Virus record (IMG/VR): IMGVR_UViG_3300025168_000036
Origin: a virus
Reading direction: 5' to 3' (one strand)
DNA: 64,000 bases
Part shown: piece after piece, positions 1-64,000 of the stretch
Layout of the letters: every line of letters starts with the position of its first letter
Position numbering within the stretch: the stretch's first letter is position 1
The notes under the pieces: model-generated
What the model was told of the DNA's origin: nothing
Database searches by the model: none
Seen by the model: the letters and a program-made list of their open reading frames with translations, nothing else
Made by a program: the position numbers and the translations under genes

Positions 1-16
1 CGGCGGTATTACTCTC

Positions 17-235
17 TCATCCCTCTAACTGGCGCGTATGGCGATTTTTTATCCATTTATCATAAGCATGTGAATATACCTCAAGCCGAGTATATTGTTC
101 AGGATTAGCAATCATATAATTTTCAGCCCATTCTTTTACTTGTTCACGTAAACCATAAGCATTAGCTTCTTCTAATATTTCTTCTATTGCTTGTTCATCA
201 CTCATAAAGTCCCATTCACGTCCGCTATTAATCAT
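17..235 (-). CDS. hypothetical phage protein
   Basis: ORF overlapping its neighbour by 4 nt in the minus-strand operon; no motif recognised. Confidence 0.55.
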   Translation of the reverse strand: MINSGREWDFMSDEQAIEEILEEANAYGLREQVKEWAENYMIANPEQYTRLEVYSHAYDKWIKNRHTRQLEG

Positions 236-483
236 CGAGCTAATCTTATTATAGTGTTGTCCATATCATCTTTAACCCAAGTAGCTATTACATTTCCTTT
301 GTTAAAGTCTACAACTTTTTGCATGTATGCTTTTGGTGCAAATACTCCAGGATATTCTATTGTTCTATTAGTATATTCTACAACAACAGTTTTTCCAATT
401 CCTTTGTGAACCATTTCTTGGCTTCTTTCATTTCTATATTTTGGTGCGCATGTATATGCTTTTCTTTCTTTTGATTTACTCAT
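232..483 (-). CDS. hypothetical phage protein
   Basis: ORF with 4-nt overlaps on both sides. Confidence 0.6.
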   Translation of the reverse strand: MSKSKERKAYTCAPKYRNERSQEMVHKGIGKTVVVEYTNRTIEYPGVFAPKAYMQKVVDFNKGNVIATWVKDDMDNTIIRLAR

Positions 484-779
484 GATTTTTCTCTTATAAA
501 AGTTCCGTTAACAGTTTTTCCTTTACGATCTTTAATTTCGTCCCATGCTGCTTGTAAGCAGTCTTTTGGCTCCAATCCTAGTTGGTAGCAAAGAACTATT
601 AGAGTTACAAAGCTATCGCCTAGTCCATCTACTAATTCAGAGTGATTTTGTTTAAGCATAGCTCCAGCTGTCTCCCCAACCTCTTCTATAACTTTTAACA
701 TTTGTGCTTGACTGTTTCCTTTTTCTAGAAGCCCTTTTTGTTCGGCCCAATATTGCACGTTTTCAATTAATTCATCCAT
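480..779 (-). CDS. mazG: MazG-like nucleotide pyrophosphohydrolase
   Basis: KVIEEVGE...DGLGD acidic motifs and AWDEIKDRKG..NGTF tail typical of short phage MazG-like proteins. Confidence 0.85.
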   Translation of the reverse strand: MDELIENVQYWAEQKGLLEKGNSQAQMLKVIEEVGETAGAMLKQNHSELVDGLGDSFVTLIVLCYQLGLEPKDCLQAAWDEIKDRKGKTVNGTFIREKS

Positions 780-1021
780 TCTTTTTCCTTTTGTTAAAAT
801 TATTCATATCCGACATAAACTTTTTATGCCTTTCTACTCTTTGTCCTTCTTTAATAGCATATCTACCTAATAGATATATAGCTAAAATTGTAGCAATAAG
901 TATATACATTACTTATCTTTTTTATTTATTTTATTTTCAATCCAACCTTCAAGTTGTGTTGTAATGTACATGCCAGCAGCAAAGCCGGTACCAAACATTA
1001 CTAATAATGCAAATGCGTCTA

Positions 1022-1477
1022 TCATAATAAATCTTCTTTTTTCATTAATACTATATTGTTTAATATTTCTAAGCCAGATAAGTCTCTAGCCATTTTGTTG
1101 TGCAAGTATACAACGCGAGTAATTCCTGCTTGCAGTATAAGCTTGGCACATTCTTTACAAGGTGCAAGTGTTACATATAGTGTTGCACCTTCACAGCTAG
1201 TACCATGTCTAGCACACTTAAGTATGGCATTAGCTTCCGCGTGTATTACTCTCCAATCTGTTTTTTCTTCTCCTGCACCTTCAATGCCATCTATTGGAGT
1301 TATAACTTCACATCTATTATCCATACCACTAGGCATACCATTGTACCCATCGCTAATAATCATCTTACCTTTAACAATAAGACAACCTACCTTAGCTCTA
1401 TTACAATGAGAAAGTTTGGCCCATTCAAGAGCCATTCTCATATAAGCCTTATCATATCTCCACTGTTTAGCTGGCAT
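1022..1477 (-). CDS. dCMP deaminase
   Basis: VGCLIV...GYNG, HAEANA and PCKEC zinc motifs. Confidence 0.95.
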   Translation of the reverse strand: MPAKQWRYDKAYMRMALEWAKLSHCNRAKVGCLIVKGKMIISDGYNGMPSGMDNRCEVITPIDGIEGAGEEKTDWRVIHAEANAILKCARHGTSCEGATLYVTLAPCKECAKLILQAGITRVVYLHNKMARDLSGLEILNNIVLMKKEDLL

Positions 1478-1721
1478 AGGTCTTGCTTTTATAAAATTTA
1501 TACAGGCTATTTAACTGCTTAAGGTAATAGGCAGGTGGAGTATAGTCATAATCAGCAATACAATGTTTAATACATTCAGTTAGATCAGATAATACAGTAT
1601 CATAAGTGGCATCTGAACTACCAGGGTCACCACATATGTCATCCATATTACTATTTGAACATACAGTTTCTATTAGATCTCTTAGACTGTATAGTCTACT
1701 TATATACTTATTCTTTTTCAT
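1467..1721 (-). CDS. hypothetical protein
   Basis: ORF in operon context. Confidence 0.55.
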   Translation of the reverse strand: MKKNKYISRLYSLRDLIETVCSNSNMDDICGDPGSSDATYDTVLSDLTECIKHCIADYDYTPPAYYLKQLNSLYKFYKSKTYAS

Positions 1722-1724
1722 AAC

Positions 1725-2108
1725 TTATATACTGCTGTAATACCATTCATAATCTAATTTTGTACTATCTTCTACTTCAGGCCCAGGTATTTGAGCCATA
1801 TCACAGATATCTTGTTCTGTTTCTAGTTTAATACTACCTGCCCGGTGGGTGTGTGCACAACTTCCTGCTACCTCATCTGGTTTAAGTTTATAGTCATATC
1901 TTATTCCATCAAACCTAACCATAATAGCTTGTTCGTTACCAAATAGCTGGTTACCAAATCCTTTGATTACTCCTGCCTTTTTAGTATACCCAAACTTCAT
2001 AAGTGGTCCTTTCCAGGAACTTCTTGGATTACCTTCCTTGTCTAACATAGGTGTTTCTAAACACCATACATCTACTACTACTCTGTCACCTCTTTTTACT
2101 TTTGCCAT
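1725..2108 (-). CDS. hypothetical protein
   Basis: ORF preceded by an A-rich leader and the repeated promoter motif at 2135. Confidence 0.65.
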   Translation of the reverse strand: MAKVKRGDRVVVDVWCLETPMLDKEGNPRSSWKGPLMKFGYTKKAGVIKGFGNQLFGNEQAIMVRFDGIRYDYKLKPDEVAGSCAHTHRAGSIKLETEQDICDMAQIPGPEVEDSTKLDYEWYYSSI

Positions 2109-2424
2109 ATCTATTTATTTATTTGTTATTAGTTAATATAATCATTTTTCCCCAGATAAAAAAATTTTCTCTAGTTATTTTTTACTTTTTCTAGTTTTTC
2201 CTGTTTTTTCTCTGTATGAGTTTTCTTTATCCATACAGTATTCCATTGTCCTTGGTTGTACACCTCTACCAATTGGTAGTCATTCATGTTCTTTGTCATA
2301 TTGCTATTGTCTTTGTTTTTATATGTGTATACATATGTTAGTATTAAACGTTCCTACAGTGCGTTCTGCTTCGATGATATATATGTCGCCCGAAGCGAGT
2401 TTATAAAAAGTTTTTTTCTTGCCG

Positions 2425-2476
2425 GTTACAAGTAATTAGCAGCCCCGGCCACAACACCGGAGCCACCTCTTACAAC
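2425..2476 (-). terminator. G.U-rich RNA hairpin 3' of the AAA ATPase gene (terminator or stabiliser)
   Basis: GGUGGCUCCGGU/GCCGGGGCUGCU 12-bp stem inside a GUUGUAAG/CUUGUAAC stem; pairs fully only on the minus strand. Confidence 0.5.
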
Positions 2477-2486
2477 TAACAACTAA

Positions 2487-3668
2487 TTATTCGTTTTCAT
2501 CGCCAACCTCTTCACTGTTGAATAAGTCCTCGTCTGATCCATCGTCCACAAACTTTTGAACTATTTGCTTGATAAACGTCCTTTCACTGTCCACCCCACC
2601 ACTTGAATCATATTGTGGGTAGACGGTTACTGTGGCTGCATCCTGTAATTCAAATCCATCATACATAATAGATGCCATTTCCACTGTAGTTCTAGTACTA
2701 ATAGATGAGCTAATTCTTGGAGTATCAGTAGCCATTTCCTTTCTTGATGCTTCCGCAATACTAGCAATGTTATCTATTAGTTGTATATCTAAGTTAGGAT
2801 ATAATTCTTTTAACAGCTCAACCTCATCTTGCTTTTCCAGTAAGTCCATTTCCACTATAATGAATCTGTCCATTAGAGCTTTATCCATTACTCTTGTTGA
2901 TGTATATTCGTTACCTATATTGGCGGTAGCTACAAAGCATACCCCTGGTGCGACTGATATGGTTGGAGAGCCTTCTGCCTCATCCAATCGTAAATACCTT
3001 TGGCCTTGATCTAGAACCGTCATAAGGATGTTCCAAGCATCTGGATGAGCCCTTGATAATTCATCTAATAAGATCACTGCATCCTTGGTTTGGATAGCTT
3101 TAACAAAGGTAGATTCTGAGAAGTATGTTCCATCAGCTTTGTTAAAGTGTGTATTACCTATTAGTGTAGATCTTGGGTCCTGAGTAGCACCTAAGTTGAA
3201 ATAAAATTCTGGCCTATCCAATGCATTAACCAGTGATTTGGCAGCCATTGTTTTTCCACAACCTGCAGCACCAGTCATCATAATATTTTTACCACGAACT
3301 GCTGACCTTATAAGATACTTCCATTTAAGATCACCCATTTTCATTAGAGTTGGTTTAAGATCTGGAGCCTTATTTATAAAAGCCATTAACTCTTGTTGTG
3401 CCTTTGGTATATCCGAAGGAACAGTTGCAACTTGATAGTCAATAGGTAATGGAGCGCATCCTTTAAGGTTAACTTCCACCTGTTGGGTAGTAGTCATCTT
3501 AATAGAATCGTCCTCTACTACGCATTTAATAGCCTTTCCTTCACGGATAGCTTTCTGAATAGTAGCTTTGTTAAGTTTAGTTGATTTAGCATCGTTAAAT
3601 ACGTTGCCTTTGCTGTCCTGGAGAGTATTAGTGTCCAGTGGAGCAAGATAAAATGTTGTGTTTTGCAT
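2487..3668 (-). CDS. MoxR/CbbQ-family AAA+ ATPase
   Basis: Walker A GAAGCGKT, Walker B LLDELSRA, ATAN and ALMDRF motifs. Confidence 0.9.
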   Translation of the reverse strand: MQNTTFYLAPLDTNTLQDSKGNVFNDAKSTKLNKATIQKAIREGKAIKCVVEDDSIKMTTTQQVEVNLKGCAPLPIDYQVATVPSDIPKAQQELMAFINKAPDLKPTLMKMGDLKWKYLIRSAVRGKNIMMTGAAGCGKTMAAKSLVNALDRPEFYFNLGATQDPRSTLIGNTHFNKADGTYFSESTFVKAIQTKDAVILLDELSRAHPDAWNILMTVLDQGQRYLRLDEAEGSPTISVAPGVCFVATANIGNEYTSTRVMDKALMDRFIIVEMDLLEKQDEVELLKELYPNLDIQLIDNIASIAEASRKEMATDTPRISSSISTRTTVEMASIMYDGFELQDAATVTVYPQYDSSGGVDSERTFIKQIVQKFVDDGSDEDLFNSEEVGDENE

Positions 3669-3731
3669 TTTTTATTATTTATTTGTTAGTTTGTGTCCCC
3701 TCGTGGGACGTTTGTTGTTTATTTATATATA

Positions 3732-3805
3732 AATATAATCAATTTCTGCCATATACTTAAACTTTTTAACGTAAAGTTATTAACAATTAACATAAGTTAT
3801 TAACA
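3732..3805 (-). promoter_or_regulatory. phage promoter (TTAAGT-17-TATATT) with two upstream TGTTAATAACTT boxes
   Basis: near-identical architecture at 12081-12155; TTATATT core recurs 12 times in upstream regions. Confidence 0.7.
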
Positions 3806-3885
3806 TTATACAGTTCATGGTAGTATGGTTGATGGTTGAATATAGTATAAATATAATAAAAAAAACCCATATAAAAAAATTTCTC

Positions 3886-3923
3886 GTATGACAATGTGTC
3901 AGGTTTTGTATGACAATGTGTCA
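3886..3923. repeat. two 16-bp direct repeats GTATGACAATGTGTCA, each containing the palindrome TGACA-N3-TGTCA
   Basis: exact copies at 3886-3901 and 3908-3923, 22-bp period. Confidence 0.85.
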
Positions 3924-4124
3924 TCGTACCCTGCCTTTACAGTAGTCGCTCCAGTCACTTCGAACGCATTACTTTGTATACATACAGCCTCTCTAGATAA
4001 CGTATCAGCAGCTAAGAGAATCGTAGCACGGAACGAGTGTGTATGGTCGAATAGTATATCTGATACACTTATCATCATACTATATACATATATACTAATA
4101 TAAAGATATAAAACATTATACACT

Positions 4125-4904
4125 TTACACATTAGTTTCTGAAGTATCATTTTGTGCATAGTCATTTAGTTCTTGTTGTACTTTATACCAGTAGCTAAGT
4201 GTTTGAAGCTTTGAGCCACCTCTTGGGCCTCCATTCCAACAACGAGCTATATCTTCAGCAGTCTGTAAGTTATAGTGGCTACAATAGATCTTTAACATTT
4301 GTATTGAGTGTACTCTATCCCACCTATCACTATAACTATATAAGTTATCTGTTACTCCTTGCCTACCTAATATACGGTTAACATCATCAACCATACACTT
4401 TCTAATTTGTAAACAACCTACAGCATCTTCTGGTTCACAATAAGCATTATCATTACCTGTTGACTCTACTTGTATAATAGCATTAATAATATCTTGTTCC
4501 CCAAAGCTTATTGTTTCACTCCATATTGTATCTATAGTATACCATCTAATACCATCTTCTTCTATTACAAATCTTTTTACAATAGCGTCTATACTAACTG
4601 TATCATTATAGCGAAGCTTTAATGAGCTTTCTTTAAACCATCTAATCGAATCTGATGTGCCATCCGGATACTGGATAACTCCTTTTCCATTAGGCATTAT
4701 ACTTCTCATAGTATCTAGTACACTTTCTTCTGTTCCATCTAAATAGCTATCTATAGTTATTTCTTCCGGTGTATCATCAAAGTAAAAATAATAAGCATCT
4801 TTAATTGTAATAGTAAACATTAATCCAAAGATTGCTATAGCTGCTATTGAAAATAATACTATACTATCTCTTAATTGTCTTGGTGTCTTTCCTTGATTTT
4901 CCAT
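4125..4904 (-). CDS. membrane-anchored lysozyme-like/lytic transglycosylase protein
   Basis: N-terminal TM helix; AIIQVES, GCLQI and ARCWNGGP motifs (SLT/destabilase-like). Confidence 0.8.
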   Translation of the reverse strand: MENQGKTPRQLRDSIVLFSIAAIAIFGLMFTITIKDAYYFYFDDTPEEITIDSYLDGTEESVLDTMRSIMPNGKGVIQYPDGTSDSIRWFKESSLKLRYNDTVSIDAIVKRFVIEEDGIRWYTIDTIWSETISFGEQDIINAIIQVESTGNDNAYCEPEDAVGCLQIRKCMVDDVNRILGRQGVTDNLYSYSDRWDRVHSIQMLKIYCSHYNLQTAEDIARCWNGGPRGGSKLQTLSYWYKVQQELNDYAQNDTSETNV

Positions 4905-4907
4905 AAT

Positions 4908-5084
4908 TTATTTGTTTTTGTTATTTAATTTCCAACCATTGTGCTTATCCGGTATAACTTCCATACCTGTATATGTTTGGTTAGTTTCATTATCTATTAA
5001 AGTCCATTTGCTAGGACATTTAGTATAAACCTTAAGTGTCACCGGTTTATCTAATTCTTTATATTTGTTTTTTCTAAGCTTCAT
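4908..5084 (-). CDS. small hypothetical protein (58 aa, not in ORF track)
   Basis: hand translation MKLRKNKYKELDKPVTLKVYTKCPSKW...; fills the gap with a 4-nt overlap. Confidence 0.55.
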   Translation of the reverse strand: MKLRKNKYKELDKPVTLKVYTKCPSKWTLIDNETNQTYTGMEVIPDKHNGWKLNNKNK

Positions 5085-5335
5085 TGATTTTCTATGCTAT
5101 CTATAAATTGTTCTATACTACCTTCCATGTCTGCATGAAAGCCCCAAACATTTTTTCCATCACTTAACCACCAAAAAGGATAAACTCCTTTAATCATATG
5201 CTTTGGTACTTCATGTTTCATTTTTATATCGCAATGCATACCTCTTTCATTAGCAAGCTTAATAGTAGGTTCTGTTACTCTATCACAAAATTCACAACCT
5301 TCTTTCTTTATTAGTAATATATGTTTTAGTTTCAT
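5081..5335 (-). CDS. glutaredoxin/thioredoxin-like protein
   Basis: CEFC motif after a beta strand and a YP cis-Pro-like motif; start chosen at MKLKHILL. Confidence 0.65.
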   Translation of the reverse strand: MKLKHILLIKKEGCEFCDRVTEPTIKLANERGMHCDIKMKHEVPKHMIKGVYPFWWLSDGKNVWGFHADMEGSIEQFIDSIENQ

Positions 5336-5535
5336 TTTGTTATCTCTTTTATAAAGCTGTATGAGATTATGCAAATACATAGTGGCCATAATAGTATCAA
5401 TATAAGGTTATCTACCCATCCAAATTCTTCTAGAATTTGTGGTGGCTTCTTAAACCTATTTGGCATCTTATCTAATGCAAGGTTACATATAAAGCCAAAT
5501 ACTAAACCTATAAATATGTATGTTGTTAAACTCAT
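5332..5535 (-). CDS. small membrane protein
   Basis: two hydrophobic helices. Confidence 0.55.
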   Translation of the reverse strand: MSLTTYIFIGLVFGFICNLALDKMPNRFKKPPQILEEFGWVDNLILILLWPLCICIISYSFIKEITK

Positions 5536-5594
5536 CTAATTAAAAGTTAGGATCATTTGGATGTACCTCATCTATTATATGGTCCTTCCAAAAC

Positions 5595-6302
5595 TTATTC
5601 ATCCTCTGTAAAATTTTCTTGTATATACTTTTTAATGTCTTCATTACTTATCTCTGTATCTTTAATATCAAGTTCACTTTCATTCATAGTTACTTGATTA
5701 ATAGTATCTAAATTTGTTGGTAAACCATCTTCATCAACCTCAACTCCTTCTATCATATCTTTCTTTCTCATATCATCCATAGAGTTTCCGGCATTCTTTT
5801 GGTATTTGTGTCTACCCCATAAATTACCATATTGATTATAGTAGCAATTATAGCATACTAATTCTAAATTGTCTTGTGAATAGTTAAGTGGATTACCATC
5901 GATTTGACCTAGTATTAACGGAGCTGTTCCATCCGATATTCTACGTTCTTCGAATCCACACTGCTTACAAACCTCATCTAGGAGACCCGCCTTAACCATC
6001 CGGTGATGGAGTTTTCTAAGAGAGTACCTACCCGCGCCTCCATTGAAAATGTCTTGAAGAGAGTAGATCACGCCGCCTTTATTCTTTCTGCCTCTTGCTG
6101 CATATTTAGGTATACCTCTACCATATTCATTAAGATGAATATCAAATAGTGTCTTACCTGTTTCCTGATCTATATATAGTTTGGCCCACTTCTTATAAGT
6201 AGGGTATGATACCTTACAATATCTTGCAGCTTGTTTGTTAGATTTGGTATACTTCATAGCCTCTCTAACGTTTGCTTCTAATATGATAATTCTTCTTGAC
6301 AT
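5595..6302 (-). CDS. HTH + degenerate HNH/zinc-finger protein
   Basis: SNKQAARYCKVSYPTYKKW HTH-like segment; CKQC...QIDGNPLN...NLELVCYNC HNH-like segment with His replaced. Confidence 0.6.
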   Translation of the reverse strand: MSRRIIILEANVREAMKYTKSNKQAARYCKVSYPTYKKWAKLYIDQETGKTLFDIHLNEYGRGIPKYAARGRKNKGGVIYSLQDIFNGGAGRYSLRKLHHRMVKAGLLDEVCKQCGFEERRISDGTAPLILGQIDGNPLNYSQDNLELVCYNCYYNQYGNLWGRHKYQKNAGNSMDDMRKKDMIEGVEVDEDGLPTNLDTINQVTMNESELDIKDTEISNEDIKKYIQENFTEDE

Positions 6303-6314
6303 AAACCTTTATTA

Positions 6315-6823
6315 AAGTGTACTGAGTATAACACTATTTACTTAATTGTAATTGTTTTTGGCTTTGCTTCCTCAGCCACTGGAATTGTAATACTTAACAA
6401 TCCATTTTCCATAGTAGCACTAATAGCATTAGTATCATACTTTGGATTAATTTTCCACCCCATATTAAATGCTTTCCTTACAATACCTCTATGTATATAA
6501 TGTCCAGCATCCTCATCTGATGGATTTGATTCAATACTAGGCCTTTCATAGATAACCCGTAAGGTGTTATCAGCAATATCAAGCTTAATATCATTTTTGT
6601 TTAATCCAACACAAGCTATATCAAAAAACAGTCCTGCCTCGTTAACCTTAATATCACATGGATACCCTGGCTTAACATCAGCAAAAGACTGAAATTCAGA
6701 TGTTGTGTCAAAAAAGTTTTTGAAAAATAGGTCTGTTGGTAACAGACGTTCATGTAAAAATTGTAAATTTCCCATATTTAATCTCCTTAGATAATTTTAA
6801 TTTTGTGCCTACTCAGTACACTT
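6315..6823. repeat. perfect 14-bp inverted repeats flanking hsp20
   Basis: AAGTGTACTGAGTA at 6315-6328 and TACTCAGTACACTT at 6810-6823. Confidence 0.85.
6338..6775 (-). CDS. small heat shock protein (Hsp20/alpha-crystallin)
   Basis: YPCDI, YIHRGI..KAF, ATMENGLLSITIP motifs; AAGGAG SD. Confidence 0.92.
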   Translation of the reverse strand: MGNLQFLHERLLPTDLFFKNFFDTTSEFQSFADVKPGYPCDIKVNEAGLFFDIACVGLNKNDIKLDIADNTLRVIYERPSIESNPSDEDAGHYIHRGIVRKAFNMGWKINPKYDTNAISATMENGLLSITIPVAEEAKPKTITIK

Positions 6824-6845
6824 GTTATAACCTTTAATATAAATA

Positions 6846-7553
6846 TCATTCTTTTATTAAATTTGTCTTCATTGGTAGTATTTTCTTAAGACCATCTGGT
6901 GTTTTTATTCTACCTACATTTTGATTTGTTTCTTTTGCCAAATCATAAACACTTTGGTATTTTCCAACTATATGCTGTATACCTGTCTTGTCTTGCTTTA
7001 TACATTTCACTATATCAGATGCAGCTTTATCAACATATTGCCTAACTGTAAATTGATCATCAAATGCATTATCATATTCAAATGTTTTTGTTCTTATAAA
7101 TGGAGCTCTTATGATTAGATGATTACTTAATGTACCTACAATAAGCTCACTACAAGCTTTTGATACTCCATATACATTTTTTGGATTCATAGGTGTACTT
7201 TCACTAATCTTACCATCATAATCAAATACATATTCACTTGATATATAGACCAATTTTATGTTTCTAGTTCTACAAAAGCTAACAATATTTTGCGTTCCTC
7301 CAACATTAATATCTAAACACTTTTGAGGATTGTCTTCACAACCTTTTGTATCTATATAGCCTGCTGAATGTATTATTGTTTTTATGTTTTTTGGTACCTT
7401 TAGTCTTAATTCTGGTAAGCATGTTATATCAAGCTGTTTTCTAGTTGGTGCTATACAATCTAGATTAGAAAGTATATTACTTCCTAAGTGTCCAGACCCT
7501 CCAAGTAGCATAATATTATTCATATAGTTTATCTTTAAGGCTTTCATATACAT
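6846..7553 (-). CDS. RmlD-like NAD(P)-dependent sugar-nucleotide reductase
   Basis: GGSGHLG, YISSEYVFD, YGVSK motifs. Confidence 0.8.
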   Translation of the reverse strand: MYMKALKINYMNNIMLLGGSGHLGSNILSNLDCIAPTRKQLDITCLPELRLKVPKNIKTIIHSAGYIDTKGCEDNPQKCLDINVGGTQNIVSFCRTRNIKLVYISSEYVFDYDGKISESTPMNPKNVYGVSKACSELIVGTLSNHLIIRAPFIRTKTFEYDNAFDDQFTVRQYVDKAASDIVKCIKQDKTGIQHIVGKYQSVYDLAKETNQNVGRIKTPDGLKKILPMKTNLIKE

Positions 7554-8283
7554 AAGGATTTGAATCTATAAGTTTTCCGCTTTTATCTAGCTTACTATGT
7601 AATAAGTCATAGTATTCCTTGTCTAGACCTTTTGTGTCTTTTCTATTTGCACCACCCCAACACATTTTCATCCATGTCTTTTCAAGATTTGTAGCACCTC
7701 CAGATGGAATTCCAATATTTGACATAAATACATTATCCTCCCAGCCGCCTGACATACTATCTAATTCAGATTGTAGTGGCCAGGTTGACCCTATACTTCT
7801 AATGTGAGATATTGAGCCTACATCAGACCAAGGATTATTTTGCCTTCTCATATTATATAAATCATCAAATGTTTTACTACAAATATTCTTTACAGTATTA
7901 TCTGGTTCCCCCAATAGTACACTATCGTAATTCAATATGTTTGGTTGTGATGTGCCCATAGCATAGTGTGACTCGAGGTGGTTAGGATATAGTATATCAT
8001 CATCAAGTAGATAGCAAATCATCTCACCTTTTGCCAATTTTATACCTAGATTAAATGATACTGCACCTAAATTATAGACGTAAGGGTCTTTATTTTCTAT
8101 AAATTTTATTCTACTATCATCTTTAAAGTCATTACATACAAGCTCTGTAAATGGGTCATGATCTGAGATAATAAGATGTTCAAAGTCTTCTAATGTCTGT
8201 CTTTGTGCTGATTGTATTGCTCTTCTAAGTAGATCTGGTCTAAAATATGAGCACGTTATTAATGTGATTTTTGGTTTTTTCAT
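7516..8283 (-). CDS. glycosyltransferase family 2
   Basis: ITCSYFRP..LRRAIQS..RQT and YLLDDD DXD motif. Confidence 0.85.
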   Translation of the reverse strand: MKKPKITLITCSYFRPDLLRRAIQSAQRQTLEDFEHLIISDHDPFTELVCNDFKDDSRIKFIENKDPYVYNLGAVSFNLGIKLAKGEMICYLLDDDILYPNHLESHYAMGTSQPNILNYDSVLLGEPDNTVKNICSKTFDDLYNMRRQNNPWSDVGSISHIRSIGSTWPLQSELDSMSGGWEDNVFMSNIGIPSGGATNLEKTWMKMCWGGANRKDTKGLDKEYYDLLHSKLDKSGKLIDSNPYVYESLKDKLYE

Positions 8284-8528
8284 TCTGAAAATATCTCTAT
8301 AAGTAGGACATTTTTATCATTTATCATGATAACTCTATTATCCTTATCTTTAAACTTTGTAAACTGACCTTGCTTTATTGATGTTGAGTCAATACCATGA
8401 AAAGTCCTCTTTTCACCTCCTATGAAGTGTATTACCTGTGTTACGTATTTACTACCTAACATTGTTTGTGATGATGATTTTAAGTCCATATTAGTCTCCA
8501 AATGGTTGATTGTCTTGTGGTACATCAC
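8280..8528 (-). CDS. hypothetical protein (true start may be internal)
   Basis: ORF in operon context. Confidence 0.5.
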   Translation of the reverse strand: MMYHKTINHLETNMDLKSSSQTMLGSKYVTQVIHFIGGEKRTFHGIDSTSIKQGQFTKFKDKDNRVIMINDKNVLLIEIFSE

Positions 8529-8805
8529 CAGTTATATCATCAATGTCCTCAATTTGTTCAGTATGTTCTCTATTTCTGTTATATTGTTCTATTAGCCAAT
8601 TATGAGAGTCACGAGCAAATTTCTCCTCATCCTTAAACAGATTTTCCTCTGGCTTACTAAAGTCCTCTAATTGTGCAAAATCATCTGTTGATATAGATAC
8701 TTGCACCCATTCATCATTTCTGTCATGATAAGGTCTAGTTAATTTATAGTCTGTTACTGTTCCTGAAATTGCATCACTTTTATGTATCCAAATATATACT
8801 TTCAT
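8491..8805 (-). CDS. hypothetical protein
   Basis: ORF in operon context. Confidence 0.55.
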   Translation of the reverse strand: MKVYIWIHKSDAISGTVTDYKLTRPYHDRNDEWVQVSISTDDFAQLEDFSKPEENLFKDEEKFARDSHNWLIEQYNRNREHTEQIEDIDDITGDVPQDNQPFGD

Positions 8806-8984
8806 TTTTTATTCTCTTTCTTAACCTTTTCAGATGCATATCTCCATCTTTCTCTTGTATCCTTATATCTATGTTTCTCTTGGCTATCCATTTTTTTAAG
8901 TTTTGAATCAAACTCCTCTTTGAGTCCTAGCTCCTTCATTTCATAATAAATTTCCATATATAAATCATCCCAAGACATAATCAC
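8802..8984 (-). CDS. hypothetical protein
   Basis: ORF with GGAGG SD. Confidence 0.55.
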   Translation of the reverse strand: MIMSWDDLYMEIYYEMKELGLKEEFDSKLKKMDSQEKHRYKDTRERWRYASEKVKKENKK

Positions 8985-8991
8985 CTCCTAT

Positions 8992-9423
8992 TTAGTCCAT
9001 TAAACTTTCATACAAATCACTTTTGTATGCTTCATGATCAAATGACTGACCATCCTTTGTTTGTGGCATCTTCTTTCTGATATCCGCCTTTGCATCATTA
9101 ACTGGTATGTTCTTTGTATTACCTACAGCATTTGAAATATCTCTTGCTGTTCCTTTAATATTTCTACTTTCTGTTTGTAGCCAATGATTAGTTATAAATG
9201 CATTTTTCCATGCACCCCAAACAGTATCTGATAGTCTTATATCTGCATACTGTTTTGGCATAAGATTATTACCAAACTGGTCACCTAAATAGTATTGTCC
9301 ATTTGGAGCTCTTCTGGTAATTGCACCTTTATATCTTTTTAACCTTCTTACTGTTTGTTTTACCAGTTGAAAGTTTTCTGGATTGATTTCTCTCCAGTCA
9401 ATTTGAATCTTTCTTCTTCCCAT
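8992..9423 (-). CDS. hypothetical protein
   Basis: ORF in operon context. Confidence 0.6.
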   Translation of the reverse strand: MGRRKIQIDWREINPENFQLVKQTVRRLKRYKGAITRRAPNGQYYLGDQFGNNLMPKQYADIRLSDTVWGAWKNAFITNHWLQTESRNIKGTARDISNAVGNTKNIPVNDAKADIRKKMPQTKDGQSFDHEAYKSDLYESLMD

Positions 9424-9427
9424 AATT

Positions 9428-9820
9428 TTATTTTTTACCTTTTTCTAAATAACTTTGCCACCAACCTGCTGTTAAGAATATAGCAGTAAAGCTAACAAAC
9501 ATATACAATACAAACCAAGGAGTATATGTTATATCACCATGCCATATAACTGGTGTTGCCATAAGTGCCATCCATGCAATAAAGAATAGCAAAGGATTTC
9601 TCTCTAACTTCTTTTCTACCTTAACAGTTCTTTCTGTATTGATTAATCTAGATAATGCATCTTGCATATCTGTACCATAGGCTGGTTGCTTATGGATTGT
9701 TCCGTCCTTTTCCGCAATCGTAATCATATACTTACAATATCCTTTGTGAGTTTTTGACTTTTCAAGAAGCTCACAATCAATAGCTCTTCTTCTTTCGTAT
9801 TTACTTTTCATTTTTACCAT
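9428..9820 (-). CDS. hypothetical membrane protein
   Basis: two C-terminal TM helices. Confidence 0.6.
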   Translation of the reverse strand: MVKMKSKYERRRAIDCELLEKSKTHKGYCKYMITIAEKDGTIHKQPAYGTDMQDALSRLINTERTVKVEKKLERNPLLFFIAWMALMATPVIWHGDITYTPWFVLYMFVSFTAIFLTAGWWQSYLEKGKK

Positions 9821-9937
9821 AACTTTTTATTTTGTACATTACATATCCTACTACTGGTGTACCATATAATAGTGTTAACAAACTAGGATGAGGTTCACCA
9901 CACATTCCTGTTGCATGTTTTAGAAATTCTAACATAT

Positions 9938-12046
9938 TTATTTTTTTAAGAACATTAAATTAAGTGTTTTAGCTAATGGAAGTAATTGAGATACATTGAT
10001 TCCTTCAGCATCCTTTCCGTACATTTTTTTGAATGTTTCAGTACCATTTTTGGATGCATCAATCATGTAGCTAAGTATTTTGATACCTCTATCTCTCATT
10101 TTGTTAACCATTCCCCTGGTGTGATCAATTGCATAGTTACCATAGTATTCCATCCCCTGTCCATTAAACCAAGGTTCACCATCAGAGAAGTTAATAAAGT
10201 AGCTATCCATTTTGCTATTTCCTTCAACCATTTCCTTTTGGATAGCCTCGAAGCATAAGCCTTCCGGTGTTGTACCATTACAATCAATATATTTGAATAA
10301 ATTTTTAATTTTTGTAAACTTATCTTTTCTAGAATCATAAGCAATTAAGACACATGGTGTGTGTTCATTTCCAACATTTGTTGTTGTTCTGTATGATATT
10401 ACCACATCTAATCCTTGAATCATTGAGGCCGCCTTAGCGATTGCAACACAAGAAATTGTAGCCTTATCAAACCTATTACCAGACATAGAACCAGAAGCAT
10501 CTATTGATAGATGAACATGAGCATCATTAAAATTGGTTACAAATGTTTGTTCAAATACATTTTCATTTCCAAATCCTAGTGAAGCCAACAACCTTTTGTC
10601 AATTCTACCTTTATTAAGCCTAGAATTTTTAAGTGATGTTGATTCATTTCTAACTTGTAGCTTTTTTCCAAGCATAATACCAAGCTTGATACCTCTGTTA
10701 ACACTATCTTGGTACCTTTCCTGCCTCCATTCAGTAAATAGATCTGAATAAATATCTGAATCAATTAAACCTTTAGTTAGATTTTTAATAACTAATGTAT
10801 TAAAACCTTTATAGTTTTTTGTACCTCCCCATGGGTGGTCATAGTTACCTGCACCTGCATTAACCATTTCAGATCCAGATGCATCCATTGCATCAACTTT
10901 TTTTGCATCCTTTTTAGAAAGCTTTGACTTTTTAACATCTGCATTATTGAAGTCTTTTTGCTTTTGAATTTGCTTATCCAAAGACCTTTCCTGTTGAGGT
11001 GTAAGTGGTTTAACTGGTGTTGAAGATGAATTATTTCCACCTGTTTGTTGGCCACCTTTTGGTGTATTATCAAGGTTTGGTGTGTTGTCCTTAACATCTG
11101 TACCTTTTGCTTTTGAACCATCATCCGTAGCACCACCAGAAGGGCCTTGTTTAGGTTGTTGGCCTTGTTGACCATTTCCATTACAAGTACCTTGTTGACC
11201 ATTTCCATTACAAGTACCTTGTTTGCCTTGTTTTTTACCTTCCTTACCTTTTCCAGAACAATTTCCTGGTTTTGGTATTGTAGCCTCGATAGTGTTAAAC
11301 ATTGTAATTGCAACATTAAGAGCATCTGTAGTATGTCTTAACCTTTTGATATCTGATAGGTTAATGATATTCCATGCATCCCTAAGAGCTGGAAGAGTAT
11401 TTAGATTTCTGTTTGGATTTGCAAAATTACAAATATGGAATAAGTAGTCATCCCATTTTGTTGGATCGTTTTTGGCACCTTGTTTTAATGCCTTATCAAT
11501 AATAGAAGCATTAAAGTATTTGTCATACATAGAGTGATAGTAGCCTTTATAGCCTGGTGCATTTGTAAATATGTGATAGTCAATTCTTCTGTCTTCCACA
11601 ATGTTAAGGAGCTGTGAAACAATACCTTGAACTTTATGAGTTGCTGACCATTCATCCATGTCATATTTATCCATTATGGATTGTAGATCAATTCTTTTGT
11701 TTTCTTTATCCTGTATAATTTCAGTTATTCTTGGAAGAACACTGAAGTCTGTTAGCTTAATGTGACTACCTTCATGTAGTGCAAGACCAACAGTTGAATC
11801 AAAGTCCTTGTCCTTGATATTACTTGATATGACTACTGATTTGCCATCAGTGTAAGAGTCATTTCCAGAAGAGAATTTAACTGGGATTGAGTCACCAGTT
11901 GTGATATTAACAAAGTTTGATATAGCCCTACGGATACCTGATAGTTTGTGTAGGTCCTTACCAATTGTTAGTTTTTCACCTGTTAGAACATCATAATCGT
12001 CCTCAGTGTTGAGCCAGAATGATGAGTTGTTGTTTGTGTTTTTCAT
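9938..12046 (-). CDS. VWA (MIDAS) domain protein with N-terminal HExxH domain, likely MoxR partner
   Basis: LALHEGSH, NIVEDRRI, low-complexity linker, DASGSM and SDGEP MIDAS motifs. Confidence 0.88.
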   Translation of the reverse strand: MKNTNNNSSFWLNTEDDYDVLTGEKLTIGKDLHKLSGIRRAISNFVNITTGDSIPVKFSSGNDSYTDGKSVVISSNIKDKDFDSTVGLALHEGSHIKLTDFSVLPRITEIIQDKENKRIDLQSIMDKYDMDEWSATHKVQGIVSQLLNIVEDRRIDYHIFTNAPGYKGYYHSMYDKYFNASIIDKALKQGAKNDPTKWDDYLFHICNFANPNRNLNTLPALRDAWNIINLSDIKRLRHTTDALNVAITMFNTIEATIPKPGNCSGKGKEGKKQGKQGTCNGNGQQGTCNGNGQQGQQPKQGPSGGATDDGSKAKGTDVKDNTPNLDNTPKGGQQTGGNNSSSTPVKPLTPQQERSLDKQIQKQKDFNNADVKKSKLSKKDAKKVDAMDASGSEMVNAGAGNYDHPWGGTKNYKGFNTLVIKNLTKGLIDSDIYSDLFTEWRQERYQDSVNRGIKLGIMLGKKLQVRNESTSLKNSRLNKGRIDKRLLASLGFGNENVFEQTFVTNFNDAHVHLSIDASGSMSGNRFDKATISCVAIAKAASMIQGLDVVISYRTTTNVGNEHTPCVLIAYDSRKDKFTKIKNLFKYIDCNGTTPEGLCFEAIQKEMVEGNSKMDSYFINFSDGEPWFNGQGMEYYGNYAIDHTRGMVNKMRDRGIKILSYMIDASKNGTETFKKMYGKDAEGINVSQLLPLAKTLNLMFLKK
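11163..11223. repeat. 27-bp tandem duplication encoding QGTCNGNGQ x2
   Basis: exact repeat ccttgttgaccatttccattacaagta at 11163 and 11190. Confidence 0.9.
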
Positions 12047-12080
12047 ATATGAATTAATATTAGTTATTTATTTATATATA

Positions 12081-12155
12081 AATATAATCAAAATTAACGT
12101 AGGACTTAAATATTTTAACGTAAAGTTATTAACAATTTTACCAAAGTTATTAACA
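12081..12155 (-). promoter_or_regulatory. phage promoter with two TGTTAATAACTT boxes
   Basis: copy of the 3732-3805 element upstream of the VWA gene. Confidence 0.7.
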
Positions 12156-12239
12156 ATGTCTTTTATTCGAGTTCCTTGCGGTTTCATTTTGAAGTATTTA
12201 TAGTTAAATATAATCAATTTCTCGCAAGAAAAAAAATTT

Positions 12240-12464
12240 CTAACGAACTATTTTCAAACTATTTTCTACTTCCTTCCAAGAAGTATCACCATAAAACGCA
12301 TCTAATACAAGATCTACGTATTTCCCAGACCCTACGAATGCATCTACTTTATTGCATAACCCCTTTAGACCTTCTATACCTTCTTGTCTATACGTATTAA
12401 TTATTCGTTCATCATCTAAATATCTTTTATTAAATCCCATATATCTAGTTCTTGACGTTTTCAT
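12240..12464 (-). CDS. hypothetical protein
   Basis: ORF. Confidence 0.55.
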   Translation of the reverse strand: MKTSRTRYMGFNKRYLDDERIINTYRQEGIEGLKGLCNKVDAFVGSGKYVDLVLDAFYGDTSWKEVENSLKIVR

Positions 12465-12509
12465 AGATGACTTCTATGTCACCCCAAGTTGTAGTTGTTG
12501 TCCAGTATT

Positions 12510-12692
12510 TCATAAACAGTTTCTCCTTTTGCTGCAATAGCTTAATAGTGATTCCCATAAGTTTGTTTCACCGTATTTCTTTTTATATAACCATACCCAA
12601 TTGTATGCTGTACGTAGTTGAGGAAGTGTTTTACAACTTTTAATTATATCCATTCCTTTATTGTATGCTTTCATTTCCATTTTATTCTCCAA
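12510..12692 (-). CDS. hypothetical protein
   Basis: ORF; start uncertain. Confidence 0.45.
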   Translation of the reverse strand: MENKMEMKAYNKGMDIIKSCKTLPQLRTAYNWVWLYKKKYGETNLWESLLSYCSKRRNCL

Positions 12693-12762
12693 AAGAAAAA
12701 GGAGGGGACATTAAGCTACTGCTAGTAAGACTAGTTTAAGCTACCTATTCTCAGTCCCCTCC
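12691..12762 (-). terminator. structured terminator-like element
   Basis: GGAGGGGAC/GTCCCCTCC 9-bp stem enclosing 44 nt, followed by a U-rich tract on the minus strand. Confidence 0.55.
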
Positions 12763-12781
12763 AATTAATTATTAGTTAAAA

Positions 12782-13006
12782 CTATTTCTTCACGAAAAAT
12801 GACATTACAATTACTAATACAATCAATCCTACAAATCCACCTTCTCCAAGTGAGCTTACAAGAGCAGATAAGTTAGCAATTACATCCATTCCGAATACTG
12901 TTCCGCCTGTTAAGACAGTCCAAAGGATAGTTACTGGTAAAACTGCTATCATAATTGATAATAGCCCACCAAAAAACCCTGTTACGTATTTGATTACTGA
13001 ATCCAT
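12782..13006 (-). CDS. small hydrophobic membrane protein
   Basis: almost entirely hydrophobic, 2-3 TM helices. Confidence 0.7.
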   Translation of the reverse strand: MDSVIKYVTGFFGGLLSIMIAVLPVTILWTVLTGGTVFGMDVIANLSALVSSLGEGGFVGLIVLVIVMSFFVKK

Positions 13007-13075
13007 TTGTTTTCCTCTTTTCTTTTATTAATGGTTATTTGGCAAAATTGCCAGTTAGAGAGCTCGCTTATATTA

Positions 13076-13483
13076 TTAGAATCTAAACCCGAATCCTAAA
13101 GTAAGATTCGTAGTTTTTTCTCCTGTATTATAAACGATTTTTGGGTCCACATAGATATTACCTCTTAATGTGAACAACTTCCCAGCACCGATTACCATTC
13201 CATCTGTGCTAAGACCGTCTGTTGCTAAATAAGCAAAATATCCTTTTACAAAATATCTTGCATGAAAGTCCACTGCCATATCGACAGTAGAGTCAGCTTG
13301 TGAAACAGATGCACCTACCATAAGTTTATCAGTTACACCATAGCCAATTGTTGGTGATACAGACCATTCAGTCCATGCCACATTTGCAACGTCACCAGTA
13401 CCTACATACCAGTCGCCAGTTGTTTGTGCATTTGCTGCAGTAAAACCACATACTAATGCTAATGTTAAAATTAAATTTCTCAT
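13076..13483 (-). CDS. small outer-membrane beta-barrel protein
   Basis: signal peptide ending ANA-Q, alternating beta strands, C-terminal LGFGFRF BAM-type motif. Confidence 0.8.
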   Translation of the reverse strand: MRNLILTLALVCGFTAANAQTTGDWYVGTGDVANVAWTEWSVSPTIGYGVTDKLMVGASVSQADSTVDMAVDFHARYFVKGYFAYLATDGLSTDGMVIGAGKLFTLRGNIYVDPKIVYNTGEKTTNLTLGFGFRF

Positions 13484-13622
13484 ATAATTATCTCCTTATT
13501 TATTCTATTATGCCAAAATTGGCTAATTACCTTATAAAGGAGCTCTCCAACTTATTCCACACGAAAGTGTGCAATTCCTTTAAGTTATCTAATATAATAA
13601 AAATAATTGATAAAAAAAAATT

Positions 13623-13805
13623 TTAGTCAATTTTTATTACTATAGCGACATCTTGTTTATTACAATATTTTTCCTTGATTTTTCTTGCAGCCTTTATTGT
13701 GTCATCAAGTGAATCTGAGACATCTGCAATAAGATTATTACCTGTATCATCTTTTAGGTACGCAATATGTTCGCCTGTTTGTAGCTCTTTAATTTCTATT
13801 AACAT
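13623..13805 (-). CDS. hypothetical protein
   Basis: ORF. Confidence 0.5.
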   Translation of the reverse strand: MLIEIKELQTGEHIAYLKDDTGNNLIADVSDSLDDTIKAARKIKEKYCNKQDVAIVIKID

Positions 13806-14223
13806 ATTCTTCCCTTTTTTGTTTTAATTCCTCTAATCTATCGATGTAGAAGTTTAGGCATTTGTTATAAATATCATCCTCATAATAATACTTAACGTAT
13901 TCTATGGCTTTATTTTCCATAAATATTTCATGATCGTAATAGGCTTCATCCCTCCTAGCCTGTACTGCTTGGTGCATTCCATTATAGTGTATTATGTGAG
14001 CCCTTTCATGTCCAATAATATATGGTTCAATCCAAGAACCAAACTTTTTAATGAGATCTATATTAAGCCATATCTGCCTGCAAAAGCCTGCATAGTGTGT
14101 GCAACCAAATTTATTTTTAACAAATATGTGTGAATCTGGTAAGTATTCTAGATAAAATGTTTTATCATACTTACATATTAGCCTACCATCAATTGGTGAC
14201 TGTATATAACTCCATTCCTTCAT
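13789..14223 (-). CDS. putative zinc metallopeptidase-like protein
   Basis: IIGHERAH (HExxH) with downstream E..A. Confidence 0.55.
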   Translation of the reverse strand: MKEWSYIQSPIDGRLICKYDKTFYLEYLPDSHIFVKNKFGCTHYAGFCRQIWLNIDLIKKFGSWIEPYIIGHERAHIIHYNGMHQAVQARRDEAYYDHEIFMENKAIEYVKYYYEDDIYNKCLNFYIDRLEELKQKREEYVNRN

Positions 14224-14241
14224 TTTTATAACCTTTTAATT

Positions 14242-14430
14242 TTATTCCCACTGCCTATTGTATTTATCTCTTTGGTCTTGTAGGACATATTGTACTGAAT
14301 CATGGTGGCCACAATGTGGGCATCTTAGCTTATCCAAGTTCTTTGCTTCGTTTATCTTCCACTCTTCCTTACACTTTTCATTACTACACTGGTAGATAAA
14401 TGTATGCCTTATAAATACCTTATGACCCAT
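14242..14430 (-). CDS. zinc-ribbon protein
   Basis: CSNEKC and CPHC pairs. Confidence 0.6.
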   Translation of the reverse strand: MGHKVFIRHTFIYQCSNEKCKEEWKINEAKNLDKLRCPHCGHHDSVQYVLQDQRDKYNRQWE

Positions 14431-14953
14431 ACATGCGCTTTACGACATTACCGCCTTTCTTTAGCTTTCTTTCATAATATCCATCTTCTAAGTGCTTAAT
14501 AAATTTAGGGCCCACCATCTTTTCAATCTTCTTTTTATCCAAGACAACTGGTGCACCCTTAGATGACATAATCTGATCCATCTTCTTACTGCCTTCAAGA
14601 GAGTATCCAGTCTTTACCATTTTAACAACCTTCTTTACAACAAGAGACTTACTTAGTGAGCCTCCATCTGTTGCTAATAGCTTAACCCTTCTACCTCTTG
14701 TAAATATAAATGCATCTGGCATTGGGTCTTTATCTACATCTATTAACATTACCAATTCATACCCAGACTTTAATTCTGCAGCTGAAAATGCTGATAGTTG
14801 CATGCCTTGTGCTTGATATACTGCTTTATAATCCTTAAATATATTATCCAATATCTTGCTATCTATAGTAGAAAGCTTCTGTGTTATCCACTTCTTTTTT
14901 GGATGATTATTTAGATCATAATCTTCACCTAATATGTTGACAAGCTTAATCAT
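14420..14953 (-). CDS. putative internal virion protein (MIKLVNILGE leader)
   Basis: shared N-terminal motif; start set at the Met that gives the motif. Confidence 0.6.
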   Translation of the reverse strand: MIKLVNILGEDYDLNNHPKKKWITQKLSTIDSKILDNIFKDYKAVYQAQGMQLSAFSAAELKSGYELVMLIDVDKDPMPDAFIFTRGRRVKLLATDGGSLSKSLVVKKVVKMVKTGYSLEGSKKMDQIMSSKGAPVVLDKKKIEKMVGPKFIKHLEDGYYERKLKKGGNVVKRMYGS

Positions 14954-15528
14954 TACCACTTTTTACAAGACCAATAGCCTGCTGATGTTTTATCTTTCTT
15001 TTGATCACACTTATGTCTAGCCCTAAATGATCTTCTAGCTTCAGGATTGTCCTTTTTTATTCTTGCACCCTTCTGTCCAAAGTTCACCTTCTTAACACCC
15101 ATAGAGCCATCAGCATTCTTTTTGCCTGATGCAACATAAACCTTAAACTTTCCAACATCACCAGCCATAGGTTTGTTTAACTTAACCTTACGACCTTCAT
15201 ACTCAGCCTCAAGAATGGGACCTTCATTTGTTGCTTTGTGCATTGCTGTAAGATATTCCATGAAGCACTCCATTTCAGATTCCCTTACTAGTTCCTCATT
15301 TTCCTTTATCTTAACACACTTATCTTTACCATTTTTTGTACCAGCGTATCTATATCCATCCCAACATGCTTTTCCATCAGCGCCTTTTATTTTACCTTCA
15401 ATATCTAGAGTCTTTGGGTAGTCCTTGTCTCCAGGTTTTGCAGGTTTTTCACCACGCTTTCTCTTAGCATGTATGTTTGCCCATAAGCCTTTGTTCTTTT
15501 TTTCTTTTAATATCTTTTTTAACTTCAT
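14953..15528 (-). CDS. basic putative virion protein (MKLKKILKE leader; C-terminal RARHKC...GYWSC domain seen in T4-like phages)
   Basis: GKACWDGY module and ARRSFRARHKC...AGYWSCKKW; GGAGG SD. Confidence 0.65.
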   Translation of the reverse strand: MKLKKILKEKKNKGLWANIHAKRKRGEKPAKPGDKDYPKTLDIEGKIKGADGKACWDGYRYAGTKNGKDKCVKIKENEELVRESEMECFMEYLTAMHKATNEGPILEAEYEGRKVKLNKPMAGDVGKFKVYVASGKKNADGSMGVKKVNFGQKGARIKKDNPEARRSFRARHKCDQKKDKTSAGYWSCKKW

Positions 15529-15537
15529 TGTTGCCTC

Positions 15538-16851
15538 CTAGAATCTATCCAATTTATCTATTTTAGCCATTAACTTCTTAAACTCGGCTTTTTTCTTTTT
15601 ATATTCTTTTTCTAATTTAGCTATTTCCTTACCATATTTATCAGCAACCTTACCACCTTCTGGTTCAGCTTCCTGCTCCATATCCTTATGAGTTTGTGAT
15701 AAATCTTTAGCAATACTTCTCATATCATCTTCAAGGTCCATACTATCCATTCTCAGATTCTGTAGCTTATCAAAGTGCTTCCATAGAGATGTAGCTTCCT
15801 TAAGCTTTCCTATAAAACTTTTGCCTTCTTCTAATTTAGCTTCATTAAGATCAATTAGCTTATTGCCTGACTTTTTGATAATTAAGTTATCCTTTTTCAT
15901 CATTATTGCCAAAGCCCTACCAAAGTCTTTTCCTTGAGGTCCTTTATTAGGAATTCTGCTATATTCTTTTGCACTTTTATTAGCCCATGCTAACCATATC
16001 TGCCTTAGTGCAAGGAATGTATCAGTACCAGGATCTCTACCATTCCCTACAGACTTTAATATTATATTCTTTACAGCCTTTCTATTTTTATATACCCATT
16101 TCTTAAAGTCTAAATATGCAAACTCATTGGGTGTATCTTGAAACATTGGTTGGCCTTCGTTTACTGATTCTTCAACCTCGCCGTATTTATTAACTCTATT
16201 CATATTGATATCTGATACCCAGTAAGCAGTCATTCCGTGAGATGATTTTGGCCCTATATATTTTTCAGCATCTTTATAGCTTTTGAATACTTGAGGCTTT
16301 TTCCAATTTGACCCAGATGACTTAAGTATACCTTTACCTTGACCTCTACCCTTATTATACGTTACATAGAATTTAGCTTCTCTCATTTGATCTGGATCAG
16401 AAAACCCTTCATCAGGTAGTTCAGCTTCAGTATACATGTCTCTTTCAAATCCACTAGGTAAGTTATTCCACTTAGATTCAATGTATTCTTCTGCATCATC
16501 TGGGTCTTTAACAACAGTAAGTAGAGCATCATATTTTTCATCATCGCTCATCTTCTTCCACATATTCTTTGTGACTTTTTTTGCTTTTGCCTCATTAATA
16601 CTTTCTGTGTATAAATCTTTACCTTTATGTTTGCCTTTATACTTAACTGTAGATACTAATATAGGATGAAAACTCTTAGGGTTTGAGCCAAACTTAACAT
16701 ATGCAACCTGGCCTTTTACTTTATTTACCACACCAATCTCACCCATTGATTCTATGTGGTCACCCTTTTTAAGTTTAACCTCGGTCATCTTAAATGCCTT
16801 GCCGTATCCTGTAAATACTTGGCCTTGTTTTATATTTCCTGGTAGTTTCAC
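15538..16851 (-). CDS. multi-module putative internal head polyprotein
   Basis: repeated (I/V/L/M)xE-(A/G) junctions such as ESINEA, ESVNEG, DLNEA. Confidence 0.6.
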   Translation of the reverse strand: MKLPGNIKQGQVFTGYGKAFKMTEVKLKKGDHIESMGEIGVVNKVKGQVAYVKFGSNPKSFHPILVSTVKYKGKHKGKDLYTESINEAKAKKVTKNMWKKMSDDEKYDALLTVVKDPDDAEEYIESKWNNLPSGFERDMYTEAELPDEGFSDPDQMREAKFYVTYNKGRGQGKGILKSSGSNWKKPQVFKSYKDAEKYIGPKSSHGMTAYWVSDINMNRVNKYGEVEESVNEGQPMFQDTPNEFAYLDFKKWVYKNRKAVKNIILKSVGNGRDPGTDTFLALRQIWLAWANKSAKEYSRIPNKGPQGKDFGRALAIMMKKDNLIIKKSGNKLIDLNEAKLEEGKSFIGKLKEATSLWKHFDKLQNLRMDSMDLEDDMRSIAKDLSQTHKDMEQEAEPEGGKVADKYGKEIAKLEKEYKKKKAEFKKLMAKIDKLDRF

Positions 16852-17552
16852 TATTTTCTCCTTATCTCTAATTCTTTTTTAATCCATTTTTTGGCAATAT
16901 AGTTTTGAATTGGCCTTTTAACAAATTCCCTTGCTTTTGCTTTTACTATGTTTGCAAATTCTTTATATTCACTATTGTCAACAACAAGTATATTACTTGC
17001 ACCAAATAGAGACTGGAATTTACCTAAGTTCTGGTTAACTTCTTGCCAGGACTTTTTAACTAAATCTTCTGGTACAGTTCTTTCTCTTTCTGCATTTCTT
17101 TTTAATGCAACCTTAAGATCTGTATTTACATATACCATATAGCAGTCATAGCCTTGAGATTGTAGCATGCCTTTCATTTTTTGTATCTTATTATAATTCT
17201 TACCTGTACCATCAATTAACATTCCTAGCCTACTATTGATAAAGCCCTGCATTCTCTTAGCTGTGACTGATTTTGCCTTGCCTCTTAAGTTCATTGCATC
17301 TGCATGCTGATCTTTTGTAAGCTTTTCAAGATCCAGTGGCATTTTTGCTTTTTTCATATATGCCTCAAATGCCTGATCAGAGTTTACACCTTTTAATCCT
17401 TGTGATGAAACATAGGGCATCTTTTCTGGCATACCAAAAAGTGTAGATGCTGCATATGACTTTCCACTACCAGGGCCTCCAGCAGTAAATACTGCCTTAA
17501 ATATACCTGGATCGTATACACCTTCGCTTAATATGTCAGTTAACTTAATCAT
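16851..17552 (-). CDS. zeta-toxin-like P-loop kinase with MIKLTDILSE leader
   Basis: GGPGSGKS, VNSD, IDGTG, GY...V...ALKRNAER, RTVP motifs. Confidence 0.75.
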   Translation of the reverse strand: MIKLTDILSEGVYDPGIFKAVFTAGGPGSGKSYAASTLFGMPEKMPYVSSQGLKGVNSDQAFEAYMKKAKMPLDLEKLTKDQHADAMNLRGKAKSVTAKRMQGFINSRLGMLIDGTGKNYNKIQKMKGMLQSQGYDCYMVYVNTDLKVALKRNAERERTVPEDLVKKSWQEVNQNLGKFQSLFGASNILVVDNSEYKEFANIVKAKAREFVKRPIQNYIAKKWIKKELEIRRK

Positions 17553-17767
17553 TTTAACTTATTAATGAGCTCTTTGATAAACGGTTTTATATTATGAGAG
17601 CCATACTCATCTTTTATTATTGTTGCAACATCTGCTGCAAGATTCTTGTATGAATAGTTATCAGGGATTGCTTTAAGCATATTATCCTTGACACCTTCAC
17701 TAATTCTATGCAATTGCTTTGAGTGTTCTAATATCTTCATTTTATATACCTCATGTACTTTTTCCAA
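17549..17767 (-). CDS. hypothetical protein
   Basis: ORF; probable start at 17740 (MKILEH). Confidence 0.5.
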   Translation of the reverse strand: MEKVHEVYKMKILEHSKQLHRISEGVKDNMLKAIPDNYSYKNLAADVATIIKDEYGSHNIKPFIKELINKLK

Positions 17768-18159
17768 TTCTTTTCTGCACTTGTTGCTGCTTTTTCGTAA
17801 GGATGTGTTGCGTATGTATATTTACCTGAATCATATCCATCCTCAAACTTTTTTTTATTTTGTAATGAATGCGTATGCTCATGTAAAAGAGACCTTATTA
17901 CCTCCTCAATATTTTTTATAGCCGAACCATATAAATATATCTTCTTTAAGTCCCAGTCATATTGTGCATAAGGATTATTATCTTTCATTAAGTCATCAAT
18001 TGCAACTGCACCTAGTCTTTTATAGATATTATTATGTACTTCAACTTTTAACTCCCTGCCGCCTAAAGATCTTACTATATAAGGATACACACTATTAACA
18101 ACACCAATAATATCTTTTGTTGTCATTCTTTCTGATAATATGCTTTTTAGCTTAATCAT
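17737..18159 (-). CDS. HExxH metallopeptidase-like protein with MIKLKSILSE leader
   Basis: LLHEHTHSLQ and HPYEKAA motifs. Confidence 0.7.
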   Translation of the reverse strand: MIKLKSILSERMTTKDIIGVVNSVYPYIVRSLGGRELKVEVHNNIYKRLGAVAIDDLMKDNNPYAQYDWDLKKIYLYGSAIKNIEEVIRSLLHEHTHSLQNKKKFEDGYDSGKYTYATHPYEKAATSAEKNWKKYMRYIK

Positions 18160-18686
18160 CTTGGATATATTACTCCCATCAAATCATCTACTCTTAATAT
18201 AGCATTTATTTTATTACCAACGTGAAATGTTTCTTTTTCATTCTTACTTAAACCAACTTCCTTACCAACCTTATACAACCAGTTGGGATTTCCAACGAAA
18301 CTATTATCAACTTTAGCTACGATAATTGCAGGTGTCTTATTCTGTGATGATGCATTAAATTGTGAAAACTTCCTAGCTATAAACTCATCATAAGTGAATG
18401 ATTGAACTCCTCTTCTAGATTTATATGGTATTTTATAATACAAATATCTTTCTTCCACCTTTGAAGGTTTCATTTTCTTCAACATTTTTGTATCAACAAC
18501 TGTACCTCTGTATACTTCACCACTCTTTGGTTTTAATTCTTTAGGATAATCTGACTTTTTTTTATATAGAGACATGATTGTACTATCTATATTGGTTGAC
18601 CTTTCACCACCAGCTTTCATGTACTTCTTTAACATTTCAATTTCTTTTGAAATATCTTCATTTAATATGTCTGTTAGTCTAATCAT
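18156..18686 (-). CDS. ADP-ribosyltransferase-like protein (R-S-E clade) with MIRLTDILNE leader
   Basis: VYRG, QSFT....IARKF and EKE in the canonical order. Confidence 0.65.
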   Translation of the reverse strand: MIRLTDILNEDISKEIEMLKKYMKAGGERSTNIDSTIMSLYKKKSDYPKELKPKSGEVYRGTVVDTKMLKKMKPSKVEERYLYYKIPYKSRRGVQSFTYDEFIARKFSQFNASSQNKTPAIIVAKVDNSFVGNPNWLYKVGKEVGLSKNEKETFHVGNKINAILRVDDLMGVIYPR

Positions 18687-18693
18687 CTTATTG

Positions 18694-19224
18694 TTATCTT
18701 CTAGGTTGAGATGATAGTCCGTATCCTATTCTACCTGTATCAGCTTTACTTCCGTAATAGTCTGATTGTGCTTTAGCTTCTTTATCTAATGCTGCTTTGG
18801 CACCTGCTTCGTTCTTCTTGATTGCAGACTTGTTTTTCTTCCAAAATTCTAATAGATGTTCGTTTGTAAAGTCTCTCCATTCAACTGGATTACCTTTAAA
18901 CTTAAATACCTTTTTGCCATCTATATCTGCTGGGCCAGTTTTATTTTTATCATACCAACTGTAGTTAAAGTATTGATGCTTGCCATTCCTCCTAAAGCTT
19001 ACTCCTATCTGCCCACCCATATTTCTTGAATGATGCCATTTGAAACTAAATCCACCTGTGCCATCACCAAATCTAAATTCACTGTATTCGAATGATGAAC
19101 CATAGTCATCTTTATATTTGGTTAGCTTTTTAATATCAGCTACTATCTTACTAACTGTAGACTGATCAAACATCTTAGTGTTGTCCATTCTATCTTCATT
19201 TAATATATCTTTAAGCTTTATCAT
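18694..19224 (-). CDS. putative internal virion protein (MIKLKDILNE leader)
   Basis: shared N-terminal motif. Confidence 0.6.
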   Translation of the reverse strand: MIKLKDILNEDRMDNTKMFDQSTVSKIVADIKKLTKYKDDYGSSFEYSEFRFGDGTGGFSFKWHHSRNMGGQIGVSFRRNGKHQYFNYSWYDKNKTGPADIDGKKVFKFKGNPVEWRDFTNEHLLEFWKKNKSAIKKNEAGAKAALDKEAKAQSDYYGSKADTGRIGYGLSSQPRR

Positions 19225-19399
19225 ATTACTTTTTCCCTTTTTTTGGCATTACTACACTTGAGCACAGACTTTTTACCTTACTTTTAATTGCACTGTTTTC
19301 AGGGTTCTTTCTAAGTTTCTTTTTTAGCATAGAAATTTCAGTTAATTTCTTTTTCCAATCTTTTCTAACACCGTTTTTTCTTCTAGACATAGATATCTC

Positions 19400-19615
19400 C
19401 TATTTTTTTGCAAACTTTTCCAAGCCTGCTATTCCAAAGCAACCAAGAACAACTAATACGAATGAATCATAAACAAACTCATTTATAACTAGGTCTTTTC
19501 CAACCCAACCAGTTACTAGATCAGCAATCATAATTAAACACATAATAATAAACGCAATAAAGCCAACAATGGCTTTTTCATTCCAGTTATTATCATCTTT
19601 GAATATATTCCACAT
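19400..19615 (-). CDS. two-TM membrane protein (holin-like)
   Basis: two TM helices and a basic C-terminus. Confidence 0.5.
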   Translation of the reverse strand: MWNIFKDDNNWNEKAIVGFIAFIIMCLIMIADLVTGWVGKDLVINEFVYDSFVLVVLGCFGIAGLEKFAKK

Positions 19616-19644
19616 AGTAGTCCTCTATAATTTTATAATAAATA

Positions 19645-20004
19645 TCAAAATGAGTCCATTAAAATTTCGTCTATTGCCTCCTGAACCTCATCTTTTGTTA
19701 CTTTCATTGTAAAAGATATATCAGCTTGATACCTTTTAACTTCTTCACCTTCATAAAATATAATAATTGTTGGTACAACTACTATTTCGTATTTATTTTG
19801 AGCCTTTGTATCTGTTGCAATGTCACAAGATTTTAATTTTGCATCATTTAGGCTTGAGACCCATTCGACATCATTTGCAGAGTTCCATCCTGCATTAAAG
19901 TGTACTATAGTAAGATCACTGCCTAGTTTTAGTGTTTGGCCTATTGCTGTAGACATACATAGTAAAAATAATATTGTTAGTAAATAACCTAATTTTGTTT
20001 TCAT
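19645..20004 (-). CDS. exported thioredoxin-fold protein lacking CxxC
   Basis: signal peptide; HFNAGWN at the WCxxC position; VVPTIIIF..GEEVKR. Confidence 0.7.
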   Translation of the reverse strand: MKTKLGYLLTILFLLCMSTAIGQTLKLGSDLTIVHFNAGWNSANDVEWVSSLNDAKLKSCDIATDTKAQNKYEIVVVPTIIIFYEGEEVKRYQADISFTMKVTKDEVQEAIDEILMDSF

Positions 20005-20013
20005 AACTATCTC

Positions 20014-20298
20014 CTATCTGAGTCTGTCTATTTTTTGTTCTATTCTATCTAAGTCTTCTTTTAACTCTTCCACATCATCTGCAGTATTTTCGATAGTTAG
20101 ACGTATATTTTTATCTTTCATGTCAAATTCCATTCTTGTGACATCTGGTGGTGGTGGGACCGGAAGTTCTTTTGCTTCCTGAATATCCGCTTGTAGTGCA
20201 AACCACATACCTACAACAGTTGCAATTGCAAATGCTATTCCTATTAATGTTTTTATACTGACCTTAAAGCCTGTATCTTCGTTTAACTCTTTTGCCAT
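20014..20298 (-). CDS. TM + coiled-coil protein
   Basis: single TM helix, Pro-rich linker, heptad C-terminus. Confidence 0.65.
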   Translation of the reverse strand: MAKELNEDTGFKVSIKTLIGIAFAIATVVGMWFALQADIQEAKELPVPPPPDVTRMEFDMKDKNIRLTIENTADDVEELKEDLDRIEQKIDRLR

Positions 20299-20307
20299 TT
20301 CATTCTC

Positions 20308-21381
20308 CTAAAATATGACGTAATTAACACCTATACTAAAGTCATGCCAATTACGGTTCCAGTACTTATTATATTTACCCTCTATAAAGCAACCTAAGTG
20401 CTTATCAAACTTATATCCAAATATCAAACCACCTGAATAGTCTATCCATTGGCCACCATTATAAGCATGGTAGCTAAATTCACCACCATCATCATAGTGA
20501 TATGGCATTAAATTACCCCATGAATGTACCCAAAATGTCTTTGTGTAATGATAAAAGTCAAATCCAATTACAACAGAGTGTTGAAGTGTACTTTTTAATT
20601 CATTTCTTTTGTTTTCGGTATACTCAGACAACATTGTTGGTATAACAACAGCTTCCCAGACCTCTGTGCTTGTAGCTACTTCGTTACCAGATTGATTAAT
20701 ATATGCAACGCCACCTTGACCATCAAATTGTACACTATAGCCCTCTTGTATTGCTAATTCTGTATAGTGTAGATTGCCATTTGATAATAGCCACTCTTCC
20801 AAAGGATCATAGCCATAAGGTTCAGCCAATCTCTGTACTGCACCTACATTGAATGATAACTTGTTTCCTAGTTTATATCTGTATCTCTCGGAAGCTTCAA
20901 AGTATTCTATGTCTGCAAATCCATCTTGTAAATATTCAACCTTAGCAATCCAATCGTTTGCAACATATCTTAAAAAGTGGTTTTGATTTAAGAAATTAGT
21001 ACCTTGCTGTCTTGTGTAGTCTGCCTCGAATAAAAACTCAAACCCCTTTAACTTTCCAATAGTAGCAGCATCACTAAATGAATTTTCTGTACCATTATAG
21101 AATGTATTTGCTCTATTTTCATATCCTAACCTAGCAATCTTTCTTACACCGAATGTAATTGAATAATCAAATGGTGTTGCAATTGTTTGAGTAGACAATC
21201 CATTGTTTACTGAAAATACATCTACATCAGAAACTGAATTTCCTCCGTTGATTGCGCCATAAAATGTTGCAAACTTAAATATCTTTTTAAGATCTACTTT
21301 TTTCTCTTGTGCACAGCACTTATTTGGGACTGCACAAGATGCAATTAATATTGCTAATAAAATTACTAGTATTTTTTTCAT
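20308..21381 (-). CDS. outer-membrane beta-barrel protein
   Basis: signal/lipobox-like N-terminus, aromatic-rich alternating strands, C-terminal VNYVIF. Confidence 0.7.
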   Translation of the reverse strand: MKKILVILLAILIASCAVPNKCCAQEKKVDLKKIFKFATFYGAINGGNSVSDVDVFSVNNGLSTQTIATPFDYSITFGVRKIARLGYENRANTFYNGTENSFSDAATIGKLKGFEFLFEADYTRQQGTNFLNQNHFLRYVANDWIAKVEYLQDGFADIEYFEASERYRYKLGNKLSFNVGAVQRLAEPYGYDPLEEWLLSNGNLHYTELAIQEGYSVQFDGQGGVAYINQSGNEVATSTEVWEAVVIPTMLSEYTENKRNELKSTLQHSVVIGFDFYHYTKTFWVHSWGNLMPYHYDDGGEFSYHAYNGGQWIDYSGGLIFGYKFDKHLGCFIEGKYNKYWNRNWHDFSIGVNYVIF

Positions 21382-24305
21382 TGTTTTATTATCCTCTTAC
21401 TGTATCTATTTTCTTTATGTGTTATGACCATATTATATGTACCTGGAGAAACACCCTCTAAGCTTAATCTTATTGTATTACTTCCTGCCTCACTTAATAT
21501 TGTTCTACCCATCATATCATATAAATCAACCCTAACATCAAGCCTTGTTTCTATATTTAATATGTTATTAGTTGGATTTGGGTAAACTACTATTCCTAGT
21601 GCTGATATATCATCTATCCCTACTGGCCAACCTAATTGACAATAGTCATACATTGATTGACAACTTGCATCCCAACTATTTGTACAACAATAGTCATCTA
21701 CATCAATTACCCAAGCATAGCATCCATCATTTAACCAATAAGGAATTCCTGGTCCTCCATAGCATCCTGCATTATATAAGCAAGATGTTGAGTCTGATAC
21801 ATTTGCTAATGGATCATAATTCCATGCACTTACATCTGTACAACCTATCACTATGTCAATACAACTACCATCATCATAACAAGCATCTGGGTCATAGTTT
21901 AATGACCAATCTTGAGTACATCCAGCTATATAACAACATGAATTATCTAATGTATTTGCTAGTGGATTAAAGTTTAATGATGTATTATCTGTACAACCAT
22001 AGACAAATGGTTCACATGTTCCATTATCTGTATTTGCTAGTGGGTCATAATTAAATTGTGTTGAATCTGTACATCCATAAATAAATGGTATGCAGTTACC
22101 AGATGGTGTATTTGCTAGTGGATCATAGTTAAACATCGTTACATCCATACATCCAATTACAACTTGTATACAAGATGAATCATCTACATTAGCTAATGGA
22201 TCATAGTTAAATGCTGTTGGGTCTGTACAACCTAACACTGGATAAATACACCCATTATTTACTGTTGCTGTTGGGTCATAATTAAGAGCTGTAATATCTG
22301 TACAACCTATATAATAACAAGATCCATCATCTGTATTTGCAGAAGCATTATAGTTATCTGCTATTGTATCAGTACATCCTGTAATAATTGGTACACAGCT
22401 ATTATCATCTACATTAGCTAATGGATTGTAATTAAATGCTAAATCATTAGTACAACCTAATATCTCAGGAATACAATTTCCATCATCTGTATTAGCATTA
22501 GGGTTATAATTAAATGCAGTAGAATCCATACATCCTAACACTGTTGGTATACATGTTGTTCCACAAAATGGTATTGCTGTATATTTTGTAAAGAATGGAG
22601 AATCAAATCCTTGAAGTGCTCCTTGACCGTTATTTGCAAATGGATTTTGTCCTTCATATAATAACTCAACACCATTAGCATTTGTTAGCTTAAATGAATT
22701 ATGCCAAGTTTGAAATTGTACTTCTTGTGGTGGTTGTTGAGGTCCACCTACTTCAAAATAGAATACATCTACTGGTACACCTGGATCAAGAATTATATTC
22801 CATGTATTTTGATAATTTCCTGGGCCTAATGTATAAGTTCCAAGATTAATACCATTCTGATATACACCTATATATGAATTACCCCAGCCATCTCCTCCAG
22901 CATCTCCAATCCATAATTCGTAATTACAATCTGGTATTAAGTCCATCATAGTAGCTGTTGAGTCATAGTTAAATGCATTAGGGTTAGTACATCCGTAAAT
23001 ATGTAGGTTAGTACAAGATCCATCATCAACATTTGCTTGGGGATTAAATTCTACATAATCATCATCTGTACATCCAGGTATTTCTGATATTGTAGGGCAA
23101 GGTGTTGCTGTTTGTGCTCCTGAATATAAAGTATTTCCAAAGCCTGGATTGTCCATATACCAAATAGTGTCACCTGTACAATCGTAAATAACAATTGAAC
23201 CATCCATTGTTCCACCAGATGTAGAACCTGCCATTCCATCACCAAAGTCATCATTAACTATTAATTCAAACCCTGAATTTTGGTCTACACAAAAATTATA
23301 TGTGTATGTCTGTCCTATATCATTAAAGTCATATTCTCCTACAAGTACTGAGTCAATAACCCCTAAGCTATTCATTATCCATGATGTTTCACCTGGCCAG
23401 TTATCTAATGTAATTTCCATTGTTATTTGGTATTCATTTGTTGTATCACATATTGTACCAGCACAACTTCCGTCATCATTTGTTGCCCAAGGATTATAAG
23501 ATATTTGAGTAGGATCTGTACAACCATCTATACATGGAGTAGGTGTGTAAGTAATAGTATCAGACATTGTGCCATCTGCAAACTCTACTTGTAAATAATG
23601 TTCTACACTCCAATTAGGTGGCATTTGGCCATTACCTGCATTTACTGCAAAATTAGTTGCATTTGCTGGTACACCGTATTGATATGGTCCAACACCTTCT
23701 GCATTTGTATACCATACCTGAACTGTTTCACAAGAAGGATTATAATCTTCTGTAGTCCATTCAAATACAATTAAGGCTTGTCCTCCTGGATAACAATTTT
23801 GATATGCATTAGACGACAAAATCCCACCACAGGCAGGATATGTACAACTACCATCATCTGCAGTTGCTAGTGAGTCATAGTTTAATGCATTTGTATCTAT
23901 ACATCCAAACACATCTGGTGCAGGTGGTGCACAAGGTGCAATTGTTAATGTATCTATATATGATAGCCCAAAATTACCAGCTACATATAATAATGTATCT
24001 TGACAATCATTTTGAATTAAAAACCATCCATCAGTTCCACCCCATTGCGAAGCAGCTAATCCATCACCATACTGATCAAATATAGATACAACAATATCTC
24101 CTCCTATTGGAATAATTGTATCATATAAAAAATTAGCTTCTGTGATTGAATCATTTCCTATAATAATAGGTGAACCTCCTGGAGGTGTAATATTCCAGCT
24201 TGTTTCTGATGGATAATTATCTGTTAATAGTTGTATGTTTATCCAACTATTTTGTGCTAATAACATTGTTGGCAATAAAGCCAATACTAATAATAATTTT
24301 CTCAT
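21378..24305 (-). CDS. secreted Cys-repeat protein with T9SS type A C-terminal sorting domain
   Basis: signal peptide, 14 GCTD..A.NY.P.A..DDGSC repeats, C-terminal YPNP...YDMMGR...G.Y...KRIIKQ. Confidence 0.9.
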   Translation of the reverse strand: MRKLLLVLALLPTMLLAQNSWINIQLLTDNYPSETSWNITPPGGSPIIIGNDSITEANFLYDTIIPIGGDIVVSIFDQYGDGLAASQWGGTDGWFLIQNDCQDTLLYVAGNFGLSYIDTLTIAPCAPPAPDVFGCIDTNALNYDSLATADDGSCTYPACGGILSSNAYQNCYPGGQALIVFEWTTEDYNPSCETVQVWYTNAEGVGPYQYGVPANATNFAVNAGNGQMPPNWSVEHYLQVEFADGTMSDTITYTPTPCIDGCTDPTQISYNPWATNDDGSCAGTICDTTNEYQITMEITLDNWPGETSWIMNSLGVIDSVLVGEYDFNDIGQTYTYNFCVDQNSGFELIVNDDFGDGMAGSTSGGTMDGSIVIYDCTGDTIWYMDNPGFGNTLYSGAQTATPCPTISEIPGCTDDDYVEFNPQANVDDGSCTNLHIYGCTNPNAFNYDSTATMMDLIPDCNYELWIGDAGGDGWGNSYIGVYQNGINLGTYTLGPGNYQNTWNIILDPGVPVDVFYFEVGGPQQPPQEVQFQTWHNSFKLTNANGVELLYEGQNPFANNGQGALQGFDSPFFTKYTAIPFCGTTCIPTVLGCMDSTAFNYNPNANTDDGNCIPEILGCTNDLAFNYNPLANVDDNSCVPIITGCTDTIADNYNASANTDDGSCYYIGCTDITALNYDPTATVNNGCIYPVLGCTDPTAFNYDPLANVDDSSCIQVVIGCMDVTMFNYDPLANTPSGNCIPFIYGCTDSTQFNYDPLANTDNGTCEPFVYGCTDNTSLNFNPLANTLDNSCCYIAGCTQDWSLNYDPDACYDDGSCIDIVIGCTDVSAWNYDPLANVSDSTSCLYNAGCYGGPGIPYWLNDGCYAWVIDVDDYCCTNSWDASCQSMYDYCQLGWPVGIDDISALGIVVYPNPTNNILNIETRLDVRVDLYDMMGRTILSEAGSNTIRLSLEGVSPGTYNMVITHKENRYSKRIIKQ

Positions 24306-24474
24306 ATTTCAAACCCCAAATTTAATATCATAAATCTAAACTTAGATTTTTCTATTTTAATTTCTAATACTGTAAAAGTACCTATCCTAAACTCTAGGTA
24401 GTACTTTTCTTTTTTATTACCGGCATCAAATCCGTTTATCCAATTTATTTTCATAACAATTCTCCTTTATTTAA

Positions 24475-24688
24475 TTAATCATTTGCAGGGTCATGAGGTA
24501 CTATTGTATCATTCTGTAAATCATGAATTGCCTGTCTTAATAACTGCTCTTTTAATTCCATTCCACGAGCTTTACCTTCAAGTTCACTAATTTGTGCTTC
24601 CATTTTACAACATTTTTCATCAAATGTTTTTTGTGACACCATACATGAACTTAATGCTAGTATCATTAGTATTGCAATTATTCTCATA
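24475..24688 (-). CDS. lipoprotein with coiled coil (spanin-like candidate)
   Basis: MRIIAILMILALSS-C lipobox. Confidence 0.55.
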
Positions 24689-25078
24689 TTAAGCTCCAAA
24701 TACTTTTTTTGTGCCACCATCGTATTCATATGCGTGACCTTCAACTTTTAATTGCTCATTAATACACATAGAGTTTCCATCTATGTCTTGTATAAATAAT
24801 TCACCTAGAACTCTACCATACTTTCCTACACCATGAGACTTTAGCCTAAAATATCCAGACTTAGCACTTACCTTTTCCAAAAGCTCTTTGTTTCTAGCCT
24901 TTGCTGCAAGCCCTTTTTTCTTTTCATCAAGATCTCTTGTTCTTGATTCCCAAGTATCAATACCCATGTATCTAATTCTTCTTTTAATCCAGATATCAAA
25001 TCCTATATCAATCATAGCATCAATGGTATCACCATCAACAACTCTTTCAAGTTTAGCTCTGTAGATGTATTTATCCAT
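24689..25078 (-). CDS. thermonuclease (SNase-like)
   Basis: VVDGDTID, RYMGIDTWES and GKYGRVLG motifs. Confidence 0.88.
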   Translation of the reverse strand: MDKYIYRAKLERVVDGDTIDAMIDIGFDIWIKRRIRYMGIDTWESRTRDLDEKKKGLAAKARNKELLEKVSAKSGYFRLKSHGVGKYGRVLGELFIQDIDGNSMCINEQLKVEGHAYEYDGGTKKVFGA

Positions 25079-25515
25079 TATTCGTACCCTACAATTTTAG
25101 CCATCAACTTAGGATAACCCTTTACAGTTAAAAGATTCTTTAGCATTTTTTGCAATGTTGACTTATCAGAACCTTTAGCAGTCTTTATTTCTTCTTTTAT
25201 ATGGTTTATAAATGCATTGCAGCTTGATTCGAATTCCTTTTCAAATCCTTTATCCATACCTGCTTCATTAACACCTTTAGACTCTGAGTACATATAAGTA
25301 TGCTCTTTGCCTTCTGGGTCAGTTTTTACAAGCTCACCAGTGTTATGTAGTACTTTCATTTCATCTGAAGTAAAAGTAATTGTATGTTCGTTTATTGGTG
25401 TTGTATTGTTGGCAATCCACTTCTTTGAATTAAATTTGCCTTTCTCTACATAATTATCCATTGCAACAAGCTCCTTTCTCACCACCCCTACATGGCTTAC
25501 ATTTACAGACAGCAT
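25078..25515 (-). CDS. hypothetical protein (probable start at MDNYVEK)
   Basis: contains INE/VNEA motifs like the putative virion proteins. Confidence 0.5.
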   Translation of the reverse strand: MLSVNVSHVGVVRKELVAMDNYVEKGKFNSKKWIANNTTPINEHTITFTSDEMKVLHNTGELVKTDPEGKEHTYMYSESKGVNEAGMDKGFEKEFESSCNAFINHIKEEIKTAKGSDKSTLQKMLKNLLTVKGYPKLMAKIVGYE

Positions 25516-25759
25516 ACCAAGCCCATCCAGCAGTCACTGCCAATAAACCTAATGCCACCCAATTATTAACACCAAACATACAACCAACACCTATTGCAGT
25601 TATATATGCACCATAGCAATTAATATAACATAATGCCAAATCATAAGTAGATTTGTTCTTATTATATTTTGCAATGAGCTTTTCATCTAGTTCTGTTTTA
25701 TCCAAAACTTTTTTGACAACTTTCTTAGCCGCCTTCTTTACTGTAGCCTTTTTAGCCAT
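25454..25759 (-). CDS. membrane protein with basic N-terminus
   Basis: two TM helices, Cys-rich tail, SD. Confidence 0.6.
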   Translation of the reverse strand: MAKKATVKKAAKKVVKKVLDKTELDEKLIAKYNKNKSTYDLALCYINCYGAYITAIGVGCMFGVNNWVALGLLAVTAGWAWYAVCKCKPCRGGEKGACCNG

Positions 25760-25768
25760 TTTATTCTC

Positions 25769-26383
25769 CTATTTTATATCACCACTATTAATAAGCGTAT
25801 ATGTGAAGTTATTACTCCACTTTTCTCTTGCTGCTTGACAAATTCCTAAGAATTCCATCCAATCATCATTTGATGCTATTACTTGACAACCTGCAGACCA
25901 TTTGTCTACATAGGTGGATGTTTTACCAGACAATGCTGTTGCTCTGTGTATATTGATTCCAAATAATCCTGTGTCAGTTTTTGACTCATCAAGATCATAG
26001 TTATCATCACGATTAGCATCTCTATATACTGTTACTGGTTTTTGTTGGCCTAGAGCCAAATACTTTCCACCATGTAGCCTAAGCTTATGTGATCCTCTAT
26101 ATTGTCCTGGTTTTAGAATTGCACAACCTTTAGACATCATTGGGTTATCCATCCAATTATCTCCAGGATCTGTTGTACATTTATAACATTCAAATTGCCA
26201 TTCACCATCTATCTTATAAGATATTGTTATATGATCATCAAATTTATTTGTTACCTTACCTTTTGTTTCGTCGTTTCTTACCCCTACTATGTTGACATTT
26301 AAGTCTCCACTTTCAAACCACTTGTATCCTTTGTTGATTACTGCTTCTTCAATTTGTTTTCTTGTATACATATTTCTCCTCAT
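25769..26383 (-). CDS. L,D-transpeptidase-like peptidoglycan hydrolase (endolysin candidate)
   Basis: GINIHRA...WSAGCQV matches the H...SxGC catalytic motif. Confidence 0.65.
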   Translation of the reverse strand: MRRNMYTRKQIEEAVINKGYKWFESGDLNVNIVGVRNDETKGKVTNKFDDHITISYKIDGEWQFECYKCTTDPGDNWMDNPMMSKGCAILKPGQYRGSHKLRLHGGKYLALGQQKPVTVYRDANRDDNYDLDESKTDTGLFGINIHRATALSGKTSTYVDKWSAGCQVIASNDDWMEFLGICQAAREKWSNNFTYTLINSGDIK

Positions 26384-26593
26384 GTAAAAACTTTAATTTA
26401 ATAACAGTAATAAATATCAGCTAGACATTTAATTGTTTAATATCTACCCAGAAGATTCTACCTGACATATCTTTAATTCTGATATTATGTATGTCAAGGT
26501 ATTCCTCAATCTTAACCTTTGAGCCTGCCGATAACATACCATTAATATCTTCAATTGATATTTTCATTTTACACTTCTTGCCAACTAAATTTT

Positions 26594-26842
26594 TCATTTT
26601 TGTATCCTCACTTGGAGTTTTTGTATATTTTTAAGAAACTGATCTACTGTGATAGTTTCATTTTTATCTGTTTTTATGTTTATGTGTTCTAATAGTTCAG
26701 GTTGCTTATCTACAATAGACATTAACTTTTTTAAGCCTGAACCTGCCCAAAATACTCCAAAGCCATTGTCTTTTCCAAGTAGATTTGCATCATGATATGA
26801 ATTACTTTCACTTTCACCTGCACCTATAATAAAGTAGTCCAT
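26594..26842 (-). CDS. hypothetical protein
   Basis: ORF in operon context. Confidence 0.55.
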   Translation of the reverse strand: MDYFIIGAGESESNSYHDANLLGKDNGFGVFWAGSGLKKLMSIVDKQPELLEHINIKTDKNETITVDQFLKNIQKLQVRIQK

Positions 26843-27829
26843 CTATTTAGCTTCAGCCTTATAATATTCTAACCAGTGGTCAACCATCTCTTCCATCATA
26901 GCTTCAAAAGTATATTCTGGCTTCCATCCTAAAGTTTTTCTAATTTTTGTAGAGTCACCTCTAAGATATGGTAGCTCTTCCGGTCTCATATATGCTGAGT
27001 TTTGTACTACATGATCATACATATTTAGGCCAACCCTATCAAATACTATTTGGCACATTTCTCTAACTGAATGTGTTTGCATTGTTGATACTACCCAATC
27101 TTCTGGCCATGCATGTTGCATTATTTGATGCATTGCTCTAACGTAGTCATATGAATGCCCCCAGTCTCTATATGAATCCATATTACCTAGTTCAAGCTTA
27201 TCTTGTAGTCCTAATGCTATCCTTGCAGCTGCTTTTGCTACCTTATTTGTTACAAAATTACTACCTCTACGTGGAGATTCATGGTTAAAAAGAATACCAT
27301 TACATATATGAAGATTATATGCTCTTCTATAGTTTCTTGTTATATTATAGCCAAATACCTTTGAACAACCATAAGGAGACACTGGATTCATTGGTGTTGT
27401 TTCTCTTTGGAATTTGTCATCATCAACTGATAGTCCAAACATCTCAGATGAGCTTGCCTGATAGAACTTAGCCTTAGGGCAAGATCTTCTATATGCCTCT
27501 AATATATTTAATACACCTAGCGCATTTGTCTGAACTGTAAATTGTGGTATGTCAAAGCTTATTCTTACATGTGACTGTGCTGCTATATTATAAATTTCAT
27601 CTGGCTGTATCTTGTCCAATAGTCTTTCAATTCCGCCTTGATCTAATAGATCTCCATAGTATGTATGAATCTTGTCATCTAGGTGATCAATTCTATTATG
27701 TTGATTTTCAGCTGTTGAATTTCTCCTAACAATTCCATGAACTTCATATCCTAATTCTACTAAATATTCTGCAAGATAGCTTCCATCCTGGCCTGATATT
27801 CCTGTTATAAATGCTTTTTTATTTTCCAT
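26843..27829 (-). CDS. gmd: GDP-mannose 4,6-dehydratase
   Basis: ITGISGQDGSYLAE, AAQSHV..SF, QASSSEMFG, FNHESPRRG, RDWGH. Confidence 0.97.
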   Translation of the reverse strand: MENKKAFITGISGQDGSYLAEYLVELGYEVHGIVRRNSTAENQHNRIDHLDDKIHTYYGDLLDQGGIERLLDKIQPDEIYNIAAQSHVRISFDIPQFTVQTNALGVLNILEAYRRSCPKAKFYQASSSEMFGLSVDDDKFQRETTPMNPVSPYGCSKVFGYNITRNYRRAYNLHICNGILFNHESPRRGSNFVTNKVAKAAARIALGLQDKLELGNMDSYRDWGHSYDYVRAMHQIMQHAWPEDWVVSTMQTHSVREMCQIVFDRVGLNMYDHVVQNSAYMRPEELPYLRGDSTKIRKTLGWKPEYTFEAMMEEMVDHWLEYYKAEAK

Positions 27830-28523
27830 TAAAGATCTCCTTTTTTGATATATCTGAGTATGTATTTGAGTTTCCAGTGTCTTCATTCCACTCTGGTATT
27901 TGGTCCATTAAGAGTATTCCTCTTGCAGCATCTTCTGGTGTCATATAAAAGTGCCAACCTATCATATTAAAGTCATCATCCATATATTGCTTTGTTAGGT
28001 CTCTTCCATCATAAGATGCATACTTAAACCACTCATACGCCTCTTTGCTGTCTGTCATTATTATTCCGCCTTTTCCTATAGGTACCCTTTTCTTTATCTG
28101 GAATGACACAACTTGTAGTGCATCATTACCAACATACATCCCTTTTTGCCACCTAACTGCACCATCCCATATATTATATGGCTTAAATTGATAGACACCT
28201 GACCATTCTAAGTCTTCAAATTCAACCTCACAGCCTGCATGTATAATTTGCATTGGAGGTGAACAATATGTGTTTTTAGGTATTGTTATCTTACCTTTAC
28301 ATTTCATATATTTCATGCACAAGAATAGGCCATGTGAACATGTATCTAATGCAACTGCATATTTACTACCTGCAAATTTTGCAACCTTTTCCTCAAACAT
28401 ATCTATTGCATCTCTTGGGTCATCCCATTTATAACCAGCCTCTCTTAGTTGGTCTAGCTCAGGCCTTTGTAGCTCCTTAGGTAGCTTGCCTACTGGCCAG
28501 ACTGTGTATTTTTTATTTGCCAT
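27819..28523 (-). CDS. short DegT/DnrJ-family PLP aminotransferase
   Basis: FEEKVAKFAGSKYAVA and SFQIKK...GKGG; only 234 aa. Confidence 0.8.
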   Translation of the reverse strand: MANKKYTVWPVGKLPKELQRPELDQLREAGYKWDDPRDAIDMFEEKVAKFAGSKYAVALDTCSHGLFLCMKYMKCKGKITIPKNTYCSPPMQIIHAGCEVEFEDLEWSGVYQFKPYNIWDGAVRWQKGMYVGNDALQVVSFQIKKRVPIGKGGIIMTDSKEAYEWFKYASYDGRDLTKQYMDDDFNMIGWHFYMTPEDAARGILLMDQIPEWNEDTGNSNTYSDISKKEIFNGK

Positions 28524-28934
28524 TTATAATAACTCCTTATCAAATTCTTGGCCTTCATATGGGCCAGTTTTATATTCATATACTATTGTATCTTCTTCTA
28601 AGATCTCATATGTGTGTCCACCATATAGTGTAAAGCTAGCATCGCCAGGCTTAAGTATTGGCTCTGCAATTAGTGTATTGTCAACATCATAGAACTTACA
28701 CCTAACACTACCTTTTATTACTACCCAAGATTCTTGTGCTATCTTTTTGTCATAGTGTCTTTCTTTTACTATATGCTTATGTGCTGGGAATGTCTTTCCC
28801 TTTTCCATTTTAAGTGTCGCACATTGTATAAAGTTTTCTTCTGGCACAATATCAGTTCTTGTTTTAATATAATCAAATCTGTTGACAATATGTAATAATT
28901 TGCCATCTATTTTTGAATAAATTTTCTCTATCAT
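28524..28934 (-). CDS. WbuC-like cupin
   Basis: AHKH...QE...GGH..E.KTGPY motifs. Confidence 0.75.
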   Translation of the reverse strand: MIEKIYSKIDGKLLHIVNRFDYIKTRTDIVPEENFIQCATLKMEKGKTFPAHKHIVKERHYDKKIAQESWVVIKGSVRCKFYDVDNTLIAEPILKPGDASFTLYGGHTYEILEEDTIVYEYKTGPYEGQEFDKELL

Positions 28935-29836
28935 TTTCTTGCCCTTTCATAGTTCTCTGTAAACCATTCTACAGTCTCTTTTATTCCTACCTCAATCGGT
29001 GTAAACTCAAGGTCTGGAATTATTGATAATAGTCTCTTATTTGATGCTGGCTTTCTGTATTGGCCATCTGGTTTATCATCAAGCCACTTTACATTCCCCT
29101 TAAACTCCATTGCATTAACTATTAAACTTACTATATCCTTTATAGAATACTCAAGGCCACTAGTTAATATTATAGGATCTGTTCCATTGTGATTTTCTAT
29201 CAAATAATTACATATCTTTCCTATGTCTTTTGAGTATAAAAACTCTCTTAGTGGCTCACCAGAACCCCAAACCTCAAAGTCTGTATTTGTGTGTTTTGCT
29301 ATATAACACTTATGTATTAGTGAAGGAATTACATGGCCATTTTTTATATTAAAGTTATCATTTATTCCATAGACACCACATGGTATAACAGATAAGTATT
29401 TTAGTCCATATTGCTCTTTATATGCCCTAATTTGTACATCTGCCATTCTCTTTGCATATGCATAGCCAAAATTTGAACTATGTGGCTCTCCTTCATGGAT
29501 CATTTCCTCTGTTAGTGGGTAAGTGGCATTATCTGGGAATACACACGTAGATAAAAAGCATATAAGCTTTTCTACATTATATTTTCTACAGGCCTCTATA
29601 ACATTAGTGTTCATCATTATATTATCATAGTAAAACTCGCCTTTTGCATCCATATTACCACCTAAGCCTCCTACTCTTGCTGCACAGTGGATTACGTGTG
29701 TTGGCTTCTTTTCATTAAATATATTATTGCATTGGTCAGCACACCTTAGATCAGCATCTGCAGAATTTAGCCTAAAGTTAGCGTCTTTTATTGCAGAACC
29801 AACTAATCCTGTGCCTCCTGTAACTAGTAATTTCAT
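28931..29836 (-). CDS. fcl: GDP-L-fucose synthase
   Basis: TGGTGLVGSA, AARVGG, YAYAK, VWGSGEPLREF, KPDG. Confidence 0.93.
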   Translation of the reverse strand: MKLLVTGGTGLVGSAIKDANFRLNSADADLRCADQCNNIFNEKKPTHVIHCAARVGGLGGNMDAKGEFYYDNIMMNTNVIEACRKYNVEKLICFLSTCVFPDNATYPLTEEMIHEGEPHSSNFGYAYAKRMADVQIRAYKEQYGLKYLSVIPCGVYGINDNFNIKNGHVIPSLIHKCYIAKHTNTDFEVWGSGEPLREFLYSKDIGKICNYLIENHNGTDPIILTSGLEYSIKDIVSLIVNAMEFKGNVKWLDDKPDGQYRKPASNKRLLSIIPDLEFTPIEVGIKETVEWFTENYERARK

Positions 29837-30450
29837 AATCTCTCCCAGCTTTCCCAGCAAAATTCATAGTTCCAAGATAGCTTATGAGTCTTCTTCAGAC
29901 TATCATGTATATCTTTTCTTATATTAGTTGCACCTTCTATGCCATCATTTTCAGAATGAAATTGTACAAGTAAATTATCTATAAATTTTATCTTCTTAGT
30001 ATTTATTAAGTCTATTACTACTTCATATTCTGAACCTTCAATGTTCATCTTTATTAGGTCAATATTTGAGTCTATTAGATCAGAAAGTCTCTTTAATTTT
30101 ACAGCTTCATAGTCTGCATCTTTGTCTTGAACTAGGTATTCCGATGAACCATCCTTCTGTAAGTATATATTTGCAGCTCTATTTTGGTTTGATACTCCAA
30201 ATTTATTAATTTGCACTTTTTTATTATTACCTAATAGCTGCTTAATATATCCTTGGTATTCTTTTAGTGGCTCGAATATGTGTATATTACACTCATACTT
30301 ACTATATATGTTGCTAGACCAATTGCCCATATAGCCTCCACAGTCGAACACTACAGAATCACTATTAAGATTATAGTTAAGTAGCCTTGTTGTGTCACCC
30401 ATATCTCTGAACCATCTGTCATGTTCTTGTTTAATAAATTGATCTTCCAT
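29833..30450 (-). CDS. FkbM-family methyltransferase
   Basis: FDCGGYMG, FEP, KMNIEGSEY motifs. Confidence 0.85.
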   Translation of the reverse strand: MEDQFIKQEHDRWFRDMGDTTRLLNYNLNSDSVVFDCGGYMGNWSSNIYSKYECNIHIFEPLKEYQGYIKQLLGNNKKVQINKFGVSNQNRAANIYLQKDGSSEYLVQDKDADYEAVKLKRLSDLIDSNIDLIKMNIEGSEYEVVIDLINTKKIKFIDNLLVQFHSENDGIEGATNIRKDIHDSLKKTHKLSWNYEFCWESWERL

Positions 30451-30451
30451 A

Positions 30452-31105
30452 TTATTTGTCCATTATACTATAGTATCCACCTACAATAAATTTATTTTTC
30501 ATTGTTGCACTTTCTAATTCATATCCTGCATCATAGTTACAAGGAGGTACAATCCTAAAGTCAAAGCTACACCTTGTCTGATTTGTGTCGTTAAATTTAT
30601 TAAAGTGTCTTTGTCTATTTCCATAGAACATCATAACTTCTCCAAACTCCATCTCATGAGAGTTATAGTCACCTAAACCTGGCATTGACTCAACATACAT
30701 ACCATTGTTTCCGTACATTCTTGTTAAAGGCATTAATATATTTATCTCTCCAGCTGGGTGCTTATGATCTTTATCTCCATCACAATGAGGCACATATATA
30801 GCCTTACCTCCTGGCTGATTAACTCTAAATGAAGGAGTTTTTTGGTAGATTATTTCTGACTCGTCTTTAAACATTGGTGCCAGCTCATCTTTTATAAATG
30901 CTTCGTATAAAGAGATAAACTCAGGCCAGCCTTGTCTTAGCCTGTCATAGAATCTTGTATGCCATTGTGAGTCTGTATCTGCACCTAGATCTCCACCTGT
31001 ATGGTCTAGATTATCATCTAATGTGCTTAATGGTACATCATATAGATTAGCAACCATCTTATCAAATGGGTATTTTTGTTTGTCAAACTTTATAATTTTT
31101 GTCAT
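30452..31105 (-). CDS. 2OG-Fe(II) dioxygenase-like protein
   Basis: HCD...H...TRCSFDFR double-stranded beta-helix pattern. Confidence 0.65.
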   Translation of the reverse strand: MTKIIKFDKQKYPFDKMVANLYDVPLSTLDDNLDHTGGDLGADTDSQWHTRFYDRLRQGWPEFISLYEAFIKDELAPMFKDESEIIYQKTPSFRVNQPGGKAIYVPHCDGDKDHKHPAGEINILMPLTRMYGNNGMYVESMPGLGDYNSHEMEFGEVMMFYGNRQRHFNKFNDTNQTRCSFDFRIVPPCNYDAGYELESATMKNKFIVGGYYSIMDK

Positions 31106-31677
31106 TTATCTCTCCTTGATAACATATAGCCTTCTATTCTTTCGACAGGTAGATTCTTAATTAATCTATTATCTAGGTCAGAAAACTGTGTATTTTTATA
31201 ATTCATTTTATGCATTAAGCCTTCAAAGTCAAATTTAGCTCTATTAAGATTATTATTTCCTAATAAATAGCCTCCTTCAATAATATTATTTGCAAGCCAT
31301 CTATGAGTATGTATCTTTAGCTCAGGTGTGTGAGGTAAGCTACCCATATCATTGTGTGCAAAAGCAATAGGAATATTATCTATATCAGATAACTCCATAC
31401 AGTCTTTAATTTTAACTCTTGGGTGTTCTGAGGGATTATATAAGTCAAATCCTATACACCTATCCTCACCAAAATGCTTACATAATATATCAAAAGAAAC
31501 TGCCCTTGCTGTTCCCATTACAACTATATAGCCTTCATCTGGGACGTCCAGATTAACTACTATATCATTATAAAATGTATTAACATAATAGCTACTACCG
31601 AATTGATCGTGATCATCAAACTCTGGATTTTCAAACCAAAAGTCAAACTCTTCTGCTTTATTTAATTTTCTATTCAT
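31102..31677 (-). CDS. hypothetical, possibly a degenerate SAM-methyltransferase fold
   Basis: VVMGTARA, GFDL, GGYLL pattern. Confidence 0.45.
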   Translation of the reverse strand: MNRKLNKAEEFDFWFENPEFDDHDQFGSSYYVNTFYNDIVVNLDVPDEGYIVVMGTARAVSFDILCKHFGEDRCIGFDLYNPSEHPRVKIKDCMELSDIDNIPIAFAHNDMGSLPHTPELKIHTHRWLANNIIEGGYLLGNNNLNRAKFDFEGLMHKMNYKNTQFSDLDNRLIKNLPVERIEGYMLSRRDK

Positions 31678-32578
31678 ATCTAAACTCTCCTATTGTGTCA
31701 TATTCTTTATTACTAATGCACTTATAAATTAATTCAAGAAGTACATCATCTGAGCTAATATATTTTTTAGCCATATTAAAATTATTCTGTGCAAATGGTA
31801 GCATATCATAATACTTCTGTTTTGTTATACTATTTAATATTGTGTCTAACTCATCAAGTGTATTCCATTCTATTATACCTCTCTTGTCAAAGAATTCAGA
31901 TATATTCTTGGCACCTCTATATATCGGAATGTTACCTGTTATAAAACAATCAATGATCTTTTCTGTATAGTAAAAGTTGTCTACTGAGTTTTCAATAGCT
32001 ACTGAAAACATATAGTCATTTAGTGTTGATGATTTTAATTTAACTTCACCTGCAGGTCCTCCAAAAAGATCTATTTTATCAGAAAACATATCAGCAACAT
32101 TATGCCTCATAGGCCTATCTATCCCTCCCTTGTTAGAGTACAACATTGATACAAGCTTTGTCTTGCCATTTACATTTAATCCATGAGATTTTTGCTCTAT
32201 ACAGACCCAATCTGCTGGAATAAATTTATATTTATTTGGATCCTTATCTATTAATTGCTTATTAAATGTAAATATAAAGTCTAGTAGATCTTCAACTTCC
32301 TGAATGTCATTATATGGTTTGTATTTGTGTGCAATTGGCTCCATTACTAGGCCTACCTTGACTGTTGAGTTTACAGATGAAATTAATTCTCTATCTAGAT
32401 AGCTATCTGTAAATACTGTTATGCCTTCAAATGACTTTAGTCCTCTAACCCATTCAACATTTTCTGGTCCAGTAATAAGTGGTGAGCTATCTATTCTTAT
32501 ACCACACTCAAGGCCAGCTTCTTTCCAGCTATTTGAGTGAGCATTATTTGTATCCCATATGTTTACTTTTACAGCCAT
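31670..32578 (-). CDS. glycosyltransferase family 10 (alpha-1,3-fucosyltransferase-like)
   Basis: YMFSVAIENS....YYTEKI.D....G.IPIY.G signature. Confidence 0.88.
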   Translation of the reverse strand: MAVKVNIWDTNNAHSNSWKEAGLECGIRIDSSPLITGPENVEWVRGLKSFEGITVFTDSYLDRELISSVNSTVKVGLVMEPIAHKYKPYNDIQEVEDLLDFIFTFNKQLIDKDPNKYKFIPADWVCIEQKSHGLNVNGKTKLVSMLYSNKGGIDRPMRHNVADMFSDKIDLFGGPAGEVKLKSSTLNDYMFSVAIENSVDNFYYTEKIIDCFITGNIPIYRGAKNISEFFDKRGIIEWNTLDELDTILNSITKQKYYDMLPFAQNNFNMAKKYISSDDVLLELIYKCISNKEYDTIGEFRYE

Positions 32579-33189
32579 AACCCCTCAAACTCCTTTAATA
32601 TAGTACTACCATAATTATCTCTAAATCTCTCTCTCTCAGTCTTATAATCTCCACCAAAGTGGTTTTCATTTATCACACTATCATCACCTATAGACTGCTT
32701 TAGGTTCTTTAAAGTTGACTCATTACATATTTTTGCAAGAGTGTCCTCTCTAACATCTTGGAATCCTATAAACTCAAGAATCTTTGTAAATGAAGAGACT
32801 GGGTCGGCTTTTATATCTTCGTACTTTATAAACATGATGTGTTTAATATCACTATTGTTATTTAGCCATCTATTAAGATGGATTTTATACTCTTCTATTA
32901 TCTCACCTCTTCTATCATCTCCCCAGCTTTCATACTTTAGCAGAGAATATACAACATCAACTGGATTTCTATATAAATAGATTACTCTGTCAAATCCCTC
33001 AGTGATGCCTTCATCTCCATTTCCTACTTCTCTATCGTGTAAGTGAAAGCCCCAATGAAGTTTAGAGTTGTAAAATGATGTTGGTAAGCAATATTCTCCA
33101 AGATATTTTTCCATTACCATTCTTACCCAGTGACTTCCTGTTCTTGGGTAAGAAACTAATTGTGTTATGTTTTTGTCAAAGTTTTTCAT
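32569..33189 (-). CDS. PAPS-dependent sulfotransferase
   Basis: SYPRTGSHW 5'-PSB loop, RNPVDVVYS 3'-PB motif, KYEDI. Confidence 0.88.
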   Translation of the reverse strand: MKNFDKNITQLVSYPRTGSHWVRMVMEKYLGEYCLPTSFYNSKLHWGFHLHDREVGNGDEGITEGFDRVIYLYRNPVDVVYSLLKYESWGDDRRGEIIEEYKIHLNRWLNNNSDIKHIMFIKYEDIKADPVSSFTKILEFIGFQDVREDTLAKICNESTLKNLKQSIGDDSVINENHFGGDYKTERERFRDNYGSTILKEFEGLWL

Positions 33190-33235
33190 ATGTATAATAT
33201 AACAATTTTTTGTGAATTACTTAACTTTTTTAATT

Positions 33236-33994
33236 TCATATTTTTATCCATTCTTTTGGTATTAAGTCATTTGTATTTAGTTTCTTATCTGTTCCAAACC
33301 AAGTCATAGGTGCAACAACTCTTTTGTCACTATTTCTATTTAGCCAAGCAGCCCACCAACTAAATGTACTATTTGCTATAACGTTGTCGCTACACATAGA
33401 CATTGTATACATATCAATATAGTCCTTCTCGCCTTCAATAAAGTTAAATTCACTACTAAAGTTATCCTTACACCAGTTGATATCATCACTAAAGATTATG
33501 TAATTACTGTATAACTTCTTATCTGCTAGTAAGCCTATAGCCTTTGAGTAGTATTCCATATTACATACTGGATGCATTGTTGGGTATTTTATATAATCAC
33601 CCCTTCTTATATGTATCCCAAGACTATTGAATAATATGTTTCCGTATTTATTATCTATATAATCTTCTATCTCTTTTGTTGGTGAGAGCATATCATATAT
33701 AAAGCCACCATAGTCATAAAAGTATTGCTCTGACTGAAAGTATCCATCTAGTGAGACGTTTGGCGGTATTTCATTATATTCAAATGACTGCTCTTTGTAG
33801 ATATTGTTTTGTATACTTTCTGATATCTTTATATTTCTAAGTATATTATCTTTATACTCATTATATCCTGGAGGTATTGTGCTTGTCATTTCTACACCAT
33901 CCCTTAAAGATGCTGCCTTTGCAGCTGCTAACTGAAATAGTGTATTTCCGAGGCCATTATTATTGATACTATCTTTTATAATTACACTTGCCAT
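33236..33994 (-). CDS. glycosyltransferase family 11 (alpha-1,2-fucosyltransferase-like)
   Basis: GLGN.LFQ, GYFQSE, HIRRGDY, FSDD, NSTFSWWAAWL. Confidence 0.93.
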   Translation of the reverse strand: MASVIIKDSINNNGLGNTLFQLAAAKAASLRDGVEMTSTIPPGYNEYKDNILRNIKISESIQNNIYKEQSFEYNEIPPNVSLDGYFQSEQYFYDYGGFIYDMLSPTKEIEDYIDNKYGNILFNSLGIHIRRGDYIKYPTMHPVCNMEYYSKAIGLLADKKLYSNYIIFSDDINWCKDNFSSEFNFIEGEKDYIDMYTMSMCSDNVIANSTFSWWAAWLNRNSDKRVVAPMTWFGTDKKLNTNDLIPKEWIKI

Positions 33995-35304
33995 TATAAC
34001 CTCATCATTCCGTAGTCTACATTTCTTTGTTGTATATCACTCCATCCATCCTCTTGATACATTAGCCAAGGGTGGAAAGCATATGCATTTAGCTGGCCAG
34101 CAGCTTGCATCTCTGCATATTGTACATCAATTTGTCTGTTAATGAATCTTGTTGCTTCAAGTAGCTTGTCGTAGGCGGTATCTTTTATAATATAAGCTGA
34201 TGTTGTATATGCAAAATTACATTTTACTATTTTGTCATTTACTCTTGTATATGGCTTTTTGTGATTGCAACCTAAATAGATCATCTCCCAATCTTCTGGT
34301 ATATTACTATAGCCTTCAAAAAACTTTTCAAGCATATTGTCAATAAATACTACATCATCTTCCAATATAAGAATTGACTTTAGGCCCCTTGCCTTTGCCT
34401 CTGATATTATATTAAAATGTGATAGATAGCATCCTACCTCTCCTGAGTTTAAGTTTTGGTGTCTAGCTTGTGTATTGCCATCTACTGCCTCAAACCTTCT
34501 AAAGTTTATAGAAAGATCTTTTAACCTAGACTTTGACCTTATCATTCTATCTGGTCTTGACTTCATATTTACAACATAGGTCTCTTCAAACATGTTATTA
34601 AACTTTTTTGAAAGTTTTGTCTCATTTCTTATGAATGTATCTTTACAAAAGTCAAGCAGCTCATCCTTCTTGGATCTTAACTCAGTCTGTCTACCTTGAT
34701 CATGCTGATCAGACTCAAGAATGAAATTATTATTTGATCTCTTAAGGTTGCCTTTATATTTGTGCTTAAAGTAATAGCTTAACCATAAATCTTCAATAAA
34801 TTTGTACTTATCTGGCAAATTATCAAAAAGTTCGTTTTCGGTAAACACACGAATTGGTAATATCATACCACCAGTACCACAGTAATCGACATCCTCTCCA
34901 GGAGTATCAACTCCTTCCTTATCCCAGTAGGACTCTTTTATTCTATGTGCATAAAATGAAAATATTGTATCTGGTCTATATTCTGATAAGAATGTCTCTA
35001 CCATATCTTCACCAAATTGTACATCATCATCTATAAAAATACATGGGCCTTCGTATTGATCTGTTAGATTCTTTGCAAAATAGAATCTTCCTATTCCTCC
35101 TACATTATCTTTGCTATGGTGAACTTCAATATTATATGATAGCTTATACATTGACACTATTTCATCTAGTTTTTTACTATCATCAGCATTATTATTCCAA
35201 ATATACAAATCGAATTCATGAGTTGTTTGGCCTTCAAGCATTGCAAGAGTTCTAGGTATATTATCTGTCCTCTTCCAATTACACATTATAATTGGTGTCT
35301 TCAT
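33994..35304 (-). CDS. GT-A/GT2 + GT25 glycosyltransferase fusion
   Basis: N-terminal FIDDD; C-terminal FEAVDG, GEVGCYLSH, ILEDD. Confidence 0.85.
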   Translation of the reverse strand: MKTPIIMCNWKRTDNIPRTLAMLEGQTTHEFDLYIWNNNADDSKKLDEIVSMYKLSYNIEVHHSKDNVGGIGRFYFAKNLTDQYEGPCIFIDDDVQFGEDMVETFLSEYRPDTIFSFYAHRIKESYWDKEGVDTPGEDVDYCGTGGMILPIRVFTENELFDNLPDKYKFIEDLWLSYYFKHKYKGNLKRSNNNFILESDQHDQGRQTELRSKKDELLDFCKDTFIRNETKLSKKFNNMFEETYVVNMKSRPDRMIRSKSRLKDLSINFRRFEAVDGNTQARHQNLNSGEVGCYLSHFNIISEAKARGLKSILILEDDVVFIDNMLEKFFEGYSNIPEDWEMIYLGCNHKKPYTRVNDKIVKCNFAYTTSAYIIKDTAYDKLLEATRFINRQIDVQYAEMQAAGQLNAYAFHPWLMYQEDGWSDIQQRNVDYGMMRL

Positions 35305-35951
35305 TTCCTTAATCCCATTTCTCTTTCTTTATTATCATGCCAGTCATTATCACTAACTTGTTTTTCCAGTGTTTTTCTATGATATATTGCATAAAGCTCT
35401 TCCTCTGGTAGTGCTGCGAATGTGTCTTGCCCTATTAGTCTTCCGTGAGGTATTGGATTAAAATGAATACCTTTATTATTTCTGAATAGCCTGTCCTGAA
35501 CATCTGGCCAGTTAACTCTACCTTTTTCATCTAAGACCCAACCTCTTGAAGCTCTATATTCCTCTGTAAGCCCTTCTACAATATTAGTTCTTGGTAGAAA
35601 GAATACATCAACATCATTTGTACTTATTAGATTATGAACTATCATATAGAATCTTTCATCAAGCAATTCATCTGCATCTAAATAGAATAAATAGTCTGTA
35701 TCTGCTTGTGTTGCCAGCCAATTTTTTTGGTCATGAATTGCCTTATCTACAGGCTTTTCAAATGATATAATATCATCCTTATAGCTTTCAATTATATATT
35801 TTGTCTTATTATTTGATCCGTTTGAGTCTCGAACAATATAAACTTTGTCACTAGTGCCTTTTAATTCAGTAATTTGTTTTAATAATTGATTAAGTGATTC
35901 ATCTTCATTCTTACAGAGAATCATGTATCCTATAGTGAGTTCTTTCGCCAT
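35301..35951 (-). CDS. glycosyltransferase family 2
   Basis: CKNED, YLDADE, NWPD.Q.RLFRN. Confidence 0.82.
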   Translation of the reverse strand: MAKELTIGYMILCKNEDESLNQLLKQITELKGTSDKVYIVRDSNGSNNKTKYIIESYKDDIISFEKPVDKAIHDQKNWLATQADTDYLFYLDADELLDERFYMIVHNLISTNDVDVFFLPRTNIVEGLTEEYRASRGWVLDEKGRVNWPDVQDRLFRNNKGIHFNPIPHGRLIGQDTFAALPEEELYAIYHRKTLEKQVSDNDWHDNKEREMGLRK

Positions 35952-36412
35952 AATTTTTCTACCTTACTGTTAAATTTATAATCTAATAATTGTATTCCTC
36001 TTAGCTTAGCAGTGAAAAAAGTTCTATAGCTATCACCTAAACCAAAAGTATCTGTCTTATATGTTGCCTTTAATACTGTTTTATAGAAGTTTCTTGGGTC
36101 TGCCTGCATTTGAAGAACTGGTATATCTAATGCCAATATTTCAGGTGTTGTATCTAGTGTTCTTAAACCTACAGATTCAACCCATCTATTAAATGCACTA
36201 TATGATACTTTATCCAATGACATACAATGAGTCTTCTTTAGGTGTTCTGCATTTAGTACAACTAATACTTGCCTCTTACTTGCACCTTCTAGCCCTTTGT
36301 ATCTACACTCAATTAACATACCTCTTTCTAGTTTAGCTATATTTGTTGGGTACTTACCTTGCACTCTAATCAAGTGCTCATTTAATCTACCTTCTACCTT
36401 TTGCTTAGCCAT
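35930..36412 (-). CDS. hypothetical protein
   Basis: ORF in operon context. Confidence 0.6.
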   Translation of the reverse strand: MAKQKVEGRLNEHLIRVQGKYPTNIAKLERGMLIECRYKGLEGASKRQVLVVLNAEHLKKTHCMSLDKVSYSAFNRWVESVGLRTLDTTPEILALDIPVLQMQADPRNFYKTVLKATYKTDTFGLGDSYRTFFTAKLRGIQLLDYKFNSKVEKLWRKNSL

Positions 36413-36866
36413 CGAATTTTATCTCGCCCATTTCATTACATGCCTCTAAGAATCTCTTAAAGTGCTTAGTGTCTTTTGTTTCTAATTTAGACTCATACTT
36501 TAGTGTGCCCTGCGAAGCACTAGAAGCCTCATCTTCTGTTAGCTGAACAATTGGTGTGTATGACCAGCCCCATTTATCCTTGCGCCCCTCAGGATATATC
36601 ATTCCTCTCTCAGTCTGTATAGTTGTTGGGTACCAATATGATTCTCCATCATCAAATCTTAGGTCTTTCATTAATTTTGGCATATTCGATTCATACTTTT
36701 CTATATCAAAGTCTGGGTTCTTTTTATAATTTAACGGATTTTCATTAGTATAGAATCCACTTCCAACACACATCTTTGACACTCCATGTCTATCATCAAG
36801 CTCTTGTATTACATGCTTTTCATTTGTTATTGGGCTTACTACCCATTCAGCTTTGCTATTATCCAT
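36405..36866 (-). CDS. hypothetical protein
   Basis: ORF in operon context. Confidence 0.6.
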   Translation of the reverse strand: MDNSKAEWVVSPITNEKHVIQELDDRHGVSKMCVGSGFYTNENPLNYKKNPDFDIEKYESNMPKLMKDLRFDDGESYWYPTTIQTERGMIYPEGRKDKWGWSYTPIVQLTEDEASSASQGTLKYESKLETKDTKHFKRFLEACNEMGEIKFDG

Positions 36867-38119
36867 TATACTTTCTCCAGTTTTGGTATGTTTAACTTAA
36901 TCTTTTTTGCAAACTTTGGAAGATTTGATTCAAGTATTTTATCAAAACTTTTTGTCATTTCATCCAAATTAAAGTCTTCTCTTATTAATCTTGCCTGCTT
37001 TCTTGCATCTGGTATATATGTCTTATAATTCTTAAATACATCTTTTAATATACTTGATGCATAGCCATAATCAACATAAAACCATTTCGAGCCTTTTAAT
37101 ATCATATTATTTGCTGCAGATTTGTCCACTTCCATTAGCTTACCTGGTAGCTTAATTGCATGTGTAGTGAAGTCTACTTGTCCTGACCAATTTGATACAA
37201 TTAGTGGCTTTTGTGTTATACAGAATTCTGCTAGTGGCCTTCCATATCCTTCACCATGAGAAAATGACACCATAGCCTTAATCTTTGGATGATTATATAA
37301 ACCATTCATCTCGTCTTCAGTTAATTTACCTTCAAGAACATATATGTTTGGAGGATTATCATATCCTTCAGTAATTTGTTGTATCTTTTTATCTATTTCG
37401 TTATATTCAAGTATGCTAAATGTTGCACCAGATGTCTTTATTACTAGTGCTGGCCTCTTTGATTTGCCTGTATTCTTAAATGTTTCTAAGAATGTCTTTA
37501 TTGTTCCACCAATATCTTTTCTGTCATGGCCAAACCCTCCTGCAATCCAATGTCCTGTAAATAAGAAGCAAAAGTCTTCATCTATATTGTCTAGGCTATC
37601 TACTATTGTAGCTGGTATCTCAGCCTTGTCAACCTTTCTAAATACATCTGTATCTATTCCTTCAAATAGTACGTCTATTGGAACTTCACACTTAAGCGAG
37701 CCTATAATTTCACCTGTTTGGTCATTTTTTTTATCATATACTGTATCCACAAGAATTTGCCTTGCGTGGTGTGATGGTACGATTACTCTGTCCATTCTAT
37801 TACAGCCATCTATCCACTCGTGAGGTGCCTGTGTTGTTTCTATTCCAGCAGTAATTCCTATATTATATTTTGCAACTTTCTTGAATTCATTAGGTACTGA
37901 TAGCTGCATGAATACATCAATTTGTTGCTTTTGATCTTTAAGTACATACTTTTCAAATTCTGGAAACTTATCATTTGGGCAGTCTCCCCAGTTTGTTGGA
38001 ACACATTTAATATCAAACCTATCCATAGCTATTAAGCTTTTTAATAGATCTCTTGCATGATCTCCATATCCAGATCTTGAAAATATTGGGGCCTGAAAGC
38101 CTATTGTTGTTTTACTCAT
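36866..38119 (-). CDS. GT-B glycosyltransferase (GT4-like)
   Basis: SGYG, GEGYGRPLAE, SNWSG motifs. Confidence 0.85.
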   Translation of the reverse strand: MSKTTIGFQAPIFSRSGYGDHARDLLKSLIAMDRFDIKCVPTNWGDCPNDKFPEFEKYVLKDQKQQIDVFMQLSVPNEFKKVAKYNIGITAGIETTQAPHEWIDGCNRMDRVIVPSHHARQILVDTVYDKKNDQTGEIIGSLKCEVPIDVLFEGIDTDVFRKVDKAEIPATIVDSLDNIDEDFCFLFTGHWIAGGFGHDRKDIGGTIKTFLETFKNTGKSKRPALVIKTSGATFSILEYNEIDKKIQQITEGYDNPPNIYVLEGKLTEDEMNGLYNHPKIKAMVSFSHGEGYGRPLAEFCITQKPLIVSNWSGQVDFTTHAIKLPGKLMEVDKSAANNMILKGSKWFYVDYGYASSILKDVFKNYKTYIPDARKQARLIREDFNLDEMTKSFDKILESNLPKFAKKIKLNIPKLEKV

Positions 38120-39537
38120 CTTATAACTCCCGTAGGGTATTTTATTAATTTATTATTTGTTTTTCTTTTTAGTGTAAATATTTTTCTAGGCTTAAATGAA
38201 TTAAGACAAATATCAATAGAGTTAGATACGCCATCTGCCATTGCTTGCGCAGTAAAATTATTTGCTAAGGCCCATTCTCTACCTTTTGTTCCAGCTGAAG
38301 ATCTTTCATCTTTGCTTAATGAATATACACTATTTATTGCATTTGTTATATCACTTACACTAACTCTACTATCATAAATATAAGGTGTTACTGGTGAACC
38401 TACCAAGTTTATTTGTGGCCACATTGGAAATGCCCATTCACCATGTTCTTTATATCTACCATTACTATTACTTGGCCAAGATTCTGTATAGTCATTTACT
38501 GTTAGGTCATTACCTTTTTCATTCTTAAAGCCCATCTGGTCCTGCAGGCCACCTATACAGCTTGCAATAATTGGTGTTCCTGACATTATTGATTCCATTA
38601 CACTAAGACCAAATCCTTCAGCTGAGCTTGGTTGACAGGTTACATCTGAAAGATTGTATAGATAATTTAGCTGATTTGATGGTATCTTTCCACTTGAGAA
38701 TATAACATTTGCTTTAGGAGCTAATGCTTTAACTACTGCAGGGAGATCTGTTCCATTTTGATCTATTGGATCTGTATGTAGTATTAGAAATGCATTTTGC
38801 CTTTCAGCCTCAGTCTCTAGTGAATCAACAAATGTTTTATATGCTAGTATTAAATCTTGTGGTCTCTTTCTTTGTATATTTCTGCTATTAAATAGTAAAA
38901 CAAAAGAATCATCACTTAGTTGTGGGAAATATTTATCCTTAAATTCAATTAAGCCCTTATCAGATTTGTCAAGTGGCTTAAATACCTTTTCATCAACTCC
39001 ATGTGGTACATATGTTAAATCTACACCTTCTTTTCTCGGATTCTTTTGGCATACATGCTTATTTATATTATATGTTTGTTTTGATATTGCAATTAGTGAA
39101 TCACAACAGTCATAGAATGGCTCATTCCAATGAGGAAAAGGAAGGTCATCCCATATATTATAGTACATAATAGGAGTAGTTTGTCTTAATTCATGCTCCA
39201 TTTGATATAGCCAACCCCAAAACCTTGGGTCTGTAAAGTGTATTATTGCATCAGGCTTCTCGATTGATAATATCTGCTGTAATATTTGCTTGTTTCCATA
39301 ACCATCTACTGGATATAACTTAAGATAGAAGTTATCAACACCGCTATCCCTTTTTACATCCTCATTTTTACTTAAGTCAACTACATTACCTTTATCTGGT
39401 GATTGTAGTGCACCTGCTATCTGTACCCAGTCATATTTATCTAAAGACTTTAGTACTATTTCTTTACTCATTGTGCCAACACCAGACGGTAGCCTAATAT
39501 CATCACCTAATAAGAGTATCTTCTTCTTTTTTGTCAT
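38116..39537 (-). CDS. GT-B glycosyltransferase (GT4-like)
   Basis: PHGVD, RNIQRK, EGFGLSVMES..SGTP, GGL. Confidence 0.88.
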   Translation of the reverse strand: MTKKKKILLLGDDIRLPSGVGTMSKEIVLKSLDKYDWVQIAGALQSPDKGNVVDLSKNEDVKRDSGVDNFYLKLYPVDGYGNKQILQQILSIEKPDAIIHFTDPRFWGWLYQMEHELRQTTPIMYYNIWDDLPFPHWNEPFYDCCDSLIAISKQTYNINKHVCQKNPRKEGVDLTYVPHGVDEKVFKPLDKSDKGLIEFKDKYFPQLSDDSFVLLFNSRNIQRKRPQDLILAYKTFVDSLETEAERQNAFLILHTDPIDQNGTDLPAVVKALAPKANVIFSSGKIPSNQLNYLYNLSDVTCQPSSAEGFGLSVMESIMSGTPIIASCIGGLQDQMGFKNEKGNDLTVNDYTESWPSNSNGRYKEHGEWAFPMWPQINLVGSPVTPYIYDSRVSVSDITNAINSVYSLSKDERSSAGTKGREWALANNFTAQAMADGVSNSIDICLNSFKPRKIFTLKRKTNNKLIKYPTGVIR

Positions 39538-39551
39538 AACCTTTTCCCTAA

Positions 39552-39722
39552 TTATTTATTAAATTTGCTTCTAAACTCTTTGTCTTTAATATACATTTCC
39601 AAAGTTAAATTAACTAACTTTTGAAAAGTAATACCTTCCTTAATACTAAGAATTTTGAACTCCTTGTGAATGTTTTTATCTACGTTCACAGATGTTAACC
39701 TTTTTTTGTGTCTATCCATCAT
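39552..39722 (-). CDS. ribbon-helix-helix DNA-binding protein (56 aa, not in ORF track)
   Basis: hand translation MMDRHKKRLTSVNVDKNIHKEFKILSIKEGITFQKLVNLTLEMYI...; GGAGG SD. Confidence 0.65.
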   Translation of the reverse strand: MMDRHKKRLTSVNVDKNIHKEFKILSIKEGITFQKLVNLTLEMYIKDKEFRSKFNK

Positions 39723-39758
39723 AACCTCCAATTATATTTGTATATAAATATATATTCA

Positions 39759-40160
39759 TTATGAAATAATTACGACTTTCTTATTATTTTTTTTAGCTTC
39801 TGTGAGTGCATGGTTAGTTCCTCTTGCCTCGTTTCCAGTTGCTACAAATCCTATAACTACATCACAATACTTTGCTAACATAACATTTCTTATAAAGAAG
39901 TGCTTTGTATTATATTGCTTTCCGTAATATTTCTCGTTAAGTGCTGAATAAAAATTGTAGACAGTATGTGCCGGATTAAATTCAACATATTTACAGTTAA
40001 ATTCTAGTGCAAACTTCTTTGCATACCTGTCTGCACCATCTTTGCATCCGCCACTAACAATTGTTAACTTTGACCCGAACTTTTTCTGTAAGTTAAAAAT
40101 TGTGTCCTTAACCTTCTTTCTATTTTCGTATTGCCTACTTCCTATTATTCCTACTTTCAT
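39759..40160 (-). CDS. SLOG/YspA-like protein
   Basis: IIGSR, VSGGC..GAD, RN..LA..CD, GT.H motifs. Confidence 0.75.
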   Translation of the reverse strand: MKVGIIGSRQYENRKKVKDTIFNLQKKFGSKLTIVSGGCKDGADRYAKKFALEFNCKYVEFNPAHTVYNFYSALNEKYYGKQYNTKHFFIRNVMLAKYCDVVIGFVATGNEARGTNHALTEAKKNNKKVVIIS

Positions 40161-40387
40161 TTTCTATTCTTATTTCTATTTGGTCTATATATATACCATG
40201 CCCTTTCGTGAAAATAGTATAATATCATTTTTGTAAAGAGCTCAAGTCCTCCCACCTTTAGCCCAACAATTGGGTCTCCTGTAATTAGCCAACCTAATGC
40301 CATTGTGTCCAATGTTCCTATAGCTCTCCACGTAATAGTTTTAACTATGTGCCTTTTTCTTGCTGGCCAACTATTTCTTACAATCAC
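40157..40387 (-). CDS. DUF2061-like small membrane protein
   Basis: KTITWR.IGTLDT and YYFHERAW. Confidence 0.8.
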   Translation of the reverse strand: MIVRNSWPARKRHIVKTITWRAIGTLDTMALGWLITGDPIVGLKVGGLELFTKMILYYFHERAWYIYRPNRNKNRK

Positions 40388-40737
40388 AAGGAACCCTCCT
40401 TTCTCATTTGAGCTCTAATCTTTGTTGCTGAAATTTGTTCAACTTGATTAGGTGGTACGTGTTCTATAACTTCATATCCTACACCTCTACCATAATTTAC
40501 TGATTCTATGTCTGGAACTATTGTTATTTTTATTCTACCTTCATCTATTAAGCCTTTTAGCTCACTACTTAGATTTGTTAGAACCTCATGTGGTGTCCAA
40601 GGTTGATTTTCATTTGGTTTAACATCTCTTATTGCTATCCATACATTCTTACCTTCATTAAGCCTTTGATCTATTAACCATCGGTGTCCTTTGTGCCAAG
40701 GCTGCCACCTTCCTATAAACATTGAGTACTTTTTCAT
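40384..40737 (-). CDS. HIGH-type nucleotidyltransferase (cytidyltransferase-like)
   Basis: GRWQPWHKGH and ISATKIR motifs. Confidence 0.85.
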   Translation of the reverse strand: MKKYSMFIGRWQPWHKGHRWLIDQRLNEGKNVWIAIRDVKPNENQPWTPHEVLTNLSSELKGLIDEGRIKITIVPDIESVNYGRGVGYEVIEHVPPNQVEQISATKIRAQMRKEGSL

Positions 40738-41495
40738 ATCCCTTTATCCCTTTTTACATTTATTGCTATTGCTCTTTTGCCAGACTTATTTGGGTCCATA
40801 TCATTTATAATATATCTAGGGCCTCTTTCAATACCCATAATTAATTTATCATATGGGATTCCACTTTTTGTTAGCTCACCTATCGTAAGCCCCTTTAATG
40901 TCTCTGGTCTAGCAGTTGTTAATATTATCATATGGCCATCATCATACCATTCATTTAACTTATCCACTGTTGCCTTTATTGGTTCTGCATCTGTAGATTC
41001 ATATGTTTCAAATTTTCTGTACTTAAATATTGTTCCATCAATGTCGCAGAAGTATGTATTTTTCTTCTTTCTATTAAATTCAATACCTTCAAGGCACTCA
41101 TCAAGTGTCGGAGAGCCTGTTGTATCAATATCTATAAAGTGCTCTATTGGCTTTTCATAATCTTGTGCAAAATATTTCTCTCTTCCCCTTATATCAGTTG
41201 TGTGTACATATATCTCAGTGACATCATTTGTCTCTTTTAATTCATCTCTCATATCTCTATAAGGTGCAACTACTGACACTACTGGTGTAAACCCTTTATT
41301 GTCTAGGAATCTACAAAGGTCTAGTACTGACCTTATATTCTTTCTCCTACCTTCTGGACTATAATTAAAATTTTGAAATAGATCCCTTAATCCATCTCCA
41401 TCTATGTGAATACAATTATCACTACATCTATCTATAAGTGCTTTTGCTAATGTTGTCTTTCCAGCTCCTGGCTGGCCTGTAAACCAATATATCAT
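40734..41495 (-). CDS. cysC: adenylylsulfate kinase fused to a HAD domain
   Basis: WFTGQPGAGKTT, DGD.LR, R..NI, YEKP; C-terminal DIDGT, TAR and ND motifs. Confidence 0.85.
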   Translation of the reverse strand: MIYWFTGQPGAGKTTLAKALIDRCSDNCIHIDGDGLRDLFQNFNYSPEGRRKNIRSVLDLCRFLDNKGFTPVVSVVAPYRDMRDELKETNDVTEIYVHTTDIRGREKYFAQDYEKPIEHFIDIDTTGSPTLDECLEGIEFNRKKKNTYFCDIDGTIFKYRKFETYESTDAEPIKATVDKLNEWYDDGHMIILTTARPETLKGLTIGELTKSGIPYDKLIMGIERGPRYIINDMDPNKSGKRAIAINVKRDKGI

Positions 41496-42409
41496 TTTAC
41501 TAACTTTCTATTTTGTTTTGGGCACAATTCATAATTTTTCTTGAATGAACAGTATGTGCAACCTGTTCTTAGTGCTGGATAGTTTGCATCTTTATTGTGC
41601 TTTCCATCATCTGTAAATGCGTGGGCTATAAATTCAGTTAATAGCTTTTTTGTTTTATTCATAGAGACCTTACCATGTGGAGGTCTATATTGTTGTATCC
41701 TTTTTTGGGGGAAGTCAAAGTTTTCATATAGCTTTCTTTTGACTATAAAGTATTCTATGTTTATATTTTCCTCTGGTACATCATATTGCTTTGAGAAATA
41801 CCTTTTGTATATTCTAAGCTGATCACCTTCTGCCTTTTTCTTTTTTGCCTTCCAACCAAACATTGAAGTTTTAATGTCATATATTGTAATTGTGTCACCT
41901 TGCTTCATTACAATATCTGCAAAACCCATTAACATTATATTTGAGTTGTCATCACTTTCGCATAAAATTGGTATTTCAACACCAAGTAGTTCTGTATTCT
42001 TTTTTGAAAAATATGCACCTCGCCTTTTCTTAAAGTAGTCTATAATTAATACACCTTCATCATAGAATTCTTGCATTTCTGCAGGATCAGAAAAATGGCC
42101 ACCAGTGTCTTTTACTGCTTTTTTATATTCTGTTGCCATACATTCTTTTAACATCTTTTCAGAGTCGAATGCATTTGCTGCGACAGCAGTTTTTTCATAC
42201 ATTGTTGTTAAGTATTGTTGTAATACCTCATGCATTGCCGTACCAAATACTAGAAACATAGAAGGTATAAATTCTCTGTGTTTGTCAATATATGTAAGCT
42301 TCCATTGTAGTGGGCAACCTTTATACATATTTAACTGGCTGTATGAGATGGTCTTTTTCCCCATCATTCTGGCCTTTATAGCTAAGTCTTTTGGTGTTTT
42401 TATTTGCAT
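41492..42409 (-). CDS. PD-(D/E)XK RecB/Cas4-like exonuclease
   Basis: SYSQL..Y..CP, FGTAMH, GFAD...YDIKT, QL..Y, CTYC..C. Confidence 0.85.
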   Translation of the reverse strand: MQIKTPKDLAIKARMMGKKTISYSQLNMYKGCPLQWKLTYIDKHREFIPSMFLVFGTAMHEVLQQYLTTMYEKTAVAANAFDSEKMLKECMATEYKKAVKDTGGHFSDPAEMQEFYDEGVLIIDYFKKRRGAYFSKKNTELLGVEIPILCESDDNSNIMLMGFADIVMKQGDTITIYDIKTSMFGWKAKKKKAEGDQLRIYKRYFSKQYDVPEENINIEYFIVKRKLYENFDFPQKRIQQYRPPHGKVSMNKTKKLLTEFIAHAFTDDGKHNKDANYPALRTGCTYCSFKKNYELCPKQNRKLVK

Positions 42410-42414
42410 ATATA

Positions 42415-42477
42415 AATATAATAAAAATAACGCAAGAAAAAAAATTTCTAACGTAAAATGCTAAAAAGTTATTAACA
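42415..42477 (-). promoter_or_regulatory. phage promoter with TGTTAATAACTT box
   Basis: TTATATT core, ACGT and box as at 3732, 12081 and 51828. Confidence 0.65.
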
Positions 42478-42479
42478 AT

Positions 42480-43139
42480 TTATTTTAATTTTGACCAGTT
42501 AACTGGTGCTACATAAGGTGGAGATCCTGGATGTGGTCCTGTCCATATTCCTTTTATTTGATCAAGATGTTTAACTACAGAGTCTGTATATTTTTGAGCT
42601 ACAGTCTTATATCGCTTTGATGTAAATGCATCATATATCTCAGATGCCATCTTAATTGGTGTACCTGGGAATACAATCATATTAGATATTCCAGGAAGGA
42701 AGCCAGGACTGTGTGGTATTACAGGCAAGAATGACTGGCCAGTCCAGTATGTAATAATTGCAGTTGCAGGTAATAAATACGGTGGCTTACCTAGATTAGC
42801 TGGGACCTTAGCCTGCATTTCAAAGCACTTCTTCCATGCGCTAAATAAGACCTTTACCTTACCTCCAGTAAATTGATACTTACCAGTTACTGCATCCCAT
42901 TTCCAATCATTAGGTGGCTTTGCCTCATCTTCTCCTCTAGCTTGCTTATCTTGGTCTCCCCACCCATTATCCCAACTTGTTGTTCTTATTGCAATATTTC
43001 CAACTGGGTCCATAGCTGGTATTCCTATATTTCTATGATAACTTGTAGCTAAAAATGTTGCACACTGGTCAATGCCTTCTGACTTACCTTCACTTAGATA
43101 AGTTTCTACCTCACTTCTTAGCTGTCTATCTTTAATCAT
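42480..43139 (-). CDS. hypothetical protein
   Basis: ORF. Confidence 0.6.
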   Translation of the reverse strand: MIKDRQLRSEVETYLSEGKSEGIDQCATFLATSYHRNIGIPAMDPVGNIAIRTTSWDNGWGDQDKQARGEDEAKPPNDWKWDAVTGKYQFTGGKVKVLFSAWKKCFEMQAKVPANLGKPPYLLPATAIITYWTGQSFLPVIPHSPGFLPGISNMIVFPGTPIKMASEIYDAFTSKRYKTVAQKYTDSVVKHLDQIKGIWTGPHPGSPPYVAPVNWSKLK

Positions 43140-43140
43140 T

Positions 43141-43347
43141 TTATTTCTGCCTGGTCTTTTCTATAAGTTTATCAAGGTATTGCTTTGCCTTAAGAAGGTC
43201 TTCAATACCATTCTTATGCTTCCATCTTGTAACATACTTTATTATATTACCTTCAAAGAAGTCAAGGTTATGAGAGTGGGCATATTCCCACATCTCTATT
43301 CCCCTTGTATAATGAAGAGGGTGTTTTACGTTATCATTTTTAGACAA
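43141..43347 (-). CDS. DUF3310-like protein
   Basis: HP.HY, GNIIKYV.RW..KNG.EDL.KA..YL. Confidence 0.88.
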   Translation of the reverse strand: MSKNDNVKHPLHYTRGIEMWEYAHSHNLDFFEGNIIKYVTRWKHKNGIEDLLKAKQYLDKLIEKTRQK

Positions 43348-43588
43348 GCTTTAACCCTTTATCATCCTTTTTCTTCTTAGGTAGAAATGCATCATTTATG
43401 TGGCCACATTCATCACACTTAAATATTTGCATAGGTACTAAGCTTTTCTTTCCATTTGGTGATACTACTGCAGACACTTCCTTAAATAAAAATACTGGCA
43501 CAAATGTTTGGTTTTGACACTTATCACAGCAAACGTCTTTCATGTCTTCTGGTTTTATATTTAATTTCATATTGCCTGTATTATCCAT
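43340..43588 (-). CDS. zinc-ribbon protein
   Basis: CDKC and CDECGH. Confidence 0.65.
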   Translation of the reverse strand: MDNTGNMKLNIKPEDMKDVCCDKCQNQTFVPVFLFKEVSAVVSPNGKKSLVPMQIFKCDECGHINDAFLPKKKKDDKGLKLV

Positions 43589-43817
43589 CAGTTTTCTCGC
43601 CTTCTTCTTGCTTTGGTATCATAGAGATAATTAAGCTAATCTTTTCTTCTGCTTCTGCAATTTTTGATATTGCCTTATCCATTTCATCTAATATCTGTGG
43701 GTGTTCTCCTACTCCTACAGATTGATTAGTATAAAGATTTAATATTGCTATTCCTTCTGCTTTTTGTGCCTGATATCTTTTAACCAATGCATCTAAAAGT
43801 TGTTGTGCTTGAGTCAT
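43581..43817 (-). CDS. hypothetical phage protein
   Basis: VGVGEHP motif, helical. Confidence 0.65.
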   Translation of the reverse strand: MTQAQQLLDALVKRYQAQKAEGIAILNLYTNQSVGVGEHPQILDEMDKAISKIAEAEEKISLIISMIPKQEEGEKTDG

Positions 43818-43828
43818 ATTTTCTCTCC

Positions 43829-45487
43829 TTACATCATTCCAAATCCACCACCCATTGGTTGGGCAGCTTCTTCTTCATTGTTATTTTCATTAATAATTAT
43901 ACACTCAGTTGTTAAAATTGTACCTGCAACTGAAACAGCTTTTTCTAATGCAACTCTTGTTACTTTTGCTGGATCAATAATACCAGATTTCATCATATCA
44001 ACAACTTGTTCTGTTCTTGCATCAAAGCCCATAGTAAAAGGTACAGAGTCTTCATCTGACATTCCATCAAATGCATGAATCTCATTCCAGATATTTGCTG
44101 CATCAAGGCCTGCATTTTTCATAATGATTTCAAATGGCTCTTGTACTGCTTCCATCACAATTCTATAGCCTGTAATTTGGTCCTCATTTTCAAATACATC
44201 ATCAACAACATCATCATCAAAGCAACTTCTTAGTGCAATTCCTCCACCAGGTACTATACCTTCATCAAGTGCAGCCCTAGTAGCATGTAATGCATCCTCA
44301 ACTCTGTCCTTCTTTTCCTTCATTTCAATTTCTGATTCAGCACCTATTTTAAGAATTGCTACACCTCCAGCCATCTTTCCAACTCTTTGCTGATATACTT
44401 CTTTTTCATAGTCTGAGTCTGATGTTTCAAGTAGTACCTTAATCTCGTTTACTCTATTTGCTATTGATTCTGGGTCACCTGCACCATCAACTATTGTTGT
44501 TGACTTTCCACTAACAGTTACTGTTTTTGCACTACCTGCAAAGTCTGATACATTAATAGTATCTAGTTTATGACCTTTATTCTTACTTATTACTGTTCCT
44601 CCAGTAATTGTTGCAATATCCTCAAGCAATTGAGTTCTCTTTTCACCAAATTCAGGTGCCTTTACTGCAGCAACCTTAAGTGTTCCCCTTGCCTTATTTA
44701 CAATAAGTCCAGCTAGTGCCTCGCCTTCAACATCATGAGCAACTATTAATAGTGGCTTGTCTTGTGCGATTGCAGCTTCTAATGGTTTTACTAACTCTTT
44801 AAGTGTTTGAATCTTTTTGTCAACCAATAATATCCATGGGTCTTCAAATTGTGCATGCATGTGATTATTATCTGTAACAAAGTATGGTGATATATAACCT
44901 CTATCAAATTGAACACCTTCTACTGTTTCAAGGTATGTATCATTTGTTCTAGACTCCTCTACTGTAATTACACCTTCTCTTCCTACTTTATCCATTGCAG
45001 TTGCAATTAACTTACCAACCTCAGCATCATTGTTTGCTGAAATTGTAGCCACCTGTTCTATTTCTTCTTGAGAAGAGATATCTGTTGCTATATCATCAAG
45101 CTTTTCTACTACTGAAGTTACCCCAATATCCATTCCCCTTTTTATATCAACTGGATTAGCCTTTAGTTCTGTGATACAATTAAAACCTCTTCTTAGTATT
45201 GAATTTGCTAATACAGTGGCTGTAGTTGTTCCATCACCTGCCTCATCGTTAACTTGATTTGCAACCTCTTTTACCATTTGTGCACCTGCATTTTCAACTT
45301 CATCTTCCAAAAATACTTCCTTTGCAACAGAAACACCATCTTTTGTTGATACAAACTCACCATTTTTTTCAAGAATTACATTTCTACCTTTAGGTCCTAA
45401 AGTTGCACTAACTGCTGTTGAAAGTTTTTGAACACCTTTTCCAATTAGGCTTCTTGCATCTTCGTTAAATTCAATTCTTTTCTTCAT
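43829..45487 (-). CDS. groL: chaperonin GroEL
   Basis: [44 protein letters not shown]-like tail. Confidence 0.97.
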
Positions 45488-45780
45488 TATTTTGTCTCCT
45501 TATAAATTGTTAAAATTTCATCTTCTCTACATACGATGAACTCTTCTCTATTAACTTCAAGTCTTTTAGCTGAAAATTTTGGATAGTATACTACATCGCC
45601 TACCTTACATTGCATATGACCTCTTTTTCCAGTATTTAGTAGTGGGCCGGGACCTACTGCTAATACTTCGCCTTTAAGTGATACTTCTGCATCAACTTCT
45701 GGCATAATTACTCCACCTGATGTCATTTCATCTGGTTCTAATCCTTTTAATACTACATTTCCTCCTGTTGGTGTAAACAT
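45487..45780 (-). CDS. groS: co-chaperonin GroES
   Basis: TSGGVIMP, GEVLAVGPG, KVGD.V. Confidence 0.93.
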   Translation of the reverse strand: MFTPTGGNVVLKGLEPDEMTSGGVIMPEVDAEVSLKGEVLAVGPGPLLNTGKRGHMQCKVGDVVYYPKFSAKRLEVNREEFIVCREDEILTIYKETK

Positions 45781-46499
45781 TATATTGCCTCCTTATCTTT
45801 AATTCTTAATTTATTTTCTATTTCATGTGAGCTTCTTACACATGATATTCCTAATTGGTCTTTCATTACTTCTGGTGTTGTGCAAGACTGGTTAAAGCTT
45901 GCAAAATCTGTTTTACTTGGGAACCTTCCACAACCTGCAAATAGACACCCAAATGCATTTGATAAATAATCTGCAGCTGCGTAGTCACACTTTCCTATTA
46001 AGTCACATCCTGGCTTGAAGCTTTTTGCAGCTTCAATTCCCATATCGATCATCTTCTCTCTTAATAGCCAATGTAAACCTACAATAAACTCTTCCTCGCA
46101 AAACTTAAGCCTTCTCATCATCTGTCCTCTAAGAGAATTAATATTTTGCTCAACTACGTATGTACATTCTCTTGACATTAAATTAAACAATTCAGGATTT
46201 TCGCTTTCAGATACTCTGTGCTTTTCCAGTTCAGATAGCGTTTTTATGGTTTTGTCGCGAAAGTCTGAGTTCTTCTCCATTAACTCATATACCTGAGTAT
46301 AAACCACATATGTTGGGTTTGGATTAACCTCATATTGCTTAAATTTAATTCCTACTCTAGCCCTTGAATGTTGATCATATTGGCAAATTGGTGTCCCTTT
46401 TACTCTATATGTTATCATACCAGAAGCCTGATGCCAATTCAAAATGTCTACTTCTAGACCTTTCACTCCACACTTTATTTCAATGTTATTAACTTTCAT
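45780..46499 (-). CDS. ThyX-fold protein B (keeps QxxRxR, lacks the SxR motif; Cys-rich tail)
   Basis: ITYRVKGTPI..YDQHSRAR and N..SL.....RR align by eye with ThyX. Confidence 0.6.
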   Translation of the reverse strand: MKVNNIEIKCGVKGLEVDILNWHQASGMITYRVKGTPICQYDQHSRARVGIKFKQYEVNPNPTYVVYTQVYELMEKNSDFRDKTIKTLSELEKHRVSESENPELFNLMSRECTYVVEQNINSLRGQMMRRLKFCEEEFIVGLHWLLREKMIDMGIEAAKSFKPGCDLIGKCDYAAADYLSNAFGCLFAGCGRFPSKTDFASFNQSCTTPEVMKDQLGISCVRSSHEIENKLRIKDKEAI

Positions 46500-47307
46500 A
46501 AAATAATTCTTTATCCTTTTTGCTTAAATCTTCAAATTTATATTCTCTTATCTTATGTAATACAACATCTGTATTTTCAAATATTACACTCAGATATAAA
46601 CCTATAAATGGGAATTGTTTTTCAACAACACTTACAAGTTCTTTATAGAGTATTGCCAATGACTGCTCTTTTACATTATCACCAAACTTTCCTGATGCAT
46701 TGAATCCTCTCATTGATACTAATGAAAGTAAATTTTGGCCAAAATGATATGAGTGTTGATAGCTTTGTGGTAAGAATGTTCTACCAGACTGCCAACTTGA
46801 TTGATCTTCATTTAATACATCTGCATATATTTGCTTTAAGTCATTAAATGTTTTCTTTTCTTCTGATGATAGTTTTCTTTTGCCTACAGTAATAATGTCT
46901 ACATCAGACTTATTATTGTCTCTGCATCCTATACTCATAAAACTTGTGAATGGGGTCTGAGTGTGGTAGTCAAATAGCCATCTTGGTACACCTCTTACTC
47001 TGAATATAAATTGTACCATTTCTCTTGCTTGTGGTAGTGTATTGTGAGTCAATACAGCTTTTACAACCTCAAACTTACCTTCAGGAGTTGTTTCTGGCCA
47101 TTTTTGCTTAAACTTATTGTCACCCCAAGTAGAAGTACTTGTCACAAACATTGACTTATAAGGATTTGTCATGTGGTCTTCTAATGTGACCTCAACCTCA
47201 TCAATCATATCGTGAAATTCAGTAACAACTGGTGGCCTCTCTTCTGGGAGAGTTCCCATAACTTTTCTTAGGTTTTCTACAACCTCGTAACTTAATTTAT
47301 CTTCCAT
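46489..47307 (-). CDS. ThyX-fold protein A (keeps xCRD and R..LP, lacks RHR)
   Basis: EMVQFIFRVRGVPR, SIGCRD and GRTFLPQ...QNL.SL align by eye with ThyX. Confidence 0.7.
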   Translation of the reverse strand: MEDKLSYEVVENLRKVMGTLPEERPPVVTEFHDMIDEVEVTLEDHMTNPYKSMFVTSTSTWGDNKFKQKWPETTPEGKFEVVKAVLTHNTLPQAREMVQFIFRVRGVPRWLFDYHTQTPFTSFMSIGCRDNNKSDVDIITVGKRKLSSEEKKTFNDLKQIYADVLNEDQSSWQSGRTFLPQSYQHSYHFGQNLLSLVSMRGFNASGKFGDNVKEQSLAILYKELVSVVEKQFPFIGLYLSVIFENTDVVLHKIREYKFEDLSKKDKELFYES

Positions 47308-47343
47308 AATTTTATATAACCTTTATAATATAATAAATATCTC

Positions 47344-48312
47344 TTAAATATAAAAATGTAACGAATCAAATTTTATATTTATTTTAATATTTTCTACTTT
47401 AGTATTTTTATCAAACCAGATTTTTATCATTTTGCATATAGATATAAAGTCATGGTTAAATAGCCCTACGTTTGAGGACCTAAAGTTTACACTTACATTT
47501 AATGTATTATTTCTAAGTAGAATATGAACATATGACAGGCACTCATCATCTGTAAATACAAATCTTCTACTATGTGAGTCTTCCTTCTTTCCATAGTATC
47601 CTGATAGCTCTGATTCTATCTTTTTTGTGAATTTAGCTAATTGGAATTTATAACTGTCAACTTCAAGCTGCATATAGTCATTTATATTCTCCAACCCTGT
47701 ATATAGATCTTTTGATGCCCAACTTTCCACATCGTCATAAGACATATCTAAATCCATCTTATAATTTATAAGCTCCTTAGTACCACCAACACTAGCTCCG
47801 TATTCCTGTAATGCAGTCATTGCTGTTCCTATTTGGTGCTCTGGGCTTAATAAAAATTCATTATACATTTCTATAATGCCATTAATTCTTTTTGCAATAG
47901 ATCCTGGATCATCCTCTCCATCTATTACCCAAAAGTTTCTATGCTTTTCAAATCTAATGCATAGATCTTTATATATTCTTGCCACATGCTTTATTGACGA
48001 CCAAGACTGGAATTCATCTCCCCTATTACAATATCTCCTATGCAACTCTGCCTCACTAATGTCAAAATAGAAAACTATATTGTCATTAAGATAAGATATA
48101 AACTCATGTTCTCTTTCTTCATTATTGTCGAATCTGTTATGTAGCATGCCGTAAGCCATTATTGACATCAAGCCTCTATCGTTTAAGAGGACGTCATAGT
48201 CGTTGCCAGATTGTATAATTTCCCAAACCTTTTGGTATTGAGTTGTCTTACCTGAACAGTCAGGTCCTTCAAATATCAATTGTAGTCTTTTATTCATCAT
48301 TAAACCTTTCAT
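47344..48312 (-). CDS. dNMP kinase fused to a ThyA/dCMP-hydroxymethylase-like domain
   Basis: EGPDCSGKTT and DR..SIMAY; C-terminal SRR..C...LLR..LN..VNFRSS.....HDF...SLHFY. Confidence 0.75.
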   Translation of the reverse strand: MKGLMMNKRLQLIFEGPDCSGKTTQYQKVWEIIQSGNDYDVLLNDRGLMSIMAYGMLHNRFDNNEEREHEFISYLNDNIVFYFDISEAELHRRYCNRGDEFQSWSSIKHVARIYKDLCIRFEKHRNFWVIDGEDDPGSIAKRINGIIEMYNEFLLSPEHQIGTAMTALQEYGASVGGTKELINYKMDLDMSYDDVESWASKDLYTGLENINDYMQLEVDSYKFQLAKFTKKIESELSGYYGKKEDSHSRRFVFTDDECLSYVHILLRNNTLNVSVNFRSSNVGLFNHDFISICKMIKIWFDKNTKVENIKINIKFDSLHFYI

Positions 48313-50536
48313 AAATTTTATTTAAGAACATTGTCTCACTATCTTTAAATCTACCAAGAGATATTAGCACCAATTCACCAGGTTCTATTTCCTCAAAACC
48401 TTTCATCTTATTCTGCCATATAAAGAAGTCTATTGAGCCATTGTCATCTTTTAGTGTTGCAATACCCATAGGCTTACCAGAAGACTTACTTCTTTTTGCA
48501 ATATATTTATCTACTATACCTATAATATAACAACCCATCTTGTCACCAAGTTTCATCCTTACTTCACTTGGTAGCATTGTATTTTGAAACTTAAAGTCTC
48601 TTTCTGTAAGTATTTGTACCATCTCTTTAATAGTGTCATTTATAAGATACTTTACATTAGTAGACATTGCACCATATTCAAGTTCTTTTAACTCTGTAAA
48701 GTTAAACTTTTTATCTTCATAGTCAGGTTGCTTTTTCTTTGGTAGCCTACCTTTATGAAATTGATTATAAGTATCCACCTCCTCATCCCATGAATCAAAT
48801 GCACCTGCAAATATTAAGTTTTCAACCTTTGACTTATTTTTAATTTCAGATCTGTCCAAGAAGTCCTGGAAGCTATTATATGGTGCGTGATTTAGTATTA
48901 GCTCCACATCACTAGGTGAAACAGTCTTAATTGCATCAAAGCCAAATAGTATACTTTTATCAACTATTGTAAATCCTTTTTGAGATGCATTTATATTTGC
49001 ACGTTCAACTTTAAAGCCTAGTTTCTTTGCAACATTAATGTGCTTCATCATATCAGTTCCTGGTTCAGAGTTGTCAAGCATAACCTTCATATATTCAATT
49101 GGGTAATTTGCCTTAAAGTATCCACCCCAATAAGATATTAATGAATAAGATACAGAATGGGCTTGATTAAAGCCATAGGCTGCAAATGCAGCACACTTTT
49201 CAAATAGATCCATTGCATCTGATTCCTTGATATGAACTGATAAGCCTTTGATAAACTTTTCCTTGTATAGACCAATATTCTTTTGCCTTTGCTCCATTGA
49301 TTCCCAGTCACGGTACTTAACTAATACCTTTCTAAACTTATTTGATTCTGAATCTGTAAACCCTGCAATAAGTGCCAGTTTCATAATTTGTTCTTGATAG
49401 GTAATAATTCCATATGTTTCTTCTAGGACTGTGTTAAGTGGTTCTGGCCACCTTTCGTACTCACCTGAATGTTTACGTTTGGCATACTCAGTTGGCATAC
49501 CTTCCATAAGTGGGCCAGGTCTTAATAGTGCAGAAACTGCTGATAGTTCAGCAACTGAGTCTGCCTTAACATCTTTTAAGATACCTTTTGCTGTGCCTGA
49601 TTCAAATTGAAATATTGTATCAGTATCTGATGTGTGGAATATTTTCTTAAATGTATATTCATCATCTAGTGGAATGTCACCTAGTTTTAGATTAAGTCCA
49701 TGCCTTTTATTAACAAGGTCCATAGTTGCACCTACTATTGATACATTTTTAAGGCCAAGTATATCAAACTTTACATATCCCATATGCTTAAGGCCGTAAG
49801 TTCCAGTACCTTCCTCCCATGCTGATGATATACCATCACCAATTTTATTTAGTGCAATATTTTCATCTAAGTTTTCAGATGATATAATAACACCAGCTGG
49901 ATGTGTTCCGTAATTCCTAAGCATACCTCTAATCTTTTCTGCATAGAATTTAACCTTGGGGTATTTTGTAAAGTATTGTTTTAGTTTGTCAAAGTCATTA
50001 GCAAGTTCATCAAATGTTTTCTTTTCAGTTGACTCACCAGCCATGATAGTCTTTGTCATACCGAATGTATCCTTTGCAGGGACACCTAATGCACCAGCAA
50101 CATCTTGTATAATTGCCCTTGTTTTTGCAAGCTGATATACACCAATTTGTTTTACCTTTTCTCTACCAAACCTTTCATAGATGTAATTAATGACCTTTTG
50201 CCTTCCATGCCTACATACATCTTGATCAATATCAACAAGATCGACATCACCATCAGTTATAATCTCTGGCTTTTTATTTGTTTCAATGGGGTTTTCCTCA
50301 TAAATATCCAACAGCCAGTACAACAGACTATTTTGTTTATTACCTGGCAATTTCTTGCCTTTATTTTCGGTTATAAACGCCTGAATCTGCTTGTACTGGT
50401 CTGGATATCGTGCCTGGTAAAAATCGATTGCATCACACTCTTGTTGTAGCCAAGCAATATGCTCATCAAGACCTCTTTCCCTAAGGACCTTTGATGCATT
50501 CGTAAATATTTTATCTCCAATTAGTATCTTACTCAT
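48290..50536 (-). CDS. dnaE: DNA polymerase III alpha, C-terminal half of split gene
   Basis: DIDQD, HPAG, KFDILGL, FQFES, RPGP, YQEQ, YGFN.AHS..Y, OB fold. Confidence 0.93.
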   Translation of the reverse strand: MSKILIGDKIFTNASKVLRERGLDEHIAWLQQECDAIDFYQARYPDQYKQIQAFITENKGKKLPGNKQNSLLYWLLDIYEENPIETNKKPEIITDGDVDLVDIDQDVCRHGRQKVINYIYERFGREKVKQIGVYQLAKTRAIIQDVAGALGVPAKDTFGMTKTIMAGESTEKKTFDELANDFDKLKQYFTKYPKVKFYAEKIRGMLRNYGTHPAGVIISSENLDENIALNKIGDGISSAWEEGTGTYGLKHMGYVKFDILGLKNVSIVGATMDLVNKRHGLNLKLGDIPLDDEYTFKKIFHTSDTDTIFQFESGTAKGILKDVKADSVAELSAVSALLRPGPLMEGMPTEYAKRKHSGEYERWPEPLNTVLEETYGIITYQEQIMKLALIAGFTDSESNKFRKVLVKYRDWESMEQRQKNIGLYKEKFIKGLSVHIKESDAMDLFEKCAAFAAYGFNQAHSVSYSLISYWGGYFKANYPIEYMKVMLDNSEPGTDMMKHINVAKKLGFKVERANINASQKGFTIVDKSILFGFDAIKTVSPSDVELILNHAPYNSFQDFLDRSEIKNKSKVENLIFAGAFDSWDEEVDTYNQFHKGRLPKKKQPDYEDKKFNFTELKELEYGAMSTNVKYLINDTIKEMVQILTERDFKFQNTMLPSEVRMKLGDKMGCYIIGIVDKYIAKRSKSSGKPMGIATLKDDNGSIDFFIWQNKMKGFEEIEPGELVLISLGRFKDSETMFLNKIYERFNDE

Positions 50537-50537
50537 A

Positions 50538-51821
50538 TTATATCATTTTTGGGAATGAAGCTTTATCTCTACCTAGGTCTAAGAACCTCTCAAAGATTAA
50601 ACCCCAATCTAGTGGATTGACTTCTGTTAAGCCTAGCACAAATGCAATTAGGCTTCCTGCAACTGAACCTCTACCAGGTCCAATATATATCTTTTCTTTA
50701 TTACAATATTGTATTATGTCCTCAAGTATAAGAAAGTATCCAATGTAATTCATTTTACGTAATACTGAATATTCATATCTTATCCTATCTTTTACCTCAT
50801 CTGATATATCATTGCCAAATCTGTACTTAAGTCCATGTTTTATCTTTTCTTGAAATATGACTTGTTCATCATCATATAATTTTGGAAGCTTTACATCGGC
50901 ATCAAAGTTTGTGTCTTGAACAAGGTCAAGTATTTTGTGACAGTTATTTGCCGATTCAATAAATACATCTTCAGTAAACCACTCATTGCAGTGGTGCTTT
51001 TTCCAAGATGCATGCATTTCGTCATAGTTTTTATAATAAAGTTCTCTGGCATGATAACCTTTTAAGTTTTCACAATCAGTAATACCATCCTTATTAGATC
51101 TATCTCTAATTGTTATTAGCATGTCATGAACTTCCTGATCATCATAGCGAATATAGTGAGCGTCATTGGTCACAACTGTTTCTATATCAAGTTCTTTTGC
51201 AATCTGAACAAGTTGTTTATTACAATCAATTTGTTCTTGCATCTGATGTACTTGTAGTTCTATAAAGTATTTGTCGCCAAATCTGTCCTTATATCTTTTG
51301 GCCACACTTTTGGCCTGTTCGTAGTCACCATTCATTAAATGAAACGGTATTTCACCACCTAGACATGCAGAAGTGATTACAAGACCCTCACCATATTTAC
51401 TAAGCATTTCAAAATCTGTTCTTGGTTTAGAATAGAAGCCATTCATGTGGGCATCATTATTAATTCTAATTAGATTTTTTATTCCTTTATTATTATATGC
51501 TAAGACAAGAAGGTGAAAATACTTTCTGTATTTTTGTTTGTTTTCATCTATCTGCCTATCACCCTCAGACATAAATCTGTGATTGTTAACATATAGTTCA
51601 CAACCAAACACAGGAGTAATACCCTCTTGTCTAGCATACTTCCATAACCTGGCCCAGGATGAGATCACACCGTGATCAGTAATTGCTAAGTGACTTAAAT
51701 TGTTCTCCTTGCCGAAGTCAATAAGTTCCTGCAACTTTGAAAGTGCATCTCTGGTTGAAAATTCACTATGGCAATGTATTTGTACGAAGCCATTCTTAAC
51801 ATCTTTCCTGGGTTTTATCAT
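50538..51821 (-). CDS. dnaE: DNA polymerase III alpha, N-terminal half (PHP domain)
   Basis: HCHSEFS, TDHG, TNDAHY, GPGRGSVAGS, FERFL. Confidence 0.93.
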   Translation of the reverse strand: MIKPRKDVKNGFVQIHCHSEFSTRDALSKLQELIDFGKENNLSHLAITDHGVISSWARLWKYARQEGITPVFGCELYVNNHRFMSEGDRQIDENKQKYRKYFHLLVLAYNNKGIKNLIRINNDAHMNGFYSKPRTDFEMLSKYGEGLVITSACLGGEIPFHLMNGDYEQAKSVAKRYKDRFGDKYFIELQVHQMQEQIDCNKQLVQIAKELDIETVVTNDAHYIRYDDQEVHDMLITIRDRSNKDGITDCENLKGYHARELYYKNYDEMHASWKKHHCNEWFTEDVFIESANNCHKILDLVQDTNFDADVKLPKLYDDEQVIFQEKIKHGLKYRFGNDISDEVKDRIRYEYSVLRKMNYIGYFLILEDIIQYCNKEKIYIGPGRGSVAGSLIAFVLGLTEVNPLDWGLIFERFLDLGRDKASFPKMI

Positions 51822-51827
51822 AGTACT

Positions 51828-51890
51828 AATATAACAATTTTTATTGAAGTAAAAAAACTTTTTACGTATTATTTTTGAAAGTTATTAACA
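51828..51890 (-). promoter_or_regulatory. phage promoter with TGTTAATAACTT box upstream of dnaE-N
   Basis: same motif family as 42415-42477. Confidence 0.65.
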
Positions 51891-51891
51891 A

Positions 51892-52242
51892 TTACATGCA
51901 ATGGTTCATCCACTTTCCGTAAAACTTAAGGTATTCTTTTTCCAGTCTGCCAAACGTTAGTGTCTTATAGTGCACACTTTCTAGCTTATCATTTGGGAGG
52001 TGTGTTGAAAGATAGTTATCTATTAAATTTTGCAAACCTTTTATATCATGATACTGTATGAGATTAGTGGGAAAGCAAAACATGAACTCTTTTGTGCCGT
52101 CTTCTCTATTTAGTATATAGCTCCAAAAGTCATCTATATATAATCTTGAATCTATATTACTCTCTACTTGTGATTCCCAAAATTTAATCTCAGCCTTTGC
52201 AGCTGGATTTTCATAGAAGCAGGTTGTTAATTTTACTTTCAT
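51892..52242 (-). CDS. hypothetical protein
   Basis: ORF inside the nucleotide-metabolism block. Confidence 0.55.
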   Translation of the reverse strand: MKVKLTTCFYENPAAKAEIKFWESQVESNIDSRLYIDDFWSYILNREDGTKEFMFCFPTNLIQYHDIKGLQNLIDNYLSTHLPNDKLESVHYKTLTFGRLEKEYLKFYGKWMNHCM

Positions 52243-53161
52243 GTTTTATACCTTTATTTAGTTTTCTATCTAGTGTCTCTTCTGTATATAAGCCAAAGTT
52301 TGGCTTTAAGTATACTTCAAATCCACTATCATTTAATTTATTTGCATTATTTATATCATCATCTATACAAAATGCAACCTGTTCGGGGTCAAAGTTATTT
52401 ATAATATACTTTTCCTTCTCTTCATCAAACACAATTGCATCATAGCATATACCATTGTCCTTAAGCCACTTAATTGTGTCTGAATATATTCTAAAATACT
52501 TTTTATATGGCCTTGCGGTAAGAAGTACAACACTATATTTCTTGCATGCGTCTTTCATAAACTGCTTTGCACCATCTAGCACATCTAATGTTGCTTTTAC
52601 ACCACATGTTCTATATTCAGATTTTATTCTATATTGTTCTTTTTTATCAACTTCTGATTTGAATTGACTTAGACTTTCATAGCCAGACCACTTTAAGAAT
52701 CCACCTGGCCAATCTGCAAGTACACCATCTATATCTATAAAAGCAATCTTTTTATCAGATGCCTTAATCTTTTTCATTACCTTTTCTTGGTTAAATTTAG
52801 CCTCTACAACTCTTGATTTGTCCATAAACTTTTCATATAAGTCATCTACACTAAAGCCATTAAGTTGAATTATTCCAAATAGATATTTTAATACATCAAC
52901 ACATTCCTCTAATACATTATCATTTACATCTTCAGTCTTTTTTGATGTGTGCATCTTCCAATCTATTTCATCTAGTACTTCATATACTTCCTTAGATAAT
53001 GCTAGAACATATTCTTTATTCCATTTTATCTTTAATTCCTTATCATTAACGACATCATCTATTGTAAGATTGTGTTTATCTTTAAAGAACTTCTCTGTAA
53101 AGCTCTTTTGTAATTCGAAAATTTCTTTTAATTTATCTTTCATCTTAATTCCTTTGTCCAT
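52211..53161 (-). CDS. all-alpha dNTP pyrophosphatase (dimeric dUTPase/dCTPase-like) fused to a HAD 5'-nucleotidase-like domain
   Basis: EVYEVLDEIDWK, EECVDVLKY; DIDGVLAD, LTAR, IDD. Confidence 0.8.
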   Translation of the reverse strand: MDKGIKMKDKLKEIFELQKSFTEKFFKDKHNLTIDDVVNDKELKIKWNKEYVLALSKEVYEVLDEIDWKMHTSKKTEDVNDNVLEECVDVLKYLFGIIQLNGFSVDDLYEKFMDKSRVVEAKFNQEKVMKKIKASDKKIAFIDIDGVLADWPGGFLKWSGYESLSQFKSEVDKKEQYRIKSEYRTCGVKATLDVLDGAKQFMKDACKKYSVVLLTARPYKKYFRIYSDTIKWLKDNGICYDAIVFDEEKEKYIINNFDPEQVAFCIDDDINNANKLNDSGFEVYLKPNFGLYTEETLDRKLNKGIKHESKINNLLL

Positions 53162-54099
53162 CCTAGAACTCTATCTAGTACCTCATTTGCCTTTACCTTA
53201 TGATTCCATTGTGCGAATCTACCTAACATATATATTTTGTCTATCTTATCTAGATTAATACTATTTTGAATTTGGAATGGCAAGCCTTCAAATTTATGTA
53301 TTATAGGATAAGGTGGAGTTATTGGCTCCACAGACTCATATACCATATAATTATTAAAGTATGTCTTTCTTGACCAGCCTTCTGTGTGACCATAAATATA
53401 GTCAAACTTGGATAGCTCACCTTTATTTGTCTGGTAGAAACATTTTGGTAGTGTTGTAAGATCATATTTATCTAGCTCATCTCCATCCCATATTGAACCA
53501 AGTGGAGATTCCTTAGTAAGAAGCTTTAGATTAAGTGTGTTTATAACAACATTATAGCTTCTACACATTGAAGGTCCTGCACCATCCTTTGCATATATGT
53601 ATCCGTGTGAGTCTACCTTTGTAATTCTTTCTCTTTTAAGCTGACCTCTATCAATATCAATTATTTTTAATAGTGTTTCAAATAAGAATTTATAGCTATC
53701 CTCACCCATGTCTTCTATTTCTAGGTGCTGTATTTCATTCTTGCCTTCAGATAGGTAGCTTGACTCAGACTTACTTTTTCCTCTAGTAAGTTTTGTATAC
53801 TTATTCTTAAAACCTGGAGGTAGGACTACGTCTCTTTTTCCATCTTCCTCATACCCAACAATTGCTACAACTGTTTTTATTCTATATGAATGCAAACCTG
53901 CATCATTTAATACACTTCTAACGAATTTTTCTGAATTTTCTGTTTTTTGGATTAATCTAGGTCCTGGAATAAACGGTAAATTTAACTGGCCTAGTGGATT
54001 TTCATCATAAACAGCATATTCTGGAAAGTAGTATCCAGCTATTAAACCTGCCGGACCTCCACCTAATATACAACCTTGTTTCATTTTATTTTCTTTCAT
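53140..54099 (-). CDS. FAD-dependent oxidoreductase (Glf-like architecture)
   Basis: GGGPAG dinucleotide-binding motif, PGPRL, C-terminal LGRFAQW. Confidence 0.7.
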   Translation of the reverse strand: MKENKMKQGCILGGGPAGLIAGYYFPEYAVYDENPLGQLNLPFIPGPRLIQKTENSEKFVRSVLNDAGLHSYRIKTVVAIVGYEEDGKRDVVLPPGFKNKYTKLTRGKSKSESSYLSEGKNEIQHLEIEDMGEDSYKFLFETLLKIIDIDRGQLKRERITKVDSHGYIYAKDGAGPSMCRSYNVVINTLNLKLLTKESPLGSIWDGDELDKYDLTTLPKCFYQTNKGELSKFDYIYGHTEGWSRKTYFNNYMVYESVEPITPPYPIIHKFEGLPFQIQNSINLDKIDKIYMLGRFAQWNHKVKANEVLDRVLGWTKELR

Positions 54100-54134
54100 A
54101 CTTTAATATAACAAATTTTTGTGAATAAAAAAAA

Positions 54135-55019
54135 TTATAAGCAACTTAAATATCTTTCACCTCTGTCACATAGTATTGTAATTGCGTTTGTTTTATCATT
54201 ATCTCTTAACCATTGAAATGCAGCTTTAACATTAGCACCTGCACTTATTCCTACAAATAGTCCATATCTTAGAGCTAAGTGTCTTGCAGCTGCCTTAGCA
54301 CATTCAGTTTTAACTGGTACAATATCAGAAACAAAGTTTAGATCTACTAAAAATTTGCTTCCATCACCAATTCCTTGTATGCCATGAAGTCCTGGTTCTC
54401 CTCCGCTCATTACTGCACTTTCCTCTGGCTCAACTGCTACTATATTTATTCCTGGAACTTGCTCCTTTAGATATCCTCCTGCACCCATTATAGTTCCTCC
54501 AGTTCCTGTGCCTACTACAAATGCCTCTGGCCAGTGATCTGTTAGTTCATAGTATTCATCATGTATTTCTGGTCCTGTTGTTTTGTAGTGTGCCTCTATA
54601 TTAAGTGGGTTATGAAATTGATTGCAATTAAAGTATCCAAATGTTTCTGCTAAAGTATCTCTAGTTTCTATTGCTCCATCAAAATCTCCGGCATCAACTT
54701 GTATTAAGTCTGCTCCGTAAAACTTTAGCATTTGTTTTCGCTCTTCAGACATATTAGATGGCATAACAATTTTCATCTTATAGCCCCTTTCTGCTGCTAA
54801 CATTGCAAAAGCTATTCCTGTATTGCCCGAAGTTGCCTCTATTAGTGTGCCTCCTTTTTTAATTAGCTTTCTATTTTCGGCATCATTTAATATGTATGTT
54901 GCCATTCTGTCTTTAACACTACCTCCTGGGTTCATAAACTCACATTTGCCCCATACTGTATACTTTCCAAATCTAATTGGTATAAGCGGTGTATTACCTA
55001 CATTTTTGCTTAATCTCAT
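54135..55019 (-). CDS. cysK: cysteine synthase (PLP)
   Basis: VGNTP, NPGGSVKDR, TSGNTG, GTGTGGT, HGIQGIG, DRGERYLS. Confidence 0.93.
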   Translation of the reverse strand: MRLSKNVGNTPLIPIRFGKYTVWGKCEFMNPGGSVKDRMATYILNDAENRKLIKKGGTLIEATSGNTGIAFAMLAAERGYKMKIVMPSNMSEERKQMLKFYGADLIQVDAGDFDGAIETRDTLAETFGYFNCNQFHNPLNIEAHYKTTGPEIHDEYYELTDHWPEAFVVGTGTGGTIMGAGGYLKEQVPGINIVAVEPEESAVMSGGEPGLHGIQGIGDGSKFLVDLNFVSDIVPVKTECAKAAARHLALRYGLFVGISAGANVKAAFQWLRDNDKTNAITILCDRGERYLSCL

Positions 55020-55222
55020 TTCTTTTTCGAAACAAAATCTATTGTATCCTCTTGTGATGGCCACCTTATCTCCTTTTTGCAATCTTTACATACCCACATT
55101 ATGTTACTGCTACCTTCCAAAAATGATAGCTCTTGCATTTTATGTGTACACTCTTTTTGTATTTTATTTATTTCTTTTTGTAAACCTTTAATCTTATCAT
55201 TAAGATTTTCTACTGGTTTCAT
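55016..55222 (-). CDS. small zinc-binding hypothetical protein
   Basis: C.H and CKDC. Confidence 0.5.
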   Translation of the reverse strand: MKPVENLNDKIKGLQKEINKIQKECTHKMQELSFLEGSSNIMWVCKDCKKEIRWPSQEDTIDFVSKKK

Positions 55223-55227
55223 AGTGT

Positions 55228-56997
55228 TTATCCCTCACAGACAGCACACTCCTTCATGGCATTAGCAGCAATATCTCCTCTAAGAACACTTTCTGTTCTA
55301 AAATAATATAGAGTTTTTATACCTTGCTTCCAGGCTTCCAAGTGAACTTGATTAATCCACTTTGGTGTAGCCTCTTTTGGGAAAGCTAGATTAAGAGAGA
55401 CTGCTTGGTCAATATATTGTTGTCTAATACCACCCTGTCTTACTAGTTCTAATTGGTTAATTTCCTTAAAAGTTTTATAAACCTCTTTAACCGAAACTGG
55501 ATCATCTAACTCCGTTGAGTCACTACATAAAATTAACTTTCCATTTAAGTAGCACCACTTATCCAATTCTTTAATATCTTGCACACTTCCTCCATCTGCA
55601 AGTATTTTATCCCAAGTCTCTTTATTATTTATTCCTGCTTTTCTTAATACTTTTTCTAATTCTTTATTCTTTCTAATAAATGTACCTTTTGCACTTTGTT
55701 CTGTATATACATTTGCCGGTATTGGTTCAATTCCAGAACTAACACCACCAGCCAACTTTGAATTTGATACAGTTGGTGCAACTGCTCTTAGGTGTGTATT
55801 TCTCATTCCTGTTCCAACACACCATAGTGGTTCACCAAACTTTGTTGCAAGATCTCTTGATGCATGATCAGATTCAGTCTTTATTTGTCCAAATATTCTT
55901 CTTGTTTCAAATTGTGCAGGCAAACCTTCAAAAGGGATACCTTTTTGCTGTAGATATGTATGCCATCCTAACACACCTAGCCCTAATGCCCTACCTTTCT
56001 CTGCACTCCTCACTGAGTTTTCAAATCCTTGTCTATGCTTAGCCTTTTCAATAAACTCTTGCAAGACACCATCTAAGAACCAAGTTGCTGTATAGATTAG
56101 ATCTGTATCTTTCCATTCCTCATATTTTGATAGATTCAGTGAGCTTAGACAGCAAACAAAAGAGTGACTTTCATCTGTATGTAATACTATTTCACTACAT
56201 ATATTTGTCATATACACCTTTAGTGCATTCTTTTTATATGCCTCTGGGTTTTGTTTATTAACATTTCCTCTATACATTACATAAGGCTCACCAGTTTGTC
56301 TTCTCTTCTTAAGTAGGTTCATCCACTTTCTTCTAGATTCTGGATCTCCTGCCTCAAGGTTTCTCATAAACTTGTCACCAACAACTGCACACTGGTGCAT
56401 ATTAAGAGACTGTCTATTTACATCACCTTTTGGTTCTCTTATTTCTAGCCAATCATCAAAATCTGGATGTTCGATATTTAGATTAACACTAGCTGCACCT
56501 CTTCTTACTGCACCTTGATTTGTTGCAAGTATTGTAGAGTCATATATCTTACAAAACGGAACAACTCCATCACTGGTTCCATTACCTGATATTTTTGCTC
56601 CAGCTGGTCTTATTTGGTTTATTCCTATACCTACACCTCCACCATGTTTTGCTAGCAACATCATTTCCAGATTCTTTCTACCAATATCAACAATACTATC
56701 TGCTACATCTATTCCAAAGCAGCTAATTGGCAGTCCTCTTTCTAGGCCTGTGTTACTTAGTACTGGACTAGCTAAACATAGCCAACCTTTCCATATATAG
56801 TCAAAGAATTTTGTTGCCAACTCAGGTCTATCTAACCTTTTTGCTACCGTTGTACATACTCTCCAGTATGCATCTTTAGGCTTCTCTCCATTATACAGAT
56901 ATCCATTGGATATTGTTTGTACATATACTTGATTATTTGCCCAACTTGGGAAGTCTACATCTATTTCCCAACCTAAGTGTTCTGCGTGATTTTTCAT
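55228..56997 (-). CDS. nrdA: class I ribonucleotide reductase alpha subunit (no ATP cone)
   Basis: ISCF, GGGVG, NICSE, APT, YYFR, C-terminal CAVC. Confidence 0.95.
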   Translation of the reverse strand: MKNHAEHLGWEIDVDFPSWANNQVYVQTISNGYLYNGEKPKDAYWRVCTTVAKRLDRPELATKFFDYIWKGWLCLASPVLSNTGLERGLPISCFGIDVADSIVDIGRKNLEMMLLAKHGGGVGIGINQIRPAGAKISGNGTSDGVVPFCKIYDSTILATNQGAVRRGAASVNLNIEHPDFDDWLEIREPKGDVNRQSLNMHQCAVVGDKFMRNLEAGDPESRRKWMNLLKKRRQTGEPYVMYRGNVNKQNPEAYKKNALKVYMTNICSEIVLHTDESHSFVCCLSSLNLSKYEEWKDTDLIYTATWFLDGVLQEFIEKAKHRQGFENSVRSAEKGRALGLGVLGWHTYLQQKGIPFEGLPAQFETRRIFGQIKTESDHASRDLATKFGEPLWCVGTGMRNTHLRAVAPTVSNSKLAGGVSSGIEPIPANVYTEQSAKGTFIRKNKELEKVLRKAGINNKETWDKILADGGSVQDIKELDKWCYLNGKLILCSDSTELDDPVSVKEVYKTFKEINQLELVRQGGIRQQYIDQAVSLNLAFPKEATPKWINQVHLEAWKQGIKTLYYFRTESVLRGDIAANAMKECAVCEG

Positions 56998-57011
56998 TTA
57001 TAACTCTCCTC

Positions 57012-58004
57012 TTAAAATATTTCATCCCAATTATCATCTTCACCGGCTTTGCTATAATCAGTAGGCCTAATACTAAAAAAGTCAGTATGAGTATGGCCAC
57101 CAGTAAGATGATAGAACCAATCCAGATTGCTGGCTTGCTTTTCATTAACTGTGAAAATTTGTTCATATCCTAGCTCCTTTAATTTATCATTTGTTCTTTG
57201 TTTAATAAACTCCTTTAAGTCTGATGCTGATAAATTCTCCAAGTCACCCATTTCAAACATTTTATCTATAAACTTTTCTTCCAAATCAACAATAAGCCTT
57301 GCAGCTTCTAGTATTGACTCCTTAGATTGCTCTCTTAATTCTGGAAATTCATCACACGTATGATTAAATAGTTGGCAACCCATTCTACTATGTAGAGATT
57401 CATCTCTTACACTCCATTTCATTTGTTGACCTACACCTTTTAGCATGTTTCTCATCTGAAAGCTATATAGTACTGCAAATGAACTATATAAGCTTACACC
57501 TTCTGCAAATGCGGAGAAGATTGCCAAACTTTTTGCAACTTCCTTTCTAGCATCTGGTGAAGTTGCTAAGTCTTCGTGAGTATAATCACCACCAGTATTC
57601 ATTAGTAGATCAAACTTATCTGCAGTTGCAGGTTCATGTAAAAATGCCTCAAAATCTTCTAAGCCTAGTGTTTCGTTTAAGTAGCTATATGCAACTGCAT
57701 GTATTGTCTCTTGTGAACCAAACATCATTGCCATTTGCCTTATCTCATGCTTTGGATACCATTTAGTAACCATATTTGTCCAATAGTCAGAAACTGCACA
57801 CTCAGTTTGTGCAAACCCTAAAAGTATATTTCCAACTAAATTTTTTTCTGCTGGTGAAAGATTTTCTTTCCAGTCTTTTACATCACCTTGCATTGCTATT
57901 TCTGTATGCAACCAAAATGCTTGTGCCTGTTTAAGCCAACCCTCTGTATAATATATAGGGTATTCAAAAGGCTTAAAAGGCACTCTTTCCTCAAAAAGCG
58001 CCAT
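57012..58004 (-). CDS. nrdB: class I ribonucleotide reductase beta subunit
   Basis: ETIHAVAYS, EGVSLYSSF, DESLH, DFF...TDYSK. Confidence 0.95.
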   Translation of the reverse strand: MALFEERVPFKPFEYPIYYTEGWLKQAQAFWLHTEIAMQGDVKDWKENLSPAEKNLVGNILLGFAQTECAVSDYWTNMVTKWYPKHEIRQMAMMFGSQETIHAVAYSYLNETLGLEDFEAFLHEPATADKFDLLMNTGGDYTHEDLATSPDARKEVAKSLAIFSAFAEGVSLYSSFAVLYSFQMRNMLKGVGQQMKWSVRDESLHSRMGCQLFNHTCDEFPELREQSKESILEAARLIVDLEEKFIDKMFEMGDLENLSASDLKEFIKQRTNDKLKELGYEQIFTVNEKQASNLDWFYHLTGGHTHTDFFSIRPTDYSKAGEDDNWDEIF

Positions 58005-58035
58005 ATTATTCTCCGTTTATTTTTATTTTTGTATC

Positions 58036-58045
58036 TATAAATATC
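58036..58045 (-). promoter_or_regulatory. second upstream motif GATATTTAT (candidate late/middle promoter)
   Basis: also at 6839-6847, 19638-19646, 26410-26418 and 47333-47341, each 20-65 nt upstream of a start codon. Confidence 0.55.
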
Positions 58046-58059
58046 ATTATATATGTATA

Positions 58060-59418
58060 TTAAGATGGTTCCTCATTAAGCTCCTGAAATTTATTTTTAA
58101 GTAATTTTCTGGTTGTCTCCTCATGATTATCCATTTTATGCTGAACCTCCTTACCTTGTACTGATGATTGTGCAAATATCTCTATGTGTCCGTTACTTGC
58201 ATTCATCTTACTTGGTAGTGTAATTCCATCTGGTCCAAATCTATTCTTAATTACATGCCATCTTCCTGTTCCATCGACCTTGTCTTCTATCTTTCTACTT
58301 AAAGAAACTACAAAGTCTGCTGTCATAATTTTACTATATGATTCAGCAATTTTATCTGCCTGTATTATGTCTTCTTGCAATGCAGACCTATTTGCTTGAG
58401 ATGCAGTCCATACTGGTATCTCTTGTTCTCCTGCTAGGCCTCTTAAGTCTTCATAGATATTACCTAGCTGTATTCTTAGCTCAGTTGTTTTGCCTTGACC
58501 TCTTAATAGATCTGCGTAGTCAACTATAACAAGGTCTGGGTTTATTCCTTGCATCCTACATCTTTCAATATGACCTGCAATTGTACTTACAGATGCACCT
58601 TTTGTAGGATAGTATTTTACTATAAGATTTCCTGTTAGTTTTTCAACAGTCTCTTTTACCTCATCTATATTATACTTTAAGTTTTGTGCTGCAATGCCTG
58701 TAAATACACTATCATATCTTAATCCTACATATGCCTCATTTAGCTCAAGTGTATAGTGTAATACTGTCTTTCCTGCCTTAACTGCATTTGCAGCAACATT
58801 AACCAATGCCCAAGACTTACCAATACCTGCAGGGGCAACCATAACTCCTAGTTCGCCTTTACCTAAGCCTCCATCTGCCAATTCATCTATTACATCCCAA
58901 CCAGTAGTACAAGTATTTCTTACTGACTCAGAGTATCTGTCATCAATATTTTCCATATACTCATGCCCCAGGTTTCTTTCTGCACCAGCCTTCATTGCAT
59001 CATCAATTAGCTGCTTTATTGAGTCATATTCACCACCTTTTAGTAGATCAACAGACTTAACAATTGCATTCTTTAGATTCTGATTTTTACAGAAGTCTAG
59101 TGTTTGCTCCTTAACAAAGTCAAGATCCTCTGCACCAATATATCTATAAACATCTTTTAGATGAGATATCACAGTCTCCTTTAGGACATCATTATCTATC
59201 TCTGTCACCTTTACCTTAAGTACCTCTTTTGTTGGTACTCCTTTATACTCAGCAAAATAATCTCTTATAACATCTACCAAAAACTTATTTGCATCATTCT
59301 CAAAGAATTCAGAACTTAATATGTCTATGATCTGCTGAGTAAATGCTTTGTCAGTAAATAGGCAAGTCAATACCTTTATCTGAAACGCATATCCGTATTC
59401 TGATAGTTTATTGCTCAT
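58060..59418 (-). CDS. dnaB: replicative DNA helicase (DnaB/gp41-like)
   Basis: APAGIGKS, TLEL, VDYADL, TASQANR, KNRFG. Confidence 0.93.
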   Translation of the reverse strand: MSNKLSEYGYAFQIKVLTCLFTDKAFTQQIIDILSSEFFENDANKFLVDVIRDYFAEYKGVPTKEVLKVKVTEIDNDVLKETVISHLKDVYRYIGAEDLDFVKEQTLDFCKNQNLKNAIVKSVDLLKGGEYDSIKQLIDDAMKAGAERNLGHEYMENIDDRYSESVRNTCTTGWDVIDELADGGLGKGELGVMVAPAGIGKSWALVNVAANAVKAGKTVLHYTLELNEAYVGLRYDSVFTGIAAQNLKYNIDEVKETVEKLTGNLIVKYYPTKGASVSTIAGHIERCRMQGINPDLVIVDYADLLRGQGKTTELRIQLGNIYEDLRGLAGEQEIPVWTASQANRSALQEDIIQADKIAESYSKIMTADFVVSLSRKIEDKVDGTGRWHVIKNRFGPDGITLPSKMNASNGHIEIFAQSSVQGKEVQHKMDNHEETTRKLLKNKFQELNEEPS

Positions 59419-60469
59419 TTTTGTCCTCTACTATTGAATATGAATCTAAGCCTTTCCATGTATCTTGAAGCCAAAACTCTGGGTTCTTCATTGTACTATT
59501 TATTCTGTCCTCTAAGAACATTTTTAGGAATTCAAACTTTATAAGCCTTTGTATTGGCCTTTTTACTATATCCATAATAGAAGTTTTAGCATATCCAGAT
59601 ATATCAACCTCTCTTAGTTGCATTAGATCAAAATTAAGCTCTATCTTCTTTGATTGTTCTGATATATCTTTTAAGACTTTTGCCTCATCTTTGTGGTCTT
59701 CTGCATAGCTAATAATATCTTGAACGCTAATTTTCTTGTCCTCAAATATTATTGGTAATCTTTTCTGTAGAGTTTTAAGGCCACAACCTTTAATACCTGG
59801 AATATTATCTGAGCTGTCACCTAGTAGTGTTCTATATTCCAAAAAGTTCTTTGCCGGTACCTTAAATTCCTCAAGTATTGTTTCCTCAAAGTAAAACTTT
59901 TTCTTTGTAGGGGACCAAACCTGAACCTTATCATTTACAAGCTGCAAATAATCTTTATCTGTAGACATTATAAATTTCTGAGAATTAGGGTATATTTGTT
60001 CACATATATAAGCTATTGCATCATCTGCTTCTATGTTCTCTGTTGCTAATACAGTAACTGGTAGTGTTTCTAAGTATTGTGTGAGCCTTTTTATTTGTTG
60101 GCCCATTGCAATTGACTCATCGCTAACATTTCCATAATTAGACATCCTAGTTAGTCTTGTCCTAACTTTTCTATTTGCTTTATAGTCTGGAAATATCTTC
60201 CTACGTTTTGCAGATCCTCCTTTTCCATCCCAGCATATAATAACTCTAGTAGGCTTAATATTCCTTACAGCATAACCTACGGATTGAAGGAAGCCAGTCA
60301 TACCACCTACATGTACACCATCATCATTTGAGCTGGGGTTAACAGCAAAGCTTCTGATAAATGTATTTAGTCCATCAATTAGTAGAATCCTACTATTTTT
60401 GTGAGTCTCCTCAGTGGCCTTTTTTAGACCGTCAAGTATCCTAAAATACCTTTCTCTTCTTTCATCCAT
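59408..60469 (-). CDS. 5'-3' exonuclease / RNase H (T4 RNase H or Pol I N-terminal-like)
   Basis: IDGLN, YKANR, EADD, DKDYLQ, GDSSDNIPG. Confidence 0.92.
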   Translation of the reverse strand: MDERRERYFRILDGLKKATEETHKNSRILLIDGLNTFIRSFAVNPSSNDDGVHVGGMTGFLQSVGYAVRNIKPTRVIICWDGKGGSAKRRKIFPDYKANRKVRTRLTRMSNYGNVSDESIAMGQQIKRLTQYLETLPVTVLATENIEADDAIAYICEQIYPNSQKFIMSTDKDYLQLVNDKVQVWSPTKKKFYFEETILEEFKVPAKNFLEYRTLLGDSSDNIPGIKGCGLKTLQKRLPIIFEDKKISVQDIISYAEDHKDEAKVLKDISEQSKKIELNFDLMQLREVDISGYAKTSIMDIVKRPIQRLIKFEFLKMFLEDRINSTMKNPEFWLQDTWKGLDSYSIVEDKNEQ

Positions 60470-60488
60470 AAATTATAACCTTTTTATT

Positions 60489-61613
60489 TTATCCCGTAGG
60501 GACATCATCATTACCAATTACGATATCATCAATACCAAATTCATCTGCCTTATAGTTCATAACAAGAGCATCACAAATCATCTTATAGATTCTCTTTTTA
60601 TTAACATCATCCTTTAGTACTCTTGATTCGAAGTCCTTAGACTGGAACTTAATTTCTTCATTTGTTTCTGGGTCTGTATAAGTGTACCATGCACCAGATA
60701 CTGTGACTAGTTTATAGTCTTTTAGTACCTGTAGCCATCCACCTATGTCATCTACACCAGATTCAAAGAATATGTTAAACTCAGCAGTCCTTAATGGTGG
60801 TCCCATTCTGTTTTTTACAACAACACACTTAGTCTTAATTCCAATAACCTGTTCTTTGCCATTAACCTTAGCCTTAATTTGGCCTGCAGCCTTTAACCTC
60901 AACCTACAACTTGCATGGAATTGTAGTGCCTTTCCACCACTTGTTGTCCAAGGGTCTCCAAACATTACTCCAAGCTTTTGCCTAAGCTGATTAGTAAATA
61001 CACATGCAACTCTTTGTCTACCAATAAGGTTTGTAATTTTCCTCATTGCCTTAGACATTACAATTGCCTTTCCAGTAGACCAACCGTCCTTATCATAGTC
61101 TGCTGACTGTTCAACTCTTGTGGTTGCAGCTGCAATTGAATCTACAACTATAGTTACTAGCTTATCCTTATTAGATTCCCTAGCTTTTATAATAATAGTT
61201 TCCATTACCTCAAATATATCCTCAACTGTTTCCAGCTGAACATATAACATTTTTGATACATCTATTCCAATTGCTCTTAAGAACTCTTCATTCATAGCAT
61301 TTTCAGTATCAATATAGACTGCAGTACCACCTTGCTTTTGTGTATTAGCCAAGAGATGGGCAGAAAGCAGTGACTTACCACTTGCTTCCATACCCGTTAT
61401 CTCAGTTATTCTACCTACTGGTATTCCACCATGAGGTCTATTGGCAATAGCTAGGTCAAGAACAGAAGAGCCTGTACTTATCCATTCAGTTAGATCTGTA
61501 GGTGTATCCTCAGATCCATCCAAGAAATAAGCAACCTTAAAGTCCTTAAACTTTTTATTTAGTGAGTCAGCAAGCACAGTTGCCAAATCATCTCTTTTGT
61601 TTTTCTTAGCCAT
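60489..61613 (-). CDS. recA: RecA/UvsX recombinase
   Basis: GMEASGKS, IDTE, VDSIAA, NQLR, TTSGGKAL.F, KNR. Confidence 0.95.
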   Translation of the reverse strand: MAKKNKRDDLATVLADSLNKKFKDFKVAYFLDGSEDTPTDLTEWISTGSSVLDLAIANRPHGGIPVGRITEITGMEASGKSLLSAHLLANTQKQGGTAVYIDTENAMNEEFLRAIGIDVSKMLYVQLETVEDIFEVMETIIIKARESNKDKLVTIVVDSIAAATTRVEQSADYDKDGWSTGKAIVMSKAMRKITNLIGRQRVACVFTNQLRQKLGVMFGDPWTTSGGKALQFHASCRLRLKAAGQIKAKVNGKEQVIGIKTKCVVVKNRMGPPLRTAEFNIFFESGVDDIGGWLQVLKDYKLVTVSGAWYTYTDPETNEEIKFQSKDFESRVLKDDVNKKRIYKMICDALVMNYKADEFGIDDIVIGNDDVPTG

Positions 61614-61623
61614 GTATTACCTC

Positions 61624-62382
61624 TTAGTTTTTGTCATTAAATAAGTCATCAAATGCATCACCAATATCATCTTTCTTTTCAACACCTGCAGGTGCAGCAG
61701 CTACTTGTGCTGGTTGAGAAGATTCCTCTTCGCCTCCATCAAGCCAAGTTTGTAGTGCAGCCTTCATTGTATCATAGTCTACTTTTTTATAGATATCAAA
61801 GATGTCTTGTTGACCATTCATGATCTTATCAGCAATGTTTTTATCTTCAGTTGCTGGTGTCTGATTTGGTTTTACCATGATAGTAGTCTTAGGGAACCTT
61901 TCAGCTCCTTCAGCTGGATGAAAAGTCACCACTACATCTCTACCACTATTAACATCTGTGATGTCACCATAGTCAGGATCAGCTATAAATTGTAATAACT
62001 CTTGGTAAACAGTTTTACCAAATCCCCATAGCTTTACACCTTCTGATTCTGCACCTCTTACCAATACTGGTAGATAACATCTCATTTTAGGTTCCATTTT
62101 CTTTCCTAATTTCCAATCATCTCTATTACCCGATGATTTTAGTTTCTCAGAAAATTCTACTACTGGGTCAGTTTCACCAAATGTTACTGGTGATAAATAG
62201 TTTTTCTTTCCTAAGTCATAATGAAAATACATTTCTATGAATGGATTATCTTTATTAAATTGGTAAGGTACTATTCTTACTTGGTTTTTGCCTGGATCAG
62301 GCTTCCAAAGATTATTTGTTCTAGTCGTTTGACTTTGTAAATTGTTGAGCTTAGCTCGGATTGCATTTAGATCAATTGCCAT
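61624..62382 (-). CDS. single-stranded DNA-binding protein (gp32-like)
   Basis: VRIVP, WGFGK, DYGDITD..GRD, acidic C-terminal tail DDLF. Confidence 0.8.
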   Translation of the reverse strand: MAIDLNAIRAKLNNLQSQTTRTNNLWKPDPGKNQVRIVPYQFNKDNPFIEMYFHYDLGKKNYLSPVTFGETDPVVEFSEKLKSSGNRDDWKLGKKMEPKMRCYLPVLVRGAESEGVKLWGFGKTVYQELLQFIADPDYGDITDVNSGRDVVVTFHPAEGAERFPKTTIMVKPNQTPATEDKNIADKIMNGQQDIFDIYKKVDYDTMKAALQTWLDGGEEESSQPAQVAAAPAGVEKKDDIGDAFDDLFNDKN

Positions 62383-62398
62383 TTTCTTCTCCTTTTAA

Positions 62399-62572
62399 TT
62401 ATTTATTATTTTTAATTTCTTGCACATTTAATCTTAACTCTTGTGCTTGAGCCTTTAGTTCTTGCATTGCCTTTCTAATTCTTGTTCCTGCTGACATATT
62501 TCCATTATTGAATTTGTCAACATCTGTTAGAATGTTAGTTAGGGTCGCTTGGATGTTTTCTGTTGAAACCAT
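62399..62572 (-). CDS. Hc1-like histone H1-like protein (57 aa, not in ORF track)
   Basis: hand translation ...DVDKFNNGNMSAGTRIRKAMQELKAQAQELR...; AGGAG SD. Confidence 0.8.
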   Translation of the reverse strand: MVSTENIQATLTNILTDVDKFNNGNMSAGTRIRKAMQELKAQAQELRLNVQEIKNNK

Positions 62573-62631
62573 GTTTTTCTCCTGTTTTTGTTATTAATTA
62601 TTGATTATTGTTTAATATAATAAAAATTTCC

Positions 62632-63654
62632 TTAACTTGAAACTTTTACTAAGCTTTTTTCGTATTTATTTAAGTATCCTAATACTGCAACCTCTTTATG
62701 TTTTGCCTCGACAACAACATCTATATCAAGACCATAGTCATATATTTCATCTACGATAAGATCTGAATGAGCTTGTACTTTTATTTTATTTGCTTCCTTA
62801 TACAGCTTTTCCATTGTTGGAAATTCACCAATATTATTTAGTGTTATATTACTTTTATTTAAGAACTCTTCTACGATGAGTGTTTGTTCTTTTCTGCGTG
62901 ATTCTGAGTAGTGAGTGCATTGCTTTACTCCAGGTGGCCAAGTAGATGCAGCCAATTTTAGAGCCTCCTCTTCTGATAATTCACCTGGACAGAATTTATG
63001 GTGGTGATAGTCGAATACAATTGGGATACCAACACGTTCATATACACTGTAATATAGATCATGGACTGAATACATAGATGCTTTGTCATCATTTTCCACA
63101 GTGAGCCTTGCTTGAACAGATGGTGACGTCCTTAGGTAATTTTTACAGAATCTGTCTAGTGCAGACTTTTTATCACCGTATGCACCACCAATATGTATAT
63201 TTATCTTTGACATGCGAGATTTAGGTAGCCCCATAAGATCCATAATTTCTGCATTTTTATCCAATTCTCCAATAGCAGCATCTACAACATCTGGATTAGG
63301 TGATGCCAATACACAAAACTGGCCTGGGTGGAATGATAGTCTTTGACCATATTTTTTAGCCAATGAGCCTGCACCGCTGAGTAATGTACATATTTTTTTG
63401 TAGTCTGGTAGGTCTGAAAAATTATAGTGTGACATCCAAGGGAATATATCTGATGGCATTCTGTATACCTTGATTCCGTTGTTATGATTCCACTTAATAA
63501 TTTCAATTAGTCCTTTTACATTTTCGACACATAGCTCTGATACATATGGGAGTCCTTTTGTGTCAAATGTTCTTTTTATAAGGCCACGTTTTGCGTGAAT
63601 GCCTTCCTTACGTAGTTGCATATTTATACATGCGTATCCTAGTTGTTTTGCCAT
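62632..63654 (-). CDS. uvsE: UV damage endonuclease
   Basis: LGYACIN, RLSFHPGQF, HIGG, VENDD, FDYHHH, HSD, EAK. Confidence 0.95.
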   Translation of the reverse strand: MAKQLGYACINMQLRKEGIHAKRGLIKRTFDTKGLPYVSELCVENVKGLIEIIKWNHNNGIKVYRMPSDIFPWMSHYNFSDLPDYKKICTLLSGAGSLAKKYGQRLSFHPGQFCVLASPNPDVVDAAIGELDKNAEIMDLMGLPKSRMSKINIHIGGAYGDKKSALDRFCKNYLRTSPSVQARLTVENDDKASMYSVHDLYYSVYERVGIPIVFDYHHHKFCPGELSEEEALKLAASTWPPGVKQCTHYSESRRKEQTLIVEEFLNKSNITLNNIGEFPTMEKLYKEANKIKVQAHSDLIVDEIYDYGLDIDVVVEAKHKEVAVLGYLNKYEKSLVKVSS

Positions 63655-63677
63655 AGTTTAATATAATAAATTTTTAT

Positions 63678-64000
63678 TTATTTCCAAAACAATTGTACAC
63701 AAATTATACCAGCAGATAAAATTAGTGAAGTTATTGTTTTTAATGAAAGTCCTTCTCCCATAAATGCCCAAGTTAAAATTGCGTATGATGATATACCTAA
63801 AGCAAAGCCTAAGAATCTACCTGGCCATAATAAGCCGTCAAAGGATTCATATGCAAACTTTGTACCCATTATAAAACAGTATGAAATTGTTGTGCCACCT
63901 ACTAAAGATAGAATTAGTGGATTTTTCTGGAACCATGTCCAAAGGAATTGGCCATTTGTTTGGAACCAAATTAAGATTTGACCTGTTAGGAAGAACAGAA
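63678..64000 (-). CDS. multi-TM membrane protein (5' end outside the window)
   Basis: hydrophobic ORF; the reading frame appears to continue to the window edge. Confidence 0.55.
   Translation of the reverse strand, partial: LFFLTGQILIWFQTNGQFLWTWFQKNPLILSLVGGTTISYCFIMGTKFAYESFDGLLWPGRFLGFALGISSYAILTWAFMGEGLSLKTITSLILSAGIICVQLFWK

Follow-up and report, generated by a model that had tools for sequence, protein, structure and literature searches.

Six minus-strand ORFs between positions 14420 and 19224 of the viral DNA that was analysed (the window, 64,000 nucleotides) begin with an N-terminus of the type MIKLxDILxE, which in one of them takes the variant form MKLKKILKE. This short tag is most probably the lineage's own version of the capsid-targeting sequence (CTS) of phage T4. 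Comparison with related loci, at the sequence level, showed that the tag is shared by the ORFs, swapped between lineages and linked, in relatives, to a gp21-type protease and the head module.

Tagged N-termini and their coding DNA

A six-frame scan of the 64-kb window detected the M-anchored motif at just these six sites, all in one block and all at the minus-strand positions given in the preliminary description. The block was tight, consisting of eight ORFs from 19224 to 14420 (−) with stop and start codons mostly overlapping. In a crude gene set of 88 ORFs with 507 internal Met residues, the tag occurred at 6 of the 88 N-termini and at none of the internal Met residues (0/507). A much looser pattern matched 10/97 N-termini vs 25/523 internal Met positions; the four extra N-termini (two small ORFs, an NrdB-like protein and a dNMP kinase) are accordingly at chance level. 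The L/I-x-E motif has three residues and alone carries little information, which was counted against the packaging-tag reading. The six cargo sequences were mutually unrelated (18 cargo clusters, with different Pfam and PHROG results), as had been claimed.

Codon listing placed the tag-coding DNA on the minus strand, as 30 bases at 19195-19224 for ORF 1 and equivalent stretches at 18657-18686, 18130-18159, 17523-17552, 14924-14953 and 15502-15528. All six read ATG-AT or ATG-AA, then ATA-TTA and, one codon further on, GAA; on the plus strand they read TAATAT...ATCAT, confirming the similarity of the coding DNA noticed earlier. Among 46 distinct tag DNAs, Ile7 was ATA in 44/44 and Leu8 was TTA in 37/44, against backgrounds of 55% and 38%, respectively. 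This near-invariant ATA-TTA hints at an extra constraint at the nucleotide level. Together with the ATG-A...ATATTA and GAA pattern common to the six window tags, it favours an element acting as RNA or DNA, namely a translation-initiation, regulatory or recombination site with the peptide as a by-product. Such a role is extremely unlikely: codons 2, 3, 4, 6 and 9 varied freely and synonymously among the 46 DNAs while the residues were kept, in other lineages, unrelated codons and residues still give the hydrophobic-x-E layout, and the peptide motif recurs inside polyproteins, far from start codons. Cargo shuffling driven by the conserved 5′ DNA, as suggested earlier, is weakly supported: the cargo boundaries match the tag, but the conserved DNA spans approximately 6 to 11 bases, fewer than ordinary homologous recombination needs.

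The tag is under selection at the protein level. In 69 homologues of the HExxH protein described below, it ranked second in conservation among the 10-residue windows (0.88, vs 0.90 for the HExxH window), and pairs with 44% identity in the body still had 83% identity in the tag. If the tags had no function today and were neutral remnants of a single 5′ gene end copied several times over, the adjacency of the tagged genes and the differing array content of relatives would be accounted for. However, the tag is conserved like a catalytic motif in homologues down to 38% identity, and other lineages substitute tags of the same layout. The probability of neutral leftovers is virtually nil, the pattern of tag conservation effectively refuting them.

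Cargo of the proposed cassette

The eight tightly packed genes at 14420-19224 would form a variable cargo cassette. They encode an ART-like enzyme, a P-loop kinase and an HExxH protein, along with a basic DNA-binding-like module and with domains whose function is unknown. ORF 1 (18694..19224, −; 176 aa) has the tag MIKLKDILNE followed by a widely shuffled domain of unknown function, which was present in 40 representative proteins, N-terminal or internal and nearly always right after hydrophobic-x-E. Its AF2 model (pLDDT 82) gave no convincing match when compared with the PDB. One homologue of this domain (in L057) has an untagged start, and this was counted against the packaging-tag reading.

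ORF 2 (18156..18686, −; 176 aa, tag MIRLTDILNE) encodes a compact ADP-ribosyltransferase-like protein, in which Y59-R60, Q95-S96-x-T98 and E150-x-E152 were invariant in 16 homologues. The leading Foldseek matches of its AF2 model (pLDDT 88) were nearly all ARTs (E approximately 0.02), and alignment with the Vis toxin (4xzj) gave a VIA Z of 7.0 and an rmsd of 3.6 over 137 residues. The invariant R/S-x-T/E-x-E residues, the Foldseek matches and this alignment support the ART-like cargo proposed earlier. ORF 3 (17737..18159, −; 140 aa, tag MIKLKSILSE) is a small HExxH protein, metallopeptidase-like, and nearly all of its 89 homologues had both the tag and HE[HY]TH. The earlier metallopeptidase assignment stands as far as this invariant motif goes; the Pfam DUF3920 match was weak (E 0.001) and below the cut-off.

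The next ORF, tentatively read from the sequence, is small (17549..17740, −; 63 aa when read from the ATG at 17740), overlaps the upstream gene by ATGA, and has a shortened MKILE start with the same ATA-TTA-GAA codons and a later RISE/G site. No homologue was found among the related loci compared. ORF 4 (16851..17552, −; 233 aa, tag MIKLTDILSE) is a P-loop kinase of the AAA_33/Zeta_toxin superfamily, with Pfam scores of 43.5 bits (AAA_33) and 40.4 bits (Zeta_toxin), both above the cut-off and in agreement with the zeta-like kinase of the preliminary description; 563 relatives were found in IMG/VR.

The multi-module ORF at 15538..16851 (−; 437 aa) has a GTG start, no canonical tag, a leader ending in KMTE and internal x-E junctions. 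Its residues 230-347 form a separate ORF in a related locus (L046), where the tag MIHLKNILSE stands ahead of GRPMFQ; the matching junction in the window is SVNE/GQPMFQ. The C-terminal 90 residues also end other proteins, behind x-E junctions. In ORF 5 (14953..15528, −; 191 aa), the variant tag MKLKKILKE is followed by a basic KGLWANIHAKRKRGE module, with another domain at the C-terminus. The basic module showed 83-90% identity to T4-like cyanophages, where it follows VEE within a 'cytidyltransferase' polyprotein, as in the 'cytidyltransferase' ORF of P-HM2. The C-terminal domain was found alone or at polyprotein ends in related loci, and also in Pelagibacter and Roseobacter podoviruses, phages outside the T4-like group; this cargo family is therefore not specific to the packaging route proposed here. 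ORF 6 (14420..14953, −; 177 aa, from the ATG rather than the GTG at 14959) has the tag MIKLVNILGE and a domain of unknown function. In two related loci (L045 and L049), this domain forms the C-terminal half of proteins of 408 aa and 416 aa, respectively, and is joined to the N-terminal half by LTLKNLLSE (L045) or LSLKNLLPE (L049); the N-terminal half in L045 matched Pfam PAP2.

Tags and junctions in related phages

The kinase family was conserved from GVYDPGIFKA, right after the tag Glu, and the tag in front of it differed by lineage: MIKLxDILxE, MKQFKxIIQE, MKVNSFIQHLAE, MKTFAELQE or MIPFILKE. Homologues of the ART-like protein similarly had MRYFKTFESFVNE or MVNLLREYIRELLTE in place of MIKLxDILxE. 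Conservation of each cargo begins immediately behind the tag Glu, giving a sharp boundary between tag and cargo. About 35 different contexts had the ORF 1 domain behind hydrophobic-x-E; in one of these, an 826-aa protein has MIQLKESLNE at residue 430, ahead of the domain. Array content varied between relatives. The swapping of tags between lineages and the presence of the same domains behind internal hydrophobic-x-E linkers of polyproteins support the modular tag postulated earlier.

A tagged homologue has been found in virions of the cultured Agrobacterium jumbo phage Atu_ph07. Its gp53 (778 aa) has a kinase domain homologous to ORF 4 (37% identity, E 6e-45) after SEVTE; gp53-62 start with M[RK]WxQLxE and gp63 with MRLFQLLE. 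All eleven proteins, gp53-gp63, were detected in virions by mass spectrometry (ESI-MS/MS), with 7-31 unique peptides for ten of them and 3 for gp55 (PMC6102473 Table S5). The predicted mass of gp53 is 87 kDa, and the protein was most abundant in the band holding 21-22 kDa proteins (PMC6102473), as expected if gp53 is cut; PEG was the sole means of virion purification, and the paper lists no positions for the peptides and does not mention tag, kinase or processing (PMC6102473). The expectation that tagged proteins occur in virions was accordingly borne out by this published proteome for the homologue gp53 and its neighbours gp54-63, that is, in Atu_ph07 rather than in the phage of the window. 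Atu_ph07 resembles the window in its row of adjacent genes with a common short N-terminal tag ending in L-x-E, in the kinase placed just after a V-T-E junction, and in a T4 gp21 homologue (gp204), as in the relatives of the window. It differs in that the tag has 8 residues and another sequence, the kinase is one part of a 778-aa polyprotein, and the cargo is mostly one paralogous family of approximately 30 kDa with a YRG motif. A link between this YRG family and the ART-like protein of the window was sought, and none was found.

NMNAT/cytidylyltransferase-like proteins have repeatedly been detected in virions of T4-like cyanophages (PMC9602691). The tagged kinase directly precedes a nucleotidyltransferase polyprotein in relatives of the window and in pelagiphage HTVC008M. 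These virion proteins may be homologous to window ORFs; PMC9602691 mentions neither tag nor processing.

Head module and comparison with T4

A T4 gp21-type prohead protease (PF03420) scored above the cut-off in 8 of 10 related IMG/VR contigs; the prohead protease is thus identified from relatives only. In most of the close relatives examined, the head module began with the tagged kinase; these were G007, whose kinase is 88% identical, and six further loci among the closest. The scaffold protein of the lineage starts with MSKDLLKE, resembling the tag, just as the start of T4 scaffold gp22, MLKEQLIAE, resembles the T4 CTS. MSQINDLLQD, the N-terminus of the capsid protein in the closest relative, lacks the Glu, and this was counted against the packaging-tag reading.

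In T4, the CTS (MKTYQEFIAE; PMC8442874) is carried by IPI, IPII, IPIII and Alt and is removed by gp21 (Mullaney and Black 1996; PMC9026906, PMC3012670, PMC5694885). Ten residues are enough for targeting, gp21 cleaves after L/I-x-E, and positions 4 and 7 matter in targeting and positions 8 and 10 in processing (PMC9026906). Like the CTS, the window tag is an N-terminal peptide of about 10 residues on unrelated proteins of one phage, with hydrophobic residues at 4, 7 and 8, Glu at 10 and a final (L/I)-x-E, the cut site of the gp21 family. In both phages, the cargo is variable, non-core and includes an ADP-ribosyltransferase (Alt in T4). This agreement in length and layout, with gp21-family proteases in relatives, supports the packaging-tag reading. 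The two systems differ in tag sequence and in cargo, which in the window is mostly enzyme-like and not made up of small basic proteins. In relatives of the window, unlike T4, the tag element is also used as a linker inside multi-domain polyproteins. The window phage, whose system is known from sequence, is also far from the T-evens: it has a split DnaE polymerase and GroEL, and its host probably belongs to the Bacteroidota.

The ejection or inner-body proteins of phiKZ, 201phi2-1 and SPN3US have long processed propeptides (PMC5694885). The propeptides form the N-termini of head-internal proteins, and a diverged gp21 homologue cleaves them behind Glu, as proposed here, with multiple cut sites and some enzymatic cargo such as the virion RNA polymerase (PMC5694885). 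They differ in having 80-130 residues and (S/A/G)-x-E sites, with no short tag common to unrelated proteins.

Could the shared N-terminus be a leader that is recognised not by the prohead but by a modifying enzyme, the GroEL of the phage, a secretion route or some other factor acting in trans? The phage does encode its own GroEL, and a small HExxH ORF without the tag follows immediately downstream (13789-14223). We regard this as highly unlikely; no candidate enzyme co-occurred with the tag (the ORF at 13789 had a homologue in 0/80 related loci), and the hydrophobicity of the tag is too low for a signal peptide. Moreover, the conserved positions and terminal Glu fit the gp21 rule, the tagged kinase lies in the head module, and a kinase homologue is present in virions.

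According to the packaging-tag reading, the short amphipathic leader would bind the scaffolding core during prohead assembly, and the protein behind it would be enclosed in the prohead. The gp21-type protease would then cut after I-L-x-E, freeing the mature protein inside the head, and internal hydrophobic-x-E linkers of related polyproteins may be cut as well, giving the same modules. The cargo would finally be ejected with the DNA into the host, where its enzymes may have their targets.

Tagged proteins might instead be loaded into the prohead without being injected effectors. In the head or during assembly they could, for example, assist the core or scaffold, condense DNA or act as enzymes on packaged DNA, or else, like T4 gp67 and gp68, be degraded and expelled. 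T4 core proteins gp22, gp67, gp68 and gp21 have N-termini of the internal-protein type; most of these core proteins are degraded, not delivered (PMC9026906). Two modules, the basic KGLWANIHAKRKRGE one and the C-terminal coiled coil of the 437-aa ORF, also have a structural and not an enzymatic look. We nevertheless consider a purely in-head role unlikely, as the ART, kinase and HExxH protein have intact catalytic motifs under purifying selection and no obvious capsid substrate, the enzymatic cargo of T4 (Alt) is ejected (PMC9026906), and Atu_ph07 gp53-63 persist in mature virions. The packaging tag described here would represent a known T4-type mechanism, seen in a new and abundant phage group to which this uncultured marine phage belongs.

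Tagged genes and their products

The window covers a strand-biased part of a large phage genome, with genes for a split DnaE-type polymerase, a DnaB-like helicase, a UvsX/RecA-type recombinase, ribonucleotide reductase and GroEL. Eight tightly packed ORFs, with stop and start codons mostly overlapping, occupy 19224-14420 on the minus strand. Six of them start with the tag MIKLxDILxE (one as MKLKKILKE), the seventh has a shortened start, MKILE, and in the eighth, of 437 aa, the leader is longer and its last residues are MTE. A shared N-terminal tag on unrelated ORFs, as claimed in the preliminary description, was thus confirmed for six ORFs, and across 60 related loci the tag was found on about 16 clusters of cargo, i.e. 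of the protein following the tag. Scanning the window in six frames gave the six tag starts and no other occurrence of the motif. The tag was present at 6 of 88 ORF starts and at none of 507 internal Met residues, and a much looser pattern yielded extra matches only at chance level (the NrdB-like and dNMP-kinase genes and two small ORFs). Because of these counts, the single location and the chance-level yield of the looser pattern, the array is regarded as real and specific. As in a T4-type system based on a capsid-targeting sequence (CTS), one short N-terminal peptide is shared within one phage by proteins that are otherwise unrelated.

Three cargo enzymes had been proposed. The ART-like protein (18156-18686) was borne out, with Y59-R60, S96-x-T98 and E150-x-E152 invariant in 16 homologues; Arg on strand 1, S-x-S/T and E-x-E lie in this order on the ART fold, as in the R-S-E clade. 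Its structural model (pLDDT 88) had top matches in the ART superfamily (mono-ART toxins, Tpt1/KptA and Arr), with a Foldseek E of about 0.02 and, for Vis toxin, a moderate VIA Z of 7.0 over 137 residues; no Pfam ART model was matched. A small analogue of T4 Alt is plausible. The zeta-like kinase (16851-17552) was likewise supported, with scores of 43.5 bits for AAA_33 (cut-off 27) and 40.4 bits for Zeta_toxin (cut-off 22.3), the Walker A motif GGPGSGKS that marks it as a P-loop kinase of the AAA_33/Zeta type, and a weaker PHROG match to polynucleotide kinase (E 2e-9). For the candidate metallopeptidase (17737-18159), only the motif stood, HE[HY]TH being present in nearly all full-length homologues, and the DUF3920 match (19.7 bits) fell below the cut-off; tblastn found no cultured relative of this ORF in the phage collection.

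ORF 14953-15528 comprises a basic 30-residue module and a widely distributed C-terminal domain. The module, KGLWANIHAKRKRGEKPAKPGDKDYP, is 83-90% identical to sequences of T4-like cyanophages (L105, 3500-3700), far above the rest of the protein, and is flanked by x-E sites; it could be a released DNA-binding peptide. No function was assignable to ORFs 18694-19224 and 14420-14953 using Pfam and PHROG, and for the former also Foldseek and VIA. The model of 18694-19224 (pLDDT 82) gave nothing below E 0.02 in Foldseek, the top matches being head chains of phage P1 (TM about 0.23); an actin-capping-like match (VIA Z 8.1) had an rmsd of 4-6 Å and was not treated as meaningful.

Just downstream of the array, an untagged 144-aa ORF (13789-14223) carries a second HExxH motif (GHERAH) with a weak YgjP-like match, and a 62-aa ORF with a four-Cys zinc ribbon is also found within 13789-14430. 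Neither has a homologue in 80 related loci, and for this reason the former was rejected as a dedicated tag protease. A conserved gene block for membrane or exported proteins also borders the array (19400-24305) and is syntenic in three related loci (L045, L046 and L049). Its products are a 71-aa TM protein, proteins of 119 and 94 aa, a lipoprotein-like, beta-rich protein of 357 aa and a protein of 975 aa whose end carries the motif of a type IX secretion C-terminal domain.

Conservation and boundary of the tag

I-L-x-E closes the tag in all six window ORFs and corresponds to the prohead-protease consensus (L/I)-x-E. As in a CTS system, conservation begins directly after the Glu in the kinase, ART, HExxH and 18694 families. 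The kinase had 563 relatives in IMG/VR, whose mature starts were located via a downstream motif; all were conserved from GVYDPGIFKA on, always with Glu just before. The sequence preceding this Glu depends on the lineage, being MIKLxDILxE in this clade, MKQFKxIIQE and MKVNSFIQHLAE in two other lineages, MKTFAELQE in Methylophilales phage Melnitz and MIPFILKE in pelagiphage HTVC008M. One homologue in the ART-like family, with 80-82% identity in the body, bears MRYFKTFESFVNE in place of the tag. Among 69 homologues of the HExxH ORF, the tag was the second most conserved ten-residue window, on par with that containing HExxH, and tag identity was 83% in homologue pairs with a body identity of 44%. 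This pattern of conservation contradicts the possibility that the tags are neutral leftovers of duplication. A signal-peptide reading was rejected by inspection, the tag being charged and amphipathic.

An element acting at the RNA level is another possible explanation, and codon usage at positions 7 and 8 speaks for it: in distinct tag DNAs from window 14924-19224 and related loci L003-L061, Ile7 was ATA in 44 of 44 and Leu8 was TTA in 37 of 44, compared with a background of 55% and 38%, respectively. This explanation is contradicted, however, by synonymous variation in the tag codons (2, 3, 4, 6 and 9) and by tag-like motifs occurring inside proteins. On alignment evidence, the tag is under selection as a peptide that ends exactly at the start of the cargo; the near-invariant ATA-TTA is a constraint at the nucleotide level outside what this peptide model explains.

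The internal occurrences were as follows. The 18694-19224 domain was present in 40 representative proteins, the lengths of which ranged from 56 to 945 residues, and was preceded by hydrophobic-x-E in about 35 of them, at N-terminal and internal positions alike. Junctions before this domain included KSINE, NKLTE and DGLNE, and a full MIQLKESLNE was found at residue 430 of an 826-residue protein. In relatives, the 14420 domain forms the C-terminal half of a fusion protein; in L045, the other half is PAP2 (Pfam) and the joint reads LTLKNLLSE. Residues 230-347 of the 437-aa ORF, preceded here by SVNE, are a separate gene starting with MIHLKNILSE in L046. These internal linkers therefore rule out a purely start-codon-related explanation, and they agree with a protease site delimiting modules.

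Link to a T4-type head

A prohead protease acting on the tag was part of the initial proposal, and a gp21-type enzyme was identified in relatives: PF03420, the family of T4 gp21, scored above the cut-off in 8 of the 10 larger related contigs, including the closest, G007, with this protease and head-gene evidence drawn from relatives only. Exact matching with a 40-base stretch gave no hit in IMG/VR or in JGI metagenomes. In contig G007, the kinase of which is 88% identical, the order is tail fibres, tagged kinase, a 758-aa nucleotidyltransferase polyprotein, terminase, portal, protease, scaffold and capsid protein. This order is kept in six more close loci, as far as each locus reaches, and in part in cultured Microcystis phage Mel-JY01 (polyprotein, terminase, portal, protease, bS21 and capsid protein). 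The gene for ribosomal protein bS21 in Mel-JY01 (L104, 22183-22410) lies between protease and scaffold, and the corresponding ORF in G007 (L100) is at 7125-7556. Both in the window's genome and in the related contig G001, the kinase has moved to where tagged genes form a variable block. The strict tag pattern matched 8 of 208 genes in G001 (170.8 kb), namely six in the tagged block, the capsid protein and a DNA ligase; the last (MKELKQFIDE) was treated as a chance match. A leader read by another enzyme and unrelated to the capsid is very unlikely as the role of the tag, there being no candidate gene that co-occurs with it.

The T4 CTS is MKTYQEFIAE (PMC8442874). Ten residues are enough for targeting, gp21 cuts after L/I-x-E, and positions 4 and 7 serve targeting and positions 8 and 10 processing (PMC9026906). 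MIKLxDILxE is identical to the T4 CTS only at M1 and E10, but has the same layout, the hydrophobic positions 4, 7 and 8 and Glu10 being the conserved positions of the tag. Intermediate forms (MKTFKQHIKE and MKTFAELQE) were found in more distant marine relatives. In the T4 record, the N-termini are MLKEQLIAE in gp22, MAKINELLRE in gp24, MNEPQLLIE in gp21 and MEGLIE in gp67, and the scaffolds start with MAKSDLLKE in G001 and MSKDLLKE in G007 (loci L109 of T4, 4782-10607; L087, 21211-22272; L100, 5864-6820). In both T4 and this lineage, the tag thus resembles the core proteins' own starts, which suggests that tags mimic the N-terminal segment of the scaffold. We consider it likely that MIKLxDILxE works by the T4 CTS mechanism, with packaging and cleavage of the tagged proteins predicted.

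Virion homologues and wider meaning

The window kinase is homologous to residues 243-453 of gp53 from Agrobacterium jumbo phage Atu_ph07 (37% identity, E 6e-45; Pfam Zeta_toxin and AAA_33), in which the kinase region starts just after SEVTE. Atu_ph07 gp53-62 all start with M[RK]WxQLxE, and gp63 has the looser MRLFQLLE (L108, 11485-22593); in most of these eleven adjacent genes, a YRG motif lies about 35-45 residues in. All eleven products are among the virion proteins (PMC6102473 Table S5), ten with 7-31 unique peptides and 30-47% coverage and gp55 with 3 peptides and 12%; gp53, of 87 kDa, had its peak abundance in the gel band of 21-22 kDa proteins, far below the mass predicted for it, and the gp21 homologue is gp204 (PMC6102473). 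That paper makes no mention of the tag and no comment on the gp53-63 family. The window ART-like protein showed no similarity to gp54-63, either in BLASTP or with an HMM of the alignment of its homologues, and Pfam gave no match in the Atu_ph07 proteins tested for this comparison; therefore, homology to Atu_ph07 is claimed only for the kinase.

In Ralstonia jumbo phage RsoM2USA (L107, 1603-4744), four of ORFs 254-258 have starts of the MxxFKxYLxE type. The kinase homologue bears MTTFKEYLLE, and its neighbours MRLKQFLME, MKFSDYILE and MNQTFKQFLTE; an ORF257, in the paper's numbering and presumably of this cluster, is reported as an abundant virion band (PMC8504454). Nucleotidyltransferases of the type following the kinase in relatives have been repeatedly detected in cyanophage virions (PMC9602691). 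In this clade (G007, L100, 16428-19402), a single nucleotidyltransferase polyprotein comes after the kinase. HTVC008M (L001, 4260-8453) has a ligase-like gene (motif KNTHLEHLED) upstream of the kinase and a nucleotidyltransferase downstream, and P-HM2 (L105, 670-3782) has ligase-like and nucleotidyltransferase genes, no kinase homologue being found in cyanophages. The set of kinase, nucleotidyltransferase and RNA-ligase-like protein is reminiscent of a toolkit for RNA repair and may be carried in the virion. By analogy with T4 IPs and Alt, the packaged proteins would be ejected and act on the host.

A review of T4 has proposed that the CTS enables T4-like phages to take up diverse proteins into the capsid, and so suggested the principle to be general (PMC9026906); no paper was found that reports tags of this kind for T4-related marine phages or for phages of the Atu_ph07 type. 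New here are the distinct tag, the enzyme-rich cargo set and the clear connection between the tag and polyprotein linkers, and the mechanism is that of T4. Since the principle is textbook T4 and its generality has already been proposed, what is gained concerns breadth and cargo rather than mechanism.

A broader reading, to which we assign a rather low probability, is that the tag and the internal linkers represent a single, interchangeable "address and cut" module and that the core cargo is a virion-packaged, injected RNA-repair-like set. With such a module, T4-related phages of widely differing hosts (SAR11, Methylophilales, cyanobacteria, Flavobacteria, Agrobacterium and Ralstonia) would shuttle enzyme domains from single genes into polyproteins and back, and the core cargo, a polynucleotide-kinase-like P-loop kinase beside a nucleotidyltransferase and an RNA-ligase-like protein, would be injected to pre-empt host RNA-targeting defences. 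If true, sequence would directly reveal which cargo uncultured phages carry in their virions.

If the CTS interpretation is correct, a simple sequence rule, which combines a leader specific to the lineage (8-10 residues, with hydrophobic-x-Glu at its end) with a gp21-type protease, would identify the capsid-carried proteins of an abundant group of uncultured marine phages, pointing to a variable enzyme set (ART-like, kinase, HExxH and others) possibly active before phage gene expression. The tag would also be a natural means of loading foreign proteins into phages of Bacteroidota, and the T4 capsid-targeting principle would extend well beyond the T-even phages.

Follow-up and report, generated by a model that had tools for sequence, protein, structure and literature searches.

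Conserved nucleotide enzymes flanking a split DnaE suggest a modified cytosine in the DNA of a marine phage

The region 45780-54099 of the viral DNA analysed here (IMG/VR record IMGVR_UViG_3300025168_000036; the whole stretch of 64,000 nucleotides is called the window) is filled by eight co-directional minus-strand ORFs, neighbours overlapping or being separated by no more than 70 nt (Table 1). The phage DnaE is encoded in two halves, a single base separating the stop codon of one from the ATG of the next, and this split is also present in relatives (73-95% identity). The motifs LVDIDQD and VKFDILGL can be read in the translation of the C-terminal half, whose palm contains the catalytic Asp motifs; the Pfam OB match of this half is weak. 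The fold and identity calls that a preliminary description had made for six genes all hold in Pfam, profile and structure-model comparisons. The 116-aa gene inside the block had been left unmentioned. Its product has no match in Pfam, PHROG, NCBIfam or Atlas and no similarity to the other module families in profile comparison, and its family occupies the same position in 21 of the 24 IMG/VR loci with a full upstream flank, which are the basis of all co-occurrence counts given below.

Table 1. Genes and domains of the block and putatively associated genes elsewhere in the window.
Feature	Position	Strand	Basis
dCMP deaminase (outside the block; putative association)	1022..1477	-	Pfam dCMP_cyt_deam_1 2.5e-27
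SDR sugar epimerase/reductase-like gene, 235 aa (outside the block)	6846..7553	-	Pfam RmlD_sub_bind 5.6e-28; homologue of the module epimerase of other lineages
Two GT-B (GT4-type) glycosyltransferase genes, candidate DNA glycosyltransferases (outside the block; speculative link)	36866..39537	-	Pfam Glycos_transf_1 for 38116-39537
ThyX-B, 239 aa	45780..46499	-	Q75/R78/R80 and R174 equivalents kept; S88/R90/R147 lost; Cys-rich C-terminal part
ThyX-A, 272 aa	46489..47307	-	S88/R90 and R147 equivalents kept; Q75/R78/R80 lost; predicted interface with ThyX-B
322-aa fusion, C-terminal domain: minimal ThyA fold, 5hodCMP-synthase-like signature (C258, R278, S279, N281, D288, H319)	47344..47847	-	Foldseek, VIA, hhalign, conservation
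322-aa fusion, N-terminal domain: YorR/RB69p045-type nucleotide kinase	47848..48312	-	VIA, profile, hhalign
DnaE C-terminal half, 748 aa (palm, fingers, HhH, OB)	48290..50536	-	Pfam DNA_pol3_alpha 10-260, finger, HHH_6
DnaE N-terminal half, 427 aa (PHP and start of palm)	50538..51821	-	Pfam PHP 5.5e-40; DNA_pol3_alpha positions 3-100; phrog_405
116-aa conserved protein, no function assigned	51892..52242	-	CFYExPAA...WE and KTLxFG motifs
316-aa fusion: all-alpha NTP pyrophosphatase (residues ~6-132) and NT5C-type HAD nucleotidase (~137-290)	52211..53161	-	Pfam and PHROG matches
319-aa FAD-binding protein, nearest UDP-galactopyranose mutase (UGM)	53140..54099	-	GGGPAG motif, fold, profile

The 322-aa protein (model pLDDT 84.5) is composed of a kinase (residues ~10-155) and a ThyA fold (~155-322). 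The best structure match of the kinase domain is YorR (3kb2; VIA Z 12.7, rmsd 3.1, 138 aligned), as it is for DLP3 gp78, and there is a profile match to PDB 2axp (E 5.9e-9). In hhalign comparisons it reaches 97.4% (E 1.4e-11) with RB69p045/Ac3_076/RHph_140, the "nucleotide kinases" that RB69, an Acinetobacter phage and a Rhizobium phage encode next to their 5-hydroxy-dCMP (5hodCMP) synthase, but only 7.9% with a gp1-type dNMP kinase. Since kinase and minimal ThyA domain (mini-ThyA) are encoded by separate genes in other lineages, their fusion ties two steps together.

The mini-ThyA domain has no Pfam PF00303 match and no tblastn match among GenBank phages. Its best Foldseek match is 9iqu, the dCMP hydroxylase AfhB of phage HY126 (E 3.9e-6), followed by thymidylate synthase (TS), T4 dCH and MilA; VIA Z scores are 11.5 for AfhB (rmsd 4.0, 162 aligned), 11.1 for MilA (4.2, 151) and 10.8 for L. 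casei TS (3.4, 143). Profile-profile comparison with ThyA and RB69 gp48 (5hodCMP synthase) references gave 95.4% (hhalign, E 1.9e-8). The domain has ~165 aa (129-174 aa in relatives), whereas proven 5hodCMP synthases have 217-258 aa. Residues map to ThyA as follows: R249 to R126, C258 to C146, R278/S279 to R166/S167, N281 to D169, D288 to N177, and H319 to H207. The equivalents of R126, C146, R166, S167 and H207, together with the Asp at position 177, are invariant in the 27 distinct members of the family, while position 169 is Asn in 23 of them, a residue other than Asn in four, and Asp in none.

That the catalytic Cys, the phosphate-binding Arg and Ser residues, His207 and the specificity Asp never vary speaks for an active enzyme on a cytosine nucleotide. 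The Asp at the N177 position, found in all 27 sequences, fits a cytosine derivative, which is what the preliminary description had guessed. An alternative that we consider unlikely, albeit worth serious attention, is that the genes serve ordinary pyrimidine supply and pool sanitation and that the DNA is canonical, the mini-ThyA being a nucleotide-binding, regulatory or relic domain. Such invariance in 27 diverged sequences is against it. Besides, canonical metabolism contains no such ThyA-type cytosine-nucleotide reaction, and both kinase and mini-ThyA are homologous to neighbours in proven 5-hydroxycytosine (5hoC) clusters.

With respect to the product, D169N has been described as diagnostic for 5-hydroxy-dCMP synthases, nine of nine chosen homologues having made 5hodC (Lee et al., NAR 2026, PMC13326640). 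In a joint alignment, neither the folate-contacting stretch of ThyA (around W80/W83) nor its C-terminal ~55 residues (after H207) have a counterpart in the mini-ThyA. Given these missing stretches, N281 at the D169 position and D288 at the N177 position, 5-hydroxy-dCMP would be the likeliest product, and the signature points to flavin-type 5-hydroxylation (RB69, DLP3, HY126) over T4-type hydroxymethylation. The small size of the domain, its lack of a PF00303 match and the four family members without Asn at position 169 count against this reading. A T4-like logic had been proposed for the block; pyrophosphatase, dCMP-acting ThyA-fold enzyme, kinase and own polymerase fit that proposal, but its hydroxymethylation step does not. 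We regard as improbable that the mini-ThyA uses folate to hydroxymethylate or methylate dCMP, yielding 5-hmC or 5-mC nucleotides to be activated by the fused kinase. T4 dCH and MilA are certainly among the structural matches, and hydroxymethylases, too, have Asp in place of N177 and an acidic residue in place of L143. However, they retain Asp169 (PS2 gp42 has RSND), which the mini-ThyA family never does, and the two stretches without counterpart count against this chemistry as well.

The pyrophosphatase domain of the 316-aa fusion matches Pfam dUTPase_2 (28.4 bits, cut-off 22.9) and MazG (23.2 bits, cut-off 22), and its similarity to the gp56 dCTPase is not significant (hhalign 3.8%). The NT5C match of the second domain is slightly below the cut-off (22.4 bits against 24.8), the DIDGVLAD motif being present. 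Judged from conservation, the motifs of both domains are intact: in 25 sequences, E50, E58, E61, E85 and D89 of the pyrophosphatase and D143, D145, K249, D267 and D268 of the HAD domain each show at least 95% conservation. By type the HAD domain is a 5'(3')-deoxyribonucleotidase; an activity on dCMP would remove the nucleotide that the mini-ThyA is supposed to modify. The best match of the pyrophosphatase, to the dimeric dUTPase family, favours a canonical supply, in which the phage DnaE would receive canonical dNTPs through RNR, dCMP deaminase, heteromeric ThyX, a dUTPase-like pyrophosphatase joined to a salvage nucleotidase, and a kinase of the dTMP type. These enzyme classes are frequent auxiliary genes in large phages, and the phage turns up in many short-read marine metagenomes, both of which are in line with canonical DNA.

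The same fusion could instead remove dTTP and dTMP, as in hmU and U phages, so that thymidine or both pyrimidines would be altered and the ThyX heteromer, non-canonical and ending in a Cys-rich tail, would make a product different from dTMP. NT5C-type nucleotidases prefer dUMP and dTMP, DIDGVLAD is a motif of this type, and pairing a pyrophosphatase with a dNMPase is how hmU and U phages classically achieve exclusion. The Cys-rich extension of ThyX-B and its full-length viral relatives is, moreover, unexplained. Even so, the ThyX genes make this reading very improbable. ThyX-A has a weak Thy1 match (Pfam, E 2.6e-4, below the cut-off), and many members of its family bear PF02511. ThyX-B has no Pfam match, but phmmer (E 9e-27) relates it to viral proteins of ~330 aa whose Thy1 matches are solid (50-74 bits). 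Both are degenerate paralogues descending from this ~330-aa viral family, whose profile matches T. maritima ThyX (TM0449, PDB 1kq4; E 5e-8), and they are complementary in the residues retained: jointly they keep the equivalents of Q75, R78, R80, S88, R90, R147 and R174, while each has lost the complementary half. H79 of TM0449 is Ala in the phage ThyX, and TM0449 lacks the Cys-rich extension. The pair thus jointly holds all canonical dUMP-binding residues of the T. maritima enzyme, which single-gene relatives hold in one chain; this fits plain dTMP synthesis, and we know of no ThyX with another product.

Complex prediction gave ThyX-A/ThyX-B a score of 0.71, against 0.00 for the best of three controls; 58 out of 80 solved complexes attain this mark, as do two out of 110 mismatched pairs. 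The model runs have at least 86% of contacts in common, with a partner pLDDT of at least 82. Since ThyX homotetramers have already been solved, this result may reflect mere likeness; it supports, but does not show, that the two proteins bind each other. They look like one heteromeric enzyme, probably an obligate one in contrast to the TM0449-type homotetramer, and not like the two separate enzymes that had been supposed.

The 319-aa protein, first called an FAD oxidoreductase, has a GxGxxG motif and a two-domain FAD fold (model pLDDT 91.2). By structure modelling it is closest to UGM: A. fumigatus UGM (3ukk) gives VIA Z 21.8 (rmsd 3.1, 295 of 319 residues aligned), although this preference is slim, only about 2 Z units over protoporphyrinogen oxidase (19.6) or amine oxidases. 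The family profile matches UGMs (E 1.4e-4), and R244, Y236 and Y251 align to AfUGM R327, Y317 and Y334. The FAD Rossmann motif and overall fold are thus common to both. Compared with UGMs of 367-517 aa (3ukk, T. cruzi 4dsh, E. coli Glf 1i8t), the phage protein is shorter and lacks a Pfam GLF match, the second essential Arg (mobile loop) was not located, and the family is virus-only. Its gene lies immediately upstream of the pyrophosphatase-HAD gene in all 24 loci, with overlapping reading frames in the window and in L009, L013 and L015. The UGM-like fold agrees with the earlier suggestion of a sugar-donor enzyme, but the gene is translationally coupled to a nucleotide pyrophosphatase and not to any glycosyltransferase, which counts against a role in glycosylation.

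No glycosyltransferase is present in the module interior. L011, the L024 group and L055 retain both GT-B genes downstream of the module, and L050 retains one of them; for 36866-38119 a Pfam match was obtained with the L011 orthologue but not with the window copy. An SDR sugar epimerase is embedded in the module in 21 of the 24 loci, and the 235-aa SDR gene is the best match of these epimerases in the window. A dCMP deaminase homologue adjoins the module in L015, L044, L050, L051, L054 and L055. The large glycan island of the window, with GDP-fucose, sulfotransferase and FkbM genes typical of polysaccharide synthesis, could serve a non-DNA glycan; were the DNA canonical, the flavoprotein and the glycosyltransferases would likewise serve a cell-surface or virion glycan.

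The co-occurrence of the gene set in other phages, proposed earlier as a check, was found: FAD protein, pyrophosphatase-HAD fusion and kinase are present in all 24 loci, DnaE and ThyX-B in 23, and mini-ThyA in 22. The families lie on one strand in every locus and their order varies, that is, the set persists through rearrangement. It is also present in a 391-kb jumbo contig without a nearby DnaE and in another contig, where the polymerase belongs to family A. Among GenBank phages it is absent. As the loci compared belong to related phages, co-occurrence is partly inherited synteny. In 23 of the 24 loci the module is next to the replicative polymerase, amid replication genes, and the fused kinase would drive the product toward di- and triphosphate. 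Both points oppose the least probable of the readings, namely that the product is a free nucleotide or nucleoside (a MilA-like natural product, signal or inhibitor) instead of a DNA base, even though MilA, which hydroxymethylates CMP in antibiotic synthesis, is close to the top structural match and nucleotidase domain, epimerase and UGM-like enzyme could tailor a nucleoside.

From the folds, homologies, residue conservation and synteny obtained here we infer all substrates, products, cofactors and the DNA chemistry of the following pathway. The all-alpha pyrophosphatase domain would reduce a canonical dNTP pool, presumably dCTP by analogy with T4/RB69 gp56. Cys258 of the mini-ThyA would attack C6 of dCMP, and C5 would then be modified, most likely to 5-hydroxy-dCMP by means of flavin and O2, as in RB69 gp48, DLP3 gp80 and HY126 AfhB. 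The fused kinase would phosphorylate this product and the split DnaE incorporate it, while the ThyX heteromer, acting as one flavin-dependent thymidylate synthase, and dCMP deaminase would supply dTMP. The UGM-like flavoprotein and the epimerase, which lies inside the module in most relatives, may prepare a sugar-nucleotide donor, and the downstream GT-B enzymes may then glycosylate the hydroxyl group on DNA. Because a conserved nucleotide-enzyme set surrounds the polymerase and the mini-ThyA bears a 5-hydroxy-dCMP signature, the DNA of this uncultured marine phage probably contains a modified cytosine, which may carry a sugar. That some modified cytosine nucleotide is made seems probable; in that case a 5-hydroxy product is rather likely, and its later glycosylation would be an even matter. 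The complete proposal, replacement of cytosine before replication, most likely by 5-hydroxycytosine and possibly followed by glycosylation, is put forward tentatively, at slightly under an even chance.

The overall logic (purge dCTP, modify dCMP, phosphorylate, incorporate, glycosylate) is that of the T4 hydroxymethylcytosine pathway (gp56 dCTPase, gp42 dCMP hydroxymethylase, gp1 dNMP kinase, gp43 polymerase, glucosyltransferases). However, T4 gp42 keeps Asp169 and uses CH2-THF, unlike the mini-ThyA with its Asn, the kinase is not gp1-like, and the pyrophosphatase is fused to a nucleotidase. The 5-hydroxylation chemistry and the pathway logic were published in 2025-2026, so that the pathway is not categorically new, as had been suggested. 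The glycosylated 5hoC pathway of RB69, DLP3, HY126 and Rhizobium phage RL38JI (5hodCMP synthase/AfhB; PDB 9iqu, 9iqc) is experimentally proven, whereas the present module is known from sequence and models. They differ in that the catalytic domain of this phage is about two thirds as large, detectable only by profile or fold and, in this lineage, joined to the kinase; a DnaE takes the place of the family-B polymerase, and arabinose genes (AfhE/AfhF type) are absent. The module has, in addition, the heteromeric ThyX, the pyrophosphatase-NT5C fusion, the 116-aa protein and, in relatives, the SDR epimerase. Common to both are Cys146, N177D, D169N and an acidic residue at L143 in the ThyA-fold enzyme, the homologous kinase of YorR/Tmk-like type adjoining it, an all-alpha NTP pyrophosphatase and the presence of genomic GT-B glycosyltransferase genes. 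Glycosylated 5hoC is made by RL38JI, whose genome encodes UGM as well as kinase, NTP pyrophosphatase and synthase.

The region 45780-54099 comprises eight co-directional ORFs on the minus strand, overlapping or separated by at most 70 nt, and its surroundings encode GroES/GroEL, cysteine synthase, both RNR subunits, DnaB, FEN, a RecA/UvsX-like protein, gp32 and UvdE. These are replication and nucleotide genes of a large uncultured marine phage. Megablast of positions 45000-55000 gave no DNA-level match to GenBank phages, and the best matches of DnaE to these phages show less than 32% identity. A protein identical to ThyX-A is recorded on a 147-kb contig, and the sequencing runs containing the window sequence are represented exclusively by contigs of marine and seawater metagenomes, with neither an RNA dataset nor raw nanopore reads listed among them. 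Scanning for sigma-70 promoters and terminators found sites no more numerous than in shuffles. Elsewhere in the window, a 975-aa protein has a T9SS sorting domain, Por_Secre_tail, at its C terminus (E 1.7e-11); this tail, which fits the 31-37% G+C and the marine origin, hints at a member of the Bacteroidota as the host.

Features of the window, with the occurrence of each family among 24 related IMG/VR loci and amino acid identity to the related locus L024
Feature	Coordinates	Strand	Loci	Identity to L024
dCMP deaminase	1022-1477			
Hsp20	6338-6775			
SDR epimerase-like protein (235 aa)	6846-7553		21/24	
GT2 glycosyltransferase	7516-8283			
975-aa protein with T9SS tail	21378-24305			
Glycan island	26843-41495			
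ThyX-B (239 aa)	45780-46499	-	23/24	65%
ThyX-A (272 aa)	46489-47307	-		73%
Mini-ThyA domain of the 322-aa protein	47344-47847	-	22/24	28%
Kinase domain of the 322-aa protein	47848-48312	-	24/24	28%
DnaE (ORFs of 427 and 748 aa)	48290-51821	-	23/24	30%
116-aa protein	51892-52242	-	21/24	47%
PPase-HAD fusion (316 aa)	52211-53161	-	24/24	83%
Flavoprotein (319 aa)	53140-54099	-	24/24	53%
Cysteine synthase	54135-55082			

The 322-aa protein has 21 relatives, all of about 320 aa and with identities down to 36%, and its AlphaFold model (pLDDT 84.5) consists of two domains. The C-terminal one (residues ~155-322), here called mini-ThyA, shows the thymidylate-synthase fold known from the AfhB/RB69 gp48-type synthases of 5-hydroxy-deoxycytidine monophosphate (5hodCMP). 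Its top Foldseek match is AfhB, the dCMP hydroxylase of phage HY126 (9iqu, E 3.9e-6), followed by thymidylate synthases (TS), T4 dCMP hydroxymethylase and MilA; the corresponding VIA Z values are 11.5 for AfhB (rmsd 4.0, 162 residues aligned), 11.1 for MilA and 10.8 for TS (rmsd 3.4, 143 aligned). With the split forms of other lineages added, profile-profile comparison with ThyA references by hhalign reached 95.4% (E 1.9e-8). Residues were mapped against RB69 gp48, one Acinetobacter and one Rhizobium homologue, a gp42 hydroxymethylase and E. coli ThyA, with the same result from MAFFT and hhalign: Y240/G241, R249/R250, D255, C258, R278/S279, N281, D288 and H319 of the window protein correspond to Y94/G95, R126/R127, L143, C146, R166/S167, D169, N177 and H207 of E. 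coli ThyA, respectively. The catalytic cysteine (C258) and the dNMP phosphate binders (R278, S279 and R249) are therefore present, and the equivalents of R126, C146, R166, S167 and H207 are invariant in all 27 distinct mini-ThyA sequences.

Two positions bear on the substrate and on the chemistry. D288 represents the change of Asn177 to Asp that marks dCMP preference; it is found in 27/27 mini-ThyA sequences, which upholds the earlier guess of a cytosine derivative, and the position of D255 is occupied by Asp or Glu in 22 of the 27. N281 lies within FRSSN, opposite RSQN in RB69 gp48 and RSCD in E. coli ThyA, and position 169 is Asn in 23/27 and Asp in none. This is the D169N signature, described as diagnostic for the ThyA homologues of RB69, DLP3 and RL38JI that make 5-hydroxy-dCMP using flavin and O2, nine of nine predicted enzymes having been active (Lee et al., NAR 2026, PMC13326640). 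The preliminary description had taken T4-type hydroxymethylation as its model, which is only partly supported: a ThyA-fold enzyme acting on dCMP fits, but Asp169 is never present and hydroxylation of the flavin type is likelier.

With respect to size, mini-ThyA (~165 aa, 129-174 in relatives) falls short of a full-size (~217-258 aa), sequence-recognisable synthase. It has no PF00303 match at E <=0.01, its tblastn search against GenBank phages gave no match at E <=10, and in the joint alignment it lacks counterparts of the ThyA W80/W83 stretch and of ~55 residues past H207.

The N-terminal domain (residues ~10-155) is most similar in structure to B. subtilis YorR (3kb2; VIA Z 12.7, rmsd 3.1, 138 aligned) and then to thymidylate and deoxynucleoside kinases, and the profile of the 322-aa family matches YorR with E 5.9e-9. 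Comparison by hhalign with the kinases RB69p045, Ac3_076 and RHph_140 gave 97.4% (E 1.4e-11, 115 columns, including a DRG..S..VYG motif), whereas a gp1-type dNMP kinase gave only 7.9%. The domain is thus homologous to the RB69p045/DLP3 gp78-type nucleotide kinase beyond the P-loop and shares the YorR/Tmk fold. In each published 5-hydroxycytosine (5hoC) cluster, a putative YorR/Tmk-like "nucleotide kinase" adjoins the synthase (PMC13326640). Since the kinase and mini-ThyA are each homologous to the references, the homologues of both halves adjoin in proven 5hoC clusters; no protein with the fused architecture was found in BFVD.

ThyX-A is a member of an extensive and strongly conserved family of viral proteins (115 matches), with a Pfam Thy1 score of 21.2 bits that lies under the gathering score of 24.8; ThyX-B has no Pfam Thy1 match and is tied by exhaustive phmmer to viral proteins of ~330 aa with solid Thy1 domains, some of them intein-bearing. 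The ThyX homology of both paralogues is demonstrable solely through these ~330-aa relatives, whose profile matches T. maritima ThyX (E 5e-8), the basis of the residue map. The ~330-aa forms retain Q75, R78, R80, S88, R90, R147 and R174. ThyX-A keeps S125 and R129 (= S88/R90) and R176 (= R147), with TQT at the place of RHR. ThyX-B keeps Q43, R46 and R48 (= Q75, R78 and R80, as a RAR motif) and R130 (= R174), and the equivalents of the S/R pair and of R147 are gone. Neither chain alone carries RHRx7-8SxR together with R147 and R174, the full set being found only across ThyX-A and ThyX-B. Searches of the PDB with the ThyX-A family profile and with one ~330-aa protein (P0140) alone gave no match; against GenBank phages, a full-length viral ThyX found only distant PB1-like ThyX and tblastn of ThyX-A found none. 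ThyX-B and the ~330-aa family (P0140, P0147, P0148, P0156, P0185) have in common a Cys-rich C-terminal extension, FCExE...CD...C.Y...FGCLF.GCGR...FN.SC, which T. maritima ThyX lacks and which could represent a site for a metal or an Fe-S cluster.

The predicted ThyX-A/ThyX-B complex scored 0.71 (best of 3 controls, 0.00), with complementary active-site segments in the interface; the score mark is reached by 58/80 solved complexes and 2/110 mismatched pairs. The runs had at least 86% of contacts in common, with partner pLDDT of at least 82. These models support binding of ThyX-A to ThyX-B, although the pass may reflect mere likeness, because ThyX homotetramers have already been solved. The preliminary description had listed two ThyX-fold genes; their active-site residues are complementary and complete only across both chains, and we read ThyX-A and ThyX-B as one heteromeric dTMP synthase, not as two enzymes.

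The flavoprotein family is found in viruses only, and its tblastn search against GenBank phages gave no match. Its profile matches UDP-galactopyranose mutases (UGMs, E 1.4e-4), with R244, Y236 and Y251 corresponding to R327, Y317 and Y334 of AfUGM, residues of the kind that in UGMs contact the UDP diphosphate. In structural comparisons of the model (pLDDT 91.2), UGMs rank best (Z 21.8, rmsd 3.1, 295/319 aligned), about 2 Z units or more over protoporphyrinogen oxidase (Z 19.6) and L-amino-acid oxidase (Z 18.3). There is no Pfam GLF match and the second UGM Arg was not located. The modelled protein is UGM-like but smaller, a candidate rather than an established member of the UGMs; the UGM-like fold agrees with the sugar-donor role suggested for it earlier.

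The pyrophosphatase (PPase) domain of the PPase-HAD fusion exceeds the Pfam cut-offs of dUTPase_2 (28.4 bits against 22.9) and MazG (23.2 against 22) and conserves the acidic, metal-binding residues E50, E58, E61, E85 and D89, as in the all-alpha NTP pyrophosphatases of the MazG/dimeric dUTPase/T4 gp56 superfamily. Comparisons with RB69 gp56 dCTPase (hhalign 3.8%, E 0.011, 107 columns aligned) and with the RHph_I34 NTP-PPase were not significant. The HAD domain has the NT5C motif I, as DIDGVLAD at 143-150, and HAD motifs II-IV, with conserved D143, D145, K249, D267 and D268, and its Pfam NT5C score (22.4 bits) is slightly below the 24.8 cut-off; comparison with the sugar phosphatases RB69p051/Ac3_079 was not significant. 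In GenBank phages, matches of the fusion are limited to HAD domains of actinophages. Single-sequence PDB searches with the 319-, 272-, 322- and 239-aa proteins returned noise only. The folds assigned in the preliminary description hold up, with Pfam and PHROGs confirming DnaE and the PPase-HAD fusion.

The 116-aa family, which occupies the same module position in 21/24 loci, shows the motifs CFYExPAA..E..WE, C.P and KTLxFG, and has no match in Pfam, PHROG, NCBIfam or Atlas. Profile comparison showed no similarity to the other module families, and a role as a missing part of the ThyA fold was likewise rejected.

DnaE (Pol III alpha) is encoded, according to Pfam and PHROGs, in two ORFs, the 427-aa half with PHP and early palm and the 748-aa half with palm, fingers and HhH, and the split is retained in relatives. 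The C-terminal half resumes at position 10 of DNA_pol3_alpha and the N-terminal half spans positions 3-100, so that the beginning of the palm is present twice. In remoter relatives (L015, L024 and L043), DnaE is unsplit and 1104-1139 aa long.

Co-occurrence of the gene set in other phage genomes, a check named in the preliminary description, was studied in 37 IMG/VR loci fetched via ThyX-A and scored by family HMMs. Among the 24 with a complete 10-kb upstream flank, each family occurs in 21 to 24 loci, on one strand; the relatedness of these phages means that the counts are not independent. The most frequent order is flavoprotein, PPase-HAD, 116-aa, kinase, SDR sugar epimerase/dehydratase, mini-ThyA, unsplit DnaE, ThyX-A and ThyX-B. 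The set is kept in other gene orders (L052), on a jumbo contig of 391 kb that has no DnaE in the vicinity, and beside a family-A polymerase, there with one full-length ThyX and a 129-aa mini-ThyA. That the set persists despite rearrangement and with different types of polymerase speaks for the module as a functional unit.

Some lineages have extra genes: dCMP deaminase, a methyltransferase, a free dUTPase_2 and a UDG-like domain, free (L015:3259-3837) or fused to the kinase as a UDG-superfamily (PF03167) domain (L043:7590-8543, and a 318-aa gene of a 104-kb contig in ERZ1292644). That 104-kb contig additionally encodes, as a gene of its own, a 423-aa PF00303 thymidylate-synthase homologue. The epimerase of the window lineage lies outside the module, its homologue (235 aa vs ~344 aa in relatives) being a shortened SDR epimerase-like gene far away, between Hsp20 and an adjoining GT2 gene. 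The cysteine synthase gene (CysK/CysM-like, PALP 7e-68) borders the flavoprotein gene on its upstream side; the L024 lineage has a 73%-identical homologue downstream instead, beside a PD-(D/E)XK nuclease, so this gene moves independently of the module.

Compared with L024, the order differs between 47344-51821 of the window and L024:4610-9941, the window DnaE being split and upstream of the fused kinase::mini-ThyA. DnaE, kinase and mini-ThyA have 28-30% identity to L024, against 47-83% for the flanking module genes, and this suggests from sequence comparison that the three were exchanged jointly, or that they diverged or were accelerated jointly.

Replacement of dC before replication is, judging from these sequences, the best-supported reading. 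Folds, homology, conservation and synteny are observed, and from them we infer all substrates, cofactors and DNA chemistry of the module. The pyrophosphatase would reduce the pool of one canonical dNTP; mini-ThyA would modify C5 of dCMP, flavin-dependent hydroxylation being the likeliest reaction; the fused kinase would phosphorylate the product, and DnaE would put the modified nucleotide into DNA. ThyX-A/B and the dCMP deaminase could provide dTMP, and the UGM-like protein and the epimerase a sugar donor. Candidates for DNA glycosylation are conserved downstream GT-B glycosyltransferases. The weak points of this reading are the small mini-ThyA domain, the NT5C-type nucleotidase, which would be counter-productive if acting on dCMP, the modest preference for UGM over oxidases, and the lack of a glycosyltransferase within the module.

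By Pfam, the glycan island of the window encodes GDP-mannose dehydratase, a DegT fragment, an epimerase, FkbM methyltransferase, GT10, a sulfotransferase, GT11, GT2+GT25, GT2 and GT4 genes, a SLOG/DprA-like protein, a cytidylyltransferase-like protein and an APS kinase-HAD fusion; its product could be for DNA, virion or cell. We consider rather improbable a fuller scenario in which uncultured marine phages, probably on Bacteroidota, make 5-hydroxy-dCMP with a hitherto undescribed minimal (~130-170 aa) flavin-type ThyA scaffold and then add a sugar so far unseen on DNA, a furanose (UGM-like enzyme and SDR epimerase) or even the glycan of the downstream island, which would be fucosylated, sulfated or methylated, with polymerase, kinase and mini-ThyA exchanged together; the polymerase would then be co-adapted to the modified nucleotide.

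If dC replacement is correct, 5-hydroxycytosine-type hypermodification of DNA would reach beyond a handful of cultured phages (T4-like ones and those of Rhizobium) and be common in ocean phages with a DnaE replicase. Mini-ThyA would be the smallest known catalyst of the ThyA superfamily and would bear on its folate-to-flavin switch, a question left open by Lee et al. (PMC13326640), and the kinase fusion would argue on genomic grounds for the role of the putative "nucleotide kinase" of the published clusters. New sugars on DNA are suggested by the UGM-like and epimerase genes embedded in the module; such sugars would be relevant to restriction/CRISPR evasion and to biased sequencing of marine viromes. 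The complementary ThyX pair would clearly exemplify how a homotetramer with shared active sites evolves into an obligate heteromer.

The pathway had been presented as a candidate new one, a view that is only partly supported. The pathway shares the working logic of the published 5hoC systems, and RL38JI likewise combines UGM, kinase and NTP pyrophosphatase with the synthase. However, the synthases of those systems are full-size (217-258 aa) and recognisable by sequence, unlike mini-ThyA, and the module also differs from them in its polymerase, the kinase fusion, the heteromeric ThyX and the accessory genes.

What the first reader, a model, noticed from the sequence alone, without database searches (positions are those of the whole stretch)
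45780..47307. Tandem ThyX paralogues with complementary loss of active-site residues: a probable obligate heteromer
Seen, by eye-alignment to T. maritima ThyX: the 272-aa protein keeps the R90 and R147 equivalents (IGCRD, GRTFLP) but RHR has become TQT. The 239-aa protein keeps the Q75/R78/R80 equivalents (DQHSRAR) and a basic residue at R174 (MMRR) but has lost the SxR and R..LP motifs. Established (from memory of ThyX structures): the dUMP site is composite, with S88/R90/R147 from one subunit and Q75/R78/R174 from another. The two losses follow that split. Inference: after duplication each copy kept half the site, giving an A2B2 enzyme. The Ser88 region reads Gly-Cys, Asp occupies the R74 and Y91 positions, and there is a Cys-rich tail, all hinting at changed chemistry or substrate.
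Basis: partly seen in the sequence, partly recalled or inferred. Interest (0 to 1): 0.85.

Follow-up and report, generated by a model that had tools for sequence, protein, structure and literature searches.

The report
Two-gene split-site ThyX enzyme in phages
Two overlapping phage genes are diverged copies of one flavin-dependent thymidylate-synthase-like gene, and each has kept exactly the active-site residues the other has lost, so they very probably work only as a mixed complex, a form not described for this enzyme family.

Summary
Genes A (46489-47307, minus strand, 272 aa) and B (45780-46499, minus strand, 239 aa) both fold as ThyX: Z is 15.1 for A and 15.3 for B against solved ThyX, and the next unrelated fold scores below 5.

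Uncultured phages also carry a single-gene relative of about 330 aa, called the C clade here. It has every motif. A and B each keep alternate segments of it.

Each catalytic arginine that is invariant or nearly so in the C clade is invariant in exactly one paralogue. A keeps the equivalents of M. tuberculosis ThyX R87, R107 and R172. B keeps the equivalents of R95, R97 and R199, plus T. maritima Q75. For five of these residues, this matches the published division of the dUMP site between subunits.

A tree places both paralogues, on long stems, inside one C subclade. In all 44 loci with room downstream, A is followed by B, and the genes usually overlap.

The mixed complex, probably A2B2 with two live sites, is inferred and not shown.

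The Gly, Asp and Cys-module oddities are ancestral to the whole C clade. The product is open: dTMP, or another C5-modified uracil nucleotide. Some related phages also carry a canonical ThyX or ThyA.

First readers of this scan noted the same kind of pair on two other genomes.

The parts
46489..47307 (-). Gene A, 272 aa. A ThyX-fold subunit that keeps the phosphate and uracil-O4 side of the nucleotide site (R109, G127, R129, D130, R176) and the N-terminal helical region (Q93, E96). It has lost the RHR-type motif (T116-Q117-T118) and the R174 equivalent, and it has no Cys module.
   Evidence: ORF. Pfam Thy1 21.2 bits, below cut-off. AF2 pLDDT 87.7. Foldseek 8e-8. Z 15.1, rmsd 3.2, 203 aligned to 3hzg_A. 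115 homologues. Residue table.
45780..46499 (-). Gene B, 239 aa. A ThyX-fold subunit that keeps the flavin, 3'-OH and uracil-N3 side (Q43, R46, A47, R48, R130), the acidic run E135-E137 and the Cys module (C165, C171, C190, C206 invariant). It has an internal deletion of the two helices after the N-terminal hairpin. It has lost the equivalents of M. tuberculosis R87 and T. maritima S88, R90 and R147.
   Evidence: ORF. No Pfam or PHROG hit. AF2 pLDDT 88.6. Foldseek hits all ThyX. Z 15.3, rmsd 2.7, 152 aligned to 3fnn, next unrelated Z 4.4. 140 homologues. The profile reaches Thy1-positive proteins of about 330 aa. Residue table.
46489..46518 (-). The A-B junction. There is an 11-nt overlap of A's stop with B's start, and a purine-rich AAGGA lies about 15 nt upstream of B's ATG. 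This suits translational coupling.
   Evidence: Sequence read. Across 44 loci, 33 overlap by 4-47 nt, 10 have gaps of 0-20 nt and one carries a 646-nt mobile insert.
47344..48312 (-). Context only: the upstream gene, a thymidylate-kinase-like domain fused to a minimal ThyA-like domain. Homologues of both domains recur beside the A-B pair and beside its single-gene relatives.
   Evidence: Pfam Thymidylate_kin 24.5 bits, below cut-off. PHROG thymidylate kinase. Recurrence 31-32 of 44 A-B loci and 15-23 of 36 C-clade loci. The reading of the ThyA-like domain comes from note e1-5764008 and was not tested here.

Best explanation
A and B are the two subunits of one ThyX-family flavoenzyme that can be active only as a mixed oligomer. 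The most likely form is a pseudo-D2 A2B2 tetramer.

An ancestral single gene of about 330 aa was duplicated in tandem. It was a divergent ThyX with an RAR motif, a Gly-x-Arg-Asp loop and a Cys-rich module. Each copy then lost the residues that the other kept.

In canonical ThyX each site is built from three subunits. One gives the RHR motif and the late Arg, which contact the flavin, the sugar 3'-OH and uracil N3/O2. Another gives the phosphate-binding arginines and the Ser-x-Arg loop. A third gives contacts from the N-terminal helical region to the FAD phosphates.

Here B can play only the first role, and A only the second and third. A tetramer would therefore have two live sites, each made of one B and two A chains, and two dead sites. 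The overlapping genes would give roughly equal amounts of the two chains.

Both arginines that read the uracil edge are kept, so the substrate is most likely a uracil nucleotide, by default dUMP. The product is dTMP or another C5-modified dUMP. This part is open.

Shown: folds, homology, complementary conservation, co-inheritance. Inferred: assembly, stoichiometry, substrate, product.
For: Fold: A has Z 15.1 and B has Z 15.3 against solved ThyX, with nothing else above Z 5.

Complete relatives: the B profile finds proteins of about 315-360 aa that pass the Pfam Thy1 cut-off. 35 such loci carry a single ORF that matches both the A and the B profile. The C-clade profile hits M. tuberculosis and T. 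maritima ThyX at 1e-8 to 2e-7 with residue alignments.

Mosaic: along the 325-aa L044 protein, identity alternates between A and B. Examples are 12/15 against 1/11 in the Gly-x-Arg-Asp loop, 1/15 against 12/15 after the late Arg, and 13/15 for B in the Cys module, which A lacks.

Residues: the R87, G(S88), R90, D(Y91) and R147 equivalents are invariant in A (41/41) and lost in B. The Q75, R78, R80 and R174 equivalents are invariant in B (41/41) and lost in A. In the C clade each of these is kept in at least 21 of 24 sequences.

Subunit split: the partition equals the published one, R95 and R199 from one chain and R87, S105 and R107 from another (PMC6514825). Roles of the residues: PMC9571937; PMC12004180.

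Tree: A (100/100) and B (100/99) arise on long stems (1.65 and 1.0) from one polytomy with four C-clade genes, inside a 98/97 clade.

Linkage: A is followed by B in 44 of 44 loci with room downstream. 33 pairs overlap. Pairwise identities of A and B correlate at r = 0.96 over 35 distinct pairs.
Against: There is no direct evidence of assembly.

No fused A-B protein was found among the representatives, so there is no Rosetta-stone support.

The 'dead' positions are themselves conserved within each family, for example D113 and H115 in A. Each chain may therefore have gained a role of its own.

The whole clade lacks several canonical ThyX residues: the equivalents of H53, H79, S88, Y91 and R165. 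It also falls below the NCBIfam thyX equivalog cut-off, so ThyX-type chemistry itself is not assured.

Some related phages also carry a canonical ThyX or ThyA. That speaks against a plain dTMP-synthase role.

The chain origin of Q75 and R147 rests on memory.
Confidence: 0.75

Rival explanations
1. A and B have separated into two independent proteins. Each forms its own homo-oligomer with a new function that no longer needs a ThyX-type nucleotide and flavin site, for example a nucleotide-binding regulator (A) and a flavin or metal redox protein (B).
For: Positions at the lost motifs are conserved within each family, for example D113 and H115 in A and F53 in B. Both stems are long, as expected after a change of function. 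No fusion protein was found.
Against: The residues kept invariant are precisely the two halves of one known composite site. Independent new functions would not be expected to preserve that partition. The pair is never separated in 44 loci and evolves in step.
Confidence: 0.12
2. Only one chain matters catalytically. The other is a scaffold or activating pseudoenzyme, as in the dead paralogues that activate trypanosomatid deoxyhypusine synthase.
For: Such systems exist (PMC3663545, abstract seen). B carries the flavin-binding motif and the Cys module and might hold the redox chemistry.
Against: Neither chain has a full set of site residues, so neither could form a complete site as a homo-oligomer. 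Both sets of catalytic arginines are invariant. This is mutual dependence, not one live and one dead chain.
Confidence: 0.08
3. It is an artefact: one ThyX gene split by a frameshift or an assembly error.
For: The genes overlap, and each alone looks incomplete by motif.
Against: Each product spans the ThyX core on its own, with a duplicated core strand and helix. The pair recurs in 35 distinct sequence versions from many samples, with varying junctions.
Confidence: 0.01

Closest known systems
Canonical homotetrameric ThyX / flavin-dependent thymidylate synthase (T. maritima TM0449, PDB 1O26; M. tuberculosis ThyX, PDB 3GWC)
   Same: Same fold for both chains (Z about 15). The arginines that bind the dUMP phosphate and read the uracil edge, and two arginines of the RHR motif, are all present across the pair. 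The site is built between subunits.
   Different: The site residues are shared out over two different polypeptides rather than repeated in four identical ones. RHR reads RAR. The Ser88 position is Gly and the Tyr91 and Arg74 positions are Asp. The His53 and Arg165 equivalents are absent. B carries a Cys-rich module. Neither chain reaches the Pfam or NCBIfam cut-offs.
Single-gene, Cys-module ThyX-like clade of uncultured phages, about 315-360 aa (for example L044:6004-6981, P0239, P0241); unnamed and uncharacterised
   Same: Direct evolutionary parent. It has the same unusual residues (RAR, Gly-x-Arg-Asp, Cys module, N-terminal extension, C-terminal tail) and the same gene neighbourhood of kinase, minimal ThyA-like domain, NTP pyrophosphatase-nucleotidase, flavoprotein-like gene and DnaE.
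   Different: It is one gene with all motifs in one chain, presumably a homo-oligomer. A and B each keep alternate segments of it.
PolB, the ThyX paralogue of polyoxin biosynthesis (UMP/dUMP methylase, PDB 4P5A/4P5B)
   Same: A ThyX-fold paralogue that has left plain dTMP synthesis. It is among the best structural matches of A.
   Different: PolB keeps a complete site in one chain. Its novelty is in substrate, not in subunit composition.
Heteromers of a live and a degenerate paralogue, such as trypanosomatid deoxyhypusine synthase (PMC3663545)
   Same: Gene duplication has made a homo-oligomeric enzyme depend on two paralogous chains.
   Different: In those cases one chain is impaired and the other dead. 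Here the loss is reciprocal, so each chain supplies half of every live site. The enzyme family is unrelated.

Membership tests
ThyX / Thy1 (Pfam PF02511) | Sequence score over the curated Pfam cut-off (24.8 bits) | tested here: not met
   Window A scores 21.2 bits and window B has no hit. Orthologues of A in other phages score 23-36 bits, some above and some below the cut-off. The single-gene parent clade passes at 46-70 bits.
ThyX / Thy1 (Pfam PF02511) | ThyX fold | tested here: met
   A: Z 15.1, rmsd 3.2, 203 aligned (3hzg_A), next unrelated Z 2.7. B: Z 15.3, rmsd 2.7, 152 aligned (3fnn), next unrelated Z 4.4.
ThyX / Thy1 (Pfam PF02511) | ThyX signature RHR-x7-S-x-R within one polypeptide | tested here: not met
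   A has T-Q-T in place of RHR but keeps G-x-R. B has R-A-R but no S-x-R. The signature exists only across the pair.
FAD-dependent thymidylate synthase, NCBIfam TIGR02170 (equivalog) | Score over the equivalog cut-off (87.9 bits) | tested here: not met
   A and B have no hit. The single-gene parents score 31.5 and 46.5 bits. A canonical phage ThyX (P0299) scores 197.5.
FAD-dependent thymidylate synthase (function) | Binds FAD and methylates dUMP with methylene-tetrahydrofolate and NADPH; complements thyA | not testable with these tools
   Only indirect evidence is available. The uracil-edge and phosphate arginines are kept. The His53, His79, Tyr91 and Arg165 equivalents are absent.
FAD-dependent thymidylate synthase (function) | Is the genome's thymidylate synthase (no other ThyA or ThyX present) | tested here: inconclusive
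   This covers seven records that are complete or nearly so. Four have no other thymidylate synthase: G003, G008, G016, G017. Three have a canonical ThyX or ThyA as well: G005, G006, G019. In the fragment G012 a canonical ThyX is also present.
Cys-module ThyX-like clade of uncultured phages (unnamed) | Nested in the clade on a tree, and matched by the clade's profile | tested here: met
   A and B branch inside a 98/97-supported clade next to L044, P0239, P0244 and P0272. Single C-clade ORFs match the A profile at 1e-31 to 1e-70 and the B profile at 1e-15 to 1e-59.
Obligate heteromer with a composite active site | Physical co-assembly, and activity only with both chains | not testable with these tools
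   It is supported only by reciprocal conservation, strict adjacency and overlap and co-evolution at r = 0.96.

The most novel reading that the evidence does not exclude
The whole clade, meaning the single-gene form and its two-gene derivative, is not a thymidylate synthase. It is a ThyX-derived enzyme that makes a different C5-modified uracil nucleotide, for example by releasing the methylene intermediate as a hydroxymethyl product. It may use its Cys module as a metal or redox centre. It would work with the neighbouring minimal ThyA-like/kinase fusion, the NTP pyrophosphatase-nucleotidase fusion, the flavoprotein-like gene and the phage's own DnaE as a cassette that puts a non-canonical pyrimidine into phage DNA.
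Probability: 0.3. Interest if true: 0.88.

Novelty: new variant of a known kind. Interest (0 to 1): 0.72.

Why it matters
The papers I could search describe ThyX only as a homotetramer whose sites lie between identical chains. A natural form in which the two sides of the site sit on different polypeptides would be the first heteromeric member.

It would be a clean natural experiment on which chain contributes what, because each half-site can be mutated separately. It would also be an unusually legible case of complementary degeneration after duplication: the intact parent gene still exists in sister phages.

It also flags a large, uncharacterised, phage-only branch of the ThyX family with altered catalytic residues and a Cys-rich module. 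That branch sits in a conserved nucleotide-metabolism cassette next to the phage polymerase, and its chemistry may not be thymidylate synthesis.

Tried and rejected
- Sequence searches of A and B against cultured phage genomes found nothing.
- Profiles of A and of B against solved-structure sequences found nothing useful.
- A direct profile-profile comparison of A with B gave only an 18-column match at the core strand and helix, probability under 1%. The homology of the two had to be shown through the single-gene clade and through folds.
- No whole genome is held for the window. The question of whether this is the only thymidylate synthase was therefore asked of related virus records.
- In the 64-kb window, simple searches with a canonical ThyX and a ThyA found nothing. 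A dCMP-deaminase-like ORF was found.
- A frameshifted single gene was rejected.
- Fused A-B proteins were looked for among the long hits of the B profile. All of those were intein-bearing or extended single-gene forms.
- The flavoprotein-like neighbour gave no PDB sequence match.

Full report
WHAT IS THERE. The window looks like a large AT-rich phage. GC is about 0.33, and the genes examined in 42-58 kb lie on the minus strand. The finding covers two ORFs exactly. A is 46489-47307 (272 aa). B is 45780-46499 (239 aa). They overlap by 11 nt, so that B's ATG lies inside A's last codons, and a purine-rich AAGGA lies about 15 nt upstream.

Upstream lie a kinase fused to a ThyA-like domain, a split DnaE, an NTP-pyrophosphatase/5'-nucleotidase fusion, an unnamed 319-aa gene, a CysK-like gene and ribonucleotide reductase. 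Downstream lie GroES and GroEL.

ARE THEY ThyX? By sequence, barely. A scores 21.2 bits against Pfam Thy1 (cut-off 24.8). B matches nothing in Pfam, PHROGs or NCBIfam.

By structure, yes. Both AlphaFold models are confident, with pLDDT 87.7 and 88.6. All their top matches among solved structures are ThyX or its paralogue PolB. A has Z 15.1 (rmsd 3.2, 203 aligned, 3hzg_A), with the next unrelated chain at Z 2.7. B has Z 15.3 (rmsd 2.7, 152 aligned, 3fnn), with the next unrelated chain at Z 4.4. A protein-language-model look-up also places B among Thy1 clusters.

THE KEY FINDING: AN INTACT PARENT. Each protein has more than 100 metagenomic homologues, largely marine. An exhaustive profile search with the B family reached proteins of about 315-360 aa that pass the Pfam Thy1 cut-off. 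Some of them carry inteins.

Aligned with B, and then with A, these proteins turn out to be complete. I call them the C clade. They have A's N-terminal extension and helices, B's Q-x-x-R-A-R motif, A's Gly-x-Arg-Asp loop, A's Arg-x-x-Leu-Pro element, B's late Arg followed by an acidic run, B's Cys-rich module and A's C-terminal tail.

The C-clade profile hits M. tuberculosis ThyX at 1.2e-8 and T. maritima ThyX at about 2e-7. The printed alignments fix the residue equivalences.

Along the 325-aa L044 protein, identity alternates between the paralogues. A leads over residues 1-105. B leads over 106-120 (9/15 against 4/14). A leads over 121-135 (12/15 against 1/11). B leads over 136-165. A leads over 166-195. 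B leads over 196-225 (18/30 against 5/30). B alone covers 241-300, where A has a deletion. A leads in the tail.

In 35 further virus loci the C-clade gene is a single ORF that matches both the A profile and the B profile.

RESIDUE-LEVEL COMPLEMENTARITY. This compares 41 sequences of each family and 24 of the C clade.
- M. tuberculosis R87 equivalent: R 24/24 in C, R 41/41 in A, Ile/Val/Leu in B.
- T. maritima Q75, R78 and R80: kept in 23-24 of 24 C sequences, 41/41 in B, and replaced in A by Tyr/His, Thr/Ala and Val/Thr.
- S88 position: Gly 23/24 in C, 41/41 in A, variable in B.
- R90: R or K in 21/24 of C, R 41/41 in A, Ser/Ala in B.
- Y91 position: Asp 22/24 in C, 41/41 in A, variable in B.
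- R147: R 24/24 in C, 41/41 in A, deleted in B.
- R174: R 24/24 in C, 41/41 in B, variable or gapped in A.
- E58 equivalent: invariant in C and A. The surrounding two helices are deleted in B.

HOW THIS MAPS ONTO THE KNOWN SITE. A review of the M. tuberculosis and H. pylori structures states that ThyX is a homotetramer with each site made by three chains (PMC6514825).
- The RHR motif and R199 (T. maritima R174) come from one chain.
- R87, S105, R107 and the lid Tyr108 come from another.
- Ser71 and Arg190 come from a third and contact the FAD phosphates.

Other papers give the roles of these residues. R87 and R172 hold the phosphate. R199 and R107 read the uracil edge. R95 and Q103 contact the 3'-OH.

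The phage partition follows this split. B can supply only the first role. A can supply the second, and A alone keeps the helical region that holds the third-role Ser71 equivalent (Q93).

A pseudo-D2 A2B2 tetramer would then have two live sites, each made of one B and two A chains, and two dead ones. This geometry is my inference. That R147 and Q75 belong to the chains assumed rests on memory, not on a paper I could read.

ORIGIN. I built a maximum-likelihood tree on the 155 columns shared by A, B and C, rooted on a Pseudomonas phage ThyX.
- A is one clade (100/100, stem 1.65).
- B is one clade (100/99, stem 1.0).
- Both leave one unresolved node together with L044, P0239, P0244 and P0272 (95/64), inside a 98/97-supported clade.

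This fits one tandem duplication of an L044-like gene followed by fast divergence of both copies. The node is a polytomy and both stems are long, so a sister relation of A and B is compatible with the tree but not proven by it.

LINKAGE. In all 44 loci with room downstream, A is followed by B on the same strand. These loci come from IMG/VR, ENA, JGI and Logan, plus the window itself, and hold 35 distinct sequence pairs. 33 junctions overlap by 4-47 nt and 10 have gaps of 0-20 nt. One carries a 646-nt insert that encodes a GIY-YIG-like ORF.

Pairwise identities of A and of B across the 35 pairs correlate at r = 0.96. Mean identities are similar, 0.63 and 0.61. The two genes are therefore inherited as a unit under similar constraint. 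No fused A-B protein turned up.

WHAT DOES IT MAKE? Both arginines that read the deprotonated uracil edge are kept, as are both phosphate arginines. A uracil nucleotide, by default dUMP, is therefore the likely substrate. This is an inference.

Several points speak for dTMP synthesis.
- The setting is a T4-like set of nucleotide genes: reductase, kinase and NTP pyrophosphatase, plus a dCMP-deaminase-like ORF at 1025-1510.
- Four of seven complete or nearly complete related genomes have no other ThyA or ThyX.

Several points speak against it.
- The clade lacks the His53, His79, Ser88, Tyr91 and Arg165 equivalents.
- It fails the NCBIfam equivalog cut-off.
- Three complete genomes also carry a canonical enzyme. 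G005 has a ThyA (267 bits). G006 has a canonical ThyX (233 bits) with a dCMP deaminase and a thymidylate kinase, 2 kb from the C-clade gene. G019 has a ThyX (149 bits) directly adjacent.

The clade also travels with a recurrent set of neighbours. These are a kinase, a minimal ThyA-like domain, an NTP pyrophosphatase, a 5'-nucleotidase, a flavoprotein-like gene and DnaE. That would also suit a base-replacement pathway.

I put dTMP at a little under half, given the heteromer.

COMPARISON WITH WHAT IS KNOWN. The papers I could search describe ThyX as homotetrameric and name PolB as the known diverged paralogue. I found no heteromeric ThyX. The library is incomplete, so this is absence within what was searched.

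But they predate the split and mark the whole C clade.

EARLIER NOTES OF THIS SCAN. First readers recorded what look like pairs of the same kind on two other genomes (e1-5764728, e1-5355070). They recorded a different short ThyX split on a third (e1-3309210). None of these had been checked.

VERDICT. The reading of duplication plus complementary loss is supported by independent lines of evidence. The obligate mixed complex is likely, at about 0.75, but not demonstrated. The product is undetermined. This is a new variant of a known enzyme kind.

Noticed in passing
L037:6801-7421: A 646-nt insert between A and B in one virus contig encodes a 207-aa ORF with GIY-YIG-like motifs. It is probably a homing endonuclease that landed in the junction without separating the pair.
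   Followed up: partly
P0245, P0251, P0256, P0257, P0276, P0285: Several single-gene C-clade ThyX-like proteins of 480-717 aa carry inteins (Intein_splicing, Hint and LAGLIDADG hits), inserted at more than one position.
   Followed up: partly
L083:1296-8972 (a complete 163-kb phage record): One cluster holds, in order: a canonical ThyX, a dCMP deaminase, a thymidylate kinase, the C-clade ThyX-like gene, a homologue of the window's 319-aa gene, an NTP-pyrophosphatase/nucleotidase homologue, and a DnaE with an N-terminal UDG-family domain.
   Followed up: partly
window 53140-54099 (-): A 319-aa gene with no Pfam, PHROG or PDB sequence match. Homologues sit beside the A-B pair or C-clade genes in at least 24 of 80 loci. 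One homologue (L044:4335-5204) and several Atlas clusters show weak FAD/NAD(P) Rossmann signals. It could be a redox partner.
   Followed up: partly
window 52211-53161 (-): A fusion of a dUTPase_2/MazG-type NTP pyrophosphatase with an NT5C-type 5'-deoxynucleotidase. It is the most constant neighbour of C-clade genes (20-23 of 36 loci). Its specificity would tell which canonical nucleotide, if any, is removed.
   Followed up: partly
L001:7449-7970, L028:5477-5998, L036:5469-5954: In many loci a free-standing minimal ThyA-like ORF of about 170 aa lies directly upstream of A. In the window it is fused to the kinase. It was found near 31 of 44 A-B loci by iterative search.
   Followed up: partly
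G019 (record of L074), 78370-79657: A 219-aa ThyX (149 bits) lies directly next to the 344-aa C-clade gene in a complete 81-kb phage record. This is either a second two-gene arrangement or two distinct enzymes.
   Followed up: no
L050:373-1290 (Pseudomonas phage R12, Pbunavirus): The annotated ThyX of Pbunaviruses (305 aa) reads R-T-R in place of RHR and has part of the Cys-containing C-terminal module. It may be a cultured, tractable outlier related to the C clade.
   Followed up: no
BFVD entries A0A6G6XK98 and A0A6G6XKC7: Gordonia phage Skog has two separate 'ThyX-like thymidylate synthase' entries, of 372 and 185 aa. This may be another multi-gene ThyX.
   Followed up: no
P0280: A 452-aa protein matches the Cys-module part of the B profile eight times in a row, so the Cys module can occur as a repeat on its own.
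   Followed up: no
window 1025-1510 (-): A dCMP-deaminase-like ORF (phmmer 3.6e-10 to the deaminase of L083). The phage probably makes dUMP itself.
   Followed up: no
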